Assembly: GCA_017960645.1 (NCBI GenBank)
Contig: JAGCYU010000004.1
Coordinates: 7,152 to 71,151 of the forward strand
Length of the DNA: 64,000 nt
DNA from: Alphaproteobacteria bacterium
GTDB taxonomy: Bacteria > Pseudomonadota > Alphaproteobacteria > CAAHEQ01 > UBA3637
Direction of reading: 5' to 3'
In this document: one piece after another, positions 1 to 64,000 of the stretch
Position numbering within the stretch: the first letter of the stretch is position 1
How the letters are laid out: every line of letters begins with the position of its first letter
Notes under the pieces: generated by a model
What the model was told of the DNA's origin: nothing
The model's input: the letters and a program-made list of their open reading frames with translations, nothing else
Databases searched by the model: none
Made by a program: the position numbers and the translations under genes

Positions 1-368
1 TTAAGGGTGCAACAGCTGATCAACAAGATCAAATTCAAAATCAAGCCGTTTTAATTCAAACACTGGCGCGTGTGGAAAGTTTTGAGTTTGCGAATGAACC
101 TATAACAGGGGTGATTTCAGAGGTTTTTGATGGAATGACTTTGCAGATTCCGTTGCTGGGAGTGATTGATGTGGAAGCAGAGAAAGCGCGTTTGATTAAA
201 GAAATTGAAAATCAATCTGCTTTTGTTGAAAGGACAAAAATACAATTGGAGAATCAAGCTTTCATTGCAAAAGCGCCAGAGAAAATTGTATCCGCCAAAC
301 GTCTTTCTATGGAGGAAGCGGCAAAATCTGTGGAAAAAATGCGCGATGTGTTAGCACATTTAAGCTAA
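1..368 (+). CDS. valS: valyl-tRNA synthetase, C-terminal coiled-coil domain (5' end lies outside the window)
   Basis: The frame is open from position 3. The translation ends ...EKARLIKEIENQSAFVERTKIQLENQAFIAKAPEKIVSAKR..., which is typical of the ValRS C-terminal coiled-coil. Confidence 0.75.
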   Translation, partial: KGATADQQDQIQNQAVLIQTLARVESFEFANEPITGVISEVFDGMTLQIPLLGVIDVEAEKARLIKEIENQSAFVERTKIQLENQAFIAKAPEKIVSAKRLSMEEAAKSVEKMRDVLAHLS

Positions 369-382
369 AAATGGTAACATTT

Positions 383-408
383 ATCCCCCTTTATTAGGGG
401 GATTTTTA
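383..408. terminator. bidirectional Rho-independent terminator between convergent valS and mutL
   Basis: Inverted repeat ATCCCCCT / AGGGGGAT with a 5-nt loop, followed by a T-run and overlapping the mutL stop. Confidence 0.6.
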
Positions 409-2184
409 TCTGTTAAATAGCTTTTCAATATCTTTGAGTTGTAATTCAATATAGGTTGGGCGGCCATGGATACATTGACCTGAGGTCCCGCAGGCTTCCA
501 TTTGTCGGAGCAGGGCATTCATTTCATCAATAGACAATACTCGGCCAGCACGTACCGAGCCATGACAGGCAATGCGTGCACAAATGTCTTTCATTTTGTC
601 TTTTAATAGAATGGTATCGTCAAAAGTTTTTAAAGTATCTACTAAGTCTTGAATTGTTTTTTTGATATCTGTTTTATCTAGTAGTGCGGGGATTTCACGA
701 ACAGCAATACTGTCTGTGCCAAATGCATCTAAAACCCATCCCATATCTTTTAATTCTTGGGCTCGCGTATTGAGTAGAGCCACTTCTTCTAGTTTCAGAT
801 CAACAATTTCTGGCATGAGTAACAGCTGAGTTTGCGGATGCTCTCCTATTTGTGCCATCATTTTTTCATAGGTCAAACGTTCATGAGCGGCATGTTGATC
901 AACAATCACAATACCATCTTGGGTTTGAGATACGATATACGTTTTGTGTATTTGTGCTTTAGCAAAACCTAGAGGAGGAAAGTCATCAGAAACAGGCGTT
1001 TCCTTAATTGCTGGGGCTATTTTCGTATTCTCATAAGCCTTGACTTGATATGAATCATTCATTTGTAGAGTGTGTTGCACAGGGGCTGAGTAATAAGATG
1101 GATTTTTGCTTGTTGTCGTTGGGCGATAAGGAGCTTTCTGTAATTGGGGTGTAGTGTCTAAAGCGCCAATATTTAAGGTTGTTGCTGTTTTATTGCCATG
1201 TTCGGCAAGGGTGTTGCGCAAGCTGGCTACCAACATACCACGAATACGTGCGCTGTCTGCAAAGCGGACTTCTGTTTTAGCAGGCGATACATTCACATCA
1301 ACACTATGTTTTGGAACAGATAAGAATAATGCCAACACGGGATGGCCGTCGCTGCCATGCCCCATTAAGCCTTGATAAGCTCCTCGAATTGCACCTAATA
1401 AGATTTTATCCTTGACGGATCGGCCGTTGACAAAAAGATATTGTTCTGTACTTGTGGGACGTGTATAGGTTGGAAGGCCTATAAAACCAGATAGTTCCAA
1501 GTCTTCATACTGTGTTTGAACGGACAAAGCATTGTCCTTAAATTCATGTCCAATCACCATTGCTACACGATCAAATAAATTGTTCGTTGCTGGATAAAAA
1601 GCTAACTTGCGATTTTCATTGTTTAGCGTAAAGGTAATTTCTGGATGGCTCATCGCTAATCTATCTAAAACCTCACGAATAGCACTTTGTTCACTTTGTT
1701 CGGATTTTAAAAATTTTAACCGAGCAGGGGTTGCATAAAATAAGTCACGTACCTCAATCGTTGTTCCAATTTTGCAAGGAACAGGCGTTGGCGATTGTGC
1801 TTTGCCTCCTTCTACAAGTAATTGCCAACCAGAATCCATATCTGCTTTACGTGAAATTAACTTCATCTTGGCGACAGATGCAATAGAAGGTAAAGCTTCG
1901 CCACGGAAGCCTACAAAATTGATATCCAACAGGTCATCCGAAGGGAGTTTGCTGGTTGCATGGCGCTGAATAGCTAGTTCTAATTCGTCGCGTGTCATGC
2001 CATATCCATTATCTGTTACAGCAAAATATGATTTTCCCCCCTTATCAATGGTAACATCAATTTTATCGGCACCTGCATCAATGGCATTTTCCACCAATTC
2101 TTTAATTGCAGAGGCAGGACGTTCTACAACTTCACCAGCTGCAATTTGATTGATTAGATTAGGTGGTAGTACACGAATTGTCAT
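406..2184 (-). CDS. mutL: DNA mismatch repair protein MutL
   Basis: 592 aa. The N-terminus carries the GHKL ATPase motifs (ELVENAIDAGA, DNGYGM), and the C-terminal endonuclease domain is present. Confidence 0.93.
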   Translation of the reverse strand: MTIRVLPPNLINQIAAGEVVERPASAIKELVENAIDAGADKIDVTIDKGGKSYFAVTDNGYGMTRDELELAIQRHATSKLPSDDLLDINFVGFRGEALPSIASVAKMKLISRKADMDSGWQLLVEGGKAQSPTPVPCKIGTTIEVRDLFYATPARLKFLKSEQSEQSAIREVLDRLAMSHPEITFTLNNENRKLAFYPATNNLFDRVAMVIGHEFKDNALSVQTQYEDLELSGFIGLPTYTRPTSTEQYLFVNGRSVKDKILLGAIRGAYQGLMGHGSDGHPVLALFLSVPKHSVDVNVSPAKTEVRFADSARIRGMLVASLRNTLAEHGNKTATTLNIGALDTTPQLQKAPYRPTTTSKNPSYYSAPVQHTLQMNDSYQVKAYENTKIAPAIKETPVSDDFPPLGFAKAQIHKTYIVSQTQDGIVIVDQHAAHERLTYEKMMAQIGEHPQTQLLLMPEIVDLKLEEVALLNTRAQELKDMGWVLDAFGTDSIAVREIPALLDKTDIKKTIQDLVDTLKTFDDTILLKDKMKDICARIACHGSVRAGRVLSIDEMNALLRQMEACGTSGQCIHGRPTYIELQLKDIEKLFNR

Positions 2185-2190
2185 GATATA

Positions 2191-3789
2191 TTAAGCCCTT
2201 TCTTGGCGGATTTTTGCTATTAAAGCATTGGTTGAACTATCATGGTTAAGTTGTTGATTTTTATTTTGTAATTCTGGTAAAACTTTTTTAGCCAACTGTT
2301 TTCCCAGTTCAACGCCGAATTGATCAAAAGAATTGATATTCCATAGCACTCCTTGGACAAAAACTTTATGCTCGTACATAGCAATCAATGCCCCAAAGGT
2401 CTTGGGCGTAATTTTGTTAATCAATAAGACATTGCTTGGCCGATTTCCCGTAAATGTCTTATATGGGATTAAGTCTTCATCCACGCCTTCTTCGCGCAAT
2501 TCTTCAGGTGTTTTTCCCTGCATTAAAGCTTCCGCTTGTGCCACAACATTAGATAATAAGATATCATGGTGAGCTCCTGTTTCATTTAAAGAGTGAATAG
2601 GGGCAATAAAGTCCACAGGAATCAAGTGTGTGCCTTGGTGAATCAGCTGATAAAACGAATGTTGCCCATTTGTTCCTGGTTCTCCAAACAAAATAGGACC
2701 AGTTGGGTAAGAAACAGGCTGACCATTCTTATCAACACCTTTGCCATTGGATTCCATATCCAGTTGTTGTAAATAGGCTGGCAGGCGGTGTAAATATTGA
2801 TCATAAGGCAATACCGCATAACTTTCTGCGCCTAAATAATTTACATACCACGCTCCTAATACCCCCAAAACAACAGGTAAATTTTGTTCAAAAGGAGTGC
2901 TTTTAAAGTGCATATCCATTTCATAGGCGCCTTCCAGCATTTGGATAAAGTTATCATATCCAATGCCAATCATTAAACTGAGGCCAATGGCAGACCACAT
3001 CGAATAGCGTCCACCGACCCAGTTCCAAAAAACAAACATATTATCCGGATTGATACCAAATTGCTTCACTGCTTCTGTGTTGGTAGAGACGGCAACAAAA
3101 TGTTTGGCAACAGCGTGATCTCCAAGGGCTTTGACTAACCAATCACGAGCCGTATTGGCATTTGTCATGGTTTCTTGAGTTGTAAAGGTTTTACTGGATA
3201 CAATAAATAAAGTGTTTTCTGGTTCGCATACATGCAAAGTTTCTGAAATATCTGTTCCATCAACATTGCTGACAAAATGAAAGTTGATGTCTTTTGTATG
3301 GTAGAATGCCAAGGCATCTGAGGCCATACTTGGACCTAAATCTGATCCTCCAATCCCGATGTTGACTACATCCTTAATCTTCTTTCCTGTAGCTCCCGAC
3401 CAAGTTCCACTGCGTACTGCATCAGAAAAAATATGCATTTTTTCCAGAACTTGATGAACATCTGGCATGATGTTTCGTTCATCAACAAAAATAGGCTCAT
3501 TTGATCGGTTGCGCAAAGCTGTATGCAAAACAGCTCGATTTTCCGTTGTATTGATTTTTTCACCATTGAACATAGCTTGGATGGCTTTGTCAAGTCCAGA
3601 TTCTTTGGCCCATTGGAACAAAAGGTCCATTGTTTCTTGATCAATCAAATTCTTTGAATAATCCAATAAAAAATCATTAAAGGAAATATGAAATTTATCA
3701 AAGCGTTTGGGATCTTTGTCAAAAGCTTGACGTAAATTAAAACCTTTTATTTTTTTTGCTTTTTGTTGTAACTCAGGAATTATATTCAT
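2191..3789 (-). CDS. pgi: glucose-6-phosphate isomerase
   Basis: 532 aa with a Pgi-family sequence throughout ([11 protein letters not shown], conserved C-terminus). Confidence 0.93.
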
Positions 3790-3935
3790 TTTGTTTCTCC
3801 TTGAGGAATCTTATTGAATTCTGGTGGAATGATAATAGATTGTCCGTTAACAATTTGTGTATCATCCAACGGAGGTTTTTTAGGGCTGCAAGCTGCAGTA
3901 CATGCTAATAAAAATAAACATAATAATATTTTCAT
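3786..3935 (-). CDS. small lipoprotein (49 aa from the internal Met)
   Basis: The [17 protein letters not shown] signal has a lipobox. Its ATG overlaps the lspA stop (ATGA) and its stop overlaps the pgi start. Confidence 0.45.
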
Positions 3936-4378
3936 TTTTTTCTCCTTAGAATTTGTAATAGAATTAATCCTGCTCCTATACAAATGGCACTATCTGCTAT
4001 ATTGAAAGCCGGAAAATGATATTTTTGCCAATAAAAATCCAAAAAATCAATGACTGCACCATAACGCAGTCGATCAAAAACATTTCCCAATGCACCACCT
4101 AATATCATGGCCAGAGCTATTCGTACCAAATGGTCTCTTTCTTGACGTATCATATAAATGATGCCTAAGCAAATAGCAAGAGCCAATCCAATCAATAGCA
4201 TAATACCTAATTCAGAATGGGCTGTGAGCATAGAAAAGCTGACTCCGGAATTATAAGTTAAGTAAAAATTAAAAATAGGCAAAACCTTTATAGGTTCATG
4301 AGCAACCAAATATGTAGTTGCTATCCACTTGGATATAAAATCTAATACAAAAATGAATAGAGAAATCAGATATATCAT
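3932..4378 (-). CDS. lspA: lipoprotein signal peptidase II
   Basis: The LspA membrane topology and the conserved FNIADSAICIG and DFL motifs are present. The likely start is M10 of the tracked ORF, where TAATG overlaps the upstream gene's stop. Confidence 0.85.
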   Translation of the reverse strand: MIYLISLFIFVLDFISKWIATTYLVAHEPIKVLPIFNFYLTYNSGVSFSMLTAHSELGIMLLIGLALAICLGIIYMIRQERDHLVRIALAMILGGALGNVFDRLRYGAVIDFLDFYWQKYHFPAFNIADSAICIGAGLILLQILRRKK

Positions 4379-5106
4379 TAGTAGTCCAGACGAATCCCCT
4401 CCCAATCTGTATGCCCAACATCCGGCACAACTTTAACGACAGCAGATTTAGGATTGTGCATTTTTGATACAAAACGTTCCACCAATCGTCTTGGCGTTAT
4501 TTTATCATCGGATCCAACATAATGTATTTGTGGAATAGTAGAGAGCGTTGCTAAATTATCAGCAGGATTGGTTGCATTGAAAGGAATCAAAATGTCATTA
4601 TAATTGGCATAAGCGCGCGTGTCGGTAATCCCTGCAATGGTAATAACACGAGATACAGGTAGCTTTGAGGCCAATTCCAAAGCAACAACTGCTCCACCAT
4701 CATAACCAATCAGTTCAATAGATGGGGCACGGTATTTGCGTATCAAATATTCTGTTAATTCTTGCATTTCTTGCATGATGTCAGAATCAAATCTGTCTTT
4801 GGCGTAAATATTTGGTTTTGAAGTACAAATTCTGTCTTCGCTCCATTGACATGGTCTGGAGGCATATATGACATTAGGTGTGTCGTCTATTGAAGCAAAA
4901 TATTTGGCCACTTGATAACGCGGGTTGGGATTTCCATCACCTTCTATATATAAACGAAAAGGTTGATCAGGTTGAATGGTGTCCTTTACCCAAACAGCTA
5001 ATGAAAAATGCTCGTTTTGTATTTGGCGTTCCTCAAAACCTTCCGGATTTGGTTTTACAACACAACCTGTTAATAAAAACACCAGCGCAATCAGCATTTT
5101 TTTCAT
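4378..5106 (-). CDS. lipoprotein, putative alpha/beta-fold hydrolase
   Basis: MKKMLIALVFLLTGC signal with lipobox. The start shows an ATGA overlap with the addA stop. Confidence 0.55.
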   Translation of the reverse strand: MKKMLIALVFLLTGCVVKPNPEGFEERQIQNEHFSLAVWVKDTIQPDQPFRLYIEGDGNPNPRYQVAKYFASIDDTPNVIYASRPCQWSEDRICTSKPNIYAKDRFDSDIMQEMQELTEYLIRKYRAPSIELIGYDGGAVVALELASKLPVSRVITIAGITDTRAYANYNDILIPFNATNPADNLATLSTIPQIHYVGSDDKITPRRLVERFVSKMHNPKSAVVKVVPDVGHTDWEGIRLDY

Positions 5107-8100
5107 ATAATTTCCTCCATTTGCATTGTTTGAATCCATAGTAAGTAACTCTTGACCATCTTATCAGGAAAAATTTGTTTTAGCAAGCCTTTATACGCAT
5201 TCAATTGCATTTTATAGGCTGCGGGTATTTCTGAAGGGACGTATCTGTTTGTTTTAAAATCAATAATTAAAACTTCCCTTTCTTTTATAATCAGGCGGTC
5301 AATTTGTCCAGAAATGGGCATGTTGTTCCATTTACCAATGACGGGAACCTCTGCCAATGAATCAGGTCCAAATAATTCTTGGAATTGCGGATTGTGAAAA
5401 ATATCCAACAGATTTGAGGGAAGTTCTATATCTGGTGGCGTCATAAGTTGCAAAATTTCTGACCATTTTTGTGGAGGAATGGTAGGAAGTAGCTGTAATA
5501 ATTGGTGAATAAATGTTCCGCGCTTTAATGCTAACAATCTGTCGGTATCCATAGGCGATGCATTCATGTCATCTATATCTTCTGTTGCAAGTTTGCTTGG
5601 AGATATTGGTGTAGGGACAGTATGTTCTGGAGAAGCTGGCTTATTGACCCAATCTGGTAGTTCATCAAAATCAAATATTTTTTGTTTTTGCACTTTTCTT
5701 TTGGGATCTTTACTTTGTTGTGATGCCCACCTTAAAATAGGTTCTTTGGTTCTACCTGTGACTCCTAGGGCTTGGACAATTAAATCATACCAGTTATTTT
5801 GCATAGCTGGTTTTCGTGGATTATAGCCAGCAATATATAATCTGTCTGAAGCACGAGTTAAGGCCACATATAATAACCGTCTTTTTTCTTGGGCTAATAA
5901 CTCTTGCTGTTTTTGATTTAAATTTTGTGTTTCCGTAACGTGCATTGAAGTACTAGGGACTAACACAGGCAATCCATTTTCTGTCCATATAATGTTTCCC
6001 CCGTGTGACGATTTACTTTCCACACCGCGTGTATCTGGTAAAAAGACGATATTTCCTTGCAATCCTTTACTTCCATGCACAGTCATAATACGTACAGCAT
6101 TTGTGGTGTTTTCCTCTAAATCACGTTTAATTTCTATTTCTTGGTTGTATAACCAATTTAAAAAGCCATATAAAGAAGGGGCCTCTGTTTCTTCAAATTT
6201 AAGGGCTAAATTTAAAAATTCATCTAATGCTTCATTGACTTCTAAGCCCAAACGAGCGATGAAATTTTTTCGTCCGTGAAAAGCCCCTAGAACCGTTGAG
6301 TAAAATTCAAATGGGGGTACCGTATCTGCCAAGTTCATGATTCGCTTTAAAGTATTGGCTGGTTCAGGGAAAAGAGTTTGTACCTGTTGCCATACAGAAG
6401 ATGGACGATTGATACAGGCTTGATATACTTGATCTTCTGTGAATCCAATCAGCGGACTTTTTAATACACAGGCTAAATTCAAATCATTATTTGGTTGTAA
6501 AACAAATTCTGTAAGTGCCATTAAATCTTGAACAGCAATGTAATCTGTAAGATTCATACGATCCACGCCGGCCACAGGAATATGGCGTTTTTGTAAGGCT
6601 TTGACGAAGGGAATCATCATTGGTTGGCGTTTTTGTAGCAAAATTAAAATATCACCCGCTTGAATGGGACGTCCCTGGGATTCCAAGGTGTCGTGCCCAA
6701 TCATACTGGCAATTTTATCCGCAATTTTATCAATTAGTCGTTGCATGGCAGAAGCATTTTCTACACGCTCAACAGGCGGTTTCCAAGGGGGGAGGGTGTC
6801 TTGTGCTTTTGGTTCTTCCAGTGGCCAGATTTCGACCAATCCACCATCTTGAACGCGGTTAACCAGATGGACAGCCTGTTCTTGATTAAATAACACGCCA
6901 TCTTTGGCATTTTGAGATTGCAAAACCGTATTAACAAGTCTTAAAACAGGTTCTGTTGATCGGAAAGAATAATTCAATGGTATGTCCATAAAGGTGTTTT
7001 GAGATTGAACAATTCTTTCTGCAAAATGCTTTTTCATTCTTTCAAACTCAAAAGGATCTGCACCTTGAAAGCTATAGATGGATTGTTTTTTATCGCCGAC
7101 AACAAATAATGTGCGTAACACTTCGGATTTGCCTTCACCAGAGAAGAACTCTTCTGCCAACATTCGGATAATGGCCCATTGATCGGGACTGGTATCTTGT
7201 GCTTCGTCAACTAAAATATGATTTAATCCACCATCTAGTTTAAATAGCACCCATGCGGCCATATCTGAACGTGTTAATAGTTTTTTTGTCTTATCAATCA
7301 AGTCATTATAATCTAAAAAAGCTTGATGTTGCTTGTATATGTCATATTGTTCCAAAACACGATAGGCAATCCTTAAAAATGCACGAGTTAATTGTACAAG
7401 CTCCCATTTTTTCACGTTTTCGTATGTTATATAGGCAGATTCTGCAAGTTCTGGATGTTTTGTTCTTGCAGGAACACTTCCATCTTTATTTAAATAGGTT
7501 TTACAATATTCATTCCATTCTTCATGTTGACAACAAGTTTGGATAATTTCATCTTTCGTTTGCCATTGTTCAATATGCAAATATTGTTTGATAGCAAAAA
7601 TCACACTTTCAATACTGCCTGGATATTTGGATAATAATTGGCTGAGGCGGGAACGTTCAGATAATAAGTTTTTGAACAAAGGAATTAAATTTGTCATAGA
7701 AACGTAGTCGGATAATAATTGAACTTCCGATACTAAACTTTTATCAGCTAAGGTTTTATTTAATATATCCGTTAATATTTCGTTTGTTTTTAAATCATCT
7801 AAAATTTTAAAATGAGGTGGAACGTCTGCTTCCAACGGGAATTGCTTTAGTAATGATTGGCAAAAACTGTGTATGGTCATAATTTTCATCCCGCCGGGAA
7901 TTTGTAAAATCTGGCTGAATAAAGATTTTGCTCGAGTGATTTGGTCTGAATCAGGTGTTTCCTGTGTTAATTCCTGTAAATCTTTGGAAAGGGTTGCTTC
8001 ATCCATAATTGCCCAAGTTTTGAGCTTGTCCGTTAATCGATTACTCATTTCAGCAGCAGCCGCTTTTGTAAAAGTAATGCATAATATTTTATCTGGATTG

Positions 8101-8228
8101 CCATATTGTAAAAGCAATCGCAAGACGCGATCAATTAAAACCTTGGTTTTTCCAGTTCCAGCAGAAGCAGAAACCCAAACAGAATCAAAAGGATTGCTGG
8201 CTTGATTTTGTTCTAAATTGACAATCAT
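5103..8228 (-). CDS. addA: double-strand break repair helicase AddA (UvrD-like helicase plus C-terminal nuclease)
   Basis: Walker A motif GTGKT sits near the N-terminus and the protein is UvrD/AddA-like throughout. The start is placed at the internal Met, which has an AGGAGG RBS and an ATGA overlap with the addB stop. Confidence 0.9.
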   Translation of the reverse strand: MIVNLEQNQASNPFDSVWVSASAGTGKTKVLIDRVLRLLLQYGNPDKILCITFTKAAAAEMSNRLTDKLKTWAIMDEATLSKDLQELTQETPDSDQITRAKSLFSQILQIPGGMKIMTIHSFCQSLLKQFPLEADVPPHFKILDDLKTNEILTDILNKTLADKSLVSEVQLLSDYVSMTNLIPLFKNLLSERSRLSQLLSKYPGSIESVIFAIKQYLHIEQWQTKDEIIQTCCQHEEWNEYCKTYLNKDGSVPARTKHPELAESAYITYENVKKWELVQLTRAFLRIAYRVLEQYDIYKQHQAFLDYNDLIDKTKKLLTRSDMAAWVLFKLDGGLNHILVDEAQDTSPDQWAIIRMLAEEFFSGEGKSEVLRTLFVVGDKKQSIYSFQGADPFEFERMKKHFAERIVQSQNTFMDIPLNYSFRSTEPVLRLVNTVLQSQNAKDGVLFNQEQAVHLVNRVQDGGLVEIWPLEEPKAQDTLPPWKPPVERVENASAMQRLIDKIADKIASMIGHDTLESQGRPIQAGDILILLQKRQPMMIPFVKALQKRHIPVAGVDRMNLTDYIAVQDLMALTEFVLQPNNDLNLACVLKSPLIGFTEDQVYQACINRPSSVWQQVQTLFPEPANTLKRIMNLADTVPPFEFYSTVLGAFHGRKNFIARLGLEVNEALDEFLNLALKFEETEAPSLYGFLNWLYNQEIEIKRDLEENTTNAVRIMTVHGSKGLQGNIVFLPDTRGVESKSSHGGNIIWTENGLPVLVPSTSMHVTETQNLNQKQQELLAQEKRRLLYVALTRASDRLYIAGYNPRKPAMQNNWYDLIVQALGVTGRTKEPILRWASQQSKDPKRKVQKQKIFDFDELPDWVNKPASPEHTVPTPISPSKLATEDIDDMNASPMDTDRLLALKRGTFIHQLLQLLPTIPPQKWSEILQLMTPPDIELPSNLLDIFHNPQFQELFGPDSLAEVPVIGKWNNMPISGQIDRLIIKEREVLIIDFKTNRYVPSEIPAAYKMQLNAYKGLLKQIFPDKMVKSYLLWIQTMQMEEII

Positions 8229-10978
8229 GCTTCCTCCTGAAAATTGGTGTTCCATTCTTGGGAACGGGCTAAATGTTCATAATCATCGTATTCTGGTGCT
8301 TGGGAAGGAATAGGACATACCTCATAGGATGTTTGAGAATTGTTAAAAGTATGGATGAGTTCAATAAGTCCGATTCTAGCTTCTTCAATAATCTTTTTCA
8401 ATTGATCTGTTGTTTTTTGAATTGAGACAACTTTGCCGCCATCCTCTTTTCCGCTCAGCGCCCAATAGGCAAGGTCGGATATAGGATGTGGGCCTGTTTT
8501 AAAGGCATCTTGTTGTGCCAACAATGCTTCCAAAGGTAATTGAGGGGCATAACCGGCCATGACTTCTTTAACACTTGGCATGGCAGATTGGGTTTTAAAA
8601 TCAATAATGCCAGTTGAACCGTCTTTGTACAGCTGGATACAATCGGCTGTGCCAGATAAGGTAAATAGCTTGTCATCGACGGTGAGTTGAATTTCTGAAT
8701 TGATTTCGGATAAGACTTTATCAATCAAAGGAACAATTTTTTGTTGTGTTTGAATGATGAAGTTGGCCATTTTTTCAAATTTTGGCCACAGGAAAACCTT
8801 ATCGCCTTCTAATAAATCAGCTTCGGCAAATTGTTGTTTCCCTATGAGTAACAAGTCTTGAATATTGGTGCTTTTGGGGTGATTTTTGAAAAAAAGTTCT
8901 AAAATTTTATGTACCAAAGAGCCAAAAACGGCAGCTTTAACAGAATGTTCCAATGGGGTTAAGGGAATAAGCTTTAAAATATACCTTGCATATATGGCAT
9001 AGGGATTTCGACGCCATAATTCAATGCGGGTGACGGATAAACCTTGGGGACGAACCTCCAAAGGCGGTGTTGGAGCAGGACGTTCTATGGTCTTAAATTG
9101 AGATGGCATGTTAACCAATGTTGCCAAATGAGCTTGATGTTCCACAAACGGGATATTGTTAATTTCGGCTACAGCTTTTAATCTTTCTATAAATCGAGAT
9201 GGAATAGAGGGGGTGCCATTTACTTTTTGAGCGCGTGTTAAATATACTTCTGAAGCACATAGACAATGTAAAAAGTCCAGCGCTAATTCATCTATTTTTT
9301 GTTCCGGCAGGGGGATGCCCAATTGTTTTCTCATGCTGCAATTCAGCCATGGTCCTGCCTCAGGTATTGGAGGAAAGGTGCCTTCATTTAAACCGCCTAT
9401 AATACATACATCCGGGTGGTATAATCTGGCCTCAATAGGGCCCAATATGTCCAATCTTTGTGTCATCCCGTATTTTGGTCGAACATTTGTTTGTTGCATA
9501 AATGTATTAAGTAATTGAGGGTAAGTGGTGGGTTCAATTTCGCCGATTATTTCTGCATAAGTTGACAATTCCGTGAATAAATCAAGGGCTGTTTGACCAA
9601 TATCTGTTCCCCATAAACGTTCTTTTCCGCTTCGATCATGACTGGTTGCTAAGCTTTCTGCGGCTTTTAAATGTTCTGTTAAAAAGGTTTTGAATGGGAC
9701 AAGAGTATTGTTTTCAAACAAAGATAAAAATGGAGTCAAATCTGTTTTTAGGTCAAAGCTCCACTTGCTTTTCTTTTTTCGAGCTTCATATTCTGCTTGT
9801 TTGACTTTTTGTCTAAAAATGGTTGGGTTTTGACCATCTGCAGCAAGCGGCGAATAAAGTAATGCCACAGCATGAGGGCCATCGGGATGCAGGGCAAAAT
9901 CCGTTAATAATTGTAAAAAAATACCAACGGAAGTATGTACCAAAGGGGTTCCCGCTGAATCATCCAATAAAATATTCCAACGTTGCATTTGGGATATCAC
10001 TTGTCTGGATAAATTTCTGTCTGTTGTGACCAAAGCTGCTGTTTTATTTGGCGTTTCCAATACTTGGCGTAATAATAATGCAATGGTCAAAGCTTCATTT
10101 TGAGCGGTGTCTGCAACAATTAAATGCACGTGTTCCAAAGCGTCTGACTTAAAAATGTTTGGTTGCCAAGTAACGTGTGCTAAAGCTTGAACGGCTATTG
10201 TTTCTTGTTTTGTTTGATAGTCATTTAATAAAACAGGATTTGGTACTTTCAATTTTTCGCATAGTGTTCGTACGGATTGTCCCAAAGATAAAGGAGCGTT
10301 TTCTTGAACGAGTCCATCTAAAATAATCCAATTTTTTTTATCTTGGCTCGCAGTTATTAAAAGCTCTTGTAAAGCTGGAAATGCCCCGTCAAGGCCAGCT
10401 AAGACAACAGGGGATTGTATGTCGGACAGGCGCTTTGTAAAGGCACGAATTAAACGAACCTTGCGGTCCGCAGGGTCTATTTGATTCCTTTCGGCTAAAA
10501 TTTTTGGCCAATGTAAGTTGATAATATTCAAAAACTGAATTGTTTCTTGCCAATGGGCCGCAAAACGTTCAATAGGAACTAATTTTTCTAATTCTGCAAG
10601 TTGTAAATCAAATTGATAAGATAAGTCCAATAACTCTGTTAAACTTTCGGCTAATTGTACAGCTTTATCAAACGTCAAAATATTGGGTTTCGCTTGGCAT
10701 AGCTTGGCCAGTAATAAAATGCGCTCCATAGAATCTATCGCCGGAGGAATTTCCGGATTTAAAGCTTCCAGTTCGTATAAGGGAATGAGCTGAGGTAATA
10801 ATAAAGCTTCATCATGTTTTTGGGGCATAAAACTTTCTTTTATGATTTTTGCAGCCCGTTTTGTGGGAACCACAACTTGTACTTTTGCCAAGCCAAAAGG
10901 ATCTGCTTGATATTCCTTTAACAATCGCTTGGTTAAAGATTCTGCTAAATTATCACTAAAGGTTGTTTTAAAAATCAT
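8225..10978 (-). CDS. addB: double-strand break repair protein AddB (alphaproteobacterial type)
   Basis: 917 aa lying upstream of and coupled to addA. It has an inactivated-helicase-like N-terminus and a C-terminal PD-(D/E)xK-like region. Confidence 0.85.
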   Translation of the reverse strand: MIFKTTFSDNLAESLTKRLLKEYQADPFGLAKVQVVVPTKRAAKIIKESFMPQKHDEALLLPQLIPLYELEALNPEIPPAIDSMERILLLAKLCQAKPNILTFDKAVQLAESLTELLDLSYQFDLQLAELEKLVPIERFAAHWQETIQFLNIINLHWPKILAERNQIDPADRKVRLIRAFTKRLSDIQSPVVLAGLDGAFPALQELLITASQDKKNWIILDGLVQENAPLSLGQSVRTLCEKLKVPNPVLLNDYQTKQETIAVQALAHVTWQPNIFKSDALEHVHLIVADTAQNEALTIALLLRQVLETPNKTAALVTTDRNLSRQVISQMQRWNILLDDSAGTPLVHTSVGIFLQLLTDFALHPDGPHAVALLYSPLAADGQNPTIFRQKVKQAEYEARKKKSKWSFDLKTDLTPFLSLFENNTLVPFKTFLTEHLKAAESLATSHDRSGKERLWGTDIGQTALDLFTELSTYAEIIGEIEPTTYPQLLNTFMQQTNVRPKYGMTQRLDILGPIEARLYHPDVCIIGGLNEGTFPPIPEAGPWLNCSMRKQLGIPLPEQKIDELALDFLHCLCASEVYLTRAQKVNGTPSIPSRFIERLKAVAEINNIPFVEHQAHLATLVNMPSQFKTIERPAPTPPLEVRPQGLSVTRIELWRRNPYAIYARYILKLIPLTPLEHSVKAAVFGSLVHKILELFFKNHPKSTNIQDLLLIGKQQFAEADLLEGDKVFLWPKFEKMANFIIQTQQKIVPLIDKVLSEINSEIQLTVDDKLFTLSGTADCIQLYKDGSTGIIDFKTQSAMPSVKEVMAGYAPQLPLEALLAQQDAFKTGPHPISDLAYWALSGKEDGGKVVSIQKTTDQLKKIIEEARIGLIELIHTFNNSQTSYEVCPIPSQAPEYDDYEHLARSQEWNTNFQEEA

Positions 10979-10993
10979 AACGTACTCATTATA

Positions 10994-22303: not shown

Positions 22304-22819
22304 ATGAAAAAAATTTTAATCCTATTTGTTTCGTGTTTGTGCGCTCTTAAGGCTTTCGCGGCATCTAATGCAGATGTTGAAGTGTTGGGCGTTTTTGATG
22401 ATTGGTCCGCTTTTTTATACAAAGATGAAGCGGGGCAAGTGTGTTACATGGCTACTGAACCGATAAAATCTCAAGGAAAGTATAATCGCCGAGATGATGT
22501 GTTTTTAATTGTAGCGCACCGTCCAACAGAGCAATCTTTTGATGTTGTGAGTATTAATGCGGGTTATACTTATAGGAAAGGCAGTAAGCCTTATTTAACT
22601 ATTGATAATAATAAACCTATCACATTGGCCGTTTTTAATGACACAGCTTGGGCAAAGGATGATGCAACAGATGCTAAATTGGTTGCCAATATGAAAAAGG
22701 GAACTCGGGCTGTTTTAAAAGGAACTTCTGCTCGGGGAACAGCAACAACTGATACATTTTCTCTTAAAGGCTTTGGTAAGGCTTATCAAGCAATTAATAA
22801 AGCATGCGGCCGCGAATGA
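22304..22819 (+). CDS. invasion-associated locus B (IalB) family secreted protein
   Basis: Signal peptide followed by an IalB-like sequence (WSAFLYKDEAGQVCYMATEP). Confidence 0.7.
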   Translation: MKKILILFVSCLCALKAFAASNADVEVLGVFDDWSAFLYKDEAGQVCYMATEPIKSQGKYNRRDDVFLIVAHRPTEQSFDVVSINAGYTYRKGSKPYLTIDNNKPITLAVFNDTAWAKDDATDAKLVANMKKGTRAVLKGTSARGTATTDTFSLKGFGKAYQAINKACGRE

Positions 22820-23883
22820 AAAAAGAATTAATTGGTTTGGATTTAAATGAATTAAAGACCGAACTGGAGAGTATCGGAGAAAAGCCTTTTCGCGCAAAAC
22901 AATTATGGCAATGGATGTATAATAAAGGAGAGACCGATTTTGATAAAATGTCCAGTTTGTCAAAAGAGTTTCGCTCTCTTTTAAAAGAAAAATATACGGT
23001 TTCACATCCAAAAATAATAGCAGAACAAAAATCCAAAGACGGAACGCGCAAGTGGTTGATGGAGTTTTTGGATGGGGCGCGCGTGGAGTGTGTTTATATT
23101 CCGGAAGATGATAGGGGCGCTGTTTGTATATCAACCCAGGTTGGCTGTGCTCAAGGATGCAAGTTTTGTCATACAGGAACACAAAAAATGCTCAGAAATT
23201 TGACCGTCGCTGAAATTGTTGGACAGGTGATGGCCGCACGAGATGCCTATGGGGAATGGCCAACAAAAACAGATGAAAATCGTATGCTATCCAATGTTGT
23301 CTTTATGGGTATGGGCGAACCATTGGCTAACTTTGATAATTTGAAAAAGGCTTTGTTGATTTTAAACGATGGGGATGGTATGGCTATCTCAAAGCGTAAG
23401 ATTACAGTATCTACATGCGGGCTGGCTAATAAAATACCAGAATTGGCCGATTTAGGGGTTAAATTGGCAATTAGTTTGCATGCTCCTAATAATCAGATAC
23501 GTAATCAAATTATGCCCATCAATAAAGCTTTCCCGTTGGAAAAGTTGATAAAAGCATGCAAAGAATATCAAGCAAAATGTGAACGTCGCTCGTTTATTAC
23601 AATGGAATATGTGATGTTAAAAGGTGTGAATGATTCTATTCAATGTGCGGAAGAATTGACAAAACTAGTACAGGAATTGGAAGTTAAATTCAATTTGATA
23701 CCTTTTCATCCATGGAAAAATTGCCCATTTGAACCGTCAAGCCCAGCAACTATCGCAAAGTTTGCAAAATTTTTAGAGTCTAAATGGTTTGCTGCGCCGA
23801 TTCGCAGAACCCGTGGGGAAGATATCATGGCAGCTTGTGGCCAATTAAAGACAGCAAAAGAGTCTTTGAGTTTGGAGGAGACT
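22816..23883 (+). CDS. rlmN: 23S rRNA/tRNA adenine-C2 methyltransferase RlmN (radical SAM); no stop codon before the next gene
   Basis: RlmN N-terminus and the radical-SAM motif CxxxCxxC (GCAQGCKFCHTG) are present. Homology ends at about ...CGQLKTAKESL. The frame continues without a stop into a prepilin-like ORF. Confidence 0.8.
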
Positions 23884-24693
23884 ATGGAAAATAAAAATGA
23901 ATCTGGCAGATCTATGGTTGAGTTAATAGGTATTTTATGTCTCATGGGATTGTTGACAATAGGTGGCATTCGTTTTTATAGATATGGTATGGATGAGACT
24001 ATTGCTCAAAATACTTATGAAGAAGTTCAGCAACGGGCGGTGACCAGTTTGGAACGTTTTAACAATCGACGTTATCAGTTTGATTCCCGTCCTGTATCTA
24101 ATATAACACCTCATGGTTATAATATTACTGTGAGACAGCATTCTTCTAACCGTGAATATATCGTTGTTTCTGTGACAGGCGTTTCAGATGGTGTTTGTCA
24201 ACATATTCTTAGGAAAATTGGCAATACTCAAAGTGGGTTTTTGCCTGTGGCAGGCCTTAGTCTCAACAGTTCTAATTATCAGACAAATGAGTTATCAGAA
24301 TCACTTTGTCCTCAAAGTGGTAATGTTAATATGACTTTTTTCTTTCATCGTTCCAAAAAAGCGGATAGAGATAGTTCAGATATTTTAAGTACATGCTCTT
24401 CAACAAGTGATTGCTTGCAACGCGTAGGGGATGCAAATGCTTGTTTGAAATGCGATACAACGAATCGTTTATGTGTTTTGGATGACACAAAATGCAGTTC
24501 AGGACAAGTTTGTCATCAACTTGCTGGGGCTTTATATCCTAAATGTTATCAAGTGGCTGATAATGCTAGCGAAGATCAGCCCTGCGGCTTAGGAGAATGT
24601 TGGACAGTTGTTGATGGTATTTGTGTTCCAGATAGTAGTTTATGTTTAGATGCTGAAAGCACTTGTGGAAGTGACGGTTTTTGTACTAACTAA
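23884..24693 (+). CDS. prepilin-like (class III signal) Cys-rich secreted protein
   Basis: An internal ATG is preceded by GGAGGAG. The leader is MENKNESG, and the mature N-terminus RSMVELIGILCLMGLLTIGG has Glu at +5. The C-terminal ~90 aa contain about 19 Cys. Confidence 0.55.
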   Translation: MENKNESGRSMVELIGILCLMGLLTIGGIRFYRYGMDETIAQNTYEEVQQRAVTSLERFNNRRYQFDSRPVSNITPHGYNITVRQHSSNREYIVVSVTGVSDGVCQHILRKIGNTQSGFLPVAGLSLNSSNYQTNELSESLCPQSGNVNMTFFFHRSKKADRDSSDILSTCSSTSDCLQRVGDANACLKCDTTNRLCVLDDTKCSSGQVCHQLAGALYPKCYQVADNASEDQPCGLGECWTVVDGICVPDSSLCLDAESTCGSDGFCTN

Positions 24694-24706
24694 AAAAGGA
24701 GAAAAT

Positions 24707-25444
24707 ATGTTGGATTTAACAGGAAAAACGGCTTTAATTACGGGGGCAACTGGTGGCATAGGGCGTGCTATTGCCAAAACTTTACATGCTCAAGGGACAA
24801 CCCTTGCTTTAACAGATATGAATCTGGACACCTTGAATAAATTCGCTTCTGAATTAAAAGATCGCGTGTTTATTTATGCAGCTAATTTATCGGATGGACA
24901 AAGTATAGCTAATTTGGTTTCAATGGCTGAAAAAGACTTAGGACATATTGATATATTAGTTAATAATGCAGGTATTACAAAGGATACATTATCTATGCGT
25001 ATGAGTGATGAACAATGGGATGATGTATTACGTATCAATTTGACAGCAGGTTTTAAATTGGCGCGTTCTGTGATTCCATCAATGATGAAAAATCGTTGGG
25101 GACGGATTATTTCTATGGCCTCTATTGTTGGTGTGATTGGTAATGCAGGGCAGGCAAACTATGCTGCCAGTAAGGCTGGTTTAATTGCTATGAGTAAATC
25201 TATGGCGGCGGAATTAGCCGGTCGCAATATTACCGTGAACTGTATTGCCCCTGGTTTTATTGCAACACCTATGACAGCTAATTTGCCAGAAGATGTTAAA
25301 AAAGCTATGATGGATCGTATTCCTGCAAAACGTATGGGTGAACCTCAGGATATAGCGAATTTAGTCGCATTTTTGGCCAGTGAAGAGGCTGCATATATTA
25401 CAGGCCAAACAGTAAATATTAATGGTGGAATGTTAATGTTATAA
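24707..25444 (+). CDS. fabG: 3-oxoacyl-ACP reductase
   Basis: [12 protein letters not shown] Rossmann fold with the SDR catalytic motifs. An AGGAG RBS precedes the start. Confidence 0.9.
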
Positions 25445-25532
25445 AAAAAACTTGCAAGAAAGATTTTTTTATGCTAATGTCATAACGTTTTCGTCCGAAA
25501 GGATAAAGATTAATTTAACAAAAGGAAAGAAA

Positions 25533-25772
25533 ATGACTGAAACTATTGCTGAACGTGTAAAAAAAATTGTTGTGGATCACTTGGGCATCGAAGCTTCTAA
25601 AGTGCAAGACGGTGCCAGTTTCATTGACGATTTGGGGGCGGACAGTCTGGATACAGTAGAATTGGTGATGGCATTTGAAGAGGAATTTGGTTGTTCTATT
25701 CCTGATGATGCTGCCGAAAAAATTCGTACAGTCAAAGATGCTATTGACTTTATTGAAAAACAACAAGCTTAA
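25533..25772 (+). CDS. acpP: acyl carrier protein
   Basis: The [15 protein letters not shown] phosphopantetheine attachment motif is present. Confidence 0.93.
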
Positions 25773-25859
25773 TTTGTTTTGTTGTTATTTTTTTAAAGGG
25801 ATGTTTCGGTCGCTTCAGCTTAAGTGATTGAAACATCTTTTCTTTATAAAGGGGATTTT

Positions 25860-27104
25860 ATGAGACGAGTGGTAATTACAGGGATGGGTGTTGTTTCTCC
25901 ACTAGGTCGAGGGTTAGAGACAAACTGGAATGCTTTAAAGACAGGAAAATCTGGTGTTGTGTTTTTCCCAGAAGCAGATGGCTACCCTTTAGCAGTTAAA
26001 ATTGCAGGGCATATTCCCCGTGGAGAAAATTCTGGTCAGTTGGATGTCAATTCTGTTCTGTCCGTCAAAGAGCAACGCCATCATGATGCTGCAACTTTGT
26101 ACGGAGTTGCGGCGGCTATGGATGCTATGCAAGATGCTGGTTTCCTAAATAGTCCCGTTGAAAATAAAGAAAAGTTTGGGGTTGTATTTGGCAGCGGCCA
26201 AGGGGGATTAAACAGATTTTTTGATGGTGTAAAAATTTATCTGGATCAAGGGGCCAATCGCATTTCTCCTTTTTTTATGCCGTCTATTATTATCAATCAG
26301 ACAGCTGGTTTTTTATCAATTAAATATGGATTGGAAGGTCCAAATTTGGCAGTTTCTACAGCATGTGCTACCGGGACACATTCTATAGGAGAAGCTTATC
26401 AGTATATTCAAGCAGGTTATGCAGACCGTATGTTGGCAGGAAGTACAGAAGCTCCCTTAAATCCTTTAGGAATTGCAGGTTTTGCACAAATGCGAGCATT
26501 ATCTAAAAGAGAGGACACTCCGCAACAGGCGTCTCGTCCATGGGATAAGAAACGTGACGGTTTTGTCATGGCAGAAGGCGCCGGTGCTTTGGTACTAGAA
26601 GAATATGAATCAGCAAAAGCCAGAGGGGCAAAAATTTATGCTGAAATTATAGGATATGGCTTGTCTGCAGATGCTTATCATATTACAGCCCCTGGGGGAA
26701 CAGGCGCTATTCGAGCGATGCAAATGGCGTTAAATCAAGCTAATTTACAGCCTGCTCATATTGATTATATCAATGCACATGGTACTTCTACCCCGGCAGG
26801 AGATATGGTTGAATTTTGCGCTGTTAAAGAAGTTTTTGGTGTGGATGGACCCGCGATGTCTTCAACAAAATCAATGACTGGTCATATGCTAGGGGCTGCA
26901 GGTTCTGTTGAGGCCGTGTATAGTGTCCTATCTTTGATACATAATGTTATGCCTCCTACTATTAATTTGGCGAATCCAGAAGAAGAAACACAAGGCTTTA
27001 ATTTGGTACCAAACCAAGCTCAAGAAAAGCAACTGAATATAGTTTTATCTAATTCTTTTGGTTTCGGTGGGACTAACGCCTGTTTAATCTTTAAAAAGGT
27101 GTAG
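25860..27104 (+). CDS. fabF: 3-oxoacyl-ACP synthase II
   Basis: KAS II family with active-site Cys (AVSTACATG) and the HGTSTPAGD motif. Confidence 0.92.
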   Translation: MRRVVITGMGVVSPLGRGLETNWNALKTGKSGVVFFPEADGYPLAVKIAGHIPRGENSGQLDVNSVLSVKEQRHHDAATLYGVAAAMDAMQDAGFLNSPVENKEKFGVVFGSGQGGLNRFFDGVKIYLDQGANRISPFFMPSIIINQTAGFLSIKYGLEGPNLAVSTACATGTHSIGEAYQYIQAGYADRMLAGSTEAPLNPLGIAGFAQMRALSKREDTPQQASRPWDKKRDGFVMAEGAGALVLEEYESAKARGAKIYAEIIGYGLSADAYHITAPGGTGAIRAMQMALNQANLQPAHIDYINAHGTSTPAGDMVEFCAVKEVFGVDGPAMSSTKSMTGHMLGAAGSVEAVYSVLSLIHNVMPPTINLANPEEETQGFNLVPNQAQEKQLNIVLSNSFGFGGTNACLIFKKV

Positions 27105-27109
27105 TATTT

Positions 27110-28096
27110 ATGCGCCATACGGTTGTATTTTATTTTTTGATTATTTTTATCGTTGTGGGCATTATGGGGGGTAGTGTTTTATCCACCTATAGTCAGTTTG
27201 TTGCAGAGGGGCCGCTTGAAAGCGAAAAAACAATTTTGATCGAAGCAGGGCGTTCTGTGCGCAAAATTGCAAAGCAATTATATAGAGAAGGTATTATCAA
27301 TTCACCTGCCGTCTTTGAAATTGGTGTTCGAGCCAGTGGTAATACAATGAATATTAAGGCGGGAGAATATTCTATCCCAAAACGTTCCAGTTCTAAAACC
27401 GTGATGAATATTTTGACCAGCGGCAAAACATATATTCGAAAGTTTGTTGTTCCCGAGGGGTTGACATCTATTCAAATTGTAGAGTTAATGGATGGTATGT
27501 ATGGCTTAATGGGGGAAATAGAAAAAATTCCTCCAAATGGTACTTTAATGCCAGATACGTATTGGTATTCTTATGGAGATTCTAAACAAGATTTGTTGAT
27601 ATATATGCAAAATAGCATGAAACGGACGTTGGATGAATTGTGGGCTACAAAAAGCAAAACTCTGTCCTTTAAAACACCTGAAGAAGCAGTGGTTATGGCC
27701 TCTATTGTTGAAAAAGAAACAGCCAAGGATTCAGAAAGATCTCATATAGCGGCTGTCTTTCATAATCGGCTCGCAAAGAAAATGAAGTTGCAATCTGATC
27801 CGACTGTGATTTTTGCGGTTACGCAAGAGCGTGGAGAGCTTAAACGTAAATTGACTTATTCTGATTTAAGAGTTCAGCATCCAAGTAATACCTATGTTAT
27901 TGCAGGGTTGCCGGATAAACCTATTTGTAATCCGGGGAAAACAGCATTGCAAGCTGTCTTAAATCCAGATAGCAGTCAAGATTTATACTTTGTTGCAGAT
28001 GGCAAAGGAGGGCACATTTTTGCGAAAACTTATGCTGAGCATGAACAAAATGTAGCGGCTTATAGAAAATTCATGAATGCTCAGCGTTTGCAATAA
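27110..28096 (+). CDS. mltG: endolytic murein transglycosylase MltG (YceG family)
   Basis: N-terminal TM helix plus a YceG domain (LQSDPTVIFA). Confidence 0.85.
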   Translation: MRHTVVFYFLIIFIVVGIMGGSVLSTYSQFVAEGPLESEKTILIEAGRSVRKIAKQLYREGIINSPAVFEIGVRASGNTMNIKAGEYSIPKRSSSKTVMNILTSGKTYIRKFVVPEGLTSIQIVELMDGMYGLMGEIEKIPPNGTLMPDTYWYSYGDSKQDLLIYMQNSMKRTLDELWATKSKTLSFKTPEEAVVMASIVEKETAKDSERSHIAAVFHNRLAKKMKLQSDPTVIFAVTQERGELKRKLTYSDLRVQHPSNTYVIAGLPDKPICNPGKTALQAVLNPDSSQDLYFVADGKGGHIFAKTYAEHEQNVAAYRKFMNAQRLQ

Positions 28097-28170
28097 TTTA
28101 AAAAATTATATTTTCTGCTTGCATTTTATGAAAAAGTTGTATAACCTTGATATGGTTGCGTGGAGGGGGA

Positions 28171-30645
28171 ATGACAAAAAAACAAAGCGGTGATAAGACT
28201 GTAATTACAGCGGCTGATTTGCAACGCTTGATTGAGTGGCATGTCAAGTATTCTTTGTCTAAACAGGTGTGTGAAGCACATAAAAGTCATTTGTTCCAAG
28301 CATTGGCCATGTCTGTGCGAGATTTATGTATTGACCAAATGTTCCGTACGGCAGCCCGGCACAAAAAATATGCTGATAAACGTGTTTATTATTTGTCATT
28401 GGAATATTTGCCTGGACGATTACTTTCTAATAATTTGATTAACTTCCAAATCATGGACCTTTTAAAGGATATTCATTTGGATAATCCCATTCCAATCAGG
28501 AGTGTGTTGGAAGAAGAGTGTGACCCCGCTTTAGGAAATGGCGGACTAGGGCGTTTAGCTGCATGCATTTTGGATTCTATGGCTACCTTGGGGTTGCCTG
28601 GTTATGGTTATGGTATCAATTATCAGTTTGGGTTATTTAAGCAATATTTTGTGGATGGTTGGCAACAAGAGCGTGCGGATTCCTGGCTGGAAACAAGTTC
28701 GCCTTGGCAGATTGAACGTGCCGACAGAGCCTGTTTGGTTCCTATTAAGGGAAAAGTTGTCTATGAAGAAAAAAATGGTATGCGAATGCCCAGATGGGTA
28801 GATACTTCTCAAATAGTAGGTGTTCCTTATGATATGCCTATTGTAGGATATAAAGGGGATACAGTTAATTATTTGCGCTTGTTTTCTGCTAAGTCTGCTA
28901 ATACATTGGATTTAGATTTATTTAATAAGGGCGGTTATATCGCAGCGGTAGAGGAAAATATTAGGATTGAAACTATTTCTAAGGTGTTATATCCATCCGA
29001 TAATATTGAACAGGGCAAGGCTTTGCGTTTGATTCAACAGTATTTTTTTGTATCTTGTGTTTTGAACGATATTTTGCGACGTTTTTCAGAGGAAGGTTTG
29101 CCGCTGACTGAATTGCCAAATAAGGTTGTGTTACAGTTGAATGATACCCATCCTACTTTAGCTATTATTGAAATGATGCGTTTATTGATAGATGTGTATC
29201 AACTTGAATGGGAACAAGCATTTAATATTACTCGGGGATGTATGGCTTATACAAACCACACTTTGTTGCCAGAAGCTTTGGAAAAATGGCCTGTTCATTT
29301 GTTGGAAACTTATTTGCCACGGCATCTGTTATTGATTTATGAATTGAACGATTGGTTAATGGCTCAGGTGCGGCATCGTTATCCCGGAGATGTGGGTAAG
29401 TTGGCGCGTATGTCTTTGATAGAAGAGGGTGAGGTTAAGCAGGTCCGCATGGCGAATTTGGCTGTGGTAGGTTCATTTTCTGTGAATGGGGTTGCGGCTA
29501 TTCATACAGAACTATTGAAAAAACAGCTAATGCCTGATTTTTATGCTATGTGGCCGGAAAAGTTTAATAATAAAACGAATGGTGTTACCCCCAGACGTTG
29601 GATCATGTTGGCTGACCCTGATTTAACATCTTGTATCACTGAGTATATTGGCGATACATGGAAGACGAATCTGGAACATTTAAAAAAATTAGAGGCCTTT
29701 GTTGATGATAAAAAGTTATTAGCTCGTTTGAATGACATTCAATTAAAAAATAAATTCCGTTTAGCAGAGTTTGTGCAAAAAACATTAGGGATTGTTTTGG
29801 ATCCTAATGCCTTGTTTGATTGTCAAGTTAAACGTATCCATGAGTATAAAAGGCAGTTATTGAATGTATTACACATTATGCATCAATATTTCCAAATTAT
29901 TGAAGATGGGGTGACTTTACCATGTTCAAAAGTTTATATTTTTTCTGGGAAAGCTGCACCAGGGTATCAGTTTGCCAAGTTGATTATTAAACTGATTAAC
30001 AATATGGCAAAAGTGATCAATAATGATGAGCGAGTGAAGGACCAAATTAAGGTCGTTTATATTCCGGATTATAAAGTTAGCTTGGCAGAATTGATTATGC
30101 CTGCTGCGGATTTAAGTGAACAAATTTCAACAGCTGGTTATGAAGCTTCCGGAACAGGCAATATGAAATTAACGATGAATGGAGCTTTAACTGTTGGTAC
30201 CTTAGATGGTGCTAATGTAGAGATTTTAGATGCAGTAGGTGCCGAAAATTTCTATTTGTTTGGCTTAACGGCTGAAGATGTAGCGGAAAAGCATTTACAC
30301 AATTCGCATCAACCATGGGATTATTATAATAAAGACTCCAGAATAAAGCGTATTATGGATAGTTTAACAAATGGCACTTGGACACGTAATGAATCAATAG
30401 ATTTATTTAAGCCAATTTTTGATAACATTATGTTTAATGATTATTATATGTTGTTGGCGGATTTTGATTCATACGCTCATATTCAAGAAAAAATCGGGCA
30501 TGATTTCTTGAACAGGAAAGCTTGGGCACGAAAATCTTTGCTTAATATTGCCAGATCTGGGATATTCTCAATTGATAGAACTGTAAAAGAATATGCGCAA
30601 GATATTTGGAAAGTATCTTCCACACTGCAAAGGAAAAAGAAATAA
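28171..30645 (+). CDS. glgP: glycogen/maltodextrin phosphorylase
   Basis: Phosphorylase family including the pyridoxal-phosphate lysine region EQISTAGYEASGTGNMKLTMNGA. Confidence 0.92.
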   Translation: MTKKQSGDKTVITAADLQRLIEWHVKYSLSKQVCEAHKSHLFQALAMSVRDLCIDQMFRTAARHKKYADKRVYYLSLEYLPGRLLSNNLINFQIMDLLKDIHLDNPIPIRSVLEEECDPALGNGGLGRLAACILDSMATLGLPGYGYGINYQFGLFKQYFVDGWQQERADSWLETSSPWQIERADRACLVPIKGKVVYEEKNGMRMPRWVDTSQIVGVPYDMPIVGYKGDTVNYLRLFSAKSANTLDLDLFNKGGYIAAVEENIRIETISKVLYPSDNIEQGKALRLIQQYFFVSCVLNDILRRFSEEGLPLTELPNKVVLQLNDTHPTLAIIEMMRLLIDVYQLEWEQAFNITRGCMAYTNHTLLPEALEKWPVHLLETYLPRHLLLIYELNDWLMAQVRHRYPGDVGKLARMSLIEEGEVKQVRMANLAVVGSFSVNGVAAIHTELLKKQLMPDFYAMWPEKFNNKTNGVTPRRWIMLADPDLTSCITEYIGDTWKTNLEHLKKLEAFVDDKKLLARLNDIQLKNKFRLAEFVQKTLGIVLDPNALFDCQVKRIHEYKRQLLNVLHIMHQYFQIIEDGVTLPCSKVYIFSGKAAPGYQFAKLIIKLINNMAKVINNDERVKDQIKVVYIPDYKVSLAELIMPAADLSEQISTAGYEASGTGNMKLTMNGALTVGTLDGANVEILDAVGAENFYLFGLTAEDVAEKHLHNSHQPWDYYNKDSRIKRIMDSLTNGTWTRNESIDLFKPIFDNIMFNDYYMLLADFDSYAHIQEKIGHDFLNRKAWARKSLLNIARSGIFSIDRTVKEYAQDIWKVSSTLQRKKK

Positions 30646-31367
30646 TGGTTGTTCCTTCCATTCGTTTTTTTGGACGCCGCAAAGGCAAAGGTTTAACGCC
30701 GTCCAGGCAAAAGTTGTTGGATAATTTATTGCCCCAAGTTCTGATGACTAAAGAAAAGGCTTCAGTTCTGCCTAAAGCTTTTGGGGTGCCTGTTAATCAA
30801 GTATGGTTGGAAATTGGTTTCGGTGGAGGTGAGCATTTAGCTGAGTTGGCTTTAAAAAATCCCCACGTGGGTATTTTAGGTGCGGAGCCCTTTATCAATG
30901 GCGTAGCTTCGCTCTTGGCGCATTTAAATGGTTCTCATCGTTATCCTCGTGCTGAATTGGGATTAGAAGAAAACAGGACGGATAACGTACGGATTTGGCC
31001 GGATGATATTCGGTTGTTATTTCCATCGTTTCCTGATAAATCGTTTAAACGGATTTTTGTGCTATATCCAGATCCATGGCCTAAAGCGCGTCATGCAGAA
31101 CGCAGATTTATCAATATGACTAACTTGCCTGAACTGTACAGATTATTATCAGATGATGGAGAATTAATTGTTGCTACTGATCTTACAGGGTATGCCGATT
31201 GGGTTAAAGAACAAACGCAGATTTTTGATAAGTTTCATCAAGTAAATAAAGATCAGCATGTGGCGCCTAAAGATTGGGTACCAACTCGGTATGAGCAAAA
31301 GGGAATTAAGGCTGGTCGTCATCCCAATTATTTTATTTTTTGCAAAAAAAGTGAAAAAAGTGCTTGA
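30645..31367 (+). CDS. trmB: tRNA (guanine46-N7)-methyltransferase
   Basis: TrmB family (EIGFGGGEHL). Its start overlaps the glgP stop (TAATG). Confidence 0.85.
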   Translation: MVVPSIRFFGRRKGKGLTPSRQKLLDNLLPQVLMTKEKASVLPKAFGVPVNQVWLEIGFGGGEHLAELALKNPHVGILGAEPFINGVASLLAHLNGSHRYPRAELGLEENRTDNVRIWPDDIRLLFPSFPDKSFKRIFVLYPDPWPKARHAERRFINMTNLPELYRLLSDDGELIVATDLTGYADWVKEQTQIFDKFHQVNKDQHVAPKDWVPTRYEQKGIKAGRHPNYFIFCKKSEKSA

Positions 31368-31415
31368 CGATGAGGAAAAAATAGTTCAAGATGAAAAGGT
31401 AAAGGAGATTTTTCA

Positions 31416-31721
31416 ATGAACTATAAAACATTAAAAATACAGAATGGAACAGTTGTTCAAATTACGGGTTCTTTTACATTTCGTGATCATGATACTTTTT
31501 TTGAAATTGTATCAATGATTAAGACGGCTTATGAGAAAAAAATGATCTTTGATTTTTCTGAGTGTGATTTCTTGGATTCTGCTGCTTTAGGCATGTTGGT
31601 TATTGCACATGATGAAGCATCTGCGAAAGATGTTTCCTTGTCCATTAAAGGGGCTAAAGGAAAAGTAAAAGACGTTTTATACGCTGCACGTTTTGATACC
31701 CTTTATGATTTTGAGGATTAG
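31416..31721 (+). CDS. STAS-domain protein (SpoIIAA-like anti-sigma-factor antagonist)
   Basis: 101 aa. DFSECDFLDSAALGML aligns with the SpoIIAA phosphoserine motif (DSSGLG). Confidence 0.7.
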   Translation: MNYKTLKIQNGTVVQITGSFTFRDHDTFFEIVSMIKTAYEKKMIFDFSECDFLDSAALGMLVIAHDEASAKDVSLSIKGAKGKVKDVLYAARFDTLYDFED

Positions 31722-31749
31722 TTCATTTCTATTTTAAAATAGGGTGAAA

Positions 31750-32310
31750 ATGCGCAGAATACATAAGCGGGTTGTTAGTATTAGTGGTGATTTGGGCAGC
31801 GGAAAATCAAGCGTATCGCGATTGTTAGCAGATAAGTTGGGTTGGAAGTATTATTCAACAGGAATGGCGCAACGTAAGATTGCGACTGAAATGGGGATAA
31901 CAACAGGTGAATTGAACAGGCTTTCTTTATCTGATATTTCTGTTGATGCTAAAATTGATGCTGTTTTTAAAAATCCTCCATGGGGCGATTGCCCTTGTGT
32001 TATAGATTCCAGATTAGCTTTTTATTTTTTACCAAATTCTTTTAAAGTATGTTTATTAGTTGATCCACAAATAGCGGCCGAGCGTATCTTTCATGACATG
32101 AAGCGCAAAGGTGAGGCAAAATATAGAACCATTAAACAAGCCAAAGAGGCTTGTGCTCAGAGGCGTGCTTTAGAACTTGCGCGTTTTATGCAAAATTATA
32201 ACTTAGACATTACAAATCTGAATCAGTTTGACTTGGTGATAGATACCACAAATTTATCTGTAGAGGAAGTTTGTGATAAAATAATTCGCCATTTACCGTT
32301 TAACGTTTAA
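31750..32310 (+). CDS. P-loop kinase of the cytidylate-kinase-like (AAA/CMK family 2) type
   Basis: ISGDLGSGKSSVSRLLADKLGW P-loop with a short NMP-kinase-like fold. It lies 28 nt downstream of the STAS gene. Confidence 0.6.
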   Translation: MRRIHKRVVSISGDLGSGKSSVSRLLADKLGWKYYSTGMAQRKIATEMGITTGELNRLSLSDISVDAKIDAVFKNPPWGDCPCVIDSRLAFYFLPNSFKVCLLVDPQIAAERIFHDMKRKGEAKYRTIKQAKEACAQRRALELARFMQNYNLDITNLNQFDLVIDTTNLSVEEVCDKIIRHLPFNV

Positions 32311-32330
32311 TAAGCTGTAAATAACAATTT

Positions 32331-33134
32331 TTAACTTCTGCTTTTATTGGCTCGGACCTGAGTCATTTTTTGCAGGATATGCCTCATTTTGTTTTGTTGA
32401 TTGGCAACTACTCTCCCATGTTGTTGTATTTGATTGGATTGTTGTTGCATAGCCAAATACAATCCAATTTGATTCGATAAATTTTGATGATATTCATATA
32501 GGGTTGCACGAAAATTTTTCAATAAGTCTTGATCATGAGGTGTTTTGTCCAATTGCTTTAAAAAAGCTTTCATGTTCATTGGGTTTTCCAATACCGCAAT
32601 CAACATGGCTTGTTCTGAACCATCCAGAACTTGGAAAATATTGCTGAGTAATGTTTTGGTCATCCCGTCTAATGGGCTGTCCCCGCCAATGACGTCTAAC
32701 AGTTTTATAAAATCTTGTACTTCTGGACTTTCCTCCCGTTTTTTATAGAGTGCCCACGCATGCTGTGCTTGACGCATCAGCCAAAATGCAGTTACCTTTT
32801 CATAGGGATTAGGCTTTAATTGTATGCCACTTTGAGATAATATAGCTACAAAGTTCTTTTGTTGGGCAGGCGGCATATCCAAAAAAGCTTTTTTAAGTTG
32901 AGAAATTGTTGTACGAGGAACCAGCTGAGCATCCAGTAAGGATAAGCCAGTTTGAATAACATTTTGTGCAACTCCTAAACAAGCCGAACAACGCTGTACT
33001 TTGTTTGCTCCATCTACGCCTAAATAAACCTCAAATTTTTCACAAAAGAAAGGCAAACTTTCCGGCAAAAACAACCTGTTGGCTAAAAAAGGACAATTGC
33101 TTGGACAAGAAGTATTCATTTTTTTTAGTTCCAT
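32331..33134 (-). CDS. hypothetical protein with a 4-Cys N-terminus and Gln-rich C-terminus
   Basis: 267-aa ORF. The CPSNC...C...CSAC cluster may bind metal. I recognise no family. Confidence 0.4.
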   Translation of the reverse strand: MELKKMNTSCPSNCPFLANRLFLPESLPFFCEKFEVYLGVDGANKVQRCSACLGVAQNVIQTGLSLLDAQLVPRTTISQLKKAFLDMPPAQQKNFVAILSQSGIQLKPNPYEKVTAFWLMRQAQHAWALYKKREESPEVQDFIKLLDVIGGDSPLDGMTKTLLSNIFQVLDGSEQAMLIAVLENPMNMKAFLKQLDKTPHDQDLLKNFRATLYEYHQNLSNQIGLYLAMQQQSNQIQQHGRVVANQQNKMRHILQKMTQVRANKSRS

Positions 33135-33160
33135 AGGACTGTCCTCCTTTCAATTTCTTT

Positions 33161-35152
33161 TTAAATATCTAAATTTTCAACAAATTTGGCATGTTCTTGA
33201 ATAAATTGGAAACGATATTCTGGTTTATTTCCCATTAATCTGGATACAATATCTGCTGTATAAGCGGACTCTTCCTGTTCTTCTTCGTCAGATGAAGTTT
33301 TCGAAGGAATCAAAACCTTGAGTAGTGTACGCTTATTAGGATCCATGGTCGTTTCTTTTAGCTGACTTGGTGGCATTTCTCCTAAACCTTTAAAACGGGA
33401 TACTTCAACGTTTTTCCCCTTAAAAGTGGTTGCCAATAGTTTATCTTTTTCTGCATCATCTTGAGCATATATAGATTTATTATCATATGTTAAGCGATAG
33501 AGTGGGGGCAAGGCCAAGAACAAGTGCCCATTTTCAATGAGTTTGGGCATTTCTTGGTAGAAAAAGCTCATCAACAGGCTGGCAATATGGGCGCCATCCA
33601 CGTCGGCATCTGTCATCACAATGACTTTTTCATAACGCAAAGCTTCTTCGTTGTATTTATCGCGTCTGCCACAACCCAAAGCTTCAGTCATGTCTTTGAT
33701 TTCTTCATTAGCTAAAATTTTATCTTGACTGGCAGAAATAACATTCAAAATCTTTCCTCGCAAAGGTAAAATAGCTTGACGCATACGATCACGAGCTTGT
33801 TTGGCAGAACCACCAGCAGAATCTCCTTCCACCAAAAACAACTCTGTTCCCTCCACATTTTTGTGGGAACAATCCGCCAATTTCCCCGGTAAACGTAATT
33901 TTTTTGTGGCACTGGCACGTTGTGTTTCCAATGCTTTTTTGTGGCGGCGACGCTCTTCCGAACGTTCCACAATCCAATCCAGCAAAGCAGATGCAGCCTT
34001 GGTATCATGACTCAACCAATGGTCCAAAGGATCTTTCATCGCATTTTCAACCAGTTTGGTTGCCGATGTTGTCACAAGCCTTTCTTTGGTTTGACCTTGA
34101 AATTGAGGATCACGAATGAAAACAGACAACATAACCCCTGCCGTGTTTAAAATATCGTCTGAGGTAATATCGCTGGCTCGTTTGTTCCCAATCATATCAG
34201 CAAAAGCTTTCAACCCCTTGGTAAGGCATGTTTTCATACCCGTGGTATGCGTACCCCCTAAAGGTGTTACAACAGTATTACAATATGAATATTCAAAAGC
34301 ATCCCCAAAATCATTTGGCCAACAAATTGCCCATTCAACCGCGCCTTGATTGTCTGGAAATTCCACACGACCTGTAAATGGTTTTGGGGTAACAGTAGAA
34401 CGATCTTTCGTTAAATAATCTAAATAATCGGCTATGCCATTTGGAAATTTTAAGACCTGTTCTGATGGTGTTTTTTCATCCCCTTGTAATAATTCTGGAG
34501 CACAGTTCCATCTGACCTCAACGCCGTGGAACAAAAAGGCTTTTTGGCGCGCCATCCGAAATAGGGTGGCAGGTTTAAAATGAATGGATTCACCAAAAAT
34601 GGCTGTATCTGGTAAAAAGCGCACACTTGTCCCACGACGATTAGAAACAGCCCCTAAACATTCTACAGGACCTGTTGGTTTTCCTTGGTGATATTCTTGG
34701 CGGTATAACTTCTTATCTTTTGCAACCTCTATAATCATATGGCTGGATAGAGCGTTTACTGCTGATAAACCGACACCATGCAATCCGCCAGATACTGCAT
34801 ATGCCCCACCGCCAAACTTACCACCAGAGTGCAACGTTGTTGTAATTACTTCTAAGGCAGATTTACCTGGAAACTTTGGATGAGGATCTACAGGAATGCC
34901 GCGCCCATTGTCCTTAACCGTAACATAGTTATCTTTATCCAAAGATACTTCAATATTTGTAGCATAACCGGCAACAGCTTCATCCATGGCATTGTCAATA
35001 ATTTCGGCCACCAAGTGATGATAGGCATGTTCATCTATACCACCGATATACATACCAGGGCGTTTTCGGACAGGCTCTAATCCTTCCAAAACTTCAATGT
35101 CTTTGGCTGAATAGCTTGTTTTTTGTTCTGTTGCCTCGAATAAATCACTCAT
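33161..35152 (-). CDS. parE: DNA topoisomerase IV subunit B
   Basis: GHKL ATPase plus TOPRIM domain (EGDSAGG), in the GyrB/ParE family. The length of 663 aa has no GyrB insert and fits ParE. Confidence 0.85.
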   Translation of the reverse strand: MSDLFEATEQKTSYSAKDIEVLEGLEPVRKRPGMYIGGIDEHAYHHLVAEIIDNAMDEAVAGYATNIEVSLDKDNYVTVKDNGRGIPVDPHPKFPGKSALEVITTTLHSGGKFGGGAYAVSGGLHGVGLSAVNALSSHMIIEVAKDKKLYRQEYHQGKPTGPVECLGAVSNRRGTSVRFLPDTAIFGESIHFKPATLFRMARQKAFLFHGVEVRWNCAPELLQGDEKTPSEQVLKFPNGIADYLDYLTKDRSTVTPKPFTGRVEFPDNQGAVEWAICWPNDFGDAFEYSYCNTVVTPLGGTHTTGMKTCLTKGLKAFADMIGNKRASDITSDDILNTAGVMLSVFIRDPQFQGQTKERLVTTSATKLVENAMKDPLDHWLSHDTKAASALLDWIVERSEERRRHKKALETQRASATKKLRLPGKLADCSHKNVEGTELFLVEGDSAGGSAKQARDRMRQAILPLRGKILNVISASQDKILANEEIKDMTEALGCGRRDKYNEEALRYEKVIVMTDADVDGAHIASLLMSFFYQEMPKLIENGHLFLALPPLYRLTYDNKSIYAQDDAEKDKLLATTFKGKNVEVSRFKGLGEMPPSQLKETTMDPNKRTLLKVLIPSKTSSDEEEQEESAYTADIVSRLMGNKPEYRFQFIQEHAKFVENLDI

Positions 35153-35607
35153 TAATGCCTCACAGTGCTATCTTGACCGCCTGCGTTATAGCGTCCAAAA
35201 TTTTCCGCCAATTGCTCTAAGACAGACAGCTCTTTACCCCCAACTTTGGTAATATCGGTATCATAGGTTACCTTATTCCCATCAGCCAAGGTCAATAGTT
35301 TTTTGTCTGTCAATACACCTTTCGTATCAAATGTATATACGTGAATGACACGTTCTGTTACCTCTGGATCAAAGAAAATGCGGCTGGATTTTTTGGCTTG
35401 AGCGTAAAAAATCACATCTCCAATGCCTTCCTTGGGATCAGATTGATAATTAGGTGTCCCCAACACACGCAAGACTTTTTCTTTGGTGTCCCCCACACGA
35501 ATAGCATCCAAACGCCGCGTATCCGGCAGATCGCTGTTTTGAAAATTTTCCAATCCGCATGCTGATATCATTAACAGGCATAAACAAATAATAAGTTTCT
35601 TGACCAT
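35152..35607 (-). CDS. lipoprotein, BamE/SmpA-OmlA-like
   Basis: MVKKLIICLCLLMISACG lipobox followed by a GDTKEKVLRVLGTPN motif. Confidence 0.5.
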   Translation of the reverse strand: MVKKLIICLCLLMISACGLENFQNSDLPDTRRLDAIRVGDTKEKVLRVLGTPNYQSDPKEGIGDVIFYAQAKKSSRIFFDPEVTERVIHVYTFDTKGVLTDKKLLTLADGNKVTYDTDITKVGGKELSVLEQLAENFGRYNAGGQDSTVRH

Positions 35608-35662
35608 TTTGCTCCTTCTGGTTATAATATCTATATCATATAGAAAAGGAAGGGCTTCGTCA

Positions 35663-36166
35663 ATGAAAAAAAACACATCCGGCATAAAAAAAACTTTAAT
35701 GATTGGAGCAATTGGTCCAGATGGGTGGCAAGGTGAGTTTGAAGCAACAGCTGAGGAATGCACGATTGTCGCCCAACGTTTGGATATTCCTAAGGTTGTT
35801 CAGTTACATGCTGTTGTACAGGTTGATTTCCAAGATGACTTAATAAGAGTGTCAGGGCATTTGCTTGCAGATTTAAAGCGTCAATGTGTTGTGACTTTAA
35901 ATATATGCAATGAGCATTTGGATACTGATTTTGAAGCGTTGTTTTCCGAAAATGTGCCTGTGTCGGGAAAAGAAATCGAGATGAAGGAGGCTGTAGAGAC
36001 TTTAGATAGAGGCTGTTTAGATTTTATGAATATTTTGACTGAGCAGGTGGGGTTGTTAATGAATCCATTTCCTAAAAAACAAGGGGTCAAAGGAGATTAT
36101 ATTGAATTTTCTGATGAAGAAAATAAACCGTTTGCCAATTTGAAAAATATCATAAAAAAGGATTGA
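35663..36166 (+). CDS. YceD/DUF177 family protein
   Basis: The conserved Cys pair is spaced as in DUF177. The gene sits upstream of rpmH, as in many bacteria. Confidence 0.6.
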   Translation: MKKNTSGIKKTLMIGAIGPDGWQGEFEATAEECTIVAQRLDIPKVVQLHAVVQVDFQDDLIRVSGHLLADLKRQCVVTLNICNEHLDTDFEALFSENVPVSGKEIEMKEAVETLDRGCLDFMNILTEQVGLLMNPFPKKQGVKGDYIEFSDEENKPFANLKNIIKKD

Positions 36167-36191
36167 CAAGGCCAGAATAATTTGTTATAAT
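36163..36191 (+). promoter_or_regulatory. consensus sigma70 promoter for rpmH (TTGACA-17-TATAAT)
   Basis: TTGACA at 36163-36168 and TATAAT at 36186-36191. Confidence 0.65.
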
Positions 36192-36223
36192 CCTAGCATT
36201 CTGTTTATGTTAAGGAGAGAAAG

Positions 36224-36364
36224 ATGATTGGAAAACGCACATATCAGCCTAGTAAATTAGTTCGCACACGTCGTCATGGTTTCCGTGCACGCATGGAAAC
36301 AAAGGGTGGTCAGAGAGTTATAAAGGCTCGTCGCGCCAAAGGACGTAAAGTTTTGAGCGCCTAA
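36224..36364 (+). CDS. rpmH: 50S ribosomal protein L34
   Basis: 46 aa, [46 protein letters not shown], with a GGAGAG RBS. It is below the 60-aa threshold of the ORF track. Confidence 0.95.
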
Positions 36365-36386
36365 TTCGGTTGCTTGCGTAGGGATT

Positions 36387-36420
36387 GAAGCACCTTGATT
36401 TTATGTTAAGGTGCTTTTTG
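36387..36420 (+). terminator. hairpin plus U-tract between rpmH and rnpA (attenuator/terminator)
   Basis: GAAGCACCTT ... AAGGTGCTT followed by TTTTTG. Confidence 0.6.
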
Positions 36421-36437
36421 TAATCAAGGTGAAGAAA

Positions 36438-36791
36438 ATGCCTTTAAAAAGTTTGAAGCGACATTTTGATTTTGTAGAGATGCGGGATGCCCCTTTTAAG
36501 GCTTTTTCTCGCACTTTTGTATTGCAAATGCGTCCCAACACATTGAATGTCACGCGCTTTGGATTTACCGTATCAAAAAAAATCTCTAAATTAGCGACAA
36601 AACGTAATTATTTGCGCAGAACGTTAAGGGAAATTGTACGGCACCATCCTTCTGTTATACAAGATTATCCATCCAATGATTTTGTATTAATTGCACGCAA
36701 AGAGGCTCTTGAGAGATCTTATCAAGAATTGGCACGTGATTTTGATTATATTTTAGCGCATTTGCATCGCGAGGATACTCATGAAATTTAA
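36438..36791 (+). CDS. rnpA: ribonuclease P protein component
   Basis: Basic ~118-aa protein in the conserved rpmH-rnpA-yidD-yidC order. Confidence 0.88.
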   Translation: MPLKSLKRHFDFVEMRDAPFKAFSRTFVLQMRPNTLNVTRFGFTVSKKISKLATKRNYLRRTLREIVRHHPSVIQDYPSNDFVLIARKEALERSYQELARDFDYILAHLHREDTHEI

Positions 36792-37020
36792 TGTTGCAAA
36801 GCTGTTGATAAGAGGATATCAGTTGACGTTATCTTCCCTTGTAGGCAATTGTTGTCGTTTTCAACCAACTTGCTCAGAATATGCCAAAGAAGCTTTTTGC
36901 TTGCATGGTTATGTAAAAGGCGCTATACTAACCACCTGGCGCTTGTGCAGGTGTCATCCATGGGCCAAAGGTGGATATGACCCCGTCCCGACGGTTTTTA
37001 GTTTGAAAGGAAAAAAATGA
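36781..37020 (+). CDS. yidD: membrane protein insertion efficiency factor YidD
   Basis: C-x-F-x-P-T-C-S-E-Y motif. Confidence 0.9.
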   Translation: MKFNVAKLLIRGYQLTLSSLVGNCCRFQPTCSEYAKEAFCLHGYVKGAILTTWRLCRCHPWAKGGYDPVPTVFSLKGKK

Positions 37021-38696
37021 AGCAAACACCAAAACAAATAAAAGCTGAAGAAAAACAAATGATGTTAGCCTTTGTGTTGATTATTGCAGTCTTGTTAAGT
37101 TTTCAGCTATTTGCGCCTAAACAGGATAATTCCTTAGACAATAGTTTGGAAAATGTAACAACTTCAGCAGCTTTAGAAAATGTTATGCCAGATGATGCCA
37201 ACGCAGCCGCTGTCATGGCGTCCGCTTTTGTTGCAGATATTCAACTTGATGGGGCTCAGCTTCCTCTTCAAAATAATGATGTTATCGGATCATTGCTGGC
37301 CAATGGTACAATTTTTAATGAACTAAATTTAGAAAAATATAAAGAAACAACAGCTCAAGATAGCCCGGATGTTACTTTATTATCAAATAATTATTTTGCA
37401 TACTTAAAGTGGAAATTGAATAATGAAAATGTAAATTTAAATACAGGGTGGCGTGTTGTTAGCGGGGATAAATTAACTCCACAAACTCCTGTCACATTGG
37501 CATGGGAAAATGGGGTCGTTAAGATTGTGCGTCAGATCAGCCTGGATGACCATTATATGTTTACCATTCAAGATTCTGTTAACAATAAAAGTGCACAAAA
37601 TATGTCTGCATATTTGGAAGGCACTATTCGGATTAAAAAAGATCCTTCGTTATTGGAACGTTCTTCCGTCCATACGGGGTTTGTGGCGTTGATTAATAAT
37701 AAATTAGAGGAAAATTCTTACAGCTCGGTTGATAGCAAAAAGGTTGCTTATGAAACAACTGGTGGTTGGTTTGGAATTACGCAAAAATATTGGCAAACCA
37801 TTTTTATCCCGGAACAAAGTGAAAATGTAACGTTGGAAGATTTTTTATCGGATGATTGGTATCAAAGTACGTTTAAATTGTCCTTACAAAATATTCCAAG
37901 TGCCAAAACTATCACAAAAACTGTTAGGTTTTTTGCAGGTGCTAAGGATTTAAATTTAATTAATCAATATGAAAAAGACTTAAATATTCCCAAGTTTGAC
38001 TTGACGATTGATTTCGGGTGGTTTTATTTCTTAACCAAGCCATTTTTATATTTCTTGCAGTGGTTATATGCATTAGTCGGCAATATGGGTGTGGCTATTT
38101 TGATTTTTGCAACGCTTTTGCGCATAGCTTTATTGCCCATTGTCACAAAATCATATATTTCTATGGCGAAAATGAAAAAGATTCAGCCTAAAATCCAAGA
38201 GCTACAGGAACGCTATAAAGATGATAGACCCCGTTTGCAAAAAGAAGTTTTGGCATTGTATTCGCGTGAGCATGTGAATCCTGCGGGGGGATGTTTGCCT
38301 ATGTTCATCCAAGTCATTCCCTTTTACGCTTTGTATAAAGTCCTGTCTGTTTCATTACAGATGCGGGGTGCGCCGTTTTTTGGGTGGCTTAAGGATTTAT
38401 CAATGCCGGATTCCAGTTCTGTTTTGACTTTGTGTGGATTGATTCCATGGCCAGTCCCAAGTGTCTTTAATATCGGTATTTTGCCAGTTATTATGGGTAT
38501 TACGATGTACATTCAACAAAAAATGCAACCAGCACCTGCCGGTGCGGATAAGGCACAAATGGGTATGTTTAAGTGGATGCCCGTTATTTTCACCTTTATG
38601 ATGGGGAATTTTGCCTCTGGTTTAGTTTTGTATTGGACATGGAGCAATATCCTTTCTATTTTTCAACAACGCTATATTAATAAAAAAATGGGGTAG
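37017..38696 (+). CDS. yidC: membrane protein insertase YidC
   Basis: Large periplasmic domain followed by the conserved 5-TM core. 559 aa. Confidence 0.93.
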   Translation: MKQTPKQIKAEEKQMMLAFVLIIAVLLSFQLFAPKQDNSLDNSLENVTTSAALENVMPDDANAAAVMASAFVADIQLDGAQLPLQNNDVIGSLLANGTIFNELNLEKYKETTAQDSPDVTLLSNNYFAYLKWKLNNENVNLNTGWRVVSGDKLTPQTPVTLAWENGVVKIVRQISLDDHYMFTIQDSVNNKSAQNMSAYLEGTIRIKKDPSLLERSSVHTGFVALINNKLEENSYSSVDSKKVAYETTGGWFGITQKYWQTIFIPEQSENVTLEDFLSDDWYQSTFKLSLQNIPSAKTITKTVRFFAGAKDLNLINQYEKDLNIPKFDLTIDFGWFYFLTKPFLYFLQWLYALVGNMGVAILIFATLLRIALLPIVTKSYISMAKMKKIQPKIQELQERYKDDRPRLQKEVLALYSREHVNPAGGCLPMFIQVIPFYALYKVLSVSLQMRGAPFFGWLKDLSMPDSSSVLTLCGLIPWPVPSVFNIGILPVIMGITMYIQQKMQPAPAGADKAQMGMFKWMPVIFTFMMGNFASGLVLYWTWSNILSIFQQRYINKKMG

Positions 38697-38699
38697 GGT

Positions 38700-39320
38700 A
38701 TGGCTTTTCAAGAAAAAGGTAAGCAACTGTTTAGTTCCCCAGCAACCTTTGCCTATGGTGTCAGAAAAGTTGAAGATTTACCTTTAGACAGGTTGCCGGA
38801 AATAGCCTTTGCAGGGCGTTCTAATGTTGGAAAATCAAGCTTAATCAATGCACTTGTCGGATCACAAATCGCCAGAGCCAGTAACACGCCAGGTCGAACT
38901 CAAGAATTAAACTTTTTCAAAATCGGTACGCGGTTTTATTTGGTGGATTTGCCAGGGTACGGCTATGCGGCAGCCCCTAAAAAAACAGTAGAAACTTGGA
39001 CTCGTTTGATTCATGATTATTTGCGGGGACGGCAACAATTACGGCGTGTTTTTTTGTTGATAGATGCGCGTCATGGGATTAAGCAAGTCGATGAAAACAT
39101 CATGAAAATGTTGGATTCAGCTGCAGTTAGCTATCAACTTATCTTGACTAAAACAGATAAAATTAAAGATTCCGAGCTGCAAAAAATATATGAAAATACG
39201 ATGGCAGTTGCCAAAACGCATGTCGCCTGCTATCCAGAGATTTTAAGTACCAGCAGCGAAAATGGCTTGGGTATTGCCGATTTACGCGGCGAAGTGTATA
39301 AGGTTATTGAGGGGCTGTAA
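38700..39320 (+). CDS. engB: ribosome biogenesis GTPase EngB/YihA
   Basis: GRSNVGKSSLINAL G1 motif plus a DLPGYGYA region. Confidence 0.9.
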   Translation: MAFQEKGKQLFSSPATFAYGVRKVEDLPLDRLPEIAFAGRSNVGKSSLINALVGSQIARASNTPGRTQELNFFKIGTRFYLVDLPGYGYAAAPKKTVETWTRLIHDYLRGRQQLRRVFLLIDARHGIKQVDENIMKMLDSAAVSYQLILTKTDKIKDSELQKIYENTMAVAKTHVACYPEILSTSSENGLGIADLRGEVYKVIEGL

Positions 39321-40630
39321 TGTACGATCAAAATGACACGATTTATGCTTTAGCCAGTGGTTTAGGTGTTGCAGGCGTTGCTGTTATTCGTATTTCCGGT
39401 GCGGAATGTCTAACTATCTTAAAAAAATTAACAACAATCAAAAAGCCAGAGCCCAATCGTGCCTATTATGCCACTCTTTCCTTGGATGGGACGATTTTGG
39501 ATAAGGCGTTAGTCCTTTATTTTCATACGCCACATAGTTTTACCGGTGAGGATATCCTTGAGCTACAGGTTCATGGGGGCAGAGGGGTTGTGCAAGCTGT
39601 TTGTAATGCTTTAAGCTCATTCAAACACTGTCGCCCAGCTGAACGTGGCGAATTTTCACGGCGTGCGGTTATTAACGGAAAAATGGATTTAACAGAGGCA
39701 GAAGGACTATTGGATTTAATCCATGCAGAGACAGAACAACAACGTCGTCAAGCTTTTGCCCAAATGGATGGCAATTTATCCAAGCTATACGAATCTTGGC
39801 GTGAGAAGTTAGTGCATCATTTGGCCTATGCAGAGGCATTTATTGATTTCCCCGAGGAAGATATTCCACATGAAAAAGAGCAAGAAATCAACTCGGATAT
39901 TCAAGCTTTGATTGATCAAATCCAGGCTCATTTGAATGATGAGCGGCGAGGGGAACGCCTGCGGGAAGGGTTTCAGATTGCTATTTTGGGGGCTCCGAAT
40001 GTTGGAAAGTCCAGCTTGATTAATGCTTTGACGCATAAAGAAGTTGCTATTGTGTCCCAAATTGCGGGAACAACGCGTGATATTGTGGAAGCGCATTTGG
40101 ATGTGGATGGTTTTCCTGTGATTTTGGCAGATACGGCTGGATTGCGTGAAAGTGCTGAGCAAATTGAAGCTGAAGGAATTCGGCGTGCCGTTAAAAAAGC
40201 TGAGCAGGCGGATTTAATCTTATTTGTCCAGGATGCAACTTTACCAAAAGTTCAAAAGCTACCTAAAGTATTACTTGAAAAGCGCGTTATAACTATTTGG
40301 AATAAAAAAGATTTAGTTAAACGTAAAAAGACACAACAGGGGCATTATATTTCTGCTAAAACAGGGGCAGGGGTGACCGCCCTATGGGATGAAATTAAAC
40401 AGATTTTGCATGATTTTGCCTCCAATGGCGCCGTGATTACGCGAGAACGGTATCGCGTCGCGTTGAACGAGTGCGTGGCCTCGCTTCAATCAGCCATGAA
40501 AGCAGGGGCTTTGGAGCTGAAAACCGAAGATTTACGCATGGCCACCCGTGCTTTGGGTCGCATCACCGGCCGTATTGAAGTGGATGAGCTTTTAGACGTC
40601 ATCTTCCGTGACTTTTGTATTGGAAAGTAA
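39320..40630 (+). CDS. mnmE: tRNA modification GTPase MnmE
   Basis: G-domain GAPNVGKSSLINAL and the C-terminal CIGK motif. Confidence 0.95.
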   Translation: MYDQNDTIYALASGLGVAGVAVIRISGAECLTILKKLTTIKKPEPNRAYYATLSLDGTILDKALVLYFHTPHSFTGEDILELQVHGGRGVVQAVCNALSSFKHCRPAERGEFSRRAVINGKMDLTEAEGLLDLIHAETEQQRRQAFAQMDGNLSKLYESWREKLVHHLAYAEAFIDFPEEDIPHEKEQEINSDIQALIDQIQAHLNDERRGERLREGFQIAILGAPNVGKSSLINALTHKEVAIVSQIAGTTRDIVEAHLDVDGFPVILADTAGLRESAEQIEAEGIRRAVKKAEQADLILFVQDATLPKVQKLPKVLLEKRVITIWNKKDLVKRKKTQQGHYISAKTGAGVTALWDEIKQILHDFASNGAVITRERYRVALNECVASLQSAMKAGALELKTEDLRMATRALGRITGRIEVDELLDVIFRDFCIGK

Positions 40631-40637
40631 AAATGGA

Positions 40638-41117
40638 TTATTTTTCTTCACACAGCGCATAATAGAGGGTTGTACTATTTCGCTTTGGGATAAATACAGA
40701 GTCTTGTACTGCAAAATTTTTCTCCTGTGATGCCGCTAAATTCGTCCAACCTCTTTTTTGACCTAATGTATTTTTCATATTAGGGCAAGCGACTCCTTCA
40801 AGCGTCTGTGTATTAGGGCAGGTAGAATCAAAACTAGCCAACTTTCCCCCGATAGCATCACACCAAGTAAAGGCAGACCACCAATTCATTTTGTTTTCAC
40901 CCACACAAAACTTCTTGCCATTACAATTGTTGGTCAGGTTTGGGTCGTTAGGGTCATTGCACAGACCACCTTTATCCAAGTTGTTGCCGTTGGCATCGGT
41001 GCCATATTTATTGGCTGTGATAATTGTGCCGCCATAGGTGGTGCAGTTGGACCAAAAATCTGCTTGAGCCACTCCCGCCATTAAAACAAGAGTTAATAAT
41101 ATTACATGCTTTTTCAT
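40638..41117 (-). CDS. secreted C-type-lectin-like domain protein
   Basis: Signal peptide MKKHVILLTLVLMAGVAQA. CTLD signature WWSAFTWCDAIGGKLASF ... LYYALCEEK, plus extra Cys in the N-terminal half. Confidence 0.55.
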   Translation of the reverse strand: MKKHVILLTLVLMAGVAQADFWSNCTTYGGTIITANKYGTDANGNNLDKGGLCNDPNDPNLTNNCNGKKFCVGENKMNWWSAFTWCDAIGGKLASFDSTCPNTQTLEGVACPNMKNTLGQKRGWTNLAASQEKNFAVQDSVFIPKRNSTTLYYALCEEK

Positions 41118-41567
41118 TTTCTTTTTCCCCTTTCGTTTCTTGTAAAAATACTTGTCATTTTTTTTCTCCAAAACGCAGCAAAACTTTGCGAGGTTCCCCG
41201 AGCATTAGTTTTACCGGTTCCGGCTGTCCCTCAAACCTATGTTACATAAAGGTACCTTTTTGTAACGCTTTTGGACAAAAAAATGGGGAAAATAGAAAAA
41301 CTTGACGAACATATTGAAATAATTGAAAAATATAGGAAATTTAGAAAACATCAAAAATATGAAAAAAGTGCAAAAAATGTGAAAAAAACGCTTGCAATTA
41401 AAGGTACCTTTTTTTGCTACTCGATTTTGGCACTTAACCCGTTGTATTCATTGAAAAATAAATTTTTCATTTTTGGCCCAAAAATCGGTCATTTTGTTAC
41501 CTTTTTTTGGGGAAAATGTGGATTTATAAAAAAATATCCTGGCATTTTTCTAGCATTTATGTTTTAG

Positions 41568-41596
41568 TTGACAGCTAGAGTAAAATTGCTTATAAC
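41568..41596 (+). promoter_or_regulatory. sigma70-type promoter (TTGACA-17-TATAAC) for the GT4 glycosyltransferase gene
   Basis: TTGACA at 41568-41573 and TATAAC at 41591-41596. Confidence 0.55.
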
Positions 41597-41624
41597 TATT
41601 CTATCGCAACAATAGGAGTTTTAT

Positions 41625-42824
41625 ATGACATGTATTATTCAAGTTTTGCCTGCCTTACAACAAGGGGGTGTTGAGCGTGGTACAATTGAAATTGCACGGG
41701 CTTTACAACAGGCAGGGATTAAAAATCTGGTTATTTCGGCCGGAGGACGCATGGTGCATGAGCTGGAAGGTTTAGGCGTTGAGCATATAACTTTGCCTGT
41801 GAATACCAAAAATCCGTTTAAAATCATAGCCAATGCAAAACTTTTGGCAAAAATTTTTCAAGAAAAAGAGGCTACTTTGATCCATGTGCGATCCAGAGCT
41901 CCCGCTTGGTCTGTCAAGTTGGCTTGCCGTCGCACAGGAATTCCCTATATTGCCAGCTTTCATGGGGTGTATAAAACCGAACCTGCGTGGTTTAAAAAGC
42001 CATACAATCGCGTGATGTTGTCTGGTGAACATGTGATTGCCGTATCCAGACACGTGAAACAGCACATTATAGATACGTATGGGATGAATCCGGATAAAAT
42101 TACAGTGATTCATCGTGGGGCAGATGTTATTCATTTTGATCCAGCCAAGGTATCGGAAGAAAAAGTCACTTATTTGCGTGAACAATGGAATATACCTGAA
42201 AACTTGCCGGTGATTACTTTGGTCGGCCGTTTAACATCTTGGAAGGGGCAGTCGGTTTTATTGGAAGCTTGCAGTAAAATGCAACATAAAAATTTTGTTT
42301 GTTTGTTCGTTGGCTCGGATCAAGGACGCACCGAATACCATCAAGCCTTGGAAAAACAAGCTCAGGCTTTATATGGTAAACCCAAAGTTGTGTTTGTGGA
42401 GGCTTGCCGCGATATGCCAGCATTGTATCGGCTAAGTGCAGTTGTCGTGAACGCGTCCATTGAACCCGAGGCTTTTGGTCGGACAATTGCGGAAGCTCAA
42501 GCCATGGAGCGAATTGTTGTGGCGACGGCTCATGGTGGTGCGTGTGAGACTATCCAAGATGGTCAGACAGGTTTTTTGGTGCCAGTAGGTGATGCCACGG
42601 CATTGGCCGCAACTTTGGATAAAGTTCTAGACATGCCATCGGAAGAGCTGAATAAAATTGAAAAGCAAGCGCGTCAGTCAGTCATAGATAATTTTTCCGT
42701 GCAAAAAATGTGTGCCAATACCTTGGATTTATACCGGCGTTTAGAGGAAAATGCTGTTTCAGAAGCTTTTACAGTACCACAAGGTCATGTTGATAATATG
42801 CCAAATGATGAAAAGACGATATGA
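41625..42824 (+). CDS. glycosyltransferase family 4 (GT-B fold)
   Basis: The C-terminal EPEAFGRTIAEAQAM ... GFLVP motif is typical of GT4. Confidence 0.8.
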   Translation: MTCIIQVLPALQQGGVERGTIEIARALQQAGIKNLVISAGGRMVHELEGLGVEHITLPVNTKNPFKIIANAKLLAKIFQEKEATLIHVRSRAPAWSVKLACRRTGIPYIASFHGVYKTEPAWFKKPYNRVMLSGEHVIAVSRHVKQHIIDTYGMNPDKITVIHRGADVIHFDPAKVSEEKVTYLREQWNIPENLPVITLVGRLTSWKGQSVLLEACSKMQHKNFVCLFVGSDQGRTEYHQALEKQAQALYGKPKVVFVEACRDMPALYRLSAVVVNASIEPEAFGRTIAEAQAMERIVVATAHGGACETIQDGQTGFLVPVGDATALAATLDKVLDMPSEELNKIEKQARQSVIDNFSVQKMCANTLDLYRRLEENAVSEAFTVPQGHVDNMPNDEKTI

Positions 42825-43708
42825 CAAAAAAAATCTTGTTACTTTTGTTATTGATTGTATGTTGTATATGGGCTTATTTACAGTTATCGTCTCGTACACA
42901 AAAAATCCTTGTGTTGGAATCGGAAGTGCGTTCTGTCCCTATTAAATATCTTGTAGTTCATTCATTTAATGAAACACCCGAAAAAATGGTGGATAATTTA
43001 CAAAAATATGGGCTGTCTGTGCACTACTTAATTGATGCAAAAGGAAATATCCAACAGTTGGTTCCAGAAAATCGTGTAGCATGGCATGCAGGCCCCAGTT
43101 TTTGGGCAGGGACTCAAGGGCTTAATCGATCCTCTATAGGCATTGAACTGGAACATGCTGATTTTGGGCAAACGGATTTTCCAAAAGCACAGATTGATTC
43201 TTTAATTCATTTAATGAAAGACATTATTCAGCGCCATCGTATTTTACCAGAAAATATTGTTGCTCACAGCGATATTGCCCCTGATGGGAAAATGGATCCT
43301 GGGCGGGCTTTCTCTTGGCAACAATTGGCAGAGCAGGGTATCGGTCTGTGGTATAATATAGATGATGCTGATAAATTACCCCCAGATTTAACTGTGGCAG
43401 AATTGTTAGCGATGGTTGGTTATCCCGTCAAAGGGCGACAACTGACTGCATCGGCTTGGGCTTTCAGAGAGCATTTTATGCCCGAAGTCGTTCCCTATGA
43501 TGGCGATATTCAAAAGCGCGGAGATATGATTTTTCAAGCAAGACAGAAAGTGGCCAAGCTGCCAGCAGCAGAGCAGGCTAAAGCTTTGGAACAAGTGCCT
43601 GCCATTTATCCGCCAGACGATGGAACGTACTTAACAGATCCCCATTTTATCCAAGTGCTTCGTGCGGTTGCCTATCAATATCAACAGCAAAGATTATTGC
43701 ATCCATAA
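42821..43708 (+). CDS. N-acetylmuramoyl-L-alanine amidase (AmpD/amidase_2 family) with C-terminal extension
   Basis: Amidase_2 motifs (VVHSF..., NRSSIGIELEH, AHSDIAP) are present. An N-terminal TM/signal segment precedes them. Confidence 0.75.
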   Translation: MTKKILLLLLLIVCCIWAYLQLSSRTQKILVLESEVRSVPIKYLVVHSFNETPEKMVDNLQKYGLSVHYLIDAKGNIQQLVPENRVAWHAGPSFWAGTQGLNRSSIGIELEHADFGQTDFPKAQIDSLIHLMKDIIQRHRILPENIVAHSDIAPDGKMDPGRAFSWQQLAEQGIGLWYNIDDADKLPPDLTVAELLAMVGYPVKGRQLTASAWAFREHFMPEVVPYDGDIQKRGDMIFQARQKVAKLPAAEQAKALEQVPAIYPPDDGTYLTDPHFIQVLRAVAYQYQQQRLLHP

Positions 43709-43712
43709 TTAA

Positions 43713-44204
43713 TTAAAAAAACGGGGTGTATGCCCATTGTAAGAGGGCTTGCCGTTGCTTTGGACGACATGTGATGTCAAAGGGCAGACAGTTTTTATGG
43801 ATTTGGATGACGTGTCGTTTAAAGCTTTTCCAACGCCGAATTTGGATAGCATCGATATCTGGTATCCTGCGCCCCATATAGTAACGGCAATACCATTGAA
43901 ACCATCCGCGTGGGTCTGGGCCGATAATCCAACCTCGATTGCGCCATTCTTGCAAAGACATGCGTGATTTTACACGAAAATAATTCAGTTTTATATTGGG
44001 TTTCTTTAAGGATAGTTTGGCTCCTGCAAACCAATCTTTTGGAAATTCATTCTGGCAATCGGTCATGTAGTGACCTTCAAACACCCCTAATTGCAGCATT
44101 TGTTTTGGCGTTAATTGTGGTTGAAAGTCGGGGGCAAAATCTGCTCCCATCGGTGCAACATATTCATAACTATAGCATTTTTGCATTTTATCGTTGACAA
44201 TCAT
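43713..44204 (-). CDS. conserved hypothetical protein (Trp/Arg-rich motif RGWFQWYCRYYMGRR)
   Basis: 163-aa ORF with no signal peptide. I cannot assign a family. Confidence 0.4.
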   Translation of the reverse strand: MIVNDKMQKCYSYEYVAPMGADFAPDFQPQLTPKQMLQLGVFEGHYMTDCQNEFPKDWFAGAKLSLKKPNIKLNYFRVKSRMSLQEWRNRGWIIGPDPRGWFQWYCRYYMGRRIPDIDAIQIRRWKSFKRHVIQIHKNCLPFDITCRPKQRQALLQWAYTPFF

Positions 44205-44299
44205 GACATTGATATGGGGACAAAAATATTGAAGTCAAGACACTATTTTCTTGATTGATTTAAAAAAATGAATATATTAGATACAAAAAAGGAAAATAA

Positions 44300-44914
44300 A
44301 TGACTCTTAACGTAAAAACTTTTGTAGAACCGCCAATAAGCAATAATAACTATGTTCTTATTGACTCAAAGTCGCATGAGGCTGTATTGATTGATTGTTC
44401 TGCCTCTGATGACAAAATAATGGCATATATTCAAGAACAAGGTGCCACTTTAAAATATATTTTATTGACCCATGCTCATTTTGATCACGTGTTAGGGGTG
44501 GACTATTTTCAAAAAAAATATCATGTGCCTGCTTATTGTTCTGAAAAAGATGAGGCTTTATTAAAACAAATCAACAGTTATATGCAGTTAATGAAGCTGC
44601 CTATAGTCGTAGAACCTAAAATAGATGAATATATAGAACATCAAGCACTAAATATTGGGCGTTATCCTATCCAGGTTATTCCAACCCCTGGTCATACACG
44701 GGGTGGTGTGTGTTACTTGATAGATAACATGCTGTTTTCGGGTGATACGTTGTTCAAGGGTAGTTATGGTCGTACCGATTTACCCGATAGTAATGAACAT
44801 GATATGCAACAAAGCCTGCAACTGCTGTTTAAAACCCTGCAAGATGATATTATTGTTTATCCCGGGCATGGAGAGACTACCACGATTAAACACGAGCGCA
44901 AATTATATAAATAA
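44300..44914 (+). CDS. MBL-fold metallo-hydrolase (glyoxalase II-like)
   Basis: THAHFDHV motif with downstream His/Asp ligands. Confidence 0.8.
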   Translation: MTLNVKTFVEPPISNNNYVLIDSKSHEAVLIDCSASDDKIMAYIQEQGATLKYILLTHAHFDHVLGVDYFQKKYHVPAYCSEKDEALLKQINSYMQLMKLPIVVEPKIDEYIEHQALNIGRYPIQVIPTPGHTRGGVCYLIDNMLFSGDTLFKGSYGRTDLPDSNEHDMQQSLQLLFKTLQDDIIVYPGHGETTTIKHERKLYK

Positions 44915-44918
44915 CGTC

Positions 44919-45839
44919 TTACTTATCCAAATGTACCACGCGTTGTGGGAAAGGGATTTCAATCTTGTTTTTTTCAAATGCATCCCAAATGGCAAACATC
45001 AATGCACTGCGAACAGATCCTTTTTTTGTGACATCATCTACATAAGCACGCAATTCAAAATTCACGCTGCTATCTGCAAAGTCTGTTAACCAGACAAATG
45101 GCGGATTTTTTGTCGAAACACCTTCTGTCTTTTGAGCACAATCCAACAAAATATCATGTACTTTTTTCATATTTGAATTGTATGATACCCCGATTGGAAT
45201 AATAATTCGTCCCCCTTTGCGCCTGCGTGTTAAGTTGACTAAATCCCCGGATAAAATAGAGGAATTAGGGATAAGCACGCTGGCCTTGTCAAAGCTTTCC
45301 AATTCTGTCGCACGAATACGAATATTTTTCACAATGCCTTCCTGACCGCTTACCTGAATCCAATCGCCCACTGAAATAGGACGTTCAAATAAAATCAAAA
45401 TACCAGATACAAAGTTGTTGATGATAGTTTGTAATCCGAAGCCAATACCAACAGATAAGGCCCCGAAAACGATGGCAAGATTTTGCATATCTAACCCTAA
45501 AAATGACAAAGTTCCCCATGCCGCAATAATCCAACCTGTATAGGTGACGAGTTTTGCCATAGAATAAAAAATATCATCATTGTTTTGAGGATGGTTTTGT
45601 ACCCAACGGATCAGTAATTTCTTTAAAAAGCCAAAAATGTATAAAGTCAAAGAAACAAAAATCAATGCTTTGATGACATTACTTAGATCAATTGTCGGTA
45701 GTTCTAATCCCGGAAAGATTTTTTGAATGAATTCTGGTTTTTTCCATGCATAGTAAAAGGTTAGGGCAACAATAACCCAAATTCCTAATTGAATAAATAC
45801 TGTTAAAAAACGCTTAATTTTTCCTATTTTTTGTTTCAT
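44919..45839 (-). CDS. small-conductance mechanosensitive channel (MscS family)
   Basis: Three TM helices followed by the MscS beta domain (GDWIQVSGQEGIVKNIRIRAT). Confidence 0.8.
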   Translation of the reverse strand: MKQKIGKIKRFLTVFIQLGIWVIVALTFYYAWKKPEFIQKIFPGLELPTIDLSNVIKALIFVSLTLYIFGFLKKLLIRWVQNHPQNNDDIFYSMAKLVTYTGWIIAAWGTLSFLGLDMQNLAIVFGALSVGIGFGLQTIINNFVSGILILFERPISVGDWIQVSGQEGIVKNIRIRATELESFDKASVLIPNSSILSGDLVNLTRRRKGGRIIIPIGVSYNSNMKKVHDILLDCAQKTEGVSTKNPPFVWLTDFADSSVNFELRAYVDDVTKKGSVRSALMFAIWDAFEKNKIEIPFPQRVVHLDK

Positions 45840-45897
45840 AATAACTCCCTTTGTTAATTTTGGCATTCTATATCAATGTATAAAAAGCAAGATTTTC

Positions 45898-46803
45898 CTA
45901 AAAATACTTCATAATCAGATATCGTATAATTGTCTTGAGTGAAATATATTTCCACGAAAAATACCCCTTTTCATGTGCCATTTTGACTTGTGTTACCAGA
46001 TAGGGTGCCAAGCTTTTACGATGTTCCTTGTCGCGCCATGTTTTGTTAATGCACATACGCATGGCAATTGAGCAACGTTTTTGTGCCAAAGCCAGTAACG
46101 GAGTGTTTGCCAATTGTTCGTTGACGAATTCCATGCCTTTGATGTAACTGTCTATTTTATGTATAGAGAAGGCGCTTCTAACAATAGAACCATTTGTTTG
46201 TCTGTATAAATACAATTTATCATCAATATTGGCAAATCCAGAAATATTTGCAAATAATGTGACAATAAAAGGCCAATCTTCAAAATAAATCCCGGGGATA
46301 AAACGATGCTCTTTTAAAATATCTGAACGATATAATTTTCCACAGGCCGACGAATAACCTTTTGGGTTTTTAAGAAGCAATTCTAATGCCGGTTGACAAA
46401 CTTGATAGCTGGTGTTTCTCGTTAAGTTGTTTTGCCCAATTATTCCAAAAGACGTAGATACTATGACAGGTTGATTAGACTCTTGGGCAACATGATACAG
46501 CCGGCTTAAGGCATTTGGTGCCAACATATCATCGCTATCTAAAAAGATAACCCAGTCTCCAATGGCAATATCTAAGGCTGCATTGCGTGCGGCAGACAAT
46601 CCTTGGTTGAATTGAGAAATGACTTTAAATCTAGCGTCCTTATTGGCATAGTCTGACAAAATAGTCGCACAATTATCCGTAGAGCCATCATTAACGCAAA
46701 TAGCTTCCCAATCTTGAAAATCTTGTGCAAGTACGCTGTCTAAGCATTCTGCCAGATAGTTCTGAACATTATAAACGGGAATTAAAACAGATATTTTAGG
46801 CAT
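45898..46803 (-). CDS. glycosyltransferase family 2
   Basis: ISVLIPVYNVQNYLAECLDSVLAQ ... DGSTD ... DSDD motifs. Confidence 0.85.
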   Translation of the reverse strand: MPKISVLIPVYNVQNYLAECLDSVLAQDFQDWEAICVNDGSTDNCATILSDYANKDARFKVISQFNQGLSAARNAALDIAIGDWVIFLDSDDMLAPNALSRLYHVAQESNQPVIVSTSFGIIGQNNLTRNTSYQVCQPALELLLKNPKGYSSACGKLYRSDILKEHRFIPGIYFEDWPFIVTLFANISGFANIDDKLYLYRQTNGSIVRSAFSIHKIDSYIKGMEFVNEQLANTPLLALAQKRCSIAMRMCINKTWRDKEHRKSLAPYLVTQVKMAHEKGYFSWKYISLKTIIRYLIMKYF

Positions 46804-46978
46804 ATAACATCCTTGTGCATATCATTATTTTTTTTTGAGCATACAGAATATTTTTGAAAAAAACAAGTAATTATCAAATTTTTCTTAAGAAATTTTGCTA
46901 TCATGAAAAAAACTATTGCTTTTATCAAAAAAAGGTGTTAACGTGAAAATCGGTTTTATTATTGATAAAGGAGTTTAA

Positions 46979-47689
46979 ATGACGTATAAATTGCCTAGTA
47001 CAGAAGAGGTCAAAAAGGTGGATTTGTCCTGGAAACGTTATTTGTTGCCGGCTATTCATCCAGAGGGAGCTGTTATCTTAGGGTGGATGTTTGGTATCTT
47101 TTTATTTTTAGGACTATTATGGAAAGGTGTATGGGTGATTGGGTTGCCTATGTTGGTCTTCACGTATTACTTTTTCCGTAATCCTGAACGTGTGACTCCA
47201 AAAGGTGAGGGGTTGATCATATCCCCAGCTGATGGTATTGTTAGCAATATTAAAGAAATGGTGCCTCCTAAAGGATTAGGGCTAGGGGCTGAAAAATTAA
47301 TTCGAATCAGTATTTTTATGAGTGTTTTTTCTGTTCATGTCAATCGGACTCCTGTGACAGGAAAGGTAACGCATTTAGAATATGTTCCGGGGAAGTTTTT
47401 ATCTGTGGCAGACAAAGACAGTGAAGATAACGAACGGCAATTGATTGGAATGGAAACACAGTCTGGACATAAAATTGGGTTTATTCAAATTGCTGGACTG
47501 ATTGCCCGTCGCATCTATTGTCCTTTAGTTGTCGGACAAAGACTCAAGGCAGGAGAGGTATTTGGTATGATTCGGTTTGGTTCCCGTTTGGATGTCTTTT
47601 TACCAAAGGGAGTTGAACCACAGGTTTTATTGGGGCAAGTTGCTGTTGCCGGGGAAACAATTTTAGCTCAAATAGGCAAAAAGGGGTAA
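46979..47689 (+). CDS. psd: phosphatidylserine decarboxylase proenzyme
   Basis: Psd family with the FGSR self-cleavage site near the C-terminus. Confidence 0.88.
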   Translation: MTYKLPSTEEVKKVDLSWKRYLLPAIHPEGAVILGWMFGIFLFLGLLWKGVWVIGLPMLVFTYYFFRNPERVTPKGEGLIISPADGIVSNIKEMVPPKGLGLGAEKLIRISIFMSVFSVHVNRTPVTGKVTHLEYVPGKFLSVADKDSEDNERQLIGMETQSGHKIGFIQIAGLIARRIYCPLVVGQRLKAGEVFGMIRFGSRLDVFLPKGVEPQVLLGQVAVAGETILAQIGKKG

Positions 47690-47692
47690 GTC

Positions 47693-48469
47693 ATGACAGA
47701 CGCAATTAAACCAATTTTTCCAAATGCAGTCACGATGATGGCTTTAGCTTTTGGGGTCTCTTCTATCAATATGGCTTTATGGGGCAGATGGGAATTGGCT
47801 GTCCTGTTTATCGTTTTGGCAGGATTCTTTGATTTTATGGATGGGCGTGTAGCACGTGCTTTGGATGTATCATCCCATTTTGGAGCAGAACTGGATTCCT
47901 TAAGTGATTTTGTCAGCTTTGGTGTTGCTCCTGGATTTTTAATGTACAATTGGACAATGGACACAACGATGCGAGCGGAAGCATTAAAAGATATTACCTA
48001 TCGCACTGATGCTGTGGGCCTATATTGGGGGGTCGTTTTGTTTTTTGCTGTATGTTGTGCCACACGTTTGGCACGCTTTAATACAATGTTAAATGAACGT
48101 CAACCAAAATATTGGACTCATTTTTTTATGGGTGTTCCAGCGCCTGCCGGTGGTGGTTTGGCTATGTTACCGCTTATTATGTGGATGGCTACAGGTGGGC
48201 AAGTAGCTTTATTTAGAGCGCCTTGGTTTGTTAGTTGTTTCGTTATTTTTGCGGGGGTAATGATGGCCAGTCGTATACCGACCTTATGCTTAAAACATTT
48301 ACATCCTAATCGATCCATGCGTTCTATTTTAATGTTTGTAATGTTAGCTTTAATCTGTGGCTTTGCAACATTGCCATGGCAAACGCTGAGTGTCGTCGGA
48401 GTCGGGTATTTAATATCCATCCCAATCGGCATATTTTATTTCTTGCATTTTAAAAAAAATTGTGGTTGA
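47693..48469 (+). CDS. pssA: CDP-diacylglycerol--serine O-phosphatidyltransferase
   Basis: CDP-alcohol phosphatidyltransferase motif DFMDGRVARAL...GAELDSLSD. Confidence 0.88.
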   Translation: MTDAIKPIFPNAVTMMALAFGVSSINMALWGRWELAVLFIVLAGFFDFMDGRVARALDVSSHFGAELDSLSDFVSFGVAPGFLMYNWTMDTTMRAEALKDITYRTDAVGLYWGVVLFFAVCCATRLARFNTMLNERQPKYWTHFFMGVPAPAGGGLAMLPLIMWMATGGQVALFRAPWFVSCFVIFAGVMMASRIPTLCLKHLHPNRSMRSILMFVMLALICGFATLPWQTLSVVGVGYLISIPIGIFYFLHFKKNCG

Positions 48470-48495
48470 ATGACCTTATAAGAGGGGGAAAGCGT

Positions 48496-49065
48496 ATGAA
48501 ATACATTAGTCTTTTTGCTTTATTATTAGGAACATCTATGATGGCCACAGCGGCTGTTGTTCCAACGGCTTCTATGCCTAAAACGCCAGTTCAAGTAGTG
48601 GACACCAGTCGTAAGGAAATTATTGTAGATGTGCCGGAACAGCTGAATTATGCAGAAGAATTAAAAAATCCAAGATTTAATAATTTGCGGCAATTTCAAG
48701 GAATGGAAGATGCAAAATATGTACGTAACGTAGCAAAAATGCTGCGTGATAACCCTGCAGCTTTAATGAAAAGCGTTTATAATATAGATGCCAGTGCTGT
48801 AGATATCAGCGCCTATGACGGGAAGAAGGCTTTAGGAACAAACAGAGAGCCTATTGGCGTGACAATGGGTGATAAAAGTATTAAAGATATGAATTGGGTT
48901 GATTCTTTGGCAGATGTTCGGTTCCCAGATTTTATGGGTGACTATAATGATTTGCGTACGTTGCAGGGTGAATTTCGTGACCAGCAACAAAAAGGGTTGG
49001 AAGAAATTAAAAAAATTGATTTGAAGAAAAAAGTACGCATGGCTCCAATTCAACAGGCACTATGA
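48496..49065 (+). CDS. secreted hypothetical protein
   Basis: Signal peptide MKYISLFALLLGTSMMATAA. I recognise no family. Confidence 0.45.
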   Translation: MKYISLFALLLGTSMMATAAVVPTASMPKTPVQVVDTSRKEIIVDVPEQLNYAEELKNPRFNNLRQFQGMEDAKYVRNVAKMLRDNPAALMKSVYNIDASAVDISAYDGKKALGTNREPIGVTMGDKSIKDMNWVDSLADVRFPDFMGDYNDLRTLQGEFRDQQQKGLEEIKKIDLKKKVRMAPIQQAL

Positions 49066-49802
49066 AAAAGGTTCCTTTAGCTTCATCGTCTGGTCTTTCC
49101 CCGATTGTCATCTTGGTTCGGCCGCAGTTAGCCGTAAATATAGGCATGGTGGCGCGTGCTATGATGAATTGTGGTTTAAGCGAATTACGGTTGGTTCAGC
49201 CTAAAGAAAATCACTTATCACCAGAGGCCATTTCGGGTTCTTCGGGTGCAGCAGTTATTTTGGAACAAGCAAGGGTTTTTGATTCCTTGCAATCAGCCTT
49301 GCAGGATATTCAATATGTGCAAGCAACAACTGCGCGCGTTCGTGACATGGCTAAGCGTGTTTATGTGCCGGAAAAAGCCCATGCACTAACAGCCAAGCGT
49401 CTTACAAAAGGACAAAAGGTGGCTTGGTTGTTTGGGCCTGAAAGAACCGGGTTGGAAAACGATGATTTAATTATGGCAGACGCATTGGTACAAATACCGT
49501 TAAATCCAGCGCACAGTTCATTGAATTTATCGCAAGCTGTATTGATTATGGGCTATACATGGTGGATTCGGCACAAGAAGCCAACAGAAATATTGATGAC
49601 AGGCAATTCTAAAGTTGCCAACAAACATGAACTGGACTTGTTTTTAGATAGCTTGGAACACAAACTGGAAAGGGCAGGTTATTTCCATTTTCCGGAAAAA
49701 ACTGACCGAATGAAGCGCAATTTAAGGAACATTTTTACCCGTTCTGATCTGACAAGCTCAGAGATAAAAACCCTTTATAGTGTCATTTCTTACATAAAAT
49801 AA
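49062..49802 (+). CDS. SpoU/TrmH-family RNA 2'-O-methyltransferase (TrmJ-like)
   Basis: LVRPQLAVNIGMVARAMMNCGL N-terminal SPOUT motif plus a C-terminal extension. Confidence 0.75.
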   Translation: MKKVPLASSSGLSPIVILVRPQLAVNIGMVARAMMNCGLSELRLVQPKENHLSPEAISGSSGAAVILEQARVFDSLQSALQDIQYVQATTARVRDMAKRVYVPEKAHALTAKRLTKGQKVAWLFGPERTGLENDDLIMADALVQIPLNPAHSSLNLSQAVLIMGYTWWIRHKKPTEILMTGNSKVANKHELDLFLDSLEHKLERAGYFHFPEKTDRMKRNLRNIFTRSDLTSSEIKTLYSVISYIK

Positions 49803-49822
49803 TAAAATCCTTTAAAAAAAGC

Positions 49823-49852
49823 TTGCACAAGCGATAAAATTGTGCTTACAAT
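49823..49852 (+). promoter_or_regulatory. sigma70-type promoter (TTGCAC-18-TACAAT) for the LamG/pilin-like operon
   Basis: TTGCAC at 49823-49828 and TACAAT at 49847-49852. An AGGGAG RBS precedes the ATG at 49872. Confidence 0.5.
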
Positions 49853-49871
49853 GTAGCATAAGGGAGTTTTT

Positions 49872-51578
49872 ATGGTTTATTTAACAATTTTATTAACAAT
49901 TTTAATAAGTATTTTGATTTACACGTTTGATCCGGCTCCAAACAGGTCTGAACACGATATAACCGGCGCTGAAGCGTATGTTTTAGGATTTATCAACCAA
50001 CACCAAGCCGCCCGCGACTTTATGAAGCATTGGTTAGGGCATAGTAAGGCTAATGACGGCGCACATGGTGTTGTTGGCGGGAAAGGCGTTATATTATCTG
50101 GGGATACAGATCCTGGAACAGAACAAGGGCGTATGGAAAGTTTTATGCTCAAGGGATTAACCTCAAATATACACACTTATAATGGGAGTGGATTTGCAAC
50201 TGGTTCAGATAACGGGACCTTTAAATCTGCTTATGTGTGTTTGGATGAGCATTTAGAAAACCTGGTTGCTGAAACAAATTGCCGAAATCGTTATGTTGTG
50301 ACGTATGCAAAAGATAAACCGGATTGGTGGACAGATCCAAAAGAGCAGGAAAAAAAGGCCACAAAAGGTCAACGGTGGCGGCGTGCCATTGCTCAACGAA
50401 CTCATGGATCGTATGGGTGCGGTGTATTAACTATGGCCGACGGGACAGGAAGCAAAAATTGGTGTTATAAAACCGGTAAGAAGAACACAATCAAACCCAA
50501 AGAGAGTTCATGTGCCACGGGCGAACGTGAGGGGAAATATTGCATTGACAATGGCGAAGGATGTCAGACTTTGCTGCCCTCTGGAATTCAAGTATTCTTG
50601 GAAAATGAAATAAATAATGATTTAAGTGATAGACTGGTGTGTATCAGCACGGTAAAAAATCCCTATGTTACAGAAGGATTAATGTTCCAATATGATTCCA
50701 TCGATAGTGCGGGAAATGGAGCGCCTGCCGCAAATGGGACTAATCTTACGACGCATTCCTCTCCCTTTACTTGGGCGAATTCGGAAGTGGGAACCCCTGT
50801 CAATTGGAATGCATCCGGCTCTCCAACATGGGAAGATAGCTCAAAAAGTTCCCCTATGATTCCACATAACAACGGACATGCCTTTAATTTTCAATTGGGA
50901 AATAATGATTCTACATTTACTTTGACTATAGTAGCAAAGGTTCCAAATAAAACTGCCCAGACAATCATAGGTCCTGTTACCCCATCAGGACTAAATATTC
51001 CTGATTTAACCGTTGATGATGGCGCTGGTAATAAGAAAAAAGCAAATATTGGGATGTATTATATGAATGATTGTTCAATAGCAAGTGAAGGCGCGGTTAC
51101 TGGGGATTGTTTTTTGCTCTTGACCAGAAAAGATGCCAGCCATGCGGATACAATTGATGGAAACATCATTAGCTATGATAATAATAATAATGGAATAATA
51201 TCGTGGACAATTGTCAAGCGTCCTGATCTTGATGGAATTTCAACGCTTTATTGGTATAACGGAGCAGAGCCGGTGTGTGATAGTGGTAGTGAAGTAGTAA
51301 AACACCCCTATATAGATGGAGGGGGAACGCGAAACAATATGACTTTAGGGGGGGGATCTGGCGGTAGTGCAGATGATACTGTCAGAATTTATGCCATACG
51401 GTATTACAATCGCCCCTTGACAAGGCGGGAAATCAACCGTAACTTCCGTGCAGATGGGGAACGATATGGCGTCGGCAGTTGGACGGGGAGCTGTACCAAC
51501 AAATGCGAGGTAGATTCGGATTGTTTGAATACATATCAAAGTTGCAAAAGTGGCGAATGCAAAATAAAGGATGAATAA
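49872..51578 (+). CDS. membrane-anchored surface protein with LamG-like (concanavalin-type) domain and Cys-rich C-terminal tail
   Basis: N-terminal hydrophobic anchor. DTVRIYAIRYYNRPLTRREINRNF matches the LamG hallmark strand (RIYNRALSAxEI). The tail reads CTNKCEVDSDCLNTYQSCKSGEC. Confidence 0.6.
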   Translation: MVYLTILLTILISILIYTFDPAPNRSEHDITGAEAYVLGFINQHQAARDFMKHWLGHSKANDGAHGVVGGKGVILSGDTDPGTEQGRMESFMLKGLTSNIHTYNGSGFATGSDNGTFKSAYVCLDEHLENLVAETNCRNRYVVTYAKDKPDWWTDPKEQEKKATKGQRWRRAIAQRTHGSYGCGVLTMADGTGSKNWCYKTGKKNTIKPKESSCATGEREGKYCIDNGEGCQTLLPSGIQVFLENEINNDLSDRLVCISTVKNPYVTEGLMFQYDSIDSAGNGAPAANGTNLTTHSSPFTWANSEVGTPVNWNASGSPTWEDSSKSSPMIPHNNGHAFNFQLGNNDSTFTLTIVAKVPNKTAQTIIGPVTPSGLNIPDLTVDDGAGNKKKANIGMYYMNDCSIASEGAVTGDCFLLLTRKDASHADTIDGNIISYDNNNNGIISWTIVKRPDLDGISTLYWYNGAEPVCDSGSEVVKHPYIDGGGTRNNMTLGGGSGGSADDTVRIYAIRYYNRPLTRREINRNFRADGERYGVGSWTGSCTNKCEVDSDCLNTYQSCKSGECKIKDE

Positions 51579-51596
51579 ATACAAAGGAGAAAGAGG

Positions 51597-53561
51597 ATGA
51601 AATACGATTTAAAAACAGAACGCAAAGATGAATCCGGCGCAATTATGTTGGAAATTATTGCCGTTTTGGCTTTAATGGGTGTTATGGGGGCAATGTTGTT
51701 CCGCCAGATCAATCACCGTAACCAAGAATTGCACAATATTCAAATGGCATCTGAAGCTCGTATTATGAAGGAAGCTTTTTCTGCATGGATTCAAGCCAAC
51801 TTGGCCACTTTACGTAGAGATTGCAGAGCTGAATCTACAATCGATGTTATACCGTGTTCCATAAATTATTCTGCTCAATATGGGTCTACTGCAATCGGAC
51901 AAGCAATTGTTAATGATGGTTTTTTACCGGATGGTTATGATGGAAGTGGAGTCTATGCAGATAGCATAGCTTATGACTATAATCTCAGTTTGTTTTCTTA
52001 CTGGCGCGGAAACGCCACAAGCGGTGCCCCAGCATATTATGGTGTTGTCATTCCAAACCCGAATATTTTGCCAGATGGCGGGGGGGAAACAACGACATGG
52101 AACTTTAAGCGCGCAGCACGTGTTGCCATGTTAATCGGTGGCGATGGGGGTGTGTATGGCCCTGATATTACGGGGGACTCTTTATCTGGAAGTGCCGGCA
52201 GCTGGCAGTTAGACACAAAAACTGGTAGCACTTTACTTTTTATGACATCTGATCAAGCCCAATTGCCTATCTATGGTGCGGTGACGGGGTTTGATGTGTA
52301 TCAACCCGAAGTAGAAGTTGAAGATGTTAAAGTGAATATTCCAAAAGACTTTGGAATGGTGGTCAGGGATCTTGGATCCTATGGAGCATTTGCCGTGGGA
52401 ATGGGTGATGCAAATTGTTATGATAGTCGTATTCAGCATCATACAGCATTAGGAGATGGCACCATTAACCCTGATACTGTTAAAATACCAAAAAATGATG
52501 GGTCTTGTCAGGCTGTGTTGTGGGTGGATGGCGCAGATTCTAAAGTTTATACCAGTAAAGATATTGAGGTTGGCTATGATCCCGTGACTGGGGCTTCATC
52601 CGTCAGTATTAAAGGCGAAAGTGATAAAGCGGGAAAAGTTATCGTGTATGATGATCAAGGTCGTGCCAATATTATCTTAGAGGGCAAAACAGATGCAAGT
52701 ACAAGCACCGCCGCCAATACTTTAACCTTTAAGGATGGTAAGATTTTAACAAATAAGACCACGGGAAATGTAGGGGCAACAGGAAGCCAAGAGCAATATC
52801 AATACCAACTGGATCCTGCTAATACATCCGTTGTGTATGATATTCGTTTGGGTGCTATGGGTGGCATGAAACTGAGTGAACTTTTGCCAGACGTGATTTT
52901 GAAAGATGTGGGACGCATTAGTTCAGGAGGAAGGGTGACTAAGCCTTCTTGTCCAAAGGGATATGTTCCCGCCATTTTAGTGATCCCAGGTCATCAAACT
53001 CCGCGAGTAGCGGAAGGAAGTGCTGCACCTCAGATATTGCTACCTAACTCTAGCGATCCTAACAGTCCTGTGATCGGATATTTACGGCCGCCACAGTTAA
53101 AAATAAAAGATTCGGAGGATCAAGAGATTGTTAATCTTGGTACTGACCCCGCTTATACTCCAATATTCGCACAAGAGCCTACTCCAAAAGAGAGTGCGGC
53201 TGTATCGGAATGGACTATTAGCGGTTCGTCTACTACTTATCTACGTTACATTGCCTATCAAACGTTTTGTGTGAAAGATGGGACAATTGGTGCAGCCAGC
53301 GGAAATGACGTTCAGAATTTGAACAGCACAACCAAAGTGGGTACTGCATCCACATCTTTAACTGCAACGGATTGTGCCACTATGGGATTTGATTTCAGTT
53401 CAGGGAAGTGTGTTGTATGGACTTTGAACCACATCAATGCTGTGGCGGATGCCGAACAAAAAGAAAAACTTTGCCGGAGTGCAGGGTACTTTTGGGATGA
53501 CAAAGAAACCGGTAGTAATAAATGTAAAACTGCAAAGCCAAGCCAGCAACAGGGTGACTAA
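51597..53561 (+). CDS. large (654 aa) prepilin-like protein with class III signal
   Basis: The leader MKYDLKTERKDESG is followed by AIMLEIIAVLALMGVMGAML with Glu at +5. The body is long, Gly/Thr-rich and extracellular-like, and the C-terminus is Cys-containing. Confidence 0.6.
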   Translation: MKYDLKTERKDESGAIMLEIIAVLALMGVMGAMLFRQINHRNQELHNIQMASEARIMKEAFSAWIQANLATLRRDCRAESTIDVIPCSINYSAQYGSTAIGQAIVNDGFLPDGYDGSGVYADSIAYDYNLSLFSYWRGNATSGAPAYYGVVIPNPNILPDGGGETTTWNFKRAARVAMLIGGDGGVYGPDITGDSLSGSAGSWQLDTKTGSTLLFMTSDQAQLPIYGAVTGFDVYQPEVEVEDVKVNIPKDFGMVVRDLGSYGAFAVGMGDANCYDSRIQHHTALGDGTINPDTVKIPKNDGSCQAVLWVDGADSKVYTSKDIEVGYDPVTGASSVSIKGESDKAGKVIVYDDQGRANIILEGKTDASTSTAANTLTFKDGKILTNKTTGNVGATGSQEQYQYQLDPANTSVVYDIRLGAMGGMKLSELLPDVILKDVGRISSGGRVTKPSCPKGYVPAILVIPGHQTPRVAEGSAAPQILLPNSSDPNSPVIGYLRPPQLKIKDSEDQEIVNLGTDPAYTPIFAQEPTPKESAAVSEWTISGSSTTYLRYIAYQTFCVKDGTIGAASGNDVQNLNSTTKVGTASTSLTATDCATMGFDFSSGKCVVWTLNHINAVADAEQKEKLCRSAGYFWDDKETGSNKCKTAKPSQQQGD

Positions 53562-53570
53562 GTCCCCAAT

Positions 53571-53610
53571 AAAAAGGTGGTCGTGAATTACAGTTTTGCG
53601 ACCACTTTTT
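53571..53610. terminator. bidirectional terminator between the pilin-like gene and mutY
   Basis: GGTGGTCG ... CGACCAC stem flanked by A-run and T-run. Confidence 0.5.
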
Positions 53611-54559
53611 GCATCAGCTTGGAAAATGGATAGTTTTTAAAGTCTTTTTTATCAACCCATATTCCATCGGGGCAAATATTGGTTTTCCCTGAGGTTAAAT
53701 AAAGTGTCAATTTAAAATGCGTAAACACATGAACAACTTTGGACGCATCAATCGGGGCAGTTGTAACCTCTTGCCATGGAAATTCCCACAATCCGTGTAA
53801 CAATCCCTTTTCTGTGCGTTTGCGAATCAAATATCGCCCTTGGCTATCCCGAATAATATAAACTAATCCCGCCTTTTCCTTTTTTTCCAACTTTTTGATC
53901 TTGGGTATTTGATTTTGTATTTTTTTTTGAGCGGCAATGCAAAGCCCATGCCATGGACATTCGTTGCACTTTGGATTCGTTGGTGTACAAAGCATGGCAC
54001 CTAAATCCATGATAGCGCTTGCATAATCCGCCCCATGTTTTAAAGAGGTCAGCTTTTGAGCCAGCGGATAGATTGTGGAGGCATTTACTTCTTGTATTAT
54101 CCCATAAAACCGGGCTATCACACGAATAACGTTGCCATCAACTACTGTTTCCGGCCGGTTAAAAGCAAAACAGCAAATGCTGGAGGCAGAGTAGGGGCCA
54201 ATACCGGGCAATTTTAATAATTCATCGCGCGTGGTCGGTATTTGGCCTTGATACTGATCCATTAACACTTTGGCACATTCATGAATTTTGCGTGCTCGTG
54301 TATAATAACCCATGCCTTGCCAAGTCAATAAAACGTCTTGAATATCAGCCGTGGCCAAAGCTTGAACCGTTGGAAAACGCTCCATCCACTTTTGAAAGTA
54401 ATTTAAAACAGTAGCAACGGTTGTTTGTTGCAACATAATCTCGCTGATCCACACTTCATAAGGGCTTTTATGGGCACTGCCGATGGTACGCCATGGTAAC
54501 CTGCGCCCATTTTTATAATACCATTTTAATAAAGCCTGTGTCGGGTTAATTTTTGTCAT
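53588..54559 (-). CDS. mutY: A/G-specific adenine DNA glycosylase MutY
   Basis: HhH-GPD domain with a 4-Cys cluster, plus a C-terminal NUDIX-like domain. Confidence 0.9.
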   Translation of the reverse strand: MTKINPTQALLKWYYKNGRRLPWRTIGSAHKSPYEVWISEIMLQQTTVATVLNYFQKWMERFPTVQALATADIQDVLLTWQGMGYYTRARKIHECAKVLMDQYQGQIPTTRDELLKLPGIGPYSASSICCFAFNRPETVVDGNVIRVIARFYGIIQEVNASTIYPLAQKLTSLKHGADYASAIMDLGAMLCTPTNPKCNECPWHGLCIAAQKKIQNQIPKIKKLEKKEKAGLVYIIRDSQGRYLIRKRTEKGLLHGLWEFPWQEVTTAPIDASKVVHVFTHFKLTLYLTSGKTNICPDGIWVDKKDFKNYPFSKLMQKVVAKL

Positions 54560-56630
54560 CAGATTCTGGCGGCAGCTTGTTTAAATCCGGTTCATCCGGA
54601 TTATCCGGTTCCGATTCCTGCGGTTGTTCGTTAAAGATTTGCTCTTCCAAAGTAGGCTCAGCTTCAGCGGGCATTTCTTGTGGCAATTCTTCAGTTTCTT
54701 CAGCTTCTGGTTCCGCCGTTTGCTCTGATTCTGTTTCTGGCTCGGACGTTTCCTCTTGCTCTAATTCTTGTGGTGTTTTAATGTCCGGCACGGGGTCTTC
54801 CTCATCCAAAGCCGCCTTTTCCGCCACAGCTTTATCCAGCATTTCTTTTTCTGGATTTTCGGTTTGCTCCGGTTCAACTATGCGATTGTTTGTCGTTTTG
54901 GCATATACACGTAACTTACGTCCAGAACTATCCACATTCAAAAACACCTCTTGACCCGGGTGAATACGCTCTTGCATAATCAAAAGAGCTAACGGTGTTT
55001 CCACTTGCTCTTGAATTAAGCGCTTTAAAGCACGAACACCAAACTTGGATGTAAAGACTTCATCCACAAACCATTGTTTGGCGCTGTCGTGGACTGTCAC
55101 TTTGTAACCGACTGCCTCTGCACGCTTTAACAGCTTATTCAAATGAATATCCACAATTTTCAATAAATCATCTTCTGTCAATTGGTGGAACGATACAATA
55201 TCGTCCAAACGGTTTAAAAATTCGGGGCGGAAGTAATCTGTTAACCTTTCAACACGTTGATAGCTGGGTAAGTTTGCCCCAACGTTGGATGTTAAAATAA
55301 GTATTGTGTTCCTGAAATCCACCGTAACGCCTTTACTGTCCGTTAAACGTCCTTCATCTAATAATTGCAACATTAAGTTCAAAATGTCCAAATGTGCCTT
55401 TTCAATTTCATCAAATAAAACAACTTGGAATGGTTTTAAGCGAATAGATTCTGTTAACAAGCCGCCAGCTTCAAAACCTGGAGAGCCCGGAGGAGGGCCA
55501 ATCAACCGCGCGACAGACGACCTTTCCATATATTCGGACATATCCAACCTCATCAAAGCCGTTTCATCATTAAACATGAATTCGGCCAAAGATTTTGCCA
55601 ATTCTGTTTTTCCCACACCAGTTGTTCCGATAAATAAGAAAGATCCTAAAGGCCGGTTAGGGTCTTGCATACCAGAACGTGCACGGCGGATTGCATCTGC
55701 AACGACCTTAACAGCATTGTCTTGCCCCACAACTCGTTGGCGTAAAATTTCTTCTGCACGTGCCATACGCGCTTTATCTTCAGCATCAACTTTTTCCACA
55801 GGTATGCCCGTCCAATCCGAAATTGTGCGATAGCAAAACTCTTGTGTCAGTGTATTTGCTTCTTGAGCTACTTCTCCCCGGGCAATATCCATCATCAATA
55901 AACTGGCCGAATCATCCAATAAATCCAAAGCTTTTTCCGGAAAATAGCGCTGTTTAATATATCGCCCTGTCAGCTGGCAAGCAACTTTGACAGTCTCTGG
56001 AGGAATAACTATATCATAGTGTTCCTCATAGCGTCCTTTACGAGCCATAACAATATCAATACTTTCTTCTAACGTCGGCTCTGCCAACATGATAGGTTGT
56101 ACACAGCCCATGACAGCTAAATCCTTTTCAAACTCAGTTACATAGCTTTGCGTATCTGCTTCAATCAAACAATTGACCCGTCCCGCCAATAGAGAAAGTT
56201 TTAAAAATTTAGCAGGTTCTTTATTTTCTGGCACAGAAGGGATATGGACTAGCAAGCTGATATCTTTAATATATAGTACGCGTTGTCCATCACTGGCTAT
56301 GATAGTTTGTAAAACTTGTTTGGTCAGTTCGGCATATTCTGCGTCGGAAGAAGAATCCAGCATCAATTGTGAAATGTTCAATCCCACAACTTCACGTGTT
56401 TGCATATATTCGGGGGCATTTTCAGATGCCATAAAGCTAATAAGACCTTCAATTAAAGCAGTTTTTCCAATGCCACTTGGCCCAACAACAATAGGATTGT
56501 TTTTATTGTCACGTAATAGAATATGAATCATACGTTCCAGTTCTTTTTCACGTCCAATTAGGGACAGTATCTCTCCATCCTTTGCCATTTGTGTGTAGTT
56601 GATTAAATATTTGTTTGAATCAATTGCCAT
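54546..56630 (-). CDS. Clp/Hsp100-family AAA+ ATPase (two NBDs, no N-domain or long M-domain, acidic Pro/Glu-rich C-terminal tail)
   Basis: NBD1 Walker A is GPSGIGKTAL. NBD2 is GTTGVGKTELAKSLA ... VVLFDEIEKAH. NBD1 Walker B reads VLYIKD (non-canonical). The last ~90 aa are E/P/T-rich. Confidence 0.75.
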   Translation of the reverse strand: MAIDSNKYLINYTQMAKDGEILSLIGREKELERMIHILLRDNKNNPIVVGPSGIGKTALIEGLISFMASENAPEYMQTREVVGLNISQLMLDSSSDAEYAELTKQVLQTIIASDGQRVLYIKDISLLVHIPSVPENKEPAKFLKLSLLAGRVNCLIEADTQSYVTEFEKDLAVMGCVQPIMLAEPTLEESIDIVMARKGRYEEHYDIVIPPETVKVACQLTGRYIKQRYFPEKALDLLDDSASLLMMDIARGEVAQEANTLTQEFCYRTISDWTGIPVEKVDAEDKARMARAEEILRQRVVGQDNAVKVVADAIRRARSGMQDPNRPLGSFLFIGTTGVGKTELAKSLAEFMFNDETALMRLDMSEYMERSSVARLIGPPPGSPGFEAGGLLTESIRLKPFQVVLFDEIEKAHLDILNLMLQLLDEGRLTDSKGVTVDFRNTILILTSNVGANLPSYQRVERLTDYFRPEFLNRLDDIVSFHQLTEDDLLKIVDIHLNKLLKRAEAVGYKVTVHDSAKQWFVDEVFTSKFGVRALKRLIQEQVETPLALLIMQERIHPGQEVFLNVDSSGRKLRVYAKTTNNRIVEPEQTENPEKEMLDKAVAEKAALDEEDPVPDIKTPQELEQEETSEPETESEQTAEPEAEETEELPQEMPAEAEPTLEEQIFNEQPQESEPDNPDEPDLNKLPPESDDKN

Positions 56631-56642
56631 ATTCGCATCCTC

Positions 56643-57572
56643 TTAATATGAAAAAGCAAACTCATTTTTTGGGGGACGTTCCTTTTCAATATCCTCTGCA
56701 GCAAAATAGTCATAAGCATATGCTCTGATATCTACAAGAGCAATCATGGCATTATAGGCAGTTCCAAACATTTGAACTTTCATAAATGCCTTTTGCGGAT
56801 CCCCCCAAATCATATTTTGAGCATCATCAGGATGCCCATAAGTATTATAGATAGCGGCCCAAAACTCCCTTTGACGTTGTAATTTTTTTTGCGTGTTGAT
56901 GGTCGTAAAGTTGAGTGAGCTATCCCCATAGTTGTAATAGATAATTTTATACAATTCATTGGACGTATTATGACTGGTAAAGAAAAGGGAAATAGCTTCG
57001 TTTTTGCCTCGCGTCATATCAATTTGAGATATGTAGGATTGACGCTCAGCTCGGGCAAAATTTCTGATGCAAGAACGTAAATCTTGTGGAACATAAACGC
57101 CTTGCTTTTGACAACGATTGGCGTAATCAGAAGCATAAAACCTGGGAACATCTTCTTGTTTGAGTTTTAACGTATATCCGGCTTGTTCCGCTTGCTCTAA
57201 TGTTTCTTCTACAGACATGCCCAAATAAAAGCCATGTACGTCAAAACCATGCACATTATGAAGTGGAATGTTTGATGGATTAGCAGATGCTCCGTTAACA
57301 ACATGGGTTGTTTGATCTGGCAAATTTATCACAGAAGAAGGTGTTGTTTCTTGTGCCAGTTGCTCTGGCTCAGATGGAACAACAGGTTCGGGTTGCGTTA
57401 AATCAATCGTAACATCTGGTAAAGGTGGCGGGGTCAAATGCAATTGTTCTAAAGGTTTTGCCCCAGAGCCTAATAGAGGTTGTTCATCATCAAACAAAGA
57501 AATATTAACATTCTGAGCTTGTGCTATAGATGAGATTAACAAGCTTAAAAAAAGTATTCCATTGAACCTCAT
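56643..57572 (-). CDS. secreted hypothetical protein with Pro-rich linker
   Basis: Signal peptide MRFNGILFLSLLISSIAQA at an internal Met. I recognise no family. Confidence 0.45.
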   Translation of the reverse strand: MRFNGILFLSLLISSIAQAQNVNISLFDDEQPLLGSGAKPLEQLHLTPPPLPDVTIDLTQPEPVVPSEPEQLAQETTPSSVINLPDQTTHVVNGASANPSNIPLHNVHGFDVHGFYLGMSVEETLEQAEQAGYTLKLKQEDVPRFYASDYANRCQKQGVYVPQDLRSCIRNFARAERQSYISQIDMTRGKNEAISLFFTSHNTSNELYKIIYYNYGDSSLNFTTINTQKKLQRQREFWAAIYNTYGHPDDAQNMIWGDPQKAFMKVQMFGTAYNAMIALVDIRAYAYDYFAAEDIEKERPPKNEFAFSY

Positions 57573-57681
57573 ACTCGCATACGCCCCCAATTTTTTACTT
57601 GACTTTTGATGTAAATTCAGGTCAAATAACCCTAACTTGTTATTAGTTGTAGCTAAAATATTTGGAAAAATCAAGGGAAAA

Positions 57682-58470
57682 ATGGGAAAATTTAAATATA
57701 TATTTGTTTTTGGCTTTTTGCCTTTAGTTATGACAGGATGTGCTACCTGTCCAACAGATCCTGCCGAGGCAGAACTATATCATCAAACAAATGACCCTTT
57801 AGAACCTATGAACCGTGGTATTTTTGCTTTTAACCAAATGGCAGAAGGCGCCATTTTACGTCCAATTGCCAAAGGGTATCGTTTCATTATGCCTGAGCTT
57901 GTGCGCAATTCAATTGCCAATTTTTTTGATAACTTAAAACAGCCTGTTTATTTTGCTAATGCCTTGTTACAAGGTGAGTTTAAAAGTGCAGGGGCTATTT
58001 TAGGACGCTTTACGTTGAATACAATTTGGGGTGTAGGCGGTTTGTTTGACATTGCAACCGAGGCCAATATTCCTAATCCTGAGAATGATTTTGGGCAGAC
58101 TTTAGCCAAGTGGGGCTGGAGAGGAGATGGTGGCCCTTATTTGATGTTGCCGATATTGGGACCATCTGATGTGCGGGATGGCATAGGTCGTGGCGTTGAT
58201 GCTTTGGCAGAACCTGCTACATGGTTGGTGGAACCAGAAGTTTGGTACACCGGTTGGGCGGTGAATAATATCAATGCGTATGCTAACAATATAGATTTAT
58301 TGGAAAATTTGGAAAAATCGTCTGCTGACTATTATGCAGCGCTCAGAACGATGTATCGCCAAAATCGGGCTAAAAAGATCAATTCTGTCATTGATAGTAC
58401 TGAAACAACCGAAGAAAAAGCACCTGCTTATGAAGCAGACTTTTCGGATATAGATTGGGAGGATGAATAA
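57682..58470 (+). CDS. mlaA: phospholipid-binding lipoprotein MlaA (VacJ)
   Basis: Lipobox LVMTGC and the VacJ family motif PMNRGIFAFNQ. Confidence 0.85.
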   Translation: MGKFKYIFVFGFLPLVMTGCATCPTDPAEAELYHQTNDPLEPMNRGIFAFNQMAEGAILRPIAKGYRFIMPELVRNSIANFFDNLKQPVYFANALLQGEFKSAGAILGRFTLNTIWGVGGLFDIATEANIPNPENDFGQTLAKWGWRGDGGPYLMLPILGPSDVRDGIGRGVDALAEPATWLVEPEVWYTGWAVNNINAYANNIDLLENLEKSSADYYAALRTMYRQNRAKKINSVIDSTETTEEKAPAYEADFSDIDWEDE

Positions 58471-59069
58471 TGAAAAAATTAACAGCTTTAATATGTGCCA
58501 TGATGTTATCTGTGTCTGTAATGGCTGCGCAAAATCCAGCAATTAGCTTTGTGGATGATTTGGCGGATGATATCATCTCAAATGTTTTGACCGCAGAGGT
58601 CACTCCTGAGCAAAAGCTTGAAACATTCAGAGCCGCTTTTACAAAGGCGGTGGATTTGAAATCTGTCGGACAGTTTGTGCTGGGCGTTTATTGGCGCAAG
58701 GCAAATGATGCGGATAAACAAGAGTTTTTGGATGCCTTTACGGAATTTACAACCAAAACATGGGCAGACCGGTTTGATATGTATCATGGGCAAGACATTT
58801 TATTCACCGGCGTTAGAAATGCCGAACGTAACCAGTACTATGTGGATAGCCAGATTCAAGATAAAGAACCCGTTGAGGTTATTTGGCGCTTACGTCAAAA
58901 AGGAGACTCCTATAAGATTATAGATATTATCGTAGAAGGAGTCAGTATGGCCATGAGCTACCGCAACGAATACAGCGCTGTTTTGCAACAAAATGGCGGA
59001 AATGTAAAGGCTTTAGCCGAAGAATTGCGCAAGAAGAGTGCAGCATTTGACAACCAAAACAAAAAATAG
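58470..59069 (+). CDS. mlaC: phospholipid-binding periplasmic protein MlaC (Ttg2D)
   Basis: Signal peptide plus an MlaC-like sequence (FVLGVYWRKANDADKQEFLDAF). Confidence 0.8.
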   Translation: MKKLTALICAMMLSVSVMAAQNPAISFVDDLADDIISNVLTAEVTPEQKLETFRAAFTKAVDLKSVGQFVLGVYWRKANDADKQEFLDAFTEFTTKTWADRFDMYHGQDILFTGVRNAERNQYYVDSQIQDKEPVEVIWRLRQKGDSYKIIDIIVEGVSMAMSYRNEYSAVLQQNGGNVKALAEELRKKSAAFDNQNKK

Positions 59070-59097
59070 TTGACAAAAAATTGTTTTGTGCTATACT
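59070..59097 (+). promoter_or_regulatory. sigma70-type promoter (TTGACA-16-TATACT)
   Basis: TTGACA at 59070-59075 and TATACT at 59092-59097, upstream of the small Cys-containing protein gene. Confidence 0.45.
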
Positions 59098-59156
59098 ATA
59101 ATAGTGCAAGGGGAACCTTGAGCCAAGGGAACTAGATACTGTTATAGGAGGAGTAT

Positions 59157-59486
59157 ATGAATAAACTTTGGAAAAATCCAGTATTAGCAGGTTTTGTAGC
59201 TTTAACCATGGCTAGCGGTGCTGGTTGTGTTAATCCGGCTAATTTAAACTATACCTATCGGGATGTAGGACGCATTCAATGTAATAGAGCTTATGTGCAA
59301 GAAGTTAATGAAGGATGGTTTGATGCACTTTGTGGAAGCATACGTGGATTTGGTAACGTGTGCCAAGAAGCAGGTAGCGCGGGTCAAAATCTAGGTTATG
59401 CAGCAGACCAGTGGACTAGAGCAGCTAAAAATGGGGCTTGTTTGGCTGATGAGGGTTGGCAAGCGGTACGCCATGGAAGATGGTAA
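59157..59486 (+). CDS. small secreted/lipoprotein-like 4-Cys protein
   Basis: Signal peptide with a possible lipobox (MASGAGC). 109 aa. I recognise no family. Confidence 0.45.
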   Translation: MNKLWKNPVLAGFVALTMASGAGCVNPANLNYTYRDVGRIQCNRAYVQEVNEGWFDALCGSIRGFGNVCQEAGSAGQNLGYAADQWTRAAKNGACLADEGWQAVRHGRW

Positions 59487-59498
59487 TAAAATCATCTG

Positions 59499-59527
59499 TT
59501 GACTTTTGTGGGGAGATTGGTTATAAT
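59499..59527 (+). promoter_or_regulatory. sigma70 promoter for glyQS (TTGACT-17-TATAAT) embedded in a perfect 9-bp inverted repeat
   Basis: TTGACT at 59499-59504 and TATAAT at 59522-59527. GGGGAGATT at 59510-59518 and AATCTCCCC at 59525-59533 flank the -10. Confidence 0.6.
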
Positions 59528-59557
59528 CTCCCCATAATTTTTTATAAGGAGTGAAAA

Positions 59558-60919
59558 ATGCCAGCAAAAAGTATGGATGAAATTGTTTCTTTATGTAAAC
59601 GTCGTGGTTTTGTTTTTCAAGGAAGTGAAGTCTATGGTGGATTAAAAGGGACCTATGACTTTGGACCTTTAGGCGTTGAATTAAAAAAGAATATTCGTCA
59701 AGCTTGGTGGCGTGCGATGGTTTATGAACGTGATGACATAGAGGGGTTGGAATGCGCCCATATTTCTCATCCATTGGTATGGAAATATTCGGGTCATGAA
59801 GCTGGCTTTTTTGATTTATTACAAGACTGTAAAAAGTGCAAAGCGCGTTTGCGTTCGGACCATTTAGTGGATGGAAAATGCCCAAACTGTGGTTCCACGG
59901 ATTTAACTGAGCCACGTCCGTTCATGTTAATGATGAAAACCAATATCGGGCCTGTGGATGATGGGTCCAGCTTTGCATATTTGCGTCCGGAAACGGCTCA
60001 AGGGACATACCTCAACTTTAAGAATGTTGTGGATGCTACCGCTCGTAAGTTACCTTTTGGTATTTGTCAACATGGTAAATCTTTCCGGAATGAAATTACC
60101 CCGCGTAACTTTTTGTTCCGTCAACGTGAGTTTGAACAGGCTGAGATGCAATATTTTGTTCAACCAGGAACAGATGAAGATTGGTGGAAGAAATGGCGTG
60201 AAATTCGGACTGCCTGGTGGGTAGAGCAAGGAATTCCAGCCGAAAAGTTGCGTTTTCATCCGCATGACAAGCTAGCTCACTATGCCAAAATGGCTGGGGA
60301 TATTGAATATGAATTTCCTTGGGGTTTTGATGAGGTAGAGGGTATTCATGATCGCCAAGACTTTGATTTGGGTTCCCATACCAAAAACCAAGACAAATAT
60401 CCTATTCAAGCTAAAGTGCTTAAAAATACAGATTCCACCGTTGAAATGTCCTATACAGATGTGATGGATGGCAATAAAAAATTCATTCCGTTTGTGGTTG
60501 AAACCGCTATGGGACTGGATCGTGCCTTTATTGCTTTAATGATGCAAGCCTATACCGAGGAAACTTTGCCTAATGGTGAAACAAGGTTGGTGTTAAAATT
60601 AAAAAAACACTTGGCGCCTGTCAAGGTAGCTGTGATTCCTTTGAAGCGCAATAATGAACAGATTGTTACTTTGGCGCACCAGATTAAAGAGGATTTATTA
60701 AAAACAGGTATCGGGCGAGTTATGTTGGAAGATTCCGGCAATATCGGTAAGGCCTATCGCCGTCATGATGAAATCGGGACACCAATTTGCATTACTGTGG
60801 ATTTTGAATCTATTGAGCAAAGCCCTGCAACAGTTACTTTGCGTAACCGGGACACTATGGCACAAGAGCGCGTAGCTGTGGCCGATTTGCCGAAGTATTT
60901 GAAAGAATTCTTCTTATAA
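59558..60919 (+). CDS. glyQS: glycyl-tRNA synthetase, dimeric alpha2 (class II, archaeal/eukaryote-like) type
   Basis: 453 aa single-chain GlyRS (YGGLKGTYDFGPLG ... FRNEITPR ... ) with a C-terminal anticodon-binding domain. Confidence 0.9.
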   Translation: MPAKSMDEIVSLCKRRGFVFQGSEVYGGLKGTYDFGPLGVELKKNIRQAWWRAMVYERDDIEGLECAHISHPLVWKYSGHEAGFFDLLQDCKKCKARLRSDHLVDGKCPNCGSTDLTEPRPFMLMMKTNIGPVDDGSSFAYLRPETAQGTYLNFKNVVDATARKLPFGICQHGKSFRNEITPRNFLFRQREFEQAEMQYFVQPGTDEDWWKKWREIRTAWWVEQGIPAEKLRFHPHDKLAHYAKMAGDIEYEFPWGFDEVEGIHDRQDFDLGSHTKNQDKYPIQAKVLKNTDSTVEMSYTDVMDGNKKFIPFVVETAMGLDRAFIALMMQAYTEETLPNGETRLVLKLKKHLAPVKVAVIPLKRNNEQIVTLAHQIKEDLLKTGIGRVMLEDSGNIGKAYRRHDEIGTPICITVDFESIEQSPATVTLRNRDTMAQERVAVADLPKYLKEFFL

Positions 60920-60936
60920 AATTAAGTTTTCTTGAC

Positions 60937-64000: not shown

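Follow-up and report, generated by a model that had tools for sequence, protein, structure and literature searches.

The rlmN gene described here has no stop codon of its own; its reading frame continues into a downstream gene for a cysteine-rich, pilin-like protein and closes at that gene's TAA. We think it likely that this is a real, lineage-specific fusion in frame 0 that arose through an indel at the junction of the two genes, that it yields both a long product and an independently initiated one, and that it is a tolerated accident.

The window, i.e., the whole 64-kb stretch of DNA that was analyzed, comes from an uncultured ruminant-gut alphaproteobacterium. A single ORF on its forward strand (22804..24693), open for 629 codons, spans a complete RlmN and the pilin-like gene. 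Read from the sequence, the first in-frame TAA, TAG, or TGA of the rlmN frame lies at 24691-24693, which bears out the preliminary description, where the missing stop between the two genes had been pointed out. The same account placed the end of the RlmN homology near 23870, and the TIGR00048 match indeed stops near nucleotide 23865. It also took the ORF from 22804; the frame is open from there, but relatives and public gene calls favor the ATG at 22816 as the rlmN start. This ATG overlaps the stop of the preceding gene by four nucleotides, and the same ATGA overlap and start are found in the gene calls of four related loci (L001-L004) and in the public calls of the 625-aa protein. Judged from these gene calls, the true rlmN start is almost certainly the ATG at 22816, with a product of 625 aa. 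The 270-codon open stretch beyond rlmN is not a matter of chance, since a conserved gene uses this frame. The features are as follows.

22816..22819, forward strand: ATGA overlap of the rlmN start ATG (22816-22818) with the TGA stop of an IalB-family gene (22304-22819), read from the sequence
22816..23865, forward strand: RlmN-homologous part (TIGR00048, Pfam RlmN_N, and Radical_SAM)
23848..23883, forward strand: indel-variable junction tract KTAKESLSLEET, 36 nt, compared with six orthologous loci
23874..23880, forward strand: Shine-Dalgarno-like GGAGGAG, read from the sequence, with its GGAGG core 5 nt from the ATG at 23884
23884..23970, forward strand: putative class III-like signal, read from the sequence, with leader MENKNESG (23884-23907) followed by RSMVELIGILCLMGLLTIGGI (23908-23970)
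23884..24693, forward strand: pilin-like gene, 269 aa plus the TAA that also ends rlmN, nested in frame in the long ORF
23892..23894, forward strand: out-of-frame TAA, which would be the rlmN stop in the phase of four of six relatives
24394..24684, forward strand: Cys-rich C-terminal module, residues 171-267, with 14 Cys, invariant in the alignment

RlmN is a dual-specificity radical-SAM methyltransferase that forms m2A2503 in 23S rRNA and m2A37 in tRNA, and it is dispensable in E. coli. The RlmN part of the long ORF scores 420.3 bits with TIGR00048, for which the cutoff is 290 (residues 4-354 of the 629-aa ORF, model positions 4-348 of 355), and it also matches Pfam RlmN_N and Radical_SAM (PF21016 and PF04055). 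Its radical-SAM CX3CX2C motif reads GCAQGCKFC, an upstream Cys lies in AVCISTQ, and a C-terminal Cys lies in MAACGQL; we take the mechanistic cysteines to correspond to C118 and C355 in E. coli numbering. All catalytic Cys are kept, and AVCISTQVGCAQGCKFC and MAACGQL are invariant in a five-sequence RlmN alignment. Identity to RlmN of the nearest relatives is 87-91%, and dN/dS is 0.03, equal to the value among relatives, although a very recent relaxation would escape such a test. There is no other lesion in this part, and every residue that is invariant in the five-sequence alignment is present. A stand-alone RlmN ends soon after ACGQL at a length of ∼350-385 aa; the product here is 625 aa.

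Downstream, the predicted protein begins with the pattern MENKNESG|RSMVELIGILCLMGLLTIGGI, in which the leader ends in Gly, Glu is at +5, and ∼21 hydrophobic residues follow. Class III signals consist of a hydrophilic leader ending in Gly or Ala, followed by 20-25 mainly hydrophobic residues, often with Glu5 (PMC10191384). The pattern found here corresponds to this and is conserved in orthologs, six of which keep (E/L/F)GRS(M/T)xEL with these variants. The class III signal originally proposed thus holds for the Gly-ending leader, the Glu at +5, and the hydrophobicity, but the residue at +1, Arg, is unusual for a pilin, and the protein has no match to PF07963 or TIGR02532, even at E <= 10. Members of the wider family also stay below threshold (11-17 bits versus 21.2 for PF07963 and 12-15 bits versus 16.3 for TIGR02532). 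An hhalign comparison gives 97% probability against the N terminus of another family member, one that scores above the Pfam thresholds for Bundlin and PilS. The AlphaFold2 model (pLDDT 75.8) predicts a helix spanning residues 6-60 together with a beta-sheet head, i.e., a "lollipop" fold, for which the top Foldseek match in the PDB is TcpA (8uhf_E; E = 7.7e-4, probability 1.00, TM-score only 0.31/0.40), with PilS (1q5f) second. With moderate confidence, the predicted fold is closest to type IVb pilins. In all, the sequence pattern, the relatives in the family, and the predicted fold together suggest that the protein is pilin-like. It was correctly described as Cys rich: we count 17 Cys, of which 16 are in the presumed exported part and invariant in the four orthologs aligned, and the model predicts short beta-hairpins in the Cys-rich module.

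As a gene of its own, the pilin-like sequence is well represented. Four standalone homologs of 268-272 aa are 58-68% identical to it and share its start Met, and there are two further orthologous loci. In all six loci it is a standalone ORF, full length (268-272 aa) wherever the contig covers the whole gene, as five contigs do, and its dN/dS is 0.11-0.2. These and other relatives were obtained from a protein collection search and exact look-ups; pattern-based scans for the family in GTDB species-representative genomes and JGI metagenomes gave no match. The family is large, with ∼1600 representative clusters at 50% identity (1603 representatives), and we found no Pfam or NCBIfam family that matches it and, in a literature search, no paper containing its N-terminal motif. 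Ten members with long N-terminal extensions were considered as further fusions and rejected, as the extensions have no Pfam match, are of low complexity, and look overcalled. The exact 269-aa sequence is absent as a separate protein from a collection of 15 billion proteins. Altogether, the RlmN and pilin-like halves both still appear to be functional genes.

The relatives show what the fused locus departs from. In the six orthologous loci, which come from six related species, the genes run in the order mnmG, parC, IalB, rlmN, pilin-like, fabG, acpP, fabF, and RlmN is 354-359 aa long. A comparison of the rlmN 3′ end with relatives had been proposed as a check, and it finds an rlmN stop in six of six orthologous loci and none here. 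The same holds more widely: 82 of 84 related rlmN loci were readable (78 from GTDB species-representative genomes and four from ENA metagenome contigs), all encoding 348-384 aa, and the 120 closest RlmN clusters span 349-378 aa. Within its 90%-identity RlmN cluster, this member is the only one with the long form, and the RlmN tails of relatives extend 4-29 residues after ACGQLK. On these sequence comparisons, the rlmN fusion is specific to its lineage.

The phase of the two genes is set by the length of the junction tract, measured from the conserved KTAKE codons to the downstream ATG. This length is 31, 31, 31, 32, 34, and 38 nt in the six orthologous loci and 36 nt in the window. Among these, 36 nt alone gives phase 0, and the lengths in relatives give phases +1 or +2, so that their rlmN, stop included, reaches into the downstream gene by 17, 14, 14, or 4 nt or finishes 1 nt short of it. 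The rlmN stop has thus been lost, as had been suspected, but through a change of frame at an indel-variable junction and not through a point mutation in the stop. In the phase of four of the six relatives, rlmN would stop at the TAA at 23892-23894, which stands in the context C TAT GGA AAA TAA, compared with AAT GGT AAA GCA TAA in the related locus L003; ribosomes translating rlmN would need a -1 shift to meet it. There are five junction-length states among seven lineages, and a single phase-0 state is about what chance would give; the junction data therefore discriminate neither selection against phase 0 nor selection for it.

The start signals of the downstream gene have stayed in place. The ATG at 23884 had been reported to lie behind a strong GGAGGAG ribosome-binding site, and this motif is found at 23874-23880 with 5 nt between core and ATG. 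At the same place, relatives have TAAGGAG, AGAGGA, GAAGGGA, or AAGGAA. We considered whether GGAGGAG is a stronger, compensatory Shine-Dalgarno sequence and rejected this, as the TAAGGAG of relatives fits the consensus over more bases. Local RNA folding around the site is unremarkable (z = -0.74, no better than shuffled sequence), and a scan for promoters and terminators was likewise no better than shuffled sequence and is uninformative on an internal promoter. The ATG and a Shine-Dalgarno sequence are kept in six of six orthologous loci, and this comparison supports the earlier suggestion of independent initiation, by which a separate prepilin-like product would start at 23884.

We envisage the following origin. 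In the relatives, rlmN and a type IVb pilin-like gene are tightly packed in different phases, and the short tract from the end of RlmN conservation to the downstream ATG gains and loses bases freely. At its present 36 nt, this tract puts both genes in one phase, so that the rlmN frame first meets a stop at the TAA that closes the pilin-like gene. Ribosomes starting at 22816 would then make a 625-aa RlmN-prepilin protein, and those starting afresh at the conserved Shine-Dalgarno sequence and ATG 23884 would make the normal 269-aa prepilin-like protein. The hydrophobic N-terminal segment would target the latter with its N terminus inside the cell and its C terminus outside, placing the 16-Cys head in the periplasm; the long product would be oriented likewise, and its RlmN part would face the cytoplasm. 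Most simply, and most likely, the fusion state is a neutral or mildly harmful accident and not a new system, one that may be tolerated because the C-terminal tail of RlmN is unconstrained and RlmN is dispensable in E. coli.

The fusion is found in several public data sets. The cluster table lists 7 contigs with the exact 625-aa protein, and the look-up of encoding contigs gave 10. Its sources are the ENA assemblies ERZ28018909, ERZ28655167, and ERZ28654090 (with MEGAHIT-style contigs among the ENA ones), the Logan assemblies of SRR12529115 and SRR12529104, and the NCBI protein MBP5343617.1 from a metagenome-assembled genome (MAG), which is named only "RlmN"; the identical junction also occurs in XIEF21-1 scaffolds from two BioSamples. 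Over the junction, five distinct contigs that we compared (loci L085-L092) show 100% identity with the window at the level of assembled sequence. The public copies are all identical in DNA across the gene and may represent one clonal strain from one ruminant study.

Could the junction be an artifact after all? The true junction would then have one base more or two fewer, and rlmN would stop at the TAA at 23892-23894; a one-base change would indeed restore the phase of four of the six relatives, with the stop 8 nt into the pilin-like gene. Yet the same junction and exact product occur in ENA assemblies (at least three), in Logan assemblies of two separate SRA runs, and in the NCBI MAG, and there is no homopolymer longer than 4 in the tract. 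The assembly does not seem prone to frameshifts, since the other window genes scanned have strong, near-full Pfam matches and no split ORFs were seen. The sequencing or assembly error raised at the outset is thus effectively refuted by independent public assemblies, and we consider it extremely improbable. Programmed recoding is a very unlikely reading as well. Here, a -1 frameshift or slippage in the rlmN tail would bring ribosomes to that same TAA, 8 nt into the downstream gene, and the long product would be a minor by-product. Shine-Dalgarno-like sequences within a coding frame stimulate frameshifting in known cases, e.g., dnaX and prfB, and the in-frame GGAGGAG could act in this way. But the segment 23845-23895 contains no X XXY YYZ heptamer, its sole repeat being GCA AAA G, and no stable structure follows (z = -0.74), so that the combination of slippery heptamer and stimulatory element expected of a programmed -1 site was not found; moreover, relatives terminate normally without such a device. 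Early pseudogenization, in which a membrane-anchored extension of 270 residues disables RlmN and this lineage is on the way to losing the gene, seems to us unlikely. It would fit the position of the catalytic Cys of MAACGQL, only ∼12 residues before the extension, as in E. coli RlmN this Cys probably belongs to a mobile segment at the C terminus; it would also fit the non-essentiality of rlmN in E. coli and the fact that this is the sole long form among several hundred homologs examined. Against it stand the absence of any other lesion, with all invariant residues of the five-sequence alignment in place, and a dN/dS equal to that of relatives, though blind to a very recent event.

The long protein could also be seen as a precursor that resolves itself. 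The 625-aa product would insert with RlmN in the cytoplasm, and a prepilin peptidase would cut after the Gly at 23905-23907, which would set free a soluble RlmN with a tail of 16 residues (LSLEETMENKNESG after ...ES) and leave a mature pilin-like protein. In that case the fusion would do no harm, or would even tie the levels of the two proteins to each other. Prepilins are known to insert with a cytoplasmic leader, the peptidase acts on the cytoplasmic face, and leader length is variable (PMC10191384). Since leader and cut are both on the cytoplasmic side, a cytoplasmic enzyme ahead of the signal is topologically coherent, and the preliminary description went too far in denying such a fusion any biological sense. 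From topology, a prepilin peptidase might thus be able to cut the long product. The intact pattern of leader, Gly(-1), Glu+5, and hydrophobic residues speaks for it, as do the lack of relaxed selection on RlmN and the tolerance of 4- to 29-residue tails after ACGQLK in relatives. However, no prepilin peptidase or pilus machinery was found in the window or the compared loci: a six-frame search for the A24-type GxGD.K motif was negative for the 64-kb window and for ∼0.6 Mb of related loci, the window genes that were scanned include no assembly ATPase, platform, or secretin, and Pfam annotation of 30 neighboring window genes returned housekeeping functions only, with no pilus machinery. Nor is there a recognizable domain upstream of the signal among the best 150 of the 1603 family representatives; we met no precedent in the literature consulted for a leader of ∼360 residues, and the +1 Arg is atypical. 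Such a self-resolving precursor is in our estimate improbable, and a role of RlmN as a prepilin leader peptide, with active RlmN and mature pilin-like protein from one translation event, is quite improbable.

The tolerated accident that we favor has partial counterparts among known systems. Genes that have lost their own stop are known to run on to the next one in frame, and same-strand overlaps in phase 0 are rare, making up 0.26% of overlaps in one data set (Sabath et al. 2008, PMC2542354). The present case resembles these overlaps in that the upstream gene runs to the next in-frame stop, the phase-0 state is rare, and the starting point is the usual overlap of 4-17 nt (PMC2542354). It differs from them in that the rlmN stop was not mutated; instead, a length change upstream of the overlap shifted the phase, and the rlmN extension covers the whole downstream gene, 270 codons, whose start signals are kept. 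As an RlmN, the protein matches TIGR00048 over the full length with a score that exceeds the curated cutoff, and every Cys motif is present, but at 625 aa versus 348-384 aa it is unlike other members because it lacks its own stop. Nested in-frame initiation is known in E. coli from infB (IF2 alpha/beta), clpB (93/79 kDa), and cheA (long/short). As in these genes, one frame here contains an internal Shine-Dalgarno sequence and ATG, and the short product would be identical to the C-terminal portion of the long one. The E. coli examples are conserved and functional in both forms, whereas the nesting described here occurs in a single lineage and joins two unrelated genes whose products have opposite locations in the cell. 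Like the type IVb pilins TcpA, bundlin (BfpA), and PilS, the downstream protein has a hydrophilic leader ending in Gly and Glu at +5, and its model predicts a helix of ∼55 residues followed by a beta-sheet head, with TcpA and PilS as the best fold matches. Unlike them, it has Arg at +1, a short leader of 8 residues, an extra 16-Cys module, and no match to an N_methyl HMM; its gene has no pilus-assembly genes nearby and lies within a housekeeping rlmN-fabG-acpP-fabF cluster.

These results have a practical side, as public annotation labels the whole 625-aa ORF "RlmN" (MBP5343617.1) and frame-0 fusions of this kind conceal the downstream gene from gene callers. They also provide a clean, dated example of an indel-prone junction of overlapping genes that samples all three phases, with the rare phase-0 state seen surviving in a natural population. 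The gene that is concealed here belongs to a large, uncharacterized pilin-like family. If the long product is made, it would be a natural test of whether a prepilin signal functions behind a cytoplasmic domain of 360 residues and of whether prepilin peptidase tolerates such a "leader."

The rlmN frame is open from 22804 and meets no stop codon before 24693, a run of 629 codons read directly from the sequence. The NCBIfam model TIGR00048 (RlmN) matches its residues 4-354 with 420 bits (cutoff 290), and Pfam finds RlmN_N and Radical_SAM. The match to residue 354 places the end of RlmN homology near nt 23865, after which the first stop is the one at 24693.

22816, + strand: ATG, almost certainly the rlmN start; forms an ATGA overlap with the stop of the upstream IalB-family gene, exactly as in relatives; product 625 aa
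23874-23880, + strand: Shine-Dalgarno (SD)-like GGAGGAG
23884-24693, + strand: pilin-like inner gene, 269 codons from the ATG at 23884; product begins MENKNESG, followed by RSMVELIGILCLMGLLTIGGI

The preliminary description had rlmN begin at 22804, which almost certainly does not hold, but the open frame, the GGAGGAG, the internal ATG and the class III-like signal it reported are all present. As described, the leader ends in Gly, with Glu at +5 and then about 21 hydrophobic residues; however, the Arg at +1 is unusual, and two prepilin N-terminal HMMs did not match the protein. Its cysteines total 17.

Searching public contigs for the exact sequence recovered the 625-aa product from several sources.

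ENA ERZ28018909: 84.8-kb MEGAHIT-style contig
ENA ERZ28655167 and ERZ28654090: XIEF21-1 scaffolds, BioSamples SAMN15830150 and SAMN15830190
Logan assemblies: runs SRR12529115 and SRR12529104
NCBI protein MBP5343617.1: Alphaproteobacteria MAG, equal to window 22816-24693, the whole 625 aa named RlmN

Across 3-8 kb, junction included, five distinct fetched contigs (loci L085-L092) show 100% identity to the window; the public copies are all identical in DNA, some perhaps from the same study, and may represent a single strain. The one open frame is thus reproducible in public assemblies. No homopolymer in the junction exceeds four bases, and in the other scanned window genes the Pfam domains match strongly and over nearly their full length, none of the ORFs being split. 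Together with the recurrence of the identical junction, this makes a sequencing or assembly error, one of the explanations first offered, very unlikely. The exact 269-aa sequence was absent as a separate record from the protein collection searched. One scaffold (ERZ28655167 scaffold_292; L086/L089) is the same as the window to about 25,800, after which roughly 20-25% of positions differ, across fabF and yceG (compared with window 25800-27690); either the assembly merged two related organisms into a chimera, or a recombination breakpoint lies here.

A collection of 5.8 billion clusters held four homologues of the 269-aa part, all stand-alone (58-68% identical, 268-272 aa, common start Met), and two more orthologous loci were reached through the closest RlmN proteins. 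The window and these six loci share the gene order mnmG, parC, IalB, rlmN, pilin-like, fabG, acpP, fabF, yceG where contigs are long enough. In all six, as the suggested check of the rlmN 3' end reveals, rlmN has its own stop (RlmN 354-359 aa).

Junction tract (conserved KTAKE codons of rlmN to the downstream ATG; window 23848-23883) and phase of that ATG relative to rlmN.
L093: 31 nt, phase +1, rlmN stop overlaps the downstream gene by 17 nt
L001: 31 nt, phase +1, overlap 14 nt
L003: 31 nt, phase +1, overlap 14 nt
L002: 32 nt, phase +2, overlap 4 nt
L094: 34 nt, phase +1, stop 1 nt before the ATG
L004: 38 nt, phase +2, overlap 4 nt
Window: 36 nt, phase 0, no rlmN stop until 24693

Only the 36-nt tract of the window gives one shared phase among the seven loci, a state unique among relatives. 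In the phase of four of the six, the window rlmN would stop at TAA 23892-23894. RlmN tails past ACGQLK are unconserved in relatives (4-29 residues). On this comparison, the fusion originated when the rlmN tail, which is unconstrained and prone to indels, changed in length, not through mutation of a stop codon, and the proposed loss of the stop is borne out as a change of phase. We also gathered 84 related rlmN loci from rumen and gut Alphaproteobacteria that are uncultured, CAG:495 and Candidatus Scatocola among them; all 82 with a readable 3' end (78 GTDB species-representative genomes and four ENA metagenome contigs) encode RlmN of 348-384 aa. The 120 closest RlmN clusters span 349-378 aa, and the window protein is the sole long member of its 90%-identity cluster. 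Given these own stops and normal lengths, the fusion is restricted to a single lineage; no search in this analysis found another RlmN-pilin fusion. In a more distant relative (L030, 4165-4581), the rlmN-fabG slot holds a different small secreted protein with Gly/Tyr/Arg/His-rich repeats (YYGRRHHGW...), so the slot seems to collect lineage-specific exported genes.

Both parts appear to be maintained. In the RlmN part, the CX3CX2C motif and the two mechanistic cysteines are intact, and identity to the nearest relatives is 87-91%. Its pairwise dN/dS of 0.032-0.036 matches the values among relatives (0.028-0.059), with dS saturated. For the pilin-like gene, every pair compared gives a dN/dS of 0.11-0.2, and this gene is therefore under purifying selection. 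Its start signals are intact, and the ATG and upstream SD are retained in all six relatives, so that independent initiation at 23884, as the preliminary description proposed, is expected. The gene overlap in relatives suggests translational coupling through termination and re-initiation; in the window such coupling would be lost, and fresh initiation at the SD would have to take over.

An AlphaFold2 model of the pilin-like protein (five-sequence alignment, mean pLDDT 75.8) places a helix over residues 6-60 and gives the head a beta-sheet plus a single helix; short hairpins in the C-terminal region bear most of the cysteines. The first Foldseek match in the PDB is the type IVb pilin TcpA (8uhf_E, E = 7.7e-4, probability 1.00, TM-score 0.31/0.40), and the second is PilS of Salmonella Typhi. 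A family profile search returned 1603 representative proteins at E <= 0.001 (79 at E <= 1e-10), with mostly the first ~110 residues in common; members in fetched loci start ...GRSM(V/I)EMLGVLAIIGVLS and have varied heads. One member passes Pfam thresholds for Bundlin (35.1 bits) and PilS (32.7 bits), and hhalign aligns the window family to it with 97% probability over the N-terminal 48 residues; others fall just under threshold for N_methyl, TIGR02532 and GspH. Based on predicted fold and these profile matches, we interpret this protein as a divergent type IVb-like pilin or pseudopilin. Sixteen of its cysteines lie beyond the membrane segment and are invariant, which is consistent with an oxidising environment outside the cytoplasm. 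Neither a prepilin peptidase nor assembly genes were found in the 64-kb window or fetched loci.

The family comprises about 1600 uncharacterised representative clusters at 50% identity, with Arg at +1 (P0005-P0153; loci L011, L018, L029, L036, L039, L047, L060, L063, L081), and we found no curated family or paper matching it or its N-terminal motif. Its heads are very variable (136-980 aa), many with Cys-rich spacers, and many members share a C-terminal module that resembles a lectin and ends ...WW.A...C.A.G...VCR. Public gene calls of many members extend upstream through repetitive low-complexity translations, e.g., MTKGDNTSNTTKGDNTS, AGMTENIGSAGMTENIGSA and SGRIPHPVTLRRSETKTRGS (seen in P0044, P0048, P0020, P0022, P0071 and P0075), which suggests short repeated DNA elements just 5' of family genes. 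Other genes in the window also stood out.

51597-53561, + strand: second pilin-like gene, 654 aa, leader ...KDESG followed by AIMLEIIAVLALMGVMG; hhalign 62% probability against the family N-terminus
49872-51578, + strand: upstream of it, 568-aa protein, membrane segment at the N-terminus, Cys-rich tail (CTNKCEVDSDCLNTYQSCKSGEC)
15651-16796 and 16806-17963, - strand: adjacent ankyrin-repeat proteins, 381 and 385 aa, unusual in bacteria and typical of host-associated lineages

Neither the 654-aa nor the 568-aa protein had a Pfam or NCBIfam match.

What would this locus produce? We infer that it makes both a 625-aa RlmN-prepilin protein and a prepilin of 269 aa. Prepilins are targeted by SRP and the Sec translocon; their leader lies in the cytoplasm and the peptidase cuts on the cytoplasmic face (PMC10191384). 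The 625-aa product would therefore be coherent as a membrane protein. RlmN would then remain in the cell interior, with the Cys-rich head on the other side of the membrane. In principle, the peptidase could resolve the fusion itself, cutting it into RlmN and mature pilin, but we consider this improbable: in none of the best 150 of 1603 family representatives does a recognisable domain precede the signal, and their ten longest N-terminal extensions have no Pfam match and resemble over-called low-complexity sequence. Programmed frameshifting at the rlmN end is likewise unlikely, as the junction lacks a slippery heptamer and folds locally no better than shuffled sequence (z = -0.74). Our default reading is a tolerated accident, which rests on the unconserved RlmN tail of relatives and on E. 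coli, in which rlmN is dispensable.

Nested in-frame initiation is known from infB, clpB and cheA, and the window locus is formally alike; however, the genes it joins are unrelated, and the arrangement is not conserved. Overlaps and fusions are known to arise when an upstream gene is prolonged as far as the next stop in its frame, and a survey of bacteria put phase-0 same-strand cases at just 0.26% of overlaps (PMC2542354). The RlmN-pilin fusion is a fresh instance of this recognised event rather than a new type of system. Its value lies in correcting annotation MBP5343617.1, which hides a gene, in illustrating neatly how the phase of a junction drifts, and in perhaps offering a natural test of how far a prepilin signal is tolerated.

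Follow-up and report, generated by a model that had tools for sequence, protein, structure and literature searches.

A TcpA-like pilin homologue with arginine at the predicted +1 position and a separate 14-cysteine module in an uncultured alphaproteobacterium

Introduction

Class III signal sequences, the kind carried by type IV prepilins, consist of a hydrophilic leader of 6–26 aa that ends in Gly or Ala at position −1, followed after the cut by about 21 mostly hydrophobic residues that are interrupted by Glu at +5 (PMC4471445, PMC10191384). This glutamate, Glu5, is required for assembly and not for processing (PMC4471445). The prediction program PilFind permits uncharged residues only at positions +1 to +4, and G-x4-E followed by hydrophobic residues is a pattern that arises frequently by chance (PMC3244431). 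In type IVb systems, the pilin genes are normally grouped in one cluster with those of the biogenesis apparatus (PMC10191384). Modular pilins, like the large minor pilins of type IVb systems, are an established kind of protein, and they display their module for binding from the tip of the pilus (PMC8179133, PMC5207764, PMC6048534). Examples are S. sanguinis PilB, which bears a vWA module, S. sanguinis PilC, which bears a lectin module, and TcpB and CofB, all of which are built, like the protein described here, from a pilin module, a linker and a C-terminal module.

We analysed a 64,000-nucleotide stretch of DNA from an uncultured alphaproteobacterium (hereafter the window; all features given below lie on its plus strand) and a gene in it, here called X, that encodes a pilin-like protein. 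The modular type IV pilin as a kind is already known. What is new is a very large family that escapes curated signatures through an obligatory Arg at +1, TcpA-like subunits whose leaders are short and whose genes lie scattered, an orphan peptidase without a methylase domain, and a module, predicted to be rich in disulfides, without structural relatives.

Results

X (23884..24693) is delimited by its open reading frame, by its relatives and by dN/dS; it begins with an ATG at 23884, ends with a TAA at 24691–24693, and comprises 269 codons plus the stop, for a product of 269 residues. A search with the single sequence against 5.8 billion proteins returned four homologues of 268–272 aa with 58–68% identity, and a profile search added a fifth, more distant relative (P0005). 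These five orthologue-like proteins, 258–272 aa in length, start at the same Met, and alignment showed the signal, C105, C142 and all 14 cysteines of the C-terminal module to be kept in 5/5 of them. Pairwise dN/dS is 0.08–0.2, at saturated dS. X is a real, conserved gene under purifying selection. A scan of GTDB species representatives found no relatives of X, and a tblastn search of a plasmid collection with one N-terminal module of the family gave no match. The DNA of the organism that carries X has a GC content of 39%, and a comparison by MltG placed an uncultured alphaproteobacterial MAG, at 59% identity, as its closest named genome.

X is located between rlmN and fabG in six lineages, namely the window and five related loci, and the order of genes in the window (ialB-rlmN-X-fabG-acpP-fabF-mltG) recurs wherever a related contig is long enough. 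The window copy of rlmN (22804..23883), encoding a radical-SAM 23S rRNA/tRNA methyltransferase (TIGR00048, 420 bits, residues 4–354), lacks a stop codon and continues in frame into X, so that a mechanical reading yields one ORF of 629 aa from 22804 to 24693. This open junction was overlooked in the preliminary description of the window, which was made from the sequence alone. In the five related loci (L001, L074, L075, L076 and L166), a separate stop codon ends rlmN in a different frame, and the two genes overlap by 4 or 14 nt; they share a frame in the window only, which a 5-nt indel in comparison with L001 accounts for. Since the rlmN stop codon is absent, X might conceivably exist here solely as the C-terminal portion of a 629-aa RlmN-X fusion, or the locus could be decaying, and both the unbroken frame from 22804 to 24693 and the indel at the junction relative to L001 speak for such a reading. 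We nonetheless regard it as very improbable, given that rlmN has a separate stop in 5/5 related loci, that a strong Shine-Dalgarno sequence and ATG are kept at 23874–23886, that X is intact with every conserved residue present, and that one indel could come from an assembly or sequencing error. Even if the two were fused, RlmN would stay cytoplasmic and could be cut off at Gly8. The Shine-Dalgarno sequence itself, GGAGGAG (23874..23880), lies 3 nt 5′ of the ATG, with 5 nt between its GGAGG core and the start codon, and supports independent initiation of X inside the rlmN-fused ORF; an AAGGAG-type motif occupies the equivalent place in L001 and L074.

The N-terminus of the product, MENKNESGRSMVELIGILCLMGLLTIGG, contains Gly8, Arg9 and Glu13 with a hydrophobic segment after them, and follows the layout of a class III signal: a hydrophilic leader of 8 aa ending in Gly8, then a stretch of about 21 hydrophobic residues (RSMVELIGILCLMGLLTIGGI) in which Glu13 takes position +5. 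The start can accordingly be written as MENKNESG-RSMVELIGILCLMGLLTIGG. The predicted leader, MENKNESG (23884..23907), has Gly as its last residue at −1, as placed by the family logo and by the register of the TcpA profile, and the predicted cut by a prepilin peptidase would fall between codons 8 and 9. Thereafter comes the α1 helix (residues 9–60; 23908..24063; AF2 model and family logo), which opens with Arg+1, Ser+2, Met+3, Val+4 and Glu+5 and has a hydrophobic α1N to about residue 30, followed by an amphipathic α1C. X fails the PilFind motif, [GAS]-[ACFGILMNPQSTVWY]4-[DE], with the Arg at +1 outside the allowed set.

A profile built from X and its orthologues retrieved 1603 proteins at E ≤ 1e-3, and 79 at ≤ 1e-10, among 1.84 billion representatives. 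Most of the 1603 match the query over residues ~3–111, some over the full length, and the matches share an N-terminus of the form ESGRSMVEMLGVLAIIGVLSIGGIAGY.YAMDKY.AN, followed by a conserved VP..VC. With a profile of 26 N-terminal modules, X included, the matches extended to at least 7063 protein clusters. By these profile matches, X is one orthologous group in a very large, uncurated family of uncultured Alphaproteobacteria, with the signature ESG/RSM(V/I)E(M/L)LG. Residues were counted in the family logo over 266 members: position −3 is Glu in 224/266 and Gln in 36/266, −2 is Ser in 172/266, −1 is Gly in 265/266, +1 is Arg in 263/266, +2 is Ser in 259/266, +3 is Met in 259/266, and +5 is Glu in 266/266. 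The preliminary description had called the Arg at +1 unusual, which holds with respect to the PilFind motif but not as a peculiarity of X, since its presence in 263 of the 266 members makes it a rule of the family.

Positions −3 to +11 are nearly invariant across the family, and conservation is extreme in the first ~25 residues after the predicted cut. Leaders are nearly neutral in charge, with a median length of 11 aa, against 8 aa in X. Members of about 154 aa, with the layout of a major pilin, are abundant and occur on many contigs, and longer modular members are also numerous. A genome carries many paralogues that differ greatly in their C-terminal parts; α1N is conserved between paralogues with unrelated heads, as expected for subunits that share a filament core. 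No paper with the family motif was found in the literature library that was searched. Some members carry the source names ‘type II secretion system protein’ or ‘pseudopilin PulG’ at NCBI and JGI, and these names, together with weak matches restricted to the helix, constitute the likeness of the family to GspG/H/J pseudopilins and E. coli PpdD.

Curated models do not capture these proteins. The preliminary description had proposed to check X against HMMs of pilin N-methylation and Cys-knot families. For the former (PF07963 N_methyl and TIGR02532, IPR012902), there was no match even at E ≤ 1, and support for a pilin came by other routes; for the latter, no Cys-domain family was found, and Pfam and NCBIfam together gave no pilin family and only chance-level matches to Ogg-HhH and a zinc finger. 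The curated TcpA and PilS models were not reached by X either. Other members of the family come closer and still score below the cut-offs, with 12–18 bits against 21.2 for N_methyl, 9.5–14 bits against 16.3 for TIGR02532, 17–19.5 bits against 22 for Pfam PilS and 16.4 against 25 for TcpA. Weak NCBIfam matches to GspH, GspJ, PpdD and ComGE cover the N-terminal helix only and are far under their cut-offs. The rule-breaking Arg at +1 thus keeps a family of at least 7,000 clusters under the Pfam and TIGRFAM thresholds. Because of these sub-threshold scores, the census of modular pilins that was based on IPR012902 does not see the family; PilFind, too, would reject it by its stated motif, and it would consequently be missing from signature-based censuses of pilins and modular pilins.

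The family profile, searched against all PDB sequences, gave 17 matches, and 17/17 were type IV pilins. The best was V. cholerae TcpA (E 3.8e-7), with profile positions 11–116 (106 positions) aligned to residues 3–131 of mature TcpA and the family Cys opposite TcpA Cys120; this register makes Glu13 of X the equivalent of Glu5 and Arg9 that of +1. After TcpA came CofA (E 0.0035), PilA, PilE, PpdD and geopilins. With the orthologue profile alone, the search returned only geopilin, in the same register and at a non-significant E of 0.43. An AF2 model of X, computed from a five-sequence alignment (pLDDT 75.8, pTM 0.64), has a continuous helix from residue 6 to 60 (55 residues) and a β-sheet head. 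The head of the pilin module (residues 61 to ~160; 24064..24363; AF2) comprises strands 80–85, 92–100, 122–132 and 148–155 and a helix at 102–114. It holds Cys105 (24196–24198), present in 26/26 family sequences and the counterpart of TcpA Cys120 in the alignment, and Cys142 (24307–24309), invariant in the orthologues, and the two are predicted to form a disulfide. Foldseek against PDB gave one significant match, the TcpA cryo-EM pilus (8uhf_E; E 7.7e-4, probability 1.00, 198 columns), with the type IVb pilin PilS of S. typhi in second rank. In the predicted structure, as in its match to the TcpA fold, X has the ‘lollipop’ shape of pilins, in which an antiparallel β-sheet head packs on a long N-terminal helix.

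The N-terminal ~160 residues of X are homologous to TcpA-type (type IVb-like) pilins, and we consider it highly probable that X is a type IV pilin homologue. The prepilin-like N-terminus with Glu5 and a hydrophobic helix, recognized in the preliminary description, is borne out by the family profile, the TcpA register and the AF2 fold; an ordinary Sec signal or transmembrane helix lacking pilin HMM support, which would have overturned that description, is not what was found, as the helix is predicted to belong to a pilin fold and the family profile matches pilins. X could also be an ordinary bitopic inner-membrane protein, held by an uncleaved signal-anchor whose Gly and Glu no longer have anything to do with prepilin processing and in which Arg9 serves the positive-inside rule. 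Such an anchor would suit the failure of curated pilin HMMs to match X, a charged +1 residue that the accepted cleavage motif bars, a nearly neutral leader next to which Arg could determine the topology, and the chance frequency of G-x4-E with hydrophobic residues (PMC3244431). We consider it improbable, however, because homology to TcpA reaches into the head over 106 profile positions that include the conserved Cys, the top fold match is TcpA, positions −3 to +11 are far closer to invariance than a generic anchor requires, and a Peptidase_A24 gene shares two contigs with family genes.

Two other kinds of signal were considered and rejected. A class I (Sec) signal does not fit a modelled helix that is unbroken to residue 60 and homology to mature TcpA that begins at +3. 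A lipoprotein signal does not fit either, as the G-I-L ahead of Cys19 is not a lipobox and both P0004 and the majority of the family have Ala in place of Cys19.

X has 17 cysteines, counted in the translation, rather than the 19 of the preliminary description. C19 is in the hydrophobic helix and is not conserved, C105 and C142 are both in the middle domain, and the remaining 14 fall within residues 171–267 (13 of them within the last 95 residues), so the Cys-dense C-terminal module noted earlier stands. This module (residues 165–269; 24376..24690) has cysteines at 171, 177, 187, 190, 197, 204, 210, 221, 234, 239, 247, 254, 261 and 267, and 14/14 are invariant in the orthologues. The CxxC spacing ascribed to it occurs once (C187–C190); the other spacings are C-x5-C, C-x6-C and the like, not CxxDxxC. 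A low-confidence linker at residues 161–164 in the AF2 model separates the module from the pilin module, and the module itself, for which a structure prediction had also been proposed, is modelled with a pLDDT of 88 as short β-hairpins. It is a 105-residue unit grafted on the pilin module and folding separately. In the model, its cysteines are predicted to form 7 disulfides in small β-hairpins.

The module has no InterPro or Pfam signature and no significant structural match. The nearest Foldseek neighbours, none of them significant, were Dkk4, MSP1-19 and Pvs25. EGF-like, knottin and toxin Cys-knot families gave no significant match to the module in sequence or fold, and this leaves the EGF-like or toxin-knot resemblance seen in the preliminary description unsupported. 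Density of cysteines is what the module shares with the Myxococcus Cys-rich repeat TIGR04201, the Dickkopf N-terminal domain and EGF-like domains; a family member, P0017, has weak matches to TIGR04201 (13.7 bits) and Dickkopf_N (E 0.51), and a unit of the C-x2-D-x-DC type recurs in family members. The WWDA..AC...AVCR pattern at the C-terminus of some members suggested a C-type-lectin-like domain; this assignment was dropped, as P0006, P0008 and P0017 had no Pfam match of that kind.

The absence of PilD, PilB, PilC and PilQ from the window, as stated in the preliminary description, was confirmed by Pfam on ~40 ORFs, synteny annotation and an ATPase-motif scan, and more generally no gene for a prepilin peptidase, assembly ATPase, platform protein, secretin or type II secretion was found in the window. 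The scan was widened to 1.06 Mb around family and A24 genes, made up of the window, the orthologue loci, 85 family loci and the A24 loci, with ±10 kb per locus, and detected no Walker A or Asp-box of the PilB/GspE/TadA type. Five context look-ups and 85 metagenome loci, at ±10 kb each, likewise placed no assembly genes beside family or A24 genes. Family genes are scattered among housekeeping genes, with 1–3 per 20-kb locus and at least 5 on one 86-kb contig.

A candidate peptidase was found on a 7.1-kb metagenome contig, where a Peptidase_A24 gene (42.1 bits, E 1.3e-10) accompanies a family gene; A24 and family genes share a contig in two cases (L111 and L162). The A24 homologues are 226–236 aa long and consist of the peptidase domain alone, with no methyltransferase domain on record, and one is annotated as ‘prepilin peptidase [Alphaproteobacteria bacterium]’. 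The gene adjoins yqeY-dnaG-rpoD in two inspected contexts and in L111, and in the two full contexts rodZ-prfA-prmC lies on the opposite side, with neither pilB nor pilC nearby.

These surroundings bear on whether X is polymerised. The family and the orphan A24 could constitute a class III signal system without polymerisation, which anchors or displays diverse extracytoplasmic domains, a reading that we hold to be possible if somewhat unlikely; the place of display, on the same tentative footing, would be the inner membrane, the periplasm or a short pseudopilus. Archaeal sugar-binding proteins with class III signals and the pseudopilins of type II secretion would be comparable cases, and non-pilus class III signals are documented for archaea (PMC3047682). 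The lack of an assembly ATPase motif in the 1.06 Mb around ~90 family and A24 loci is consistent with such a system, as are family genes that stand singly among housekeeping genes (X being translationally coupled to rlmN/fabG), an A24 that is alone in a conserved rpoD-dnaG-yqeY / A24 / rodZ-prfA-prmC context, and many paralogues per genome with very unlike C-terminal parts. However, the conservation of ~25 mature residues over thousands of paralogues fits a shared packing interface better than an anchor, short members of ~154 aa with a major-pilin layout are abundant, and Glu5, which serves assembly rather than processing (PMC4471445), is invariant; the machinery scan, moreover, spanned ±10 kb around each gene.

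Discussion

Among described systems, the closest to X and its family is TcpA, with which they share the spacing of Gly−1 and Glu5, a +1 residue other than Phe, a long α1, a β-sheet head and, as predicted for X, a disulfide in the head. The differences are equally clear. Position +1 is Arg in the X family, in contrast to Met, Leu or Val in TcpA-type pilins; the leader of X, with 8 aa and nearly neutral, is far shorter than the leaders that classically define type IVb (PMC10191384); X and the family genes are not in a pilus operon, whereas type IVb genes are clustered; and X, unlike TcpA, has an additional Cys-rich module of 105 residues. With respect to the pseudopilins of type II secretion, family genes differ in that no Gsp genes were seen near them in the loci examined. 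In architecture, X has the composition by which Raynaud et al. (2021) recognised modular pilins (a pilin module that a short linker joins to a further module of a kind not peculiar to pili), with a pilin module from residue 9 to ~160, a linker at 161–164 and a 105-residue module, and it shares its N-terminal segment with a putative major pilin of its own family, as do TcpB and CofB. Its module has neither an InterPro or Pfam signature nor a structural match, in contrast to the vWA and lectin modules of S. sanguinis PilB and PilC.

Taken together, we interpret X as a bimodular minor pilin of a TcpA-like, unusually organised system, and give this reading a probability of roughly 0.6. Its two steps differ in strength: processing by the A24 peptidase is likely, and for assembly in a filament we put the chances at about even. 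The preprotein would insert in the inner membrane in an N-in/C-out orientation, and the methylase-less A24 peptidase would cut off MENKNESG at the cytoplasmic face, making Arg residue 1. Mature X would not be N-methylated, because the A24 enzyme has no methyltransferase domain. As a matter of speculation, Arg1 may pair with Glu5, one helical turn away, and could neutralise it; alternatively, and no less speculatively, Arg1 may make up for the lack of a positive-inside charge in the nearly neutral leader. Head and Cys module would then fold and oxidise in the periplasm, where 16 cysteines could give 8 disulfides, and X would join filaments composed of the short family pilin, as a scarce subunit that probably sits at the tip. 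Its Cys module would there be displayed for ligand binding or adhesion, a role inferred by comparison with modular pilins, TcpB and CofB.

Several observations run against this interpretation. Arg at +1 breaks the PilFind motif and curated pilin HMMs miss X, the orthologue profile alone is non-significant against PDB, an 8-aa leader is short for a type IVb pilin, and no linked assembly machinery was seen in the loci scanned, both family and A24 genes lying among housekeeping genes. A bolder extension would see in the ESG/RSMVEMLG family and the stand-alone, methylase-less A24 a distinct branch of type IV filaments in uncultured, probably host-associated Alphaproteobacteria. Such a branch would be marked by an obligatory mature N-terminal Arg, by dozens of scattered, module-bearing paralogues, and by highly divergent assembly machinery or none of the classical kind, and would amount either to a new filament type or to filament-independent surface display, in both cases built on TcpA-like subunits. 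We think this unlikely on present evidence and put it forward only tentatively, in each of these aspects.

If members of the family are processed and assembled as the minor-pilin reading supposes, it would follow that an N-terminal Arg can be tolerated by prepilin peptidases and in filament cores, a point of relevance to the debated role of the contact between the N-terminus and Glu5. Under the same proviso, a group of uncultured Alphaproteobacteria would possess a large repertoire of pilus-displayed binding modules, and a new disulfide-rich domain would await characterisation. Without assembly, the family would instead be a bacterial case of class III signals outside filaments. For annotation, the family profile gives a name to thousands of proteins currently labelled ‘hypothetical’.

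The window encodes one more protein with a related class-III-like signal. A motif scan identified MKYDLKTERKDESG/AIMLEIIAVLALMGVMG at the start of a 654-aa product (51597..53561) that belongs to no Pfam family. Its alignment with the family profile reaches an hhalign probability of 91%, over 23 residues of the signal only, and the protein is possibly a further substrate of the same peptidase.

Family paralogs, a shared C-terminal domain and the candidate peptidase

Genes of the pilin-like family are grouped in twos or threes (loci L135, L141, L145, L154 and L161), and a single 86-kb contig (Ga0310690_10000468) carries at least five of them. This points to large paralog expansions of the family within single genomes. 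Several long members of the family (P0006, P0008, P0013, P0017, P0021 and P0024) have in common a C-terminal domain of ~130 residues (…WWDA..AC.A… …AVCR/ALCE), which is preceded by cysteine repeats of the C-x2-D-x-DC type. This domain is left unnamed here, as the three members scanned (P0006, P0008 and P0017) gave no significant Pfam match.

Uncultured Alphaproteobacteria carrying the family were found to encode a Peptidase_A24 protein of 226–236 aa with no methyltransferase domain, at positions 2–538 (minus strand) of L111 and at 10001–10687, or equivalent, of L162, L163 and L164. In the loci inspected, this gene adjoins yqeY-dnaG-rpoD, has rodZ-prfA-prmC on its other side and is located far from pilus genes.

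The same peptidase may have a further substrate in the window, namely a 654-aa protein without Pfam families (51597–53561, plus strand; N-terminus MKYDLKTERKDESG|AIMLEIIAVLALMGVMG). Its N-terminus has the layout of the family, ESG followed by four residues and Glu, without Arg at +1, and its match to the family profile is confined to the 23 signal residues (hhalign probability 91%). Directly upstream is a gene for a 568-aa protein, also without a Pfam family (49872–51578, plus strand), which has a hydrophobic helix at its N-terminus and lacks the Gly…Glu motif. The C-terminus of this protein, CEVDSDCLNTYQSCKSGEC, recalls the first cysteine unit of the window's pilin-like protein and of other family members.

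Gene boundaries and neighboring genes

In the window, rlmN has no stop codon and continues in frame into the pilin-like gene, forming a single ORF of 629 aa (22804–24693) with the junction at 23860–23890. The two are separate, overlapping genes in five related loci, and a 5-nt indel at the junction distinguishes the window from L001, one of these loci. The in-frame junction is either a true read-through fusion or an assembly error. On the other side, the mechanical ORF for fabG (24650–25444, plus strand) starts within the pilin-like gene. The conserved FabG N-terminus, MLDLTGK, begins at 24707, with AAGGAG ahead of it and 13 nt past the pilin-like stop codon, and therefore these two genes do not overlap.

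Two genes next to each other (15651–17963, minus strand) are syntenic with those for ankyrin-repeat proteins (Pfam Ank families) in L001, which hints at a host-associated lifestyle.

Follow-up and report, generated by a model that had tools for sequence, protein, structure and literature searches.

A predicted exported C-type-lectin-like protein family with a variable face and putatively invertible upstream segments in an uncultured alphaproteobacterium

C-type-lectin-like domains (CTLDs) are most abundant in metazoa, and the CLec fold is a scaffold that tolerates massive variation. Variable surface families with conserved 5' regions are also known, including Mycoplasma vlp/vsp and the Borrelia paralogous lipoproteins, with their upstream homology boxes. 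Calcium-independent, protein-binding CTLDs include those of NK receptors, Bd2740 and intimin (PMC10769870). Invertible promoters are known in gut Bacteroidales (PMC8748976), and phase variation has been reviewed (PMC11868660). We analyzed a 64,000-nucleotide stretch of alphaproteobacterial DNA (hereafter, the window) encoding a small CTLD-like protein. Literature searches for an inverton or a CTLD family like those of the window returned nothing specific.

The gene occupies positions 40638–41117 of the minus strand, stop codon included; the open reading frame list and translation place its ATG at 41117 and its TAA at 40640–40638, giving a product of 159 aa. It is preceded by a Shine-Dalgarno sequence (GGGGA, 41130–41126), within a 5' leader extending from the ATG to the gene-proximal site described below (41118–41240, minus strand), which is not constant in length or sequence from lineage to lineage (in lineage 3 it measures about 30 nt). 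The gene is real, since 71 close homologues were retrieved at E ≤ 0.01 and a syntenic orthologue was found. The orthologue has a different signal peptide and a mature protein that is identical except at an indel site, where a 7-residue gap has a single substitution beside it. Read from its sequence, the product begins with MKKHVILLTLVLMAGVAQA (residues 1–19; 41061–41117, minus strand), followed by DFW, and this segment has the n-, h- and c-regions of a SPase I-type signal peptide, with cleavage at A-Q-A and no lipobox cysteine. The AF2 model presents it as a helix with low pLDDT. In the family alignment, the signal peptide differs among paralogues and the cleavage region, A-x-A followed by DFW, is kept. 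A Sec signal by itself guarantees the periplasm only; the protein is predicted to pass beyond the cytoplasm. The preliminary description had reported a Sec signal and two motifs in this protein, and all were present in the minus-strand translation, with WWSAFTWCDAIGGKLASF at residues 79–96 and LYYALCEEK at residues 151–159. A six-frame translation of the 64 kb contained the pattern W..A...C...G..L.S a single time, and none of 200 residue shuffles contained it. No second paralogue of the gene was found in the window, and an Rfam scan of the entire window matched no family. Envelope genes, for a glycosyltransferase and an Amidase_2 protein, adjoin the CTLD gene, and ankyrin-repeat proteins are encoded at 15651–17963.

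The AF2 model of the whole protein (pLDDT 83.2, pTM 0.76) displays the α/β CTLD topology β1-α1-(α2)-β2-β3-β4-β5, and the Foldseek matches listed for this model were CTLDs in 50 of 50 cases. The closest structures in the PDB comparison were the calcium-independent, protein-binding CTLDs of NK receptors, Bd2740 and intimin, and no structural match in the PDB fell outside the CTLDs. The preliminary description had asked whether the predicted fold agrees with the double-loop CTLD, and the model and the listed matches were both those of a CTLD. As modelled, the protein is a compact, disulfide-rich CTLD with a core at residues 73–159 (40641–40901, minus strand), in the order β1, α1 (WWSAFTWC), β1' (KLASF), CP..CPN loop, β2 (W124), β3, β4 and β5 (ALCEE). 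In this model, the disulfide-stapled CP..CPN loop replaces α2, which is shrunk to a short helix before the loop. Model confidence drops in the variable part (pLDDT 69–70 at residues 131–150).

The initial reading of the protein was supported in part. Of the features of the CTLD superfamily, the protein has the fold, the C1–C4 cysteines and the β2 tryptophan, and lacks the C2–C3 disulfide. C86, at the end of α1 (WxxAxxxC), and C156, in β5 (C-E), are both invariant in the alignment of 69 sequences; in that of 59 sequences, C86 is invariant and C156 at least 90% conserved. At least 90% of the 69 aligned sequences retain the 'WIGL'-type tryptophan of β2, W124 (GWT), the remainder of the WIGL motif being unconserved. 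The C2–C3 disulfide, from β3 to the post-β4 loop, is absent, the stretch between residues 112 and 155 being free of cysteine in both the window protein and the family consensus, and an invariant local pair, C100/C111, is found instead. The disulfides expected in the protein are C86–C156, C100–C111 and C25–C71, plus C53–C65 within the N-terminal insertion described below.

The Pfam Lectin_C/CTLD search suggested for this protein came back empty: zero Pfam matches were obtained at E ≤ 10, including to Lectin_C (PF00059) and to the Lcl_C/DUF1566 HMM, and the NCBIfam search likewise gave no match. Among the 59 close relatives, one weakly matched Lectin_C, as did 12 of the 69 broad relatives (best E 4.1e-4); of these 69, three touched Xlink and two Lcl_C. 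The narrow-family profile did not reach CTLDs in the PDB; the broad profile alone (alignment A6) did so, matching mosGCTL-3 at E 3.4e-4, and its weaker matches were nearly all C-type lectins. Searching the PDB with the window protein by phmmer gave sub-threshold matches only (codakine, E 0.36), and the α1 motif is weakly similar to codakine and the DEC-205 CRDs.

The core is preceded by an N-terminal hairpin (C25...C71; 40902–41060, minus strand), which contains a cysteine-rich insertion at about residues 36–66 (C53, C65). The minimal relatives of the broad alignment A6 show C-x(13-15)-FC in this hairpin, to which the window lineage adds about 30 residues. The N-terminal module modelled alone had a pLDDT of 74 and a pTM of 0.43, and matched neither PDB nor Pfam entries. 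Two similarities were rejected. DUF333, seen in 3 of 59 members (E 0.01), was dropped because a search with just the N-terminal module did not reproduce it. A motif of the Gal-binding MytiLec/Mitsuba β-trefoil was weak (8.5 bits per repeat), the key His of HPKGG is not conserved, and the E-value for the full Mitsuba sequence is inflated by its three identical designed repeats.

The relatives constitute a CTLD family that is unannotated, having no names and no Pfam or NCBIfam model, and metagenomes are its sole known source. An exhaustive search at E ≤ 1e-3 yielded at least 498 clusters (50% identity), all from metagenomes or MAGs. The window subfamily comes from uncultured gut and rumen Alphaproteobacteria, with at least six copies per genome, as in one MAG with J6Y85_ locus tags. 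A protein-based scan of JGI metagenomes identified 26 loci, and an exact search for the gene-proximal box in the same metagenomes gave no match. The GTDB representative genomes contained a single locus, and relatives were not found among IMG/VR viral contigs. Paralogues are dispersed singly amid unrelated housekeeping genes, without an effector partner.

The copies differ almost wholly at residues ~115–152 (β2-β3-β4 and loops; 40662–40775, minus strand), and their 5' halves are conserved. Column entropy rises from 0.5 bits at residues 81–90 to 2.8–3.1 bits at residues 131–150, and mean pairwise identity is 74% for the N part and 30% for the C part, with a correlation of 0.014. Residues ~115–152 may be the ligand-binding face, because of this copy-to-copy divergence and because a distant homologue has a diversity-generating retroelement (DGR) variable region there. 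The family may thus be a genomically encoded repertoire of binders that differ in specificity and are not products of mutagenesis, the likely targets being proteins or surface structures of the host, prey, phage or neighbouring cells. The 5' part has a mosaic character. The window and the orthologous locus (L004) are 100% identical outside a tract covering the leader, the signal peptide and the first ~66 codons (40923–41235, minus strand; DNA alignment A2), within which there is a 21-nt indel. The protein of this tract (mature residues 18–114) is 85% identical to the paralogue P0002, and both have the insertion TDANGNN. Such recombination would keep the scaffold, residues 20–114, alike across the copies.

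A perfect 12-bp palindrome, AAAGGTACCTTT, is present at 41248–41259 and 41400–41411, with no other exact copy in the 64 kb, where 0.2 matches with at most one mismatch would be expected. The pair was found at all 24 paralogue loci (24/24) with enough upstream DNA and was absent elsewhere in these loci. The two palindromes lie within putative recombination sites, a gene-proximal 26-bp near-palindrome (GTTACAAAAAGG-TA-CCTTTATGTAAC, 41241–41266, core GGTACC at 41251–41256) and a gene-distal 24-bp near-palindrome (GCAAAAAAAGG-TA-CCTTTAATTGC, 41394–41417, core GGTACC at 41403–41408), and they bracket a segment of 127–146 bp upstream of each copy. In the window, the predicted switch between the cores is 146 bp long (41257–41402) and lies in the majority orientation, A. 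At each of two loci, both orientations occur in different samples, in L012 versus L036/L037 and in L013/L040 versus L021. The switches of L012 and L037 are 97.9% identical in inverted orientation, the 2193 nt of flank being 99.0% identical in direct orientation; between L013 and L021, the switch is 100% identical and inverted, and 1968 nt of flank are 93.4% identical and direct. The segment is therefore an invertible switch at these two related loci. Inversion was seen in a sister lineage only; copies of the window lineage are all in orientation A, including the window's own locus in 3 of 3 assemblies (window, L004 and L005), where homology with the inverted loci suggests a working switch. Beyond the distal site, the remainder of an upstream unit of ~415 nt common to paralogues (41418–41533, minus strand; blastn between loci and alignment A5) is possibly an accessory or insulator site. 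A small lysine-rich open reading frame in the switch (41283–41567, plus strand) had no Pfam match and was rejected as a gene because its frame and presence are not conserved across lineages.

No recombinase was detected among the ~50 window open reading frames scanned; it is common for a shared invertase to be encoded at a distance from the sites on which it acts. A site-specific recombinase encoded elsewhere would invert the 127–146-bp segment, and this inversion would make expression of the CTLD phase-variable. A consensus promoter scan of the region was at chance level (3 found versus 3.1 expected). By eye, orientation A has GTWACA-16-TAAC(A/C)T at the proximal junction, and orientation B would have TTGCAA-17-TAAC(A/C)T there in all three lineages. 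Our best guess is that the flipped segment would place a putative promoter, TTGCAA-17 nt-TAACAT, at the proximal junction. If this guess holds, the window copy, being in orientation A, is predicted to be OFF or low.

One distant member of the family, P0080 (locus L042), is a genuine DGR target, adjoining an RVT_1 reverse transcriptase (motifs IGNLTSQ and YVDD) and bAvd. Comparison of its variable repeat (VR, 3343–3447) with its template repeat (TR, 4814–4909, reverse strand) placed 10 of 10 substitutions of the coding part at TR adenines, and also revealed a 9-nt indel and two changes past the stop codon. P0080 matches the window protein with a BLASTP E-value of 4e-21, and its VR aligns with window residues 134–157.

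The position of this VR, together with the conserved ALCEE 3' end as a possible IMH-like anchor, would suit an active DGR target in which C-terminal variation is now made by a retroelement located in another part of the genome. We regard this as very unlikely. Nothing in the 64-kb window resembles a TR copy of the gene's 3' 193 nt, and neither RT nor Avd was found among its ~50 scanned open reading frames. The window subfamily lacks a DGR footprint, including the NNC bias of adenine mutagenesis: the proportion of C at third positions is 0.15 for the variable part versus 0.28 for the N part and 0.39 for the DGR-linked homologue. Moreover, indels distinguish the variable parts, and their residues include K, Q, E, M and W, none of which can arise by adenine mutagenesis of AAC codons; two strains with different 5' ends also share an identical variable region. 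The preliminary description had proposed glycan binding, and a classical Ca2+-dependent C-type lectin recognizing host glycans would be consistent with the CTLD fold, the α1 resemblance to codakine and DEC-205, and the weak MytiLec/Mitsuba-like motif of the N-terminal insertion. Nevertheless, the check for the EPN or QPD motif found neither in the 59 family sequences, nor WND (regex scan), a lone QPN at position 99 of P0060 being unrelated to the Ca site. The protein also lacks the long loop between β2 and β3, where the Ca/sugar site is built: in the model, β2 (122–130) and β3 (133–138) are joined by two residues, and the core has ~87 residues versus 108–157 in most matched CTLD chains. There is thus no support for a calcium-dependent glycan lectin. 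The closest structures are calcium-independent and protein-binding, and a fixed sugar site is ill-suited to a presumed binding face that is the least conserved part of the protein, so that such a lectin appears improbable. The other proposal, horizontal acquisition or mimicry, has in its favour the predominance of CTLDs in metazoa and the ankyrin-repeat proteins of the window, which suggest contact with eukaryotes. However, the best eukaryotic matches are at most 20% identical (E ≥ 3e-4), the clusters all consist of small signal-peptide proteins of metagenomes or MAGs, the GC content of the gene (41.5%) is set against 39.3% for the window, and a bacterial DGR target is among the homologues of the gene. 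With no sign of recent eukaryotic transfer, the recent gain of a eukaryotic CTLD for host mimicry is extremely unlikely.

It is also conceivable, with a low probability, that the palindromes are mere transcription-factor operators and that the inversions are rare homologous-recombination accidents between inverted repeats. Extended palindromes do resemble dimer-binding sites, and the copies of the window lineage share one orientation. However, the inversion is exact at two different loci, with breakpoints within the 6–12-bp core, and 12 bp is too short for efficient homologous recombination. One paralogue has non-palindromic cores, GGGACC and GGTCCC, that co-vary so as to keep the inverted-repeat relation, and many contigs end at the boxes. 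The product could, alternatively, be a periplasmic decoy, inhibitor or immunity protein, its paralogues tracking diverse attackers, such as peptidoglycan-targeting toxins or lysozymes. A protein with a SPase I signal and no other sorting signal remains in the periplasm by default; this one is also small and rich in disulfides, occurs in multiple copies and is hypervariable, and its neighbours are the cell-envelope genes mentioned above. We nonetheless judge this reading unlikely, given the scattering of single paralogues among housekeeping genes, with the effector partner absent, the confinement of PDB matches to CTLDs, and the constant need for immunity genes, among which ON/OFF phase variation is unusual.

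The reading that we consider probable is that of a Sec-exported, calcium-independent CTLD belonging to a multi-copy family with a variable face, each copy lying behind a AAAGGTACCTTT-flanked invertible segment. More tentatively, and with rather less confidence than an even chance would imply, the family may be a DGR-independent descendant or sister of CLec DGR targets, in which about a dozen fixed variants of one binding face, each with its own very small switch served by a shared recombinase, and a shuffling of scaffold and 5' regions among the copies would provide a combinatorial, phase-variable repertoire of binders. An anonymous 'hypothetical protein' thereby becomes a defined family of at least 498 clusters at 50% identity, in which the C-type-lectin fold would again serve bacteria as a variation-tolerant binding scaffold, and the tempting step from a bacterial CTLD to eukaryotic mimicry or glycan binding is corrected. 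One homologous family appears to draw on two mechanisms of diversity, DGR mutagenesis in one branch and paralogues with invertible switches in another. If true, this would be a natural case of two alternative routes diversifying one protein fold, and a gut alphaproteobacterium would have a phase-variable repertoire of secreted or surface binders. Testable handles on phase variation and on interactions with hosts, phages or neighbours in uncultured gut and rumen Alphaproteobacteria are provided by the variable face, the putative recombination sites and the junction promoter predicted here.

Among known CTLDs, the window protein is most readily likened to the calcium-independent NK-receptor-like domains (KLRG1, Ly49, CD72, LLT1), the Bdellovibrio Bd2740 fibre tip, the intimin/invasin D3-type domains and the Link module. 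Unlike those of NK receptors, Bd2740 and intimin, it is free-standing, with 140 aa, and predicted to be exported, rather than part of a fibre tip, an autotransporter or a receptor stalk. It also departs from the compact NK-receptor and bacterial CTLDs in its reduced α2, stapled CP..CPN loop and missing C2–C3 disulfide, and in its cysteine-rich hairpin insertion, and the protein has no Pfam match. With the CLec variable proteins of DGRs (Bordetella phage Mtd, TvpA and the DUF1566/Lcl_C type), it shares homology, through the DGR target P0080, and a hypervariability limited to the C-terminal part of the CTLD, before the conserved end, at the VR position. However, neither TR, RT nor Avd was found in the window, the gene has no adenine footprint, and the diversity of the window family appears to be stored in fixed paralogues and shuffled by recombination, not by retrohoming.

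The window sites are built as 12 bp + 2 bp + 12 bp and have an A-tract, a layout similar to that of Hin/Gin-type hix/gix sites. As in multi-locus invertons (Bacteroides capsule and surface loci, E. coli fimS and C. difficile switches), an inverted-repeat-flanked segment, here of 127–146 bp, lies upstream of a gene for a predicted exported protein, and, as in Bacteroides loci with a shared invertase, one repeat is used at many loci, this identity of the repeat implying a single shared recombinase. The window system differs from known invertons in belonging to an uncultured alphaproteobacterium, in its location ahead of a CTLD paralogue family, over which its control is putative, and in having a core that is itself palindromic (GGTACC) in most copies. 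Finally, the fold and the switching mechanism differ from those of the Mycoplasma vlp/vsp and Borrelia families, and the window proteins are not lipoproteins, but the arrangement is similar, with a region of putative promoter, leader and signal peptide that is conserved and homogenized among dispersed copies and a distal coding part that is highly variable.

The minus-strand gene at 40638–41117 runs from an ATG at 41117 to a TAA at 40640–40638, is preceded by a Shine-Dalgarno-type GGGGA (41130–41126, minus strand) and encodes a predicted exported protein of 159 aa with the fold of a C-type-lectin-like domain (CTLD). Its N-terminus, MKKHVILLTLVLMAGVAQA followed by DFW, is a classical SPase I signal peptide without a lipobox cysteine, residues 79–96 read WWSAFTWCDAIGGKLASF and the protein ends with LYYALCEEK; ORF and translation thus confirmed exactly the coordinates, the signal peptide and both motifs of the preliminary description. 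The six-frame translation of the window contains a single match to the regular expression W..A...C...G..L.S, and 200 shuffles produced none. The CTLD assignment made in that description held for the fold, but not for a match to known domain models: Pfam, including the Lectin_C/CTLD models proposed as a check, and NCBIfam yielded nothing for the window protein, even at E≤10. A phmmer search of the PDB retrieved codakine alone (E 0.36, over the alpha1 motif), and a profile from 59 close homologues reached no CTLD. The AlphaFold2 model based on the family alignment (pLDDT 83.2, pTM 0.76; pLDDT >90 at residues 21–40 and 61–100) had only CTLDs as its best 50 Foldseek matches, with weak E-values (4e-3 or worse). 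An exhaustive HMMER search revealed a family of at least 498 clusters, and a profile of 69 diverse members matched the mosquito C-type lectin mosGCTL-3 (E 3.4e-4), the lower-scoring matches being nearly all C-type lectins (DEC-205, CLEC4F, PLA2R, CD69, Bd2740, TC14, LLT1, langerin). The Pfam models touched by these members were all sub-threshold (Lectin_C, 12/69; Xlink, 3/69; Lcl_C, 2/69). Structure prediction and the broader profile therefore settle the question in favor of a CTLD.

From N to C terminus, the broad alignment comprises the signal peptide, a C-x(13-15)-FC hairpin, xMNWWSAFxWC (alpha1), GGxLA (beta1'), CP...CPN, W(T/S) (beta2), A..V..SG... and ALC(E) (beta5). In the window protein, the hairpin cysteines C25 and C71 occupy the position of the C0–C0' pair of long-form CTLDs, and C86 and C156 correspond to the canonical C1 and C4. 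In the window lineage, the hairpin is enlarged by a Cys-rich insertion of ~30 residues, because of which the N-terminus had looked like a separate module; modeled alone, this part gave lower confidence and no structural matches. The insertion (in residues 20–72, window 40902–41060) contains ANxYGxDKGGLCNDPNDxNL, which is reminiscent of HPKGGSSNPPNDTNL, the motif repeated in MytiLec/CGL, beta-trefoil lectins that bind Gal, and in the designed Mitsuba-1; the similarity is weak, at 8.5 bits per repeat, and lacks conservation of the key His. Further along, beta2 is joined straight to beta3, which leaves no long loop to form the Ca/sugar site; of alpha2 a four-residue helix is left, the loop after it is stapled by the invariant pair C100/C111, and the C2–C3 disulfide is missing. 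The window protein is thus a compact, non-lectin form of the CTLD.

The preliminary description proposed a protein binding or mimicking host glycans, or a horizontally acquired domain. A classical lectin has the fold in its favor, but the EPN, QPD and WND motifs were found in none of 59 family sequences, and the closest structures are Ca-independent CTLDs, mostly protein-binding, so the host-glycan idea receives no support from the data. The authors of the Bd2740 structure described its domain as a variation on the C-type lectin fold in which the Ca site is lost, as in phage Mtd (PMC10769870). Recent transfer from a eukaryote is not supported either, since the family is large, its members are all small signal-peptide proteins from metagenomes and MAGs, the GC content of the gene (41.5% vs 39.3% for the window) is locally normal, and eukaryotic CTLDs are at most 20% identical to the window protein.

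All 71 close homologues were annotated as 'hypothetical' or had no name, and the sole taxon names given were 'Alphaproteobacteria bacterium' MAGs; their sample labels are SPIRE-style, and we take them to denote a ruminant gastrointestinal study. One human-gut SGB MAG holds a member, and no relatives were found among IMG/VR viral contigs. At least six copies occur in a single MAG (J6Y85_ locus tags) and one JGI metagenome contributed 14 loci, the copies being scattered singly among unrelated housekeeping genes and now and then paired (loci L011 and L026). The variation is strongly polarized along the protein: column entropy is ~0.5 bits at residues 21–40, 51–70 and 81–90 and 2.8–3.1 bits at residues 131–150, and mean pairwise identity falls from 74% (N part) through 60% (middle) to 30% (C part). 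Identities in the N and C parts are uncorrelated (r = 0.014, 1431 pairs); the homologues P0001 and P0003, for example, have identical N parts and C parts that are 28% identical. When the window is compared with the syntenic contig L004, both flanks and the 3' two-thirds of the gene show 100% identity, and the two differ in one block of ~310 nt (window ~40923–41235, reaching from ~120 nt upstream of the start codon into the gene as far as ~codon 66; compared with L004 4860–5200) that spans the leader, the signal peptide and the first ~66 codons, including a 21-nt indel. The window version of this block resembles the paralogue P0002 and begins just past the proximal of two upstream recombination sites. 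From sequence comparison, it looks like a conversion tract from a P0002-like paralogue, and such a mosaic is the pattern expected of recombination or gene conversion between copies.

A distant member, P0080 (E 2.6e-25 to the family profile; BLASTP with the window protein, E 4e-21, 33% identity over the full length), is the target gene of a complete diversity-generating retroelement (DGR) cassette in locus L042 (3001–5431). It adjoins a RVT_1 reverse transcriptase (RT; 3504–4799, minus strand) with the DGR-RT-typical motifs IGNLTSQ and YVDD, and a bAvd accessory gene (5075–5431, minus strand). The last ~105 nt of P0080, the variable repeat (VR, 3343–3447), recur inverted between avd and the RT gene as the template repeat (TR, 4814–4909, opposite strand). 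In the coding part, where the TR reads AAC AAC AAC, each of the 10 substitutions falls on a TR adenine; the two repeats also differ by a 9-nt indel and two changes beyond the stop codon. The VR encodes ALYVNLSSGAVTYYNRDGSLYGGSALCE and aligns with window residues 134–157, the heart of the hypervariable segment; the part that varies among paralogues is therefore the part that the DGR diversifies in the homologue. This correspondence is the best available argument that the hypervariable segment would be the ligand-binding face. The window gene might accordingly be suspected of being an active DGR target itself, but its subfamily bears no footprint of a DGR: the 64 kb contain no TR-like copy of the gene's 3' end, and ~50 window ORFs scanned include no RT or Avd. 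Indels separate the variable parts, among whose residues are K, Q, E, M and W; the fraction of C at third positions is 0.15 there, compared with 0.28 for the N part and 0.39 for P0080; and two strains have the same variable region.

Paralogue loci have in common the first ~290 nt of the CDS and, upstream of it, ~415 nt of non-coding DNA (together window ~41533–40828). Within the latter, the perfect palindrome AAAGGTACCTTT occurs at 41248–41259 and 41400–41411, its sole exact copies in the 64 kb, embedded in near-palindromes of 24–26 bp, GTTACAAAAAGG-TA-CCTTTATGTAAC and GCAAAAAAAGG-TA-CCTTTAATTGC, which form the proximal (41241–41266) and distal (41394–41417) recombination sites, with 146 bp between the cores (41257–41402). 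Exactly two boxes, spaced by 127 nt or 145–146 nt, were present at 24/24 loci with enough upstream sequence, and the box was found at no other place in 45 loci. Boxes with the GGTACC core are absent in L003, L023 and the KWG sub-lineage (P0046, P0054, P0064, P0068, P0069), in which over-long gene calls run through an upstream repeat translating to ...CHPEA.AEGS....RFFTAFRMT... that resembles a palindromic repeat element of another kind.

Orientation A, that of the window, L004 and L005, was found in 22 of the 24 loci; in L012 and L013 (orientation B) the inter-box segment is exactly reverse-complemented and both outer flanks are direct. L012 is 99.0% identical to L037 over 2193 nt downstream, direct, and 97.9% identical over the 145-nt switch, inverted; for L013 and L021 the values are 93.4% over 1968 nt and 100% over 126 nt, and both orientations are represented by L012 vs L036/L037 and by L013/L040 vs L021. 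Palindromic boxes might be operator sites, not a switch, but at two related loci the homologous segment occurs in either orientation, and we therefore read the two boxes and their recurrent inversion as marking an invertible switch, site-specific and common to many loci. Other features are in keeping with a recombination site: a small ORF within the switch is not conserved between lineages, and many metagenome contigs start 2–24 nt from a GGTACC box (L002, L006, L009, L022, L028, L036, L037, L038), as expected if assembly breaks at a repeat or a mixed-orientation switch. The minus-strand copy of L011 has the non-palindromic cores GGGACC and GGTCCC, which still form an inverted repeat, with a covarying central dinucleotide; in this locus (1887–3468), two divergent family genes are separated by 622 nt and each has a switch of its own. 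Intact sites and homology suggest that the window's own locus may also invert. The 12+2+12 layout with an A-tract presumably resembles the hix/gix sites of serine invertases. By eye, in all three lineages the proximal junction is spanned in orientation B by TTGCAA-17 nt-TAAC(A/C)T, and orientation A has GTWACA-16 nt-TAAC(A/C)T; a consensus promoter scan of the region gave matches at chance level. The ~115 nt distal to the switch (41418–41533; e.g., TCAATGAATACA) are kept across paralogue loci and lineages, and a terminator-like hairpin was flagged at 41474–41491 (+).

The window gene has housekeeping genes as neighbors, on one side rnpA, yidC, engB and mnmE, the last convergent and ending 7 nt away, and on the other a divergent GT4 glycosyltransferase and Amidase_2. 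The remainder of the window is also rich in housekeeping genes (mutL, pgi, lspA, addA/B-like, secB, tsaD/E, mnmG, parC/parE-like, glycogen phosphorylase, clpB-like, mlaA/C), and an Rfam scan of positions 1–64000 gave no family at gathering score, including tRNA and rRNA. Two neighboring large ORFs of 568 and 654 aa (49872–51578 and 51597–53561, plus strand) have no Pfam match at E≤1e-5; other ORFs without Pfam matches (163–343 aa) lie at 43713–44204, 56643–57674, 35152–35763, 32331–33134 and 4378–5139 on the minus strand and 48460–49065 on the plus strand, that at 43713–44204 being also kept in L004. Elsewhere, the window has genes for two ankyrin-repeat proteins in tandem, of 381 and 385 aa (15651–16796 and 16806–17963, minus strand), unusual in free-living bacteria and suggestive of interaction with eukaryotic cells, and a homologue of the invasion-associated locus B protein IalB (22304–22819, plus strand).

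As the best explanation, we propose that the window gene is one member of a genome-encoded repertoire of exported CTLD-fold binding proteins, probably phase-variable, with a scaffold that would be homogenized by recombination and a specificity that would be carried by the C-terminal face. A role facing a host, protist, phage or neighbor is plausible, because the family is hypervariable, multi-copy and switchable and the window also encodes the ankyrin-repeat and IalB-like proteins; a periplasmic immunity or inhibitor protein is a rival, less likely reading. The finding is of greater interest than a plain bacterial CTLD, its functional core (ligand, localization and switching at the window locus) being what we infer. 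The CTLD fold, DGR targets and invertons are each already known singly. In the literature searched, the family itself (no model, no names, at least 498 clusters), its compact CTLD architecture with a hairpin insertion, and its split into a DGR-diversified branch and a branch of paralogues with switches appear to be undescribed. The invertible promoters of Bacteroides are likewise site-specific invertible switches present at many loci (PMC8748976; reviewed in PMC11868660).
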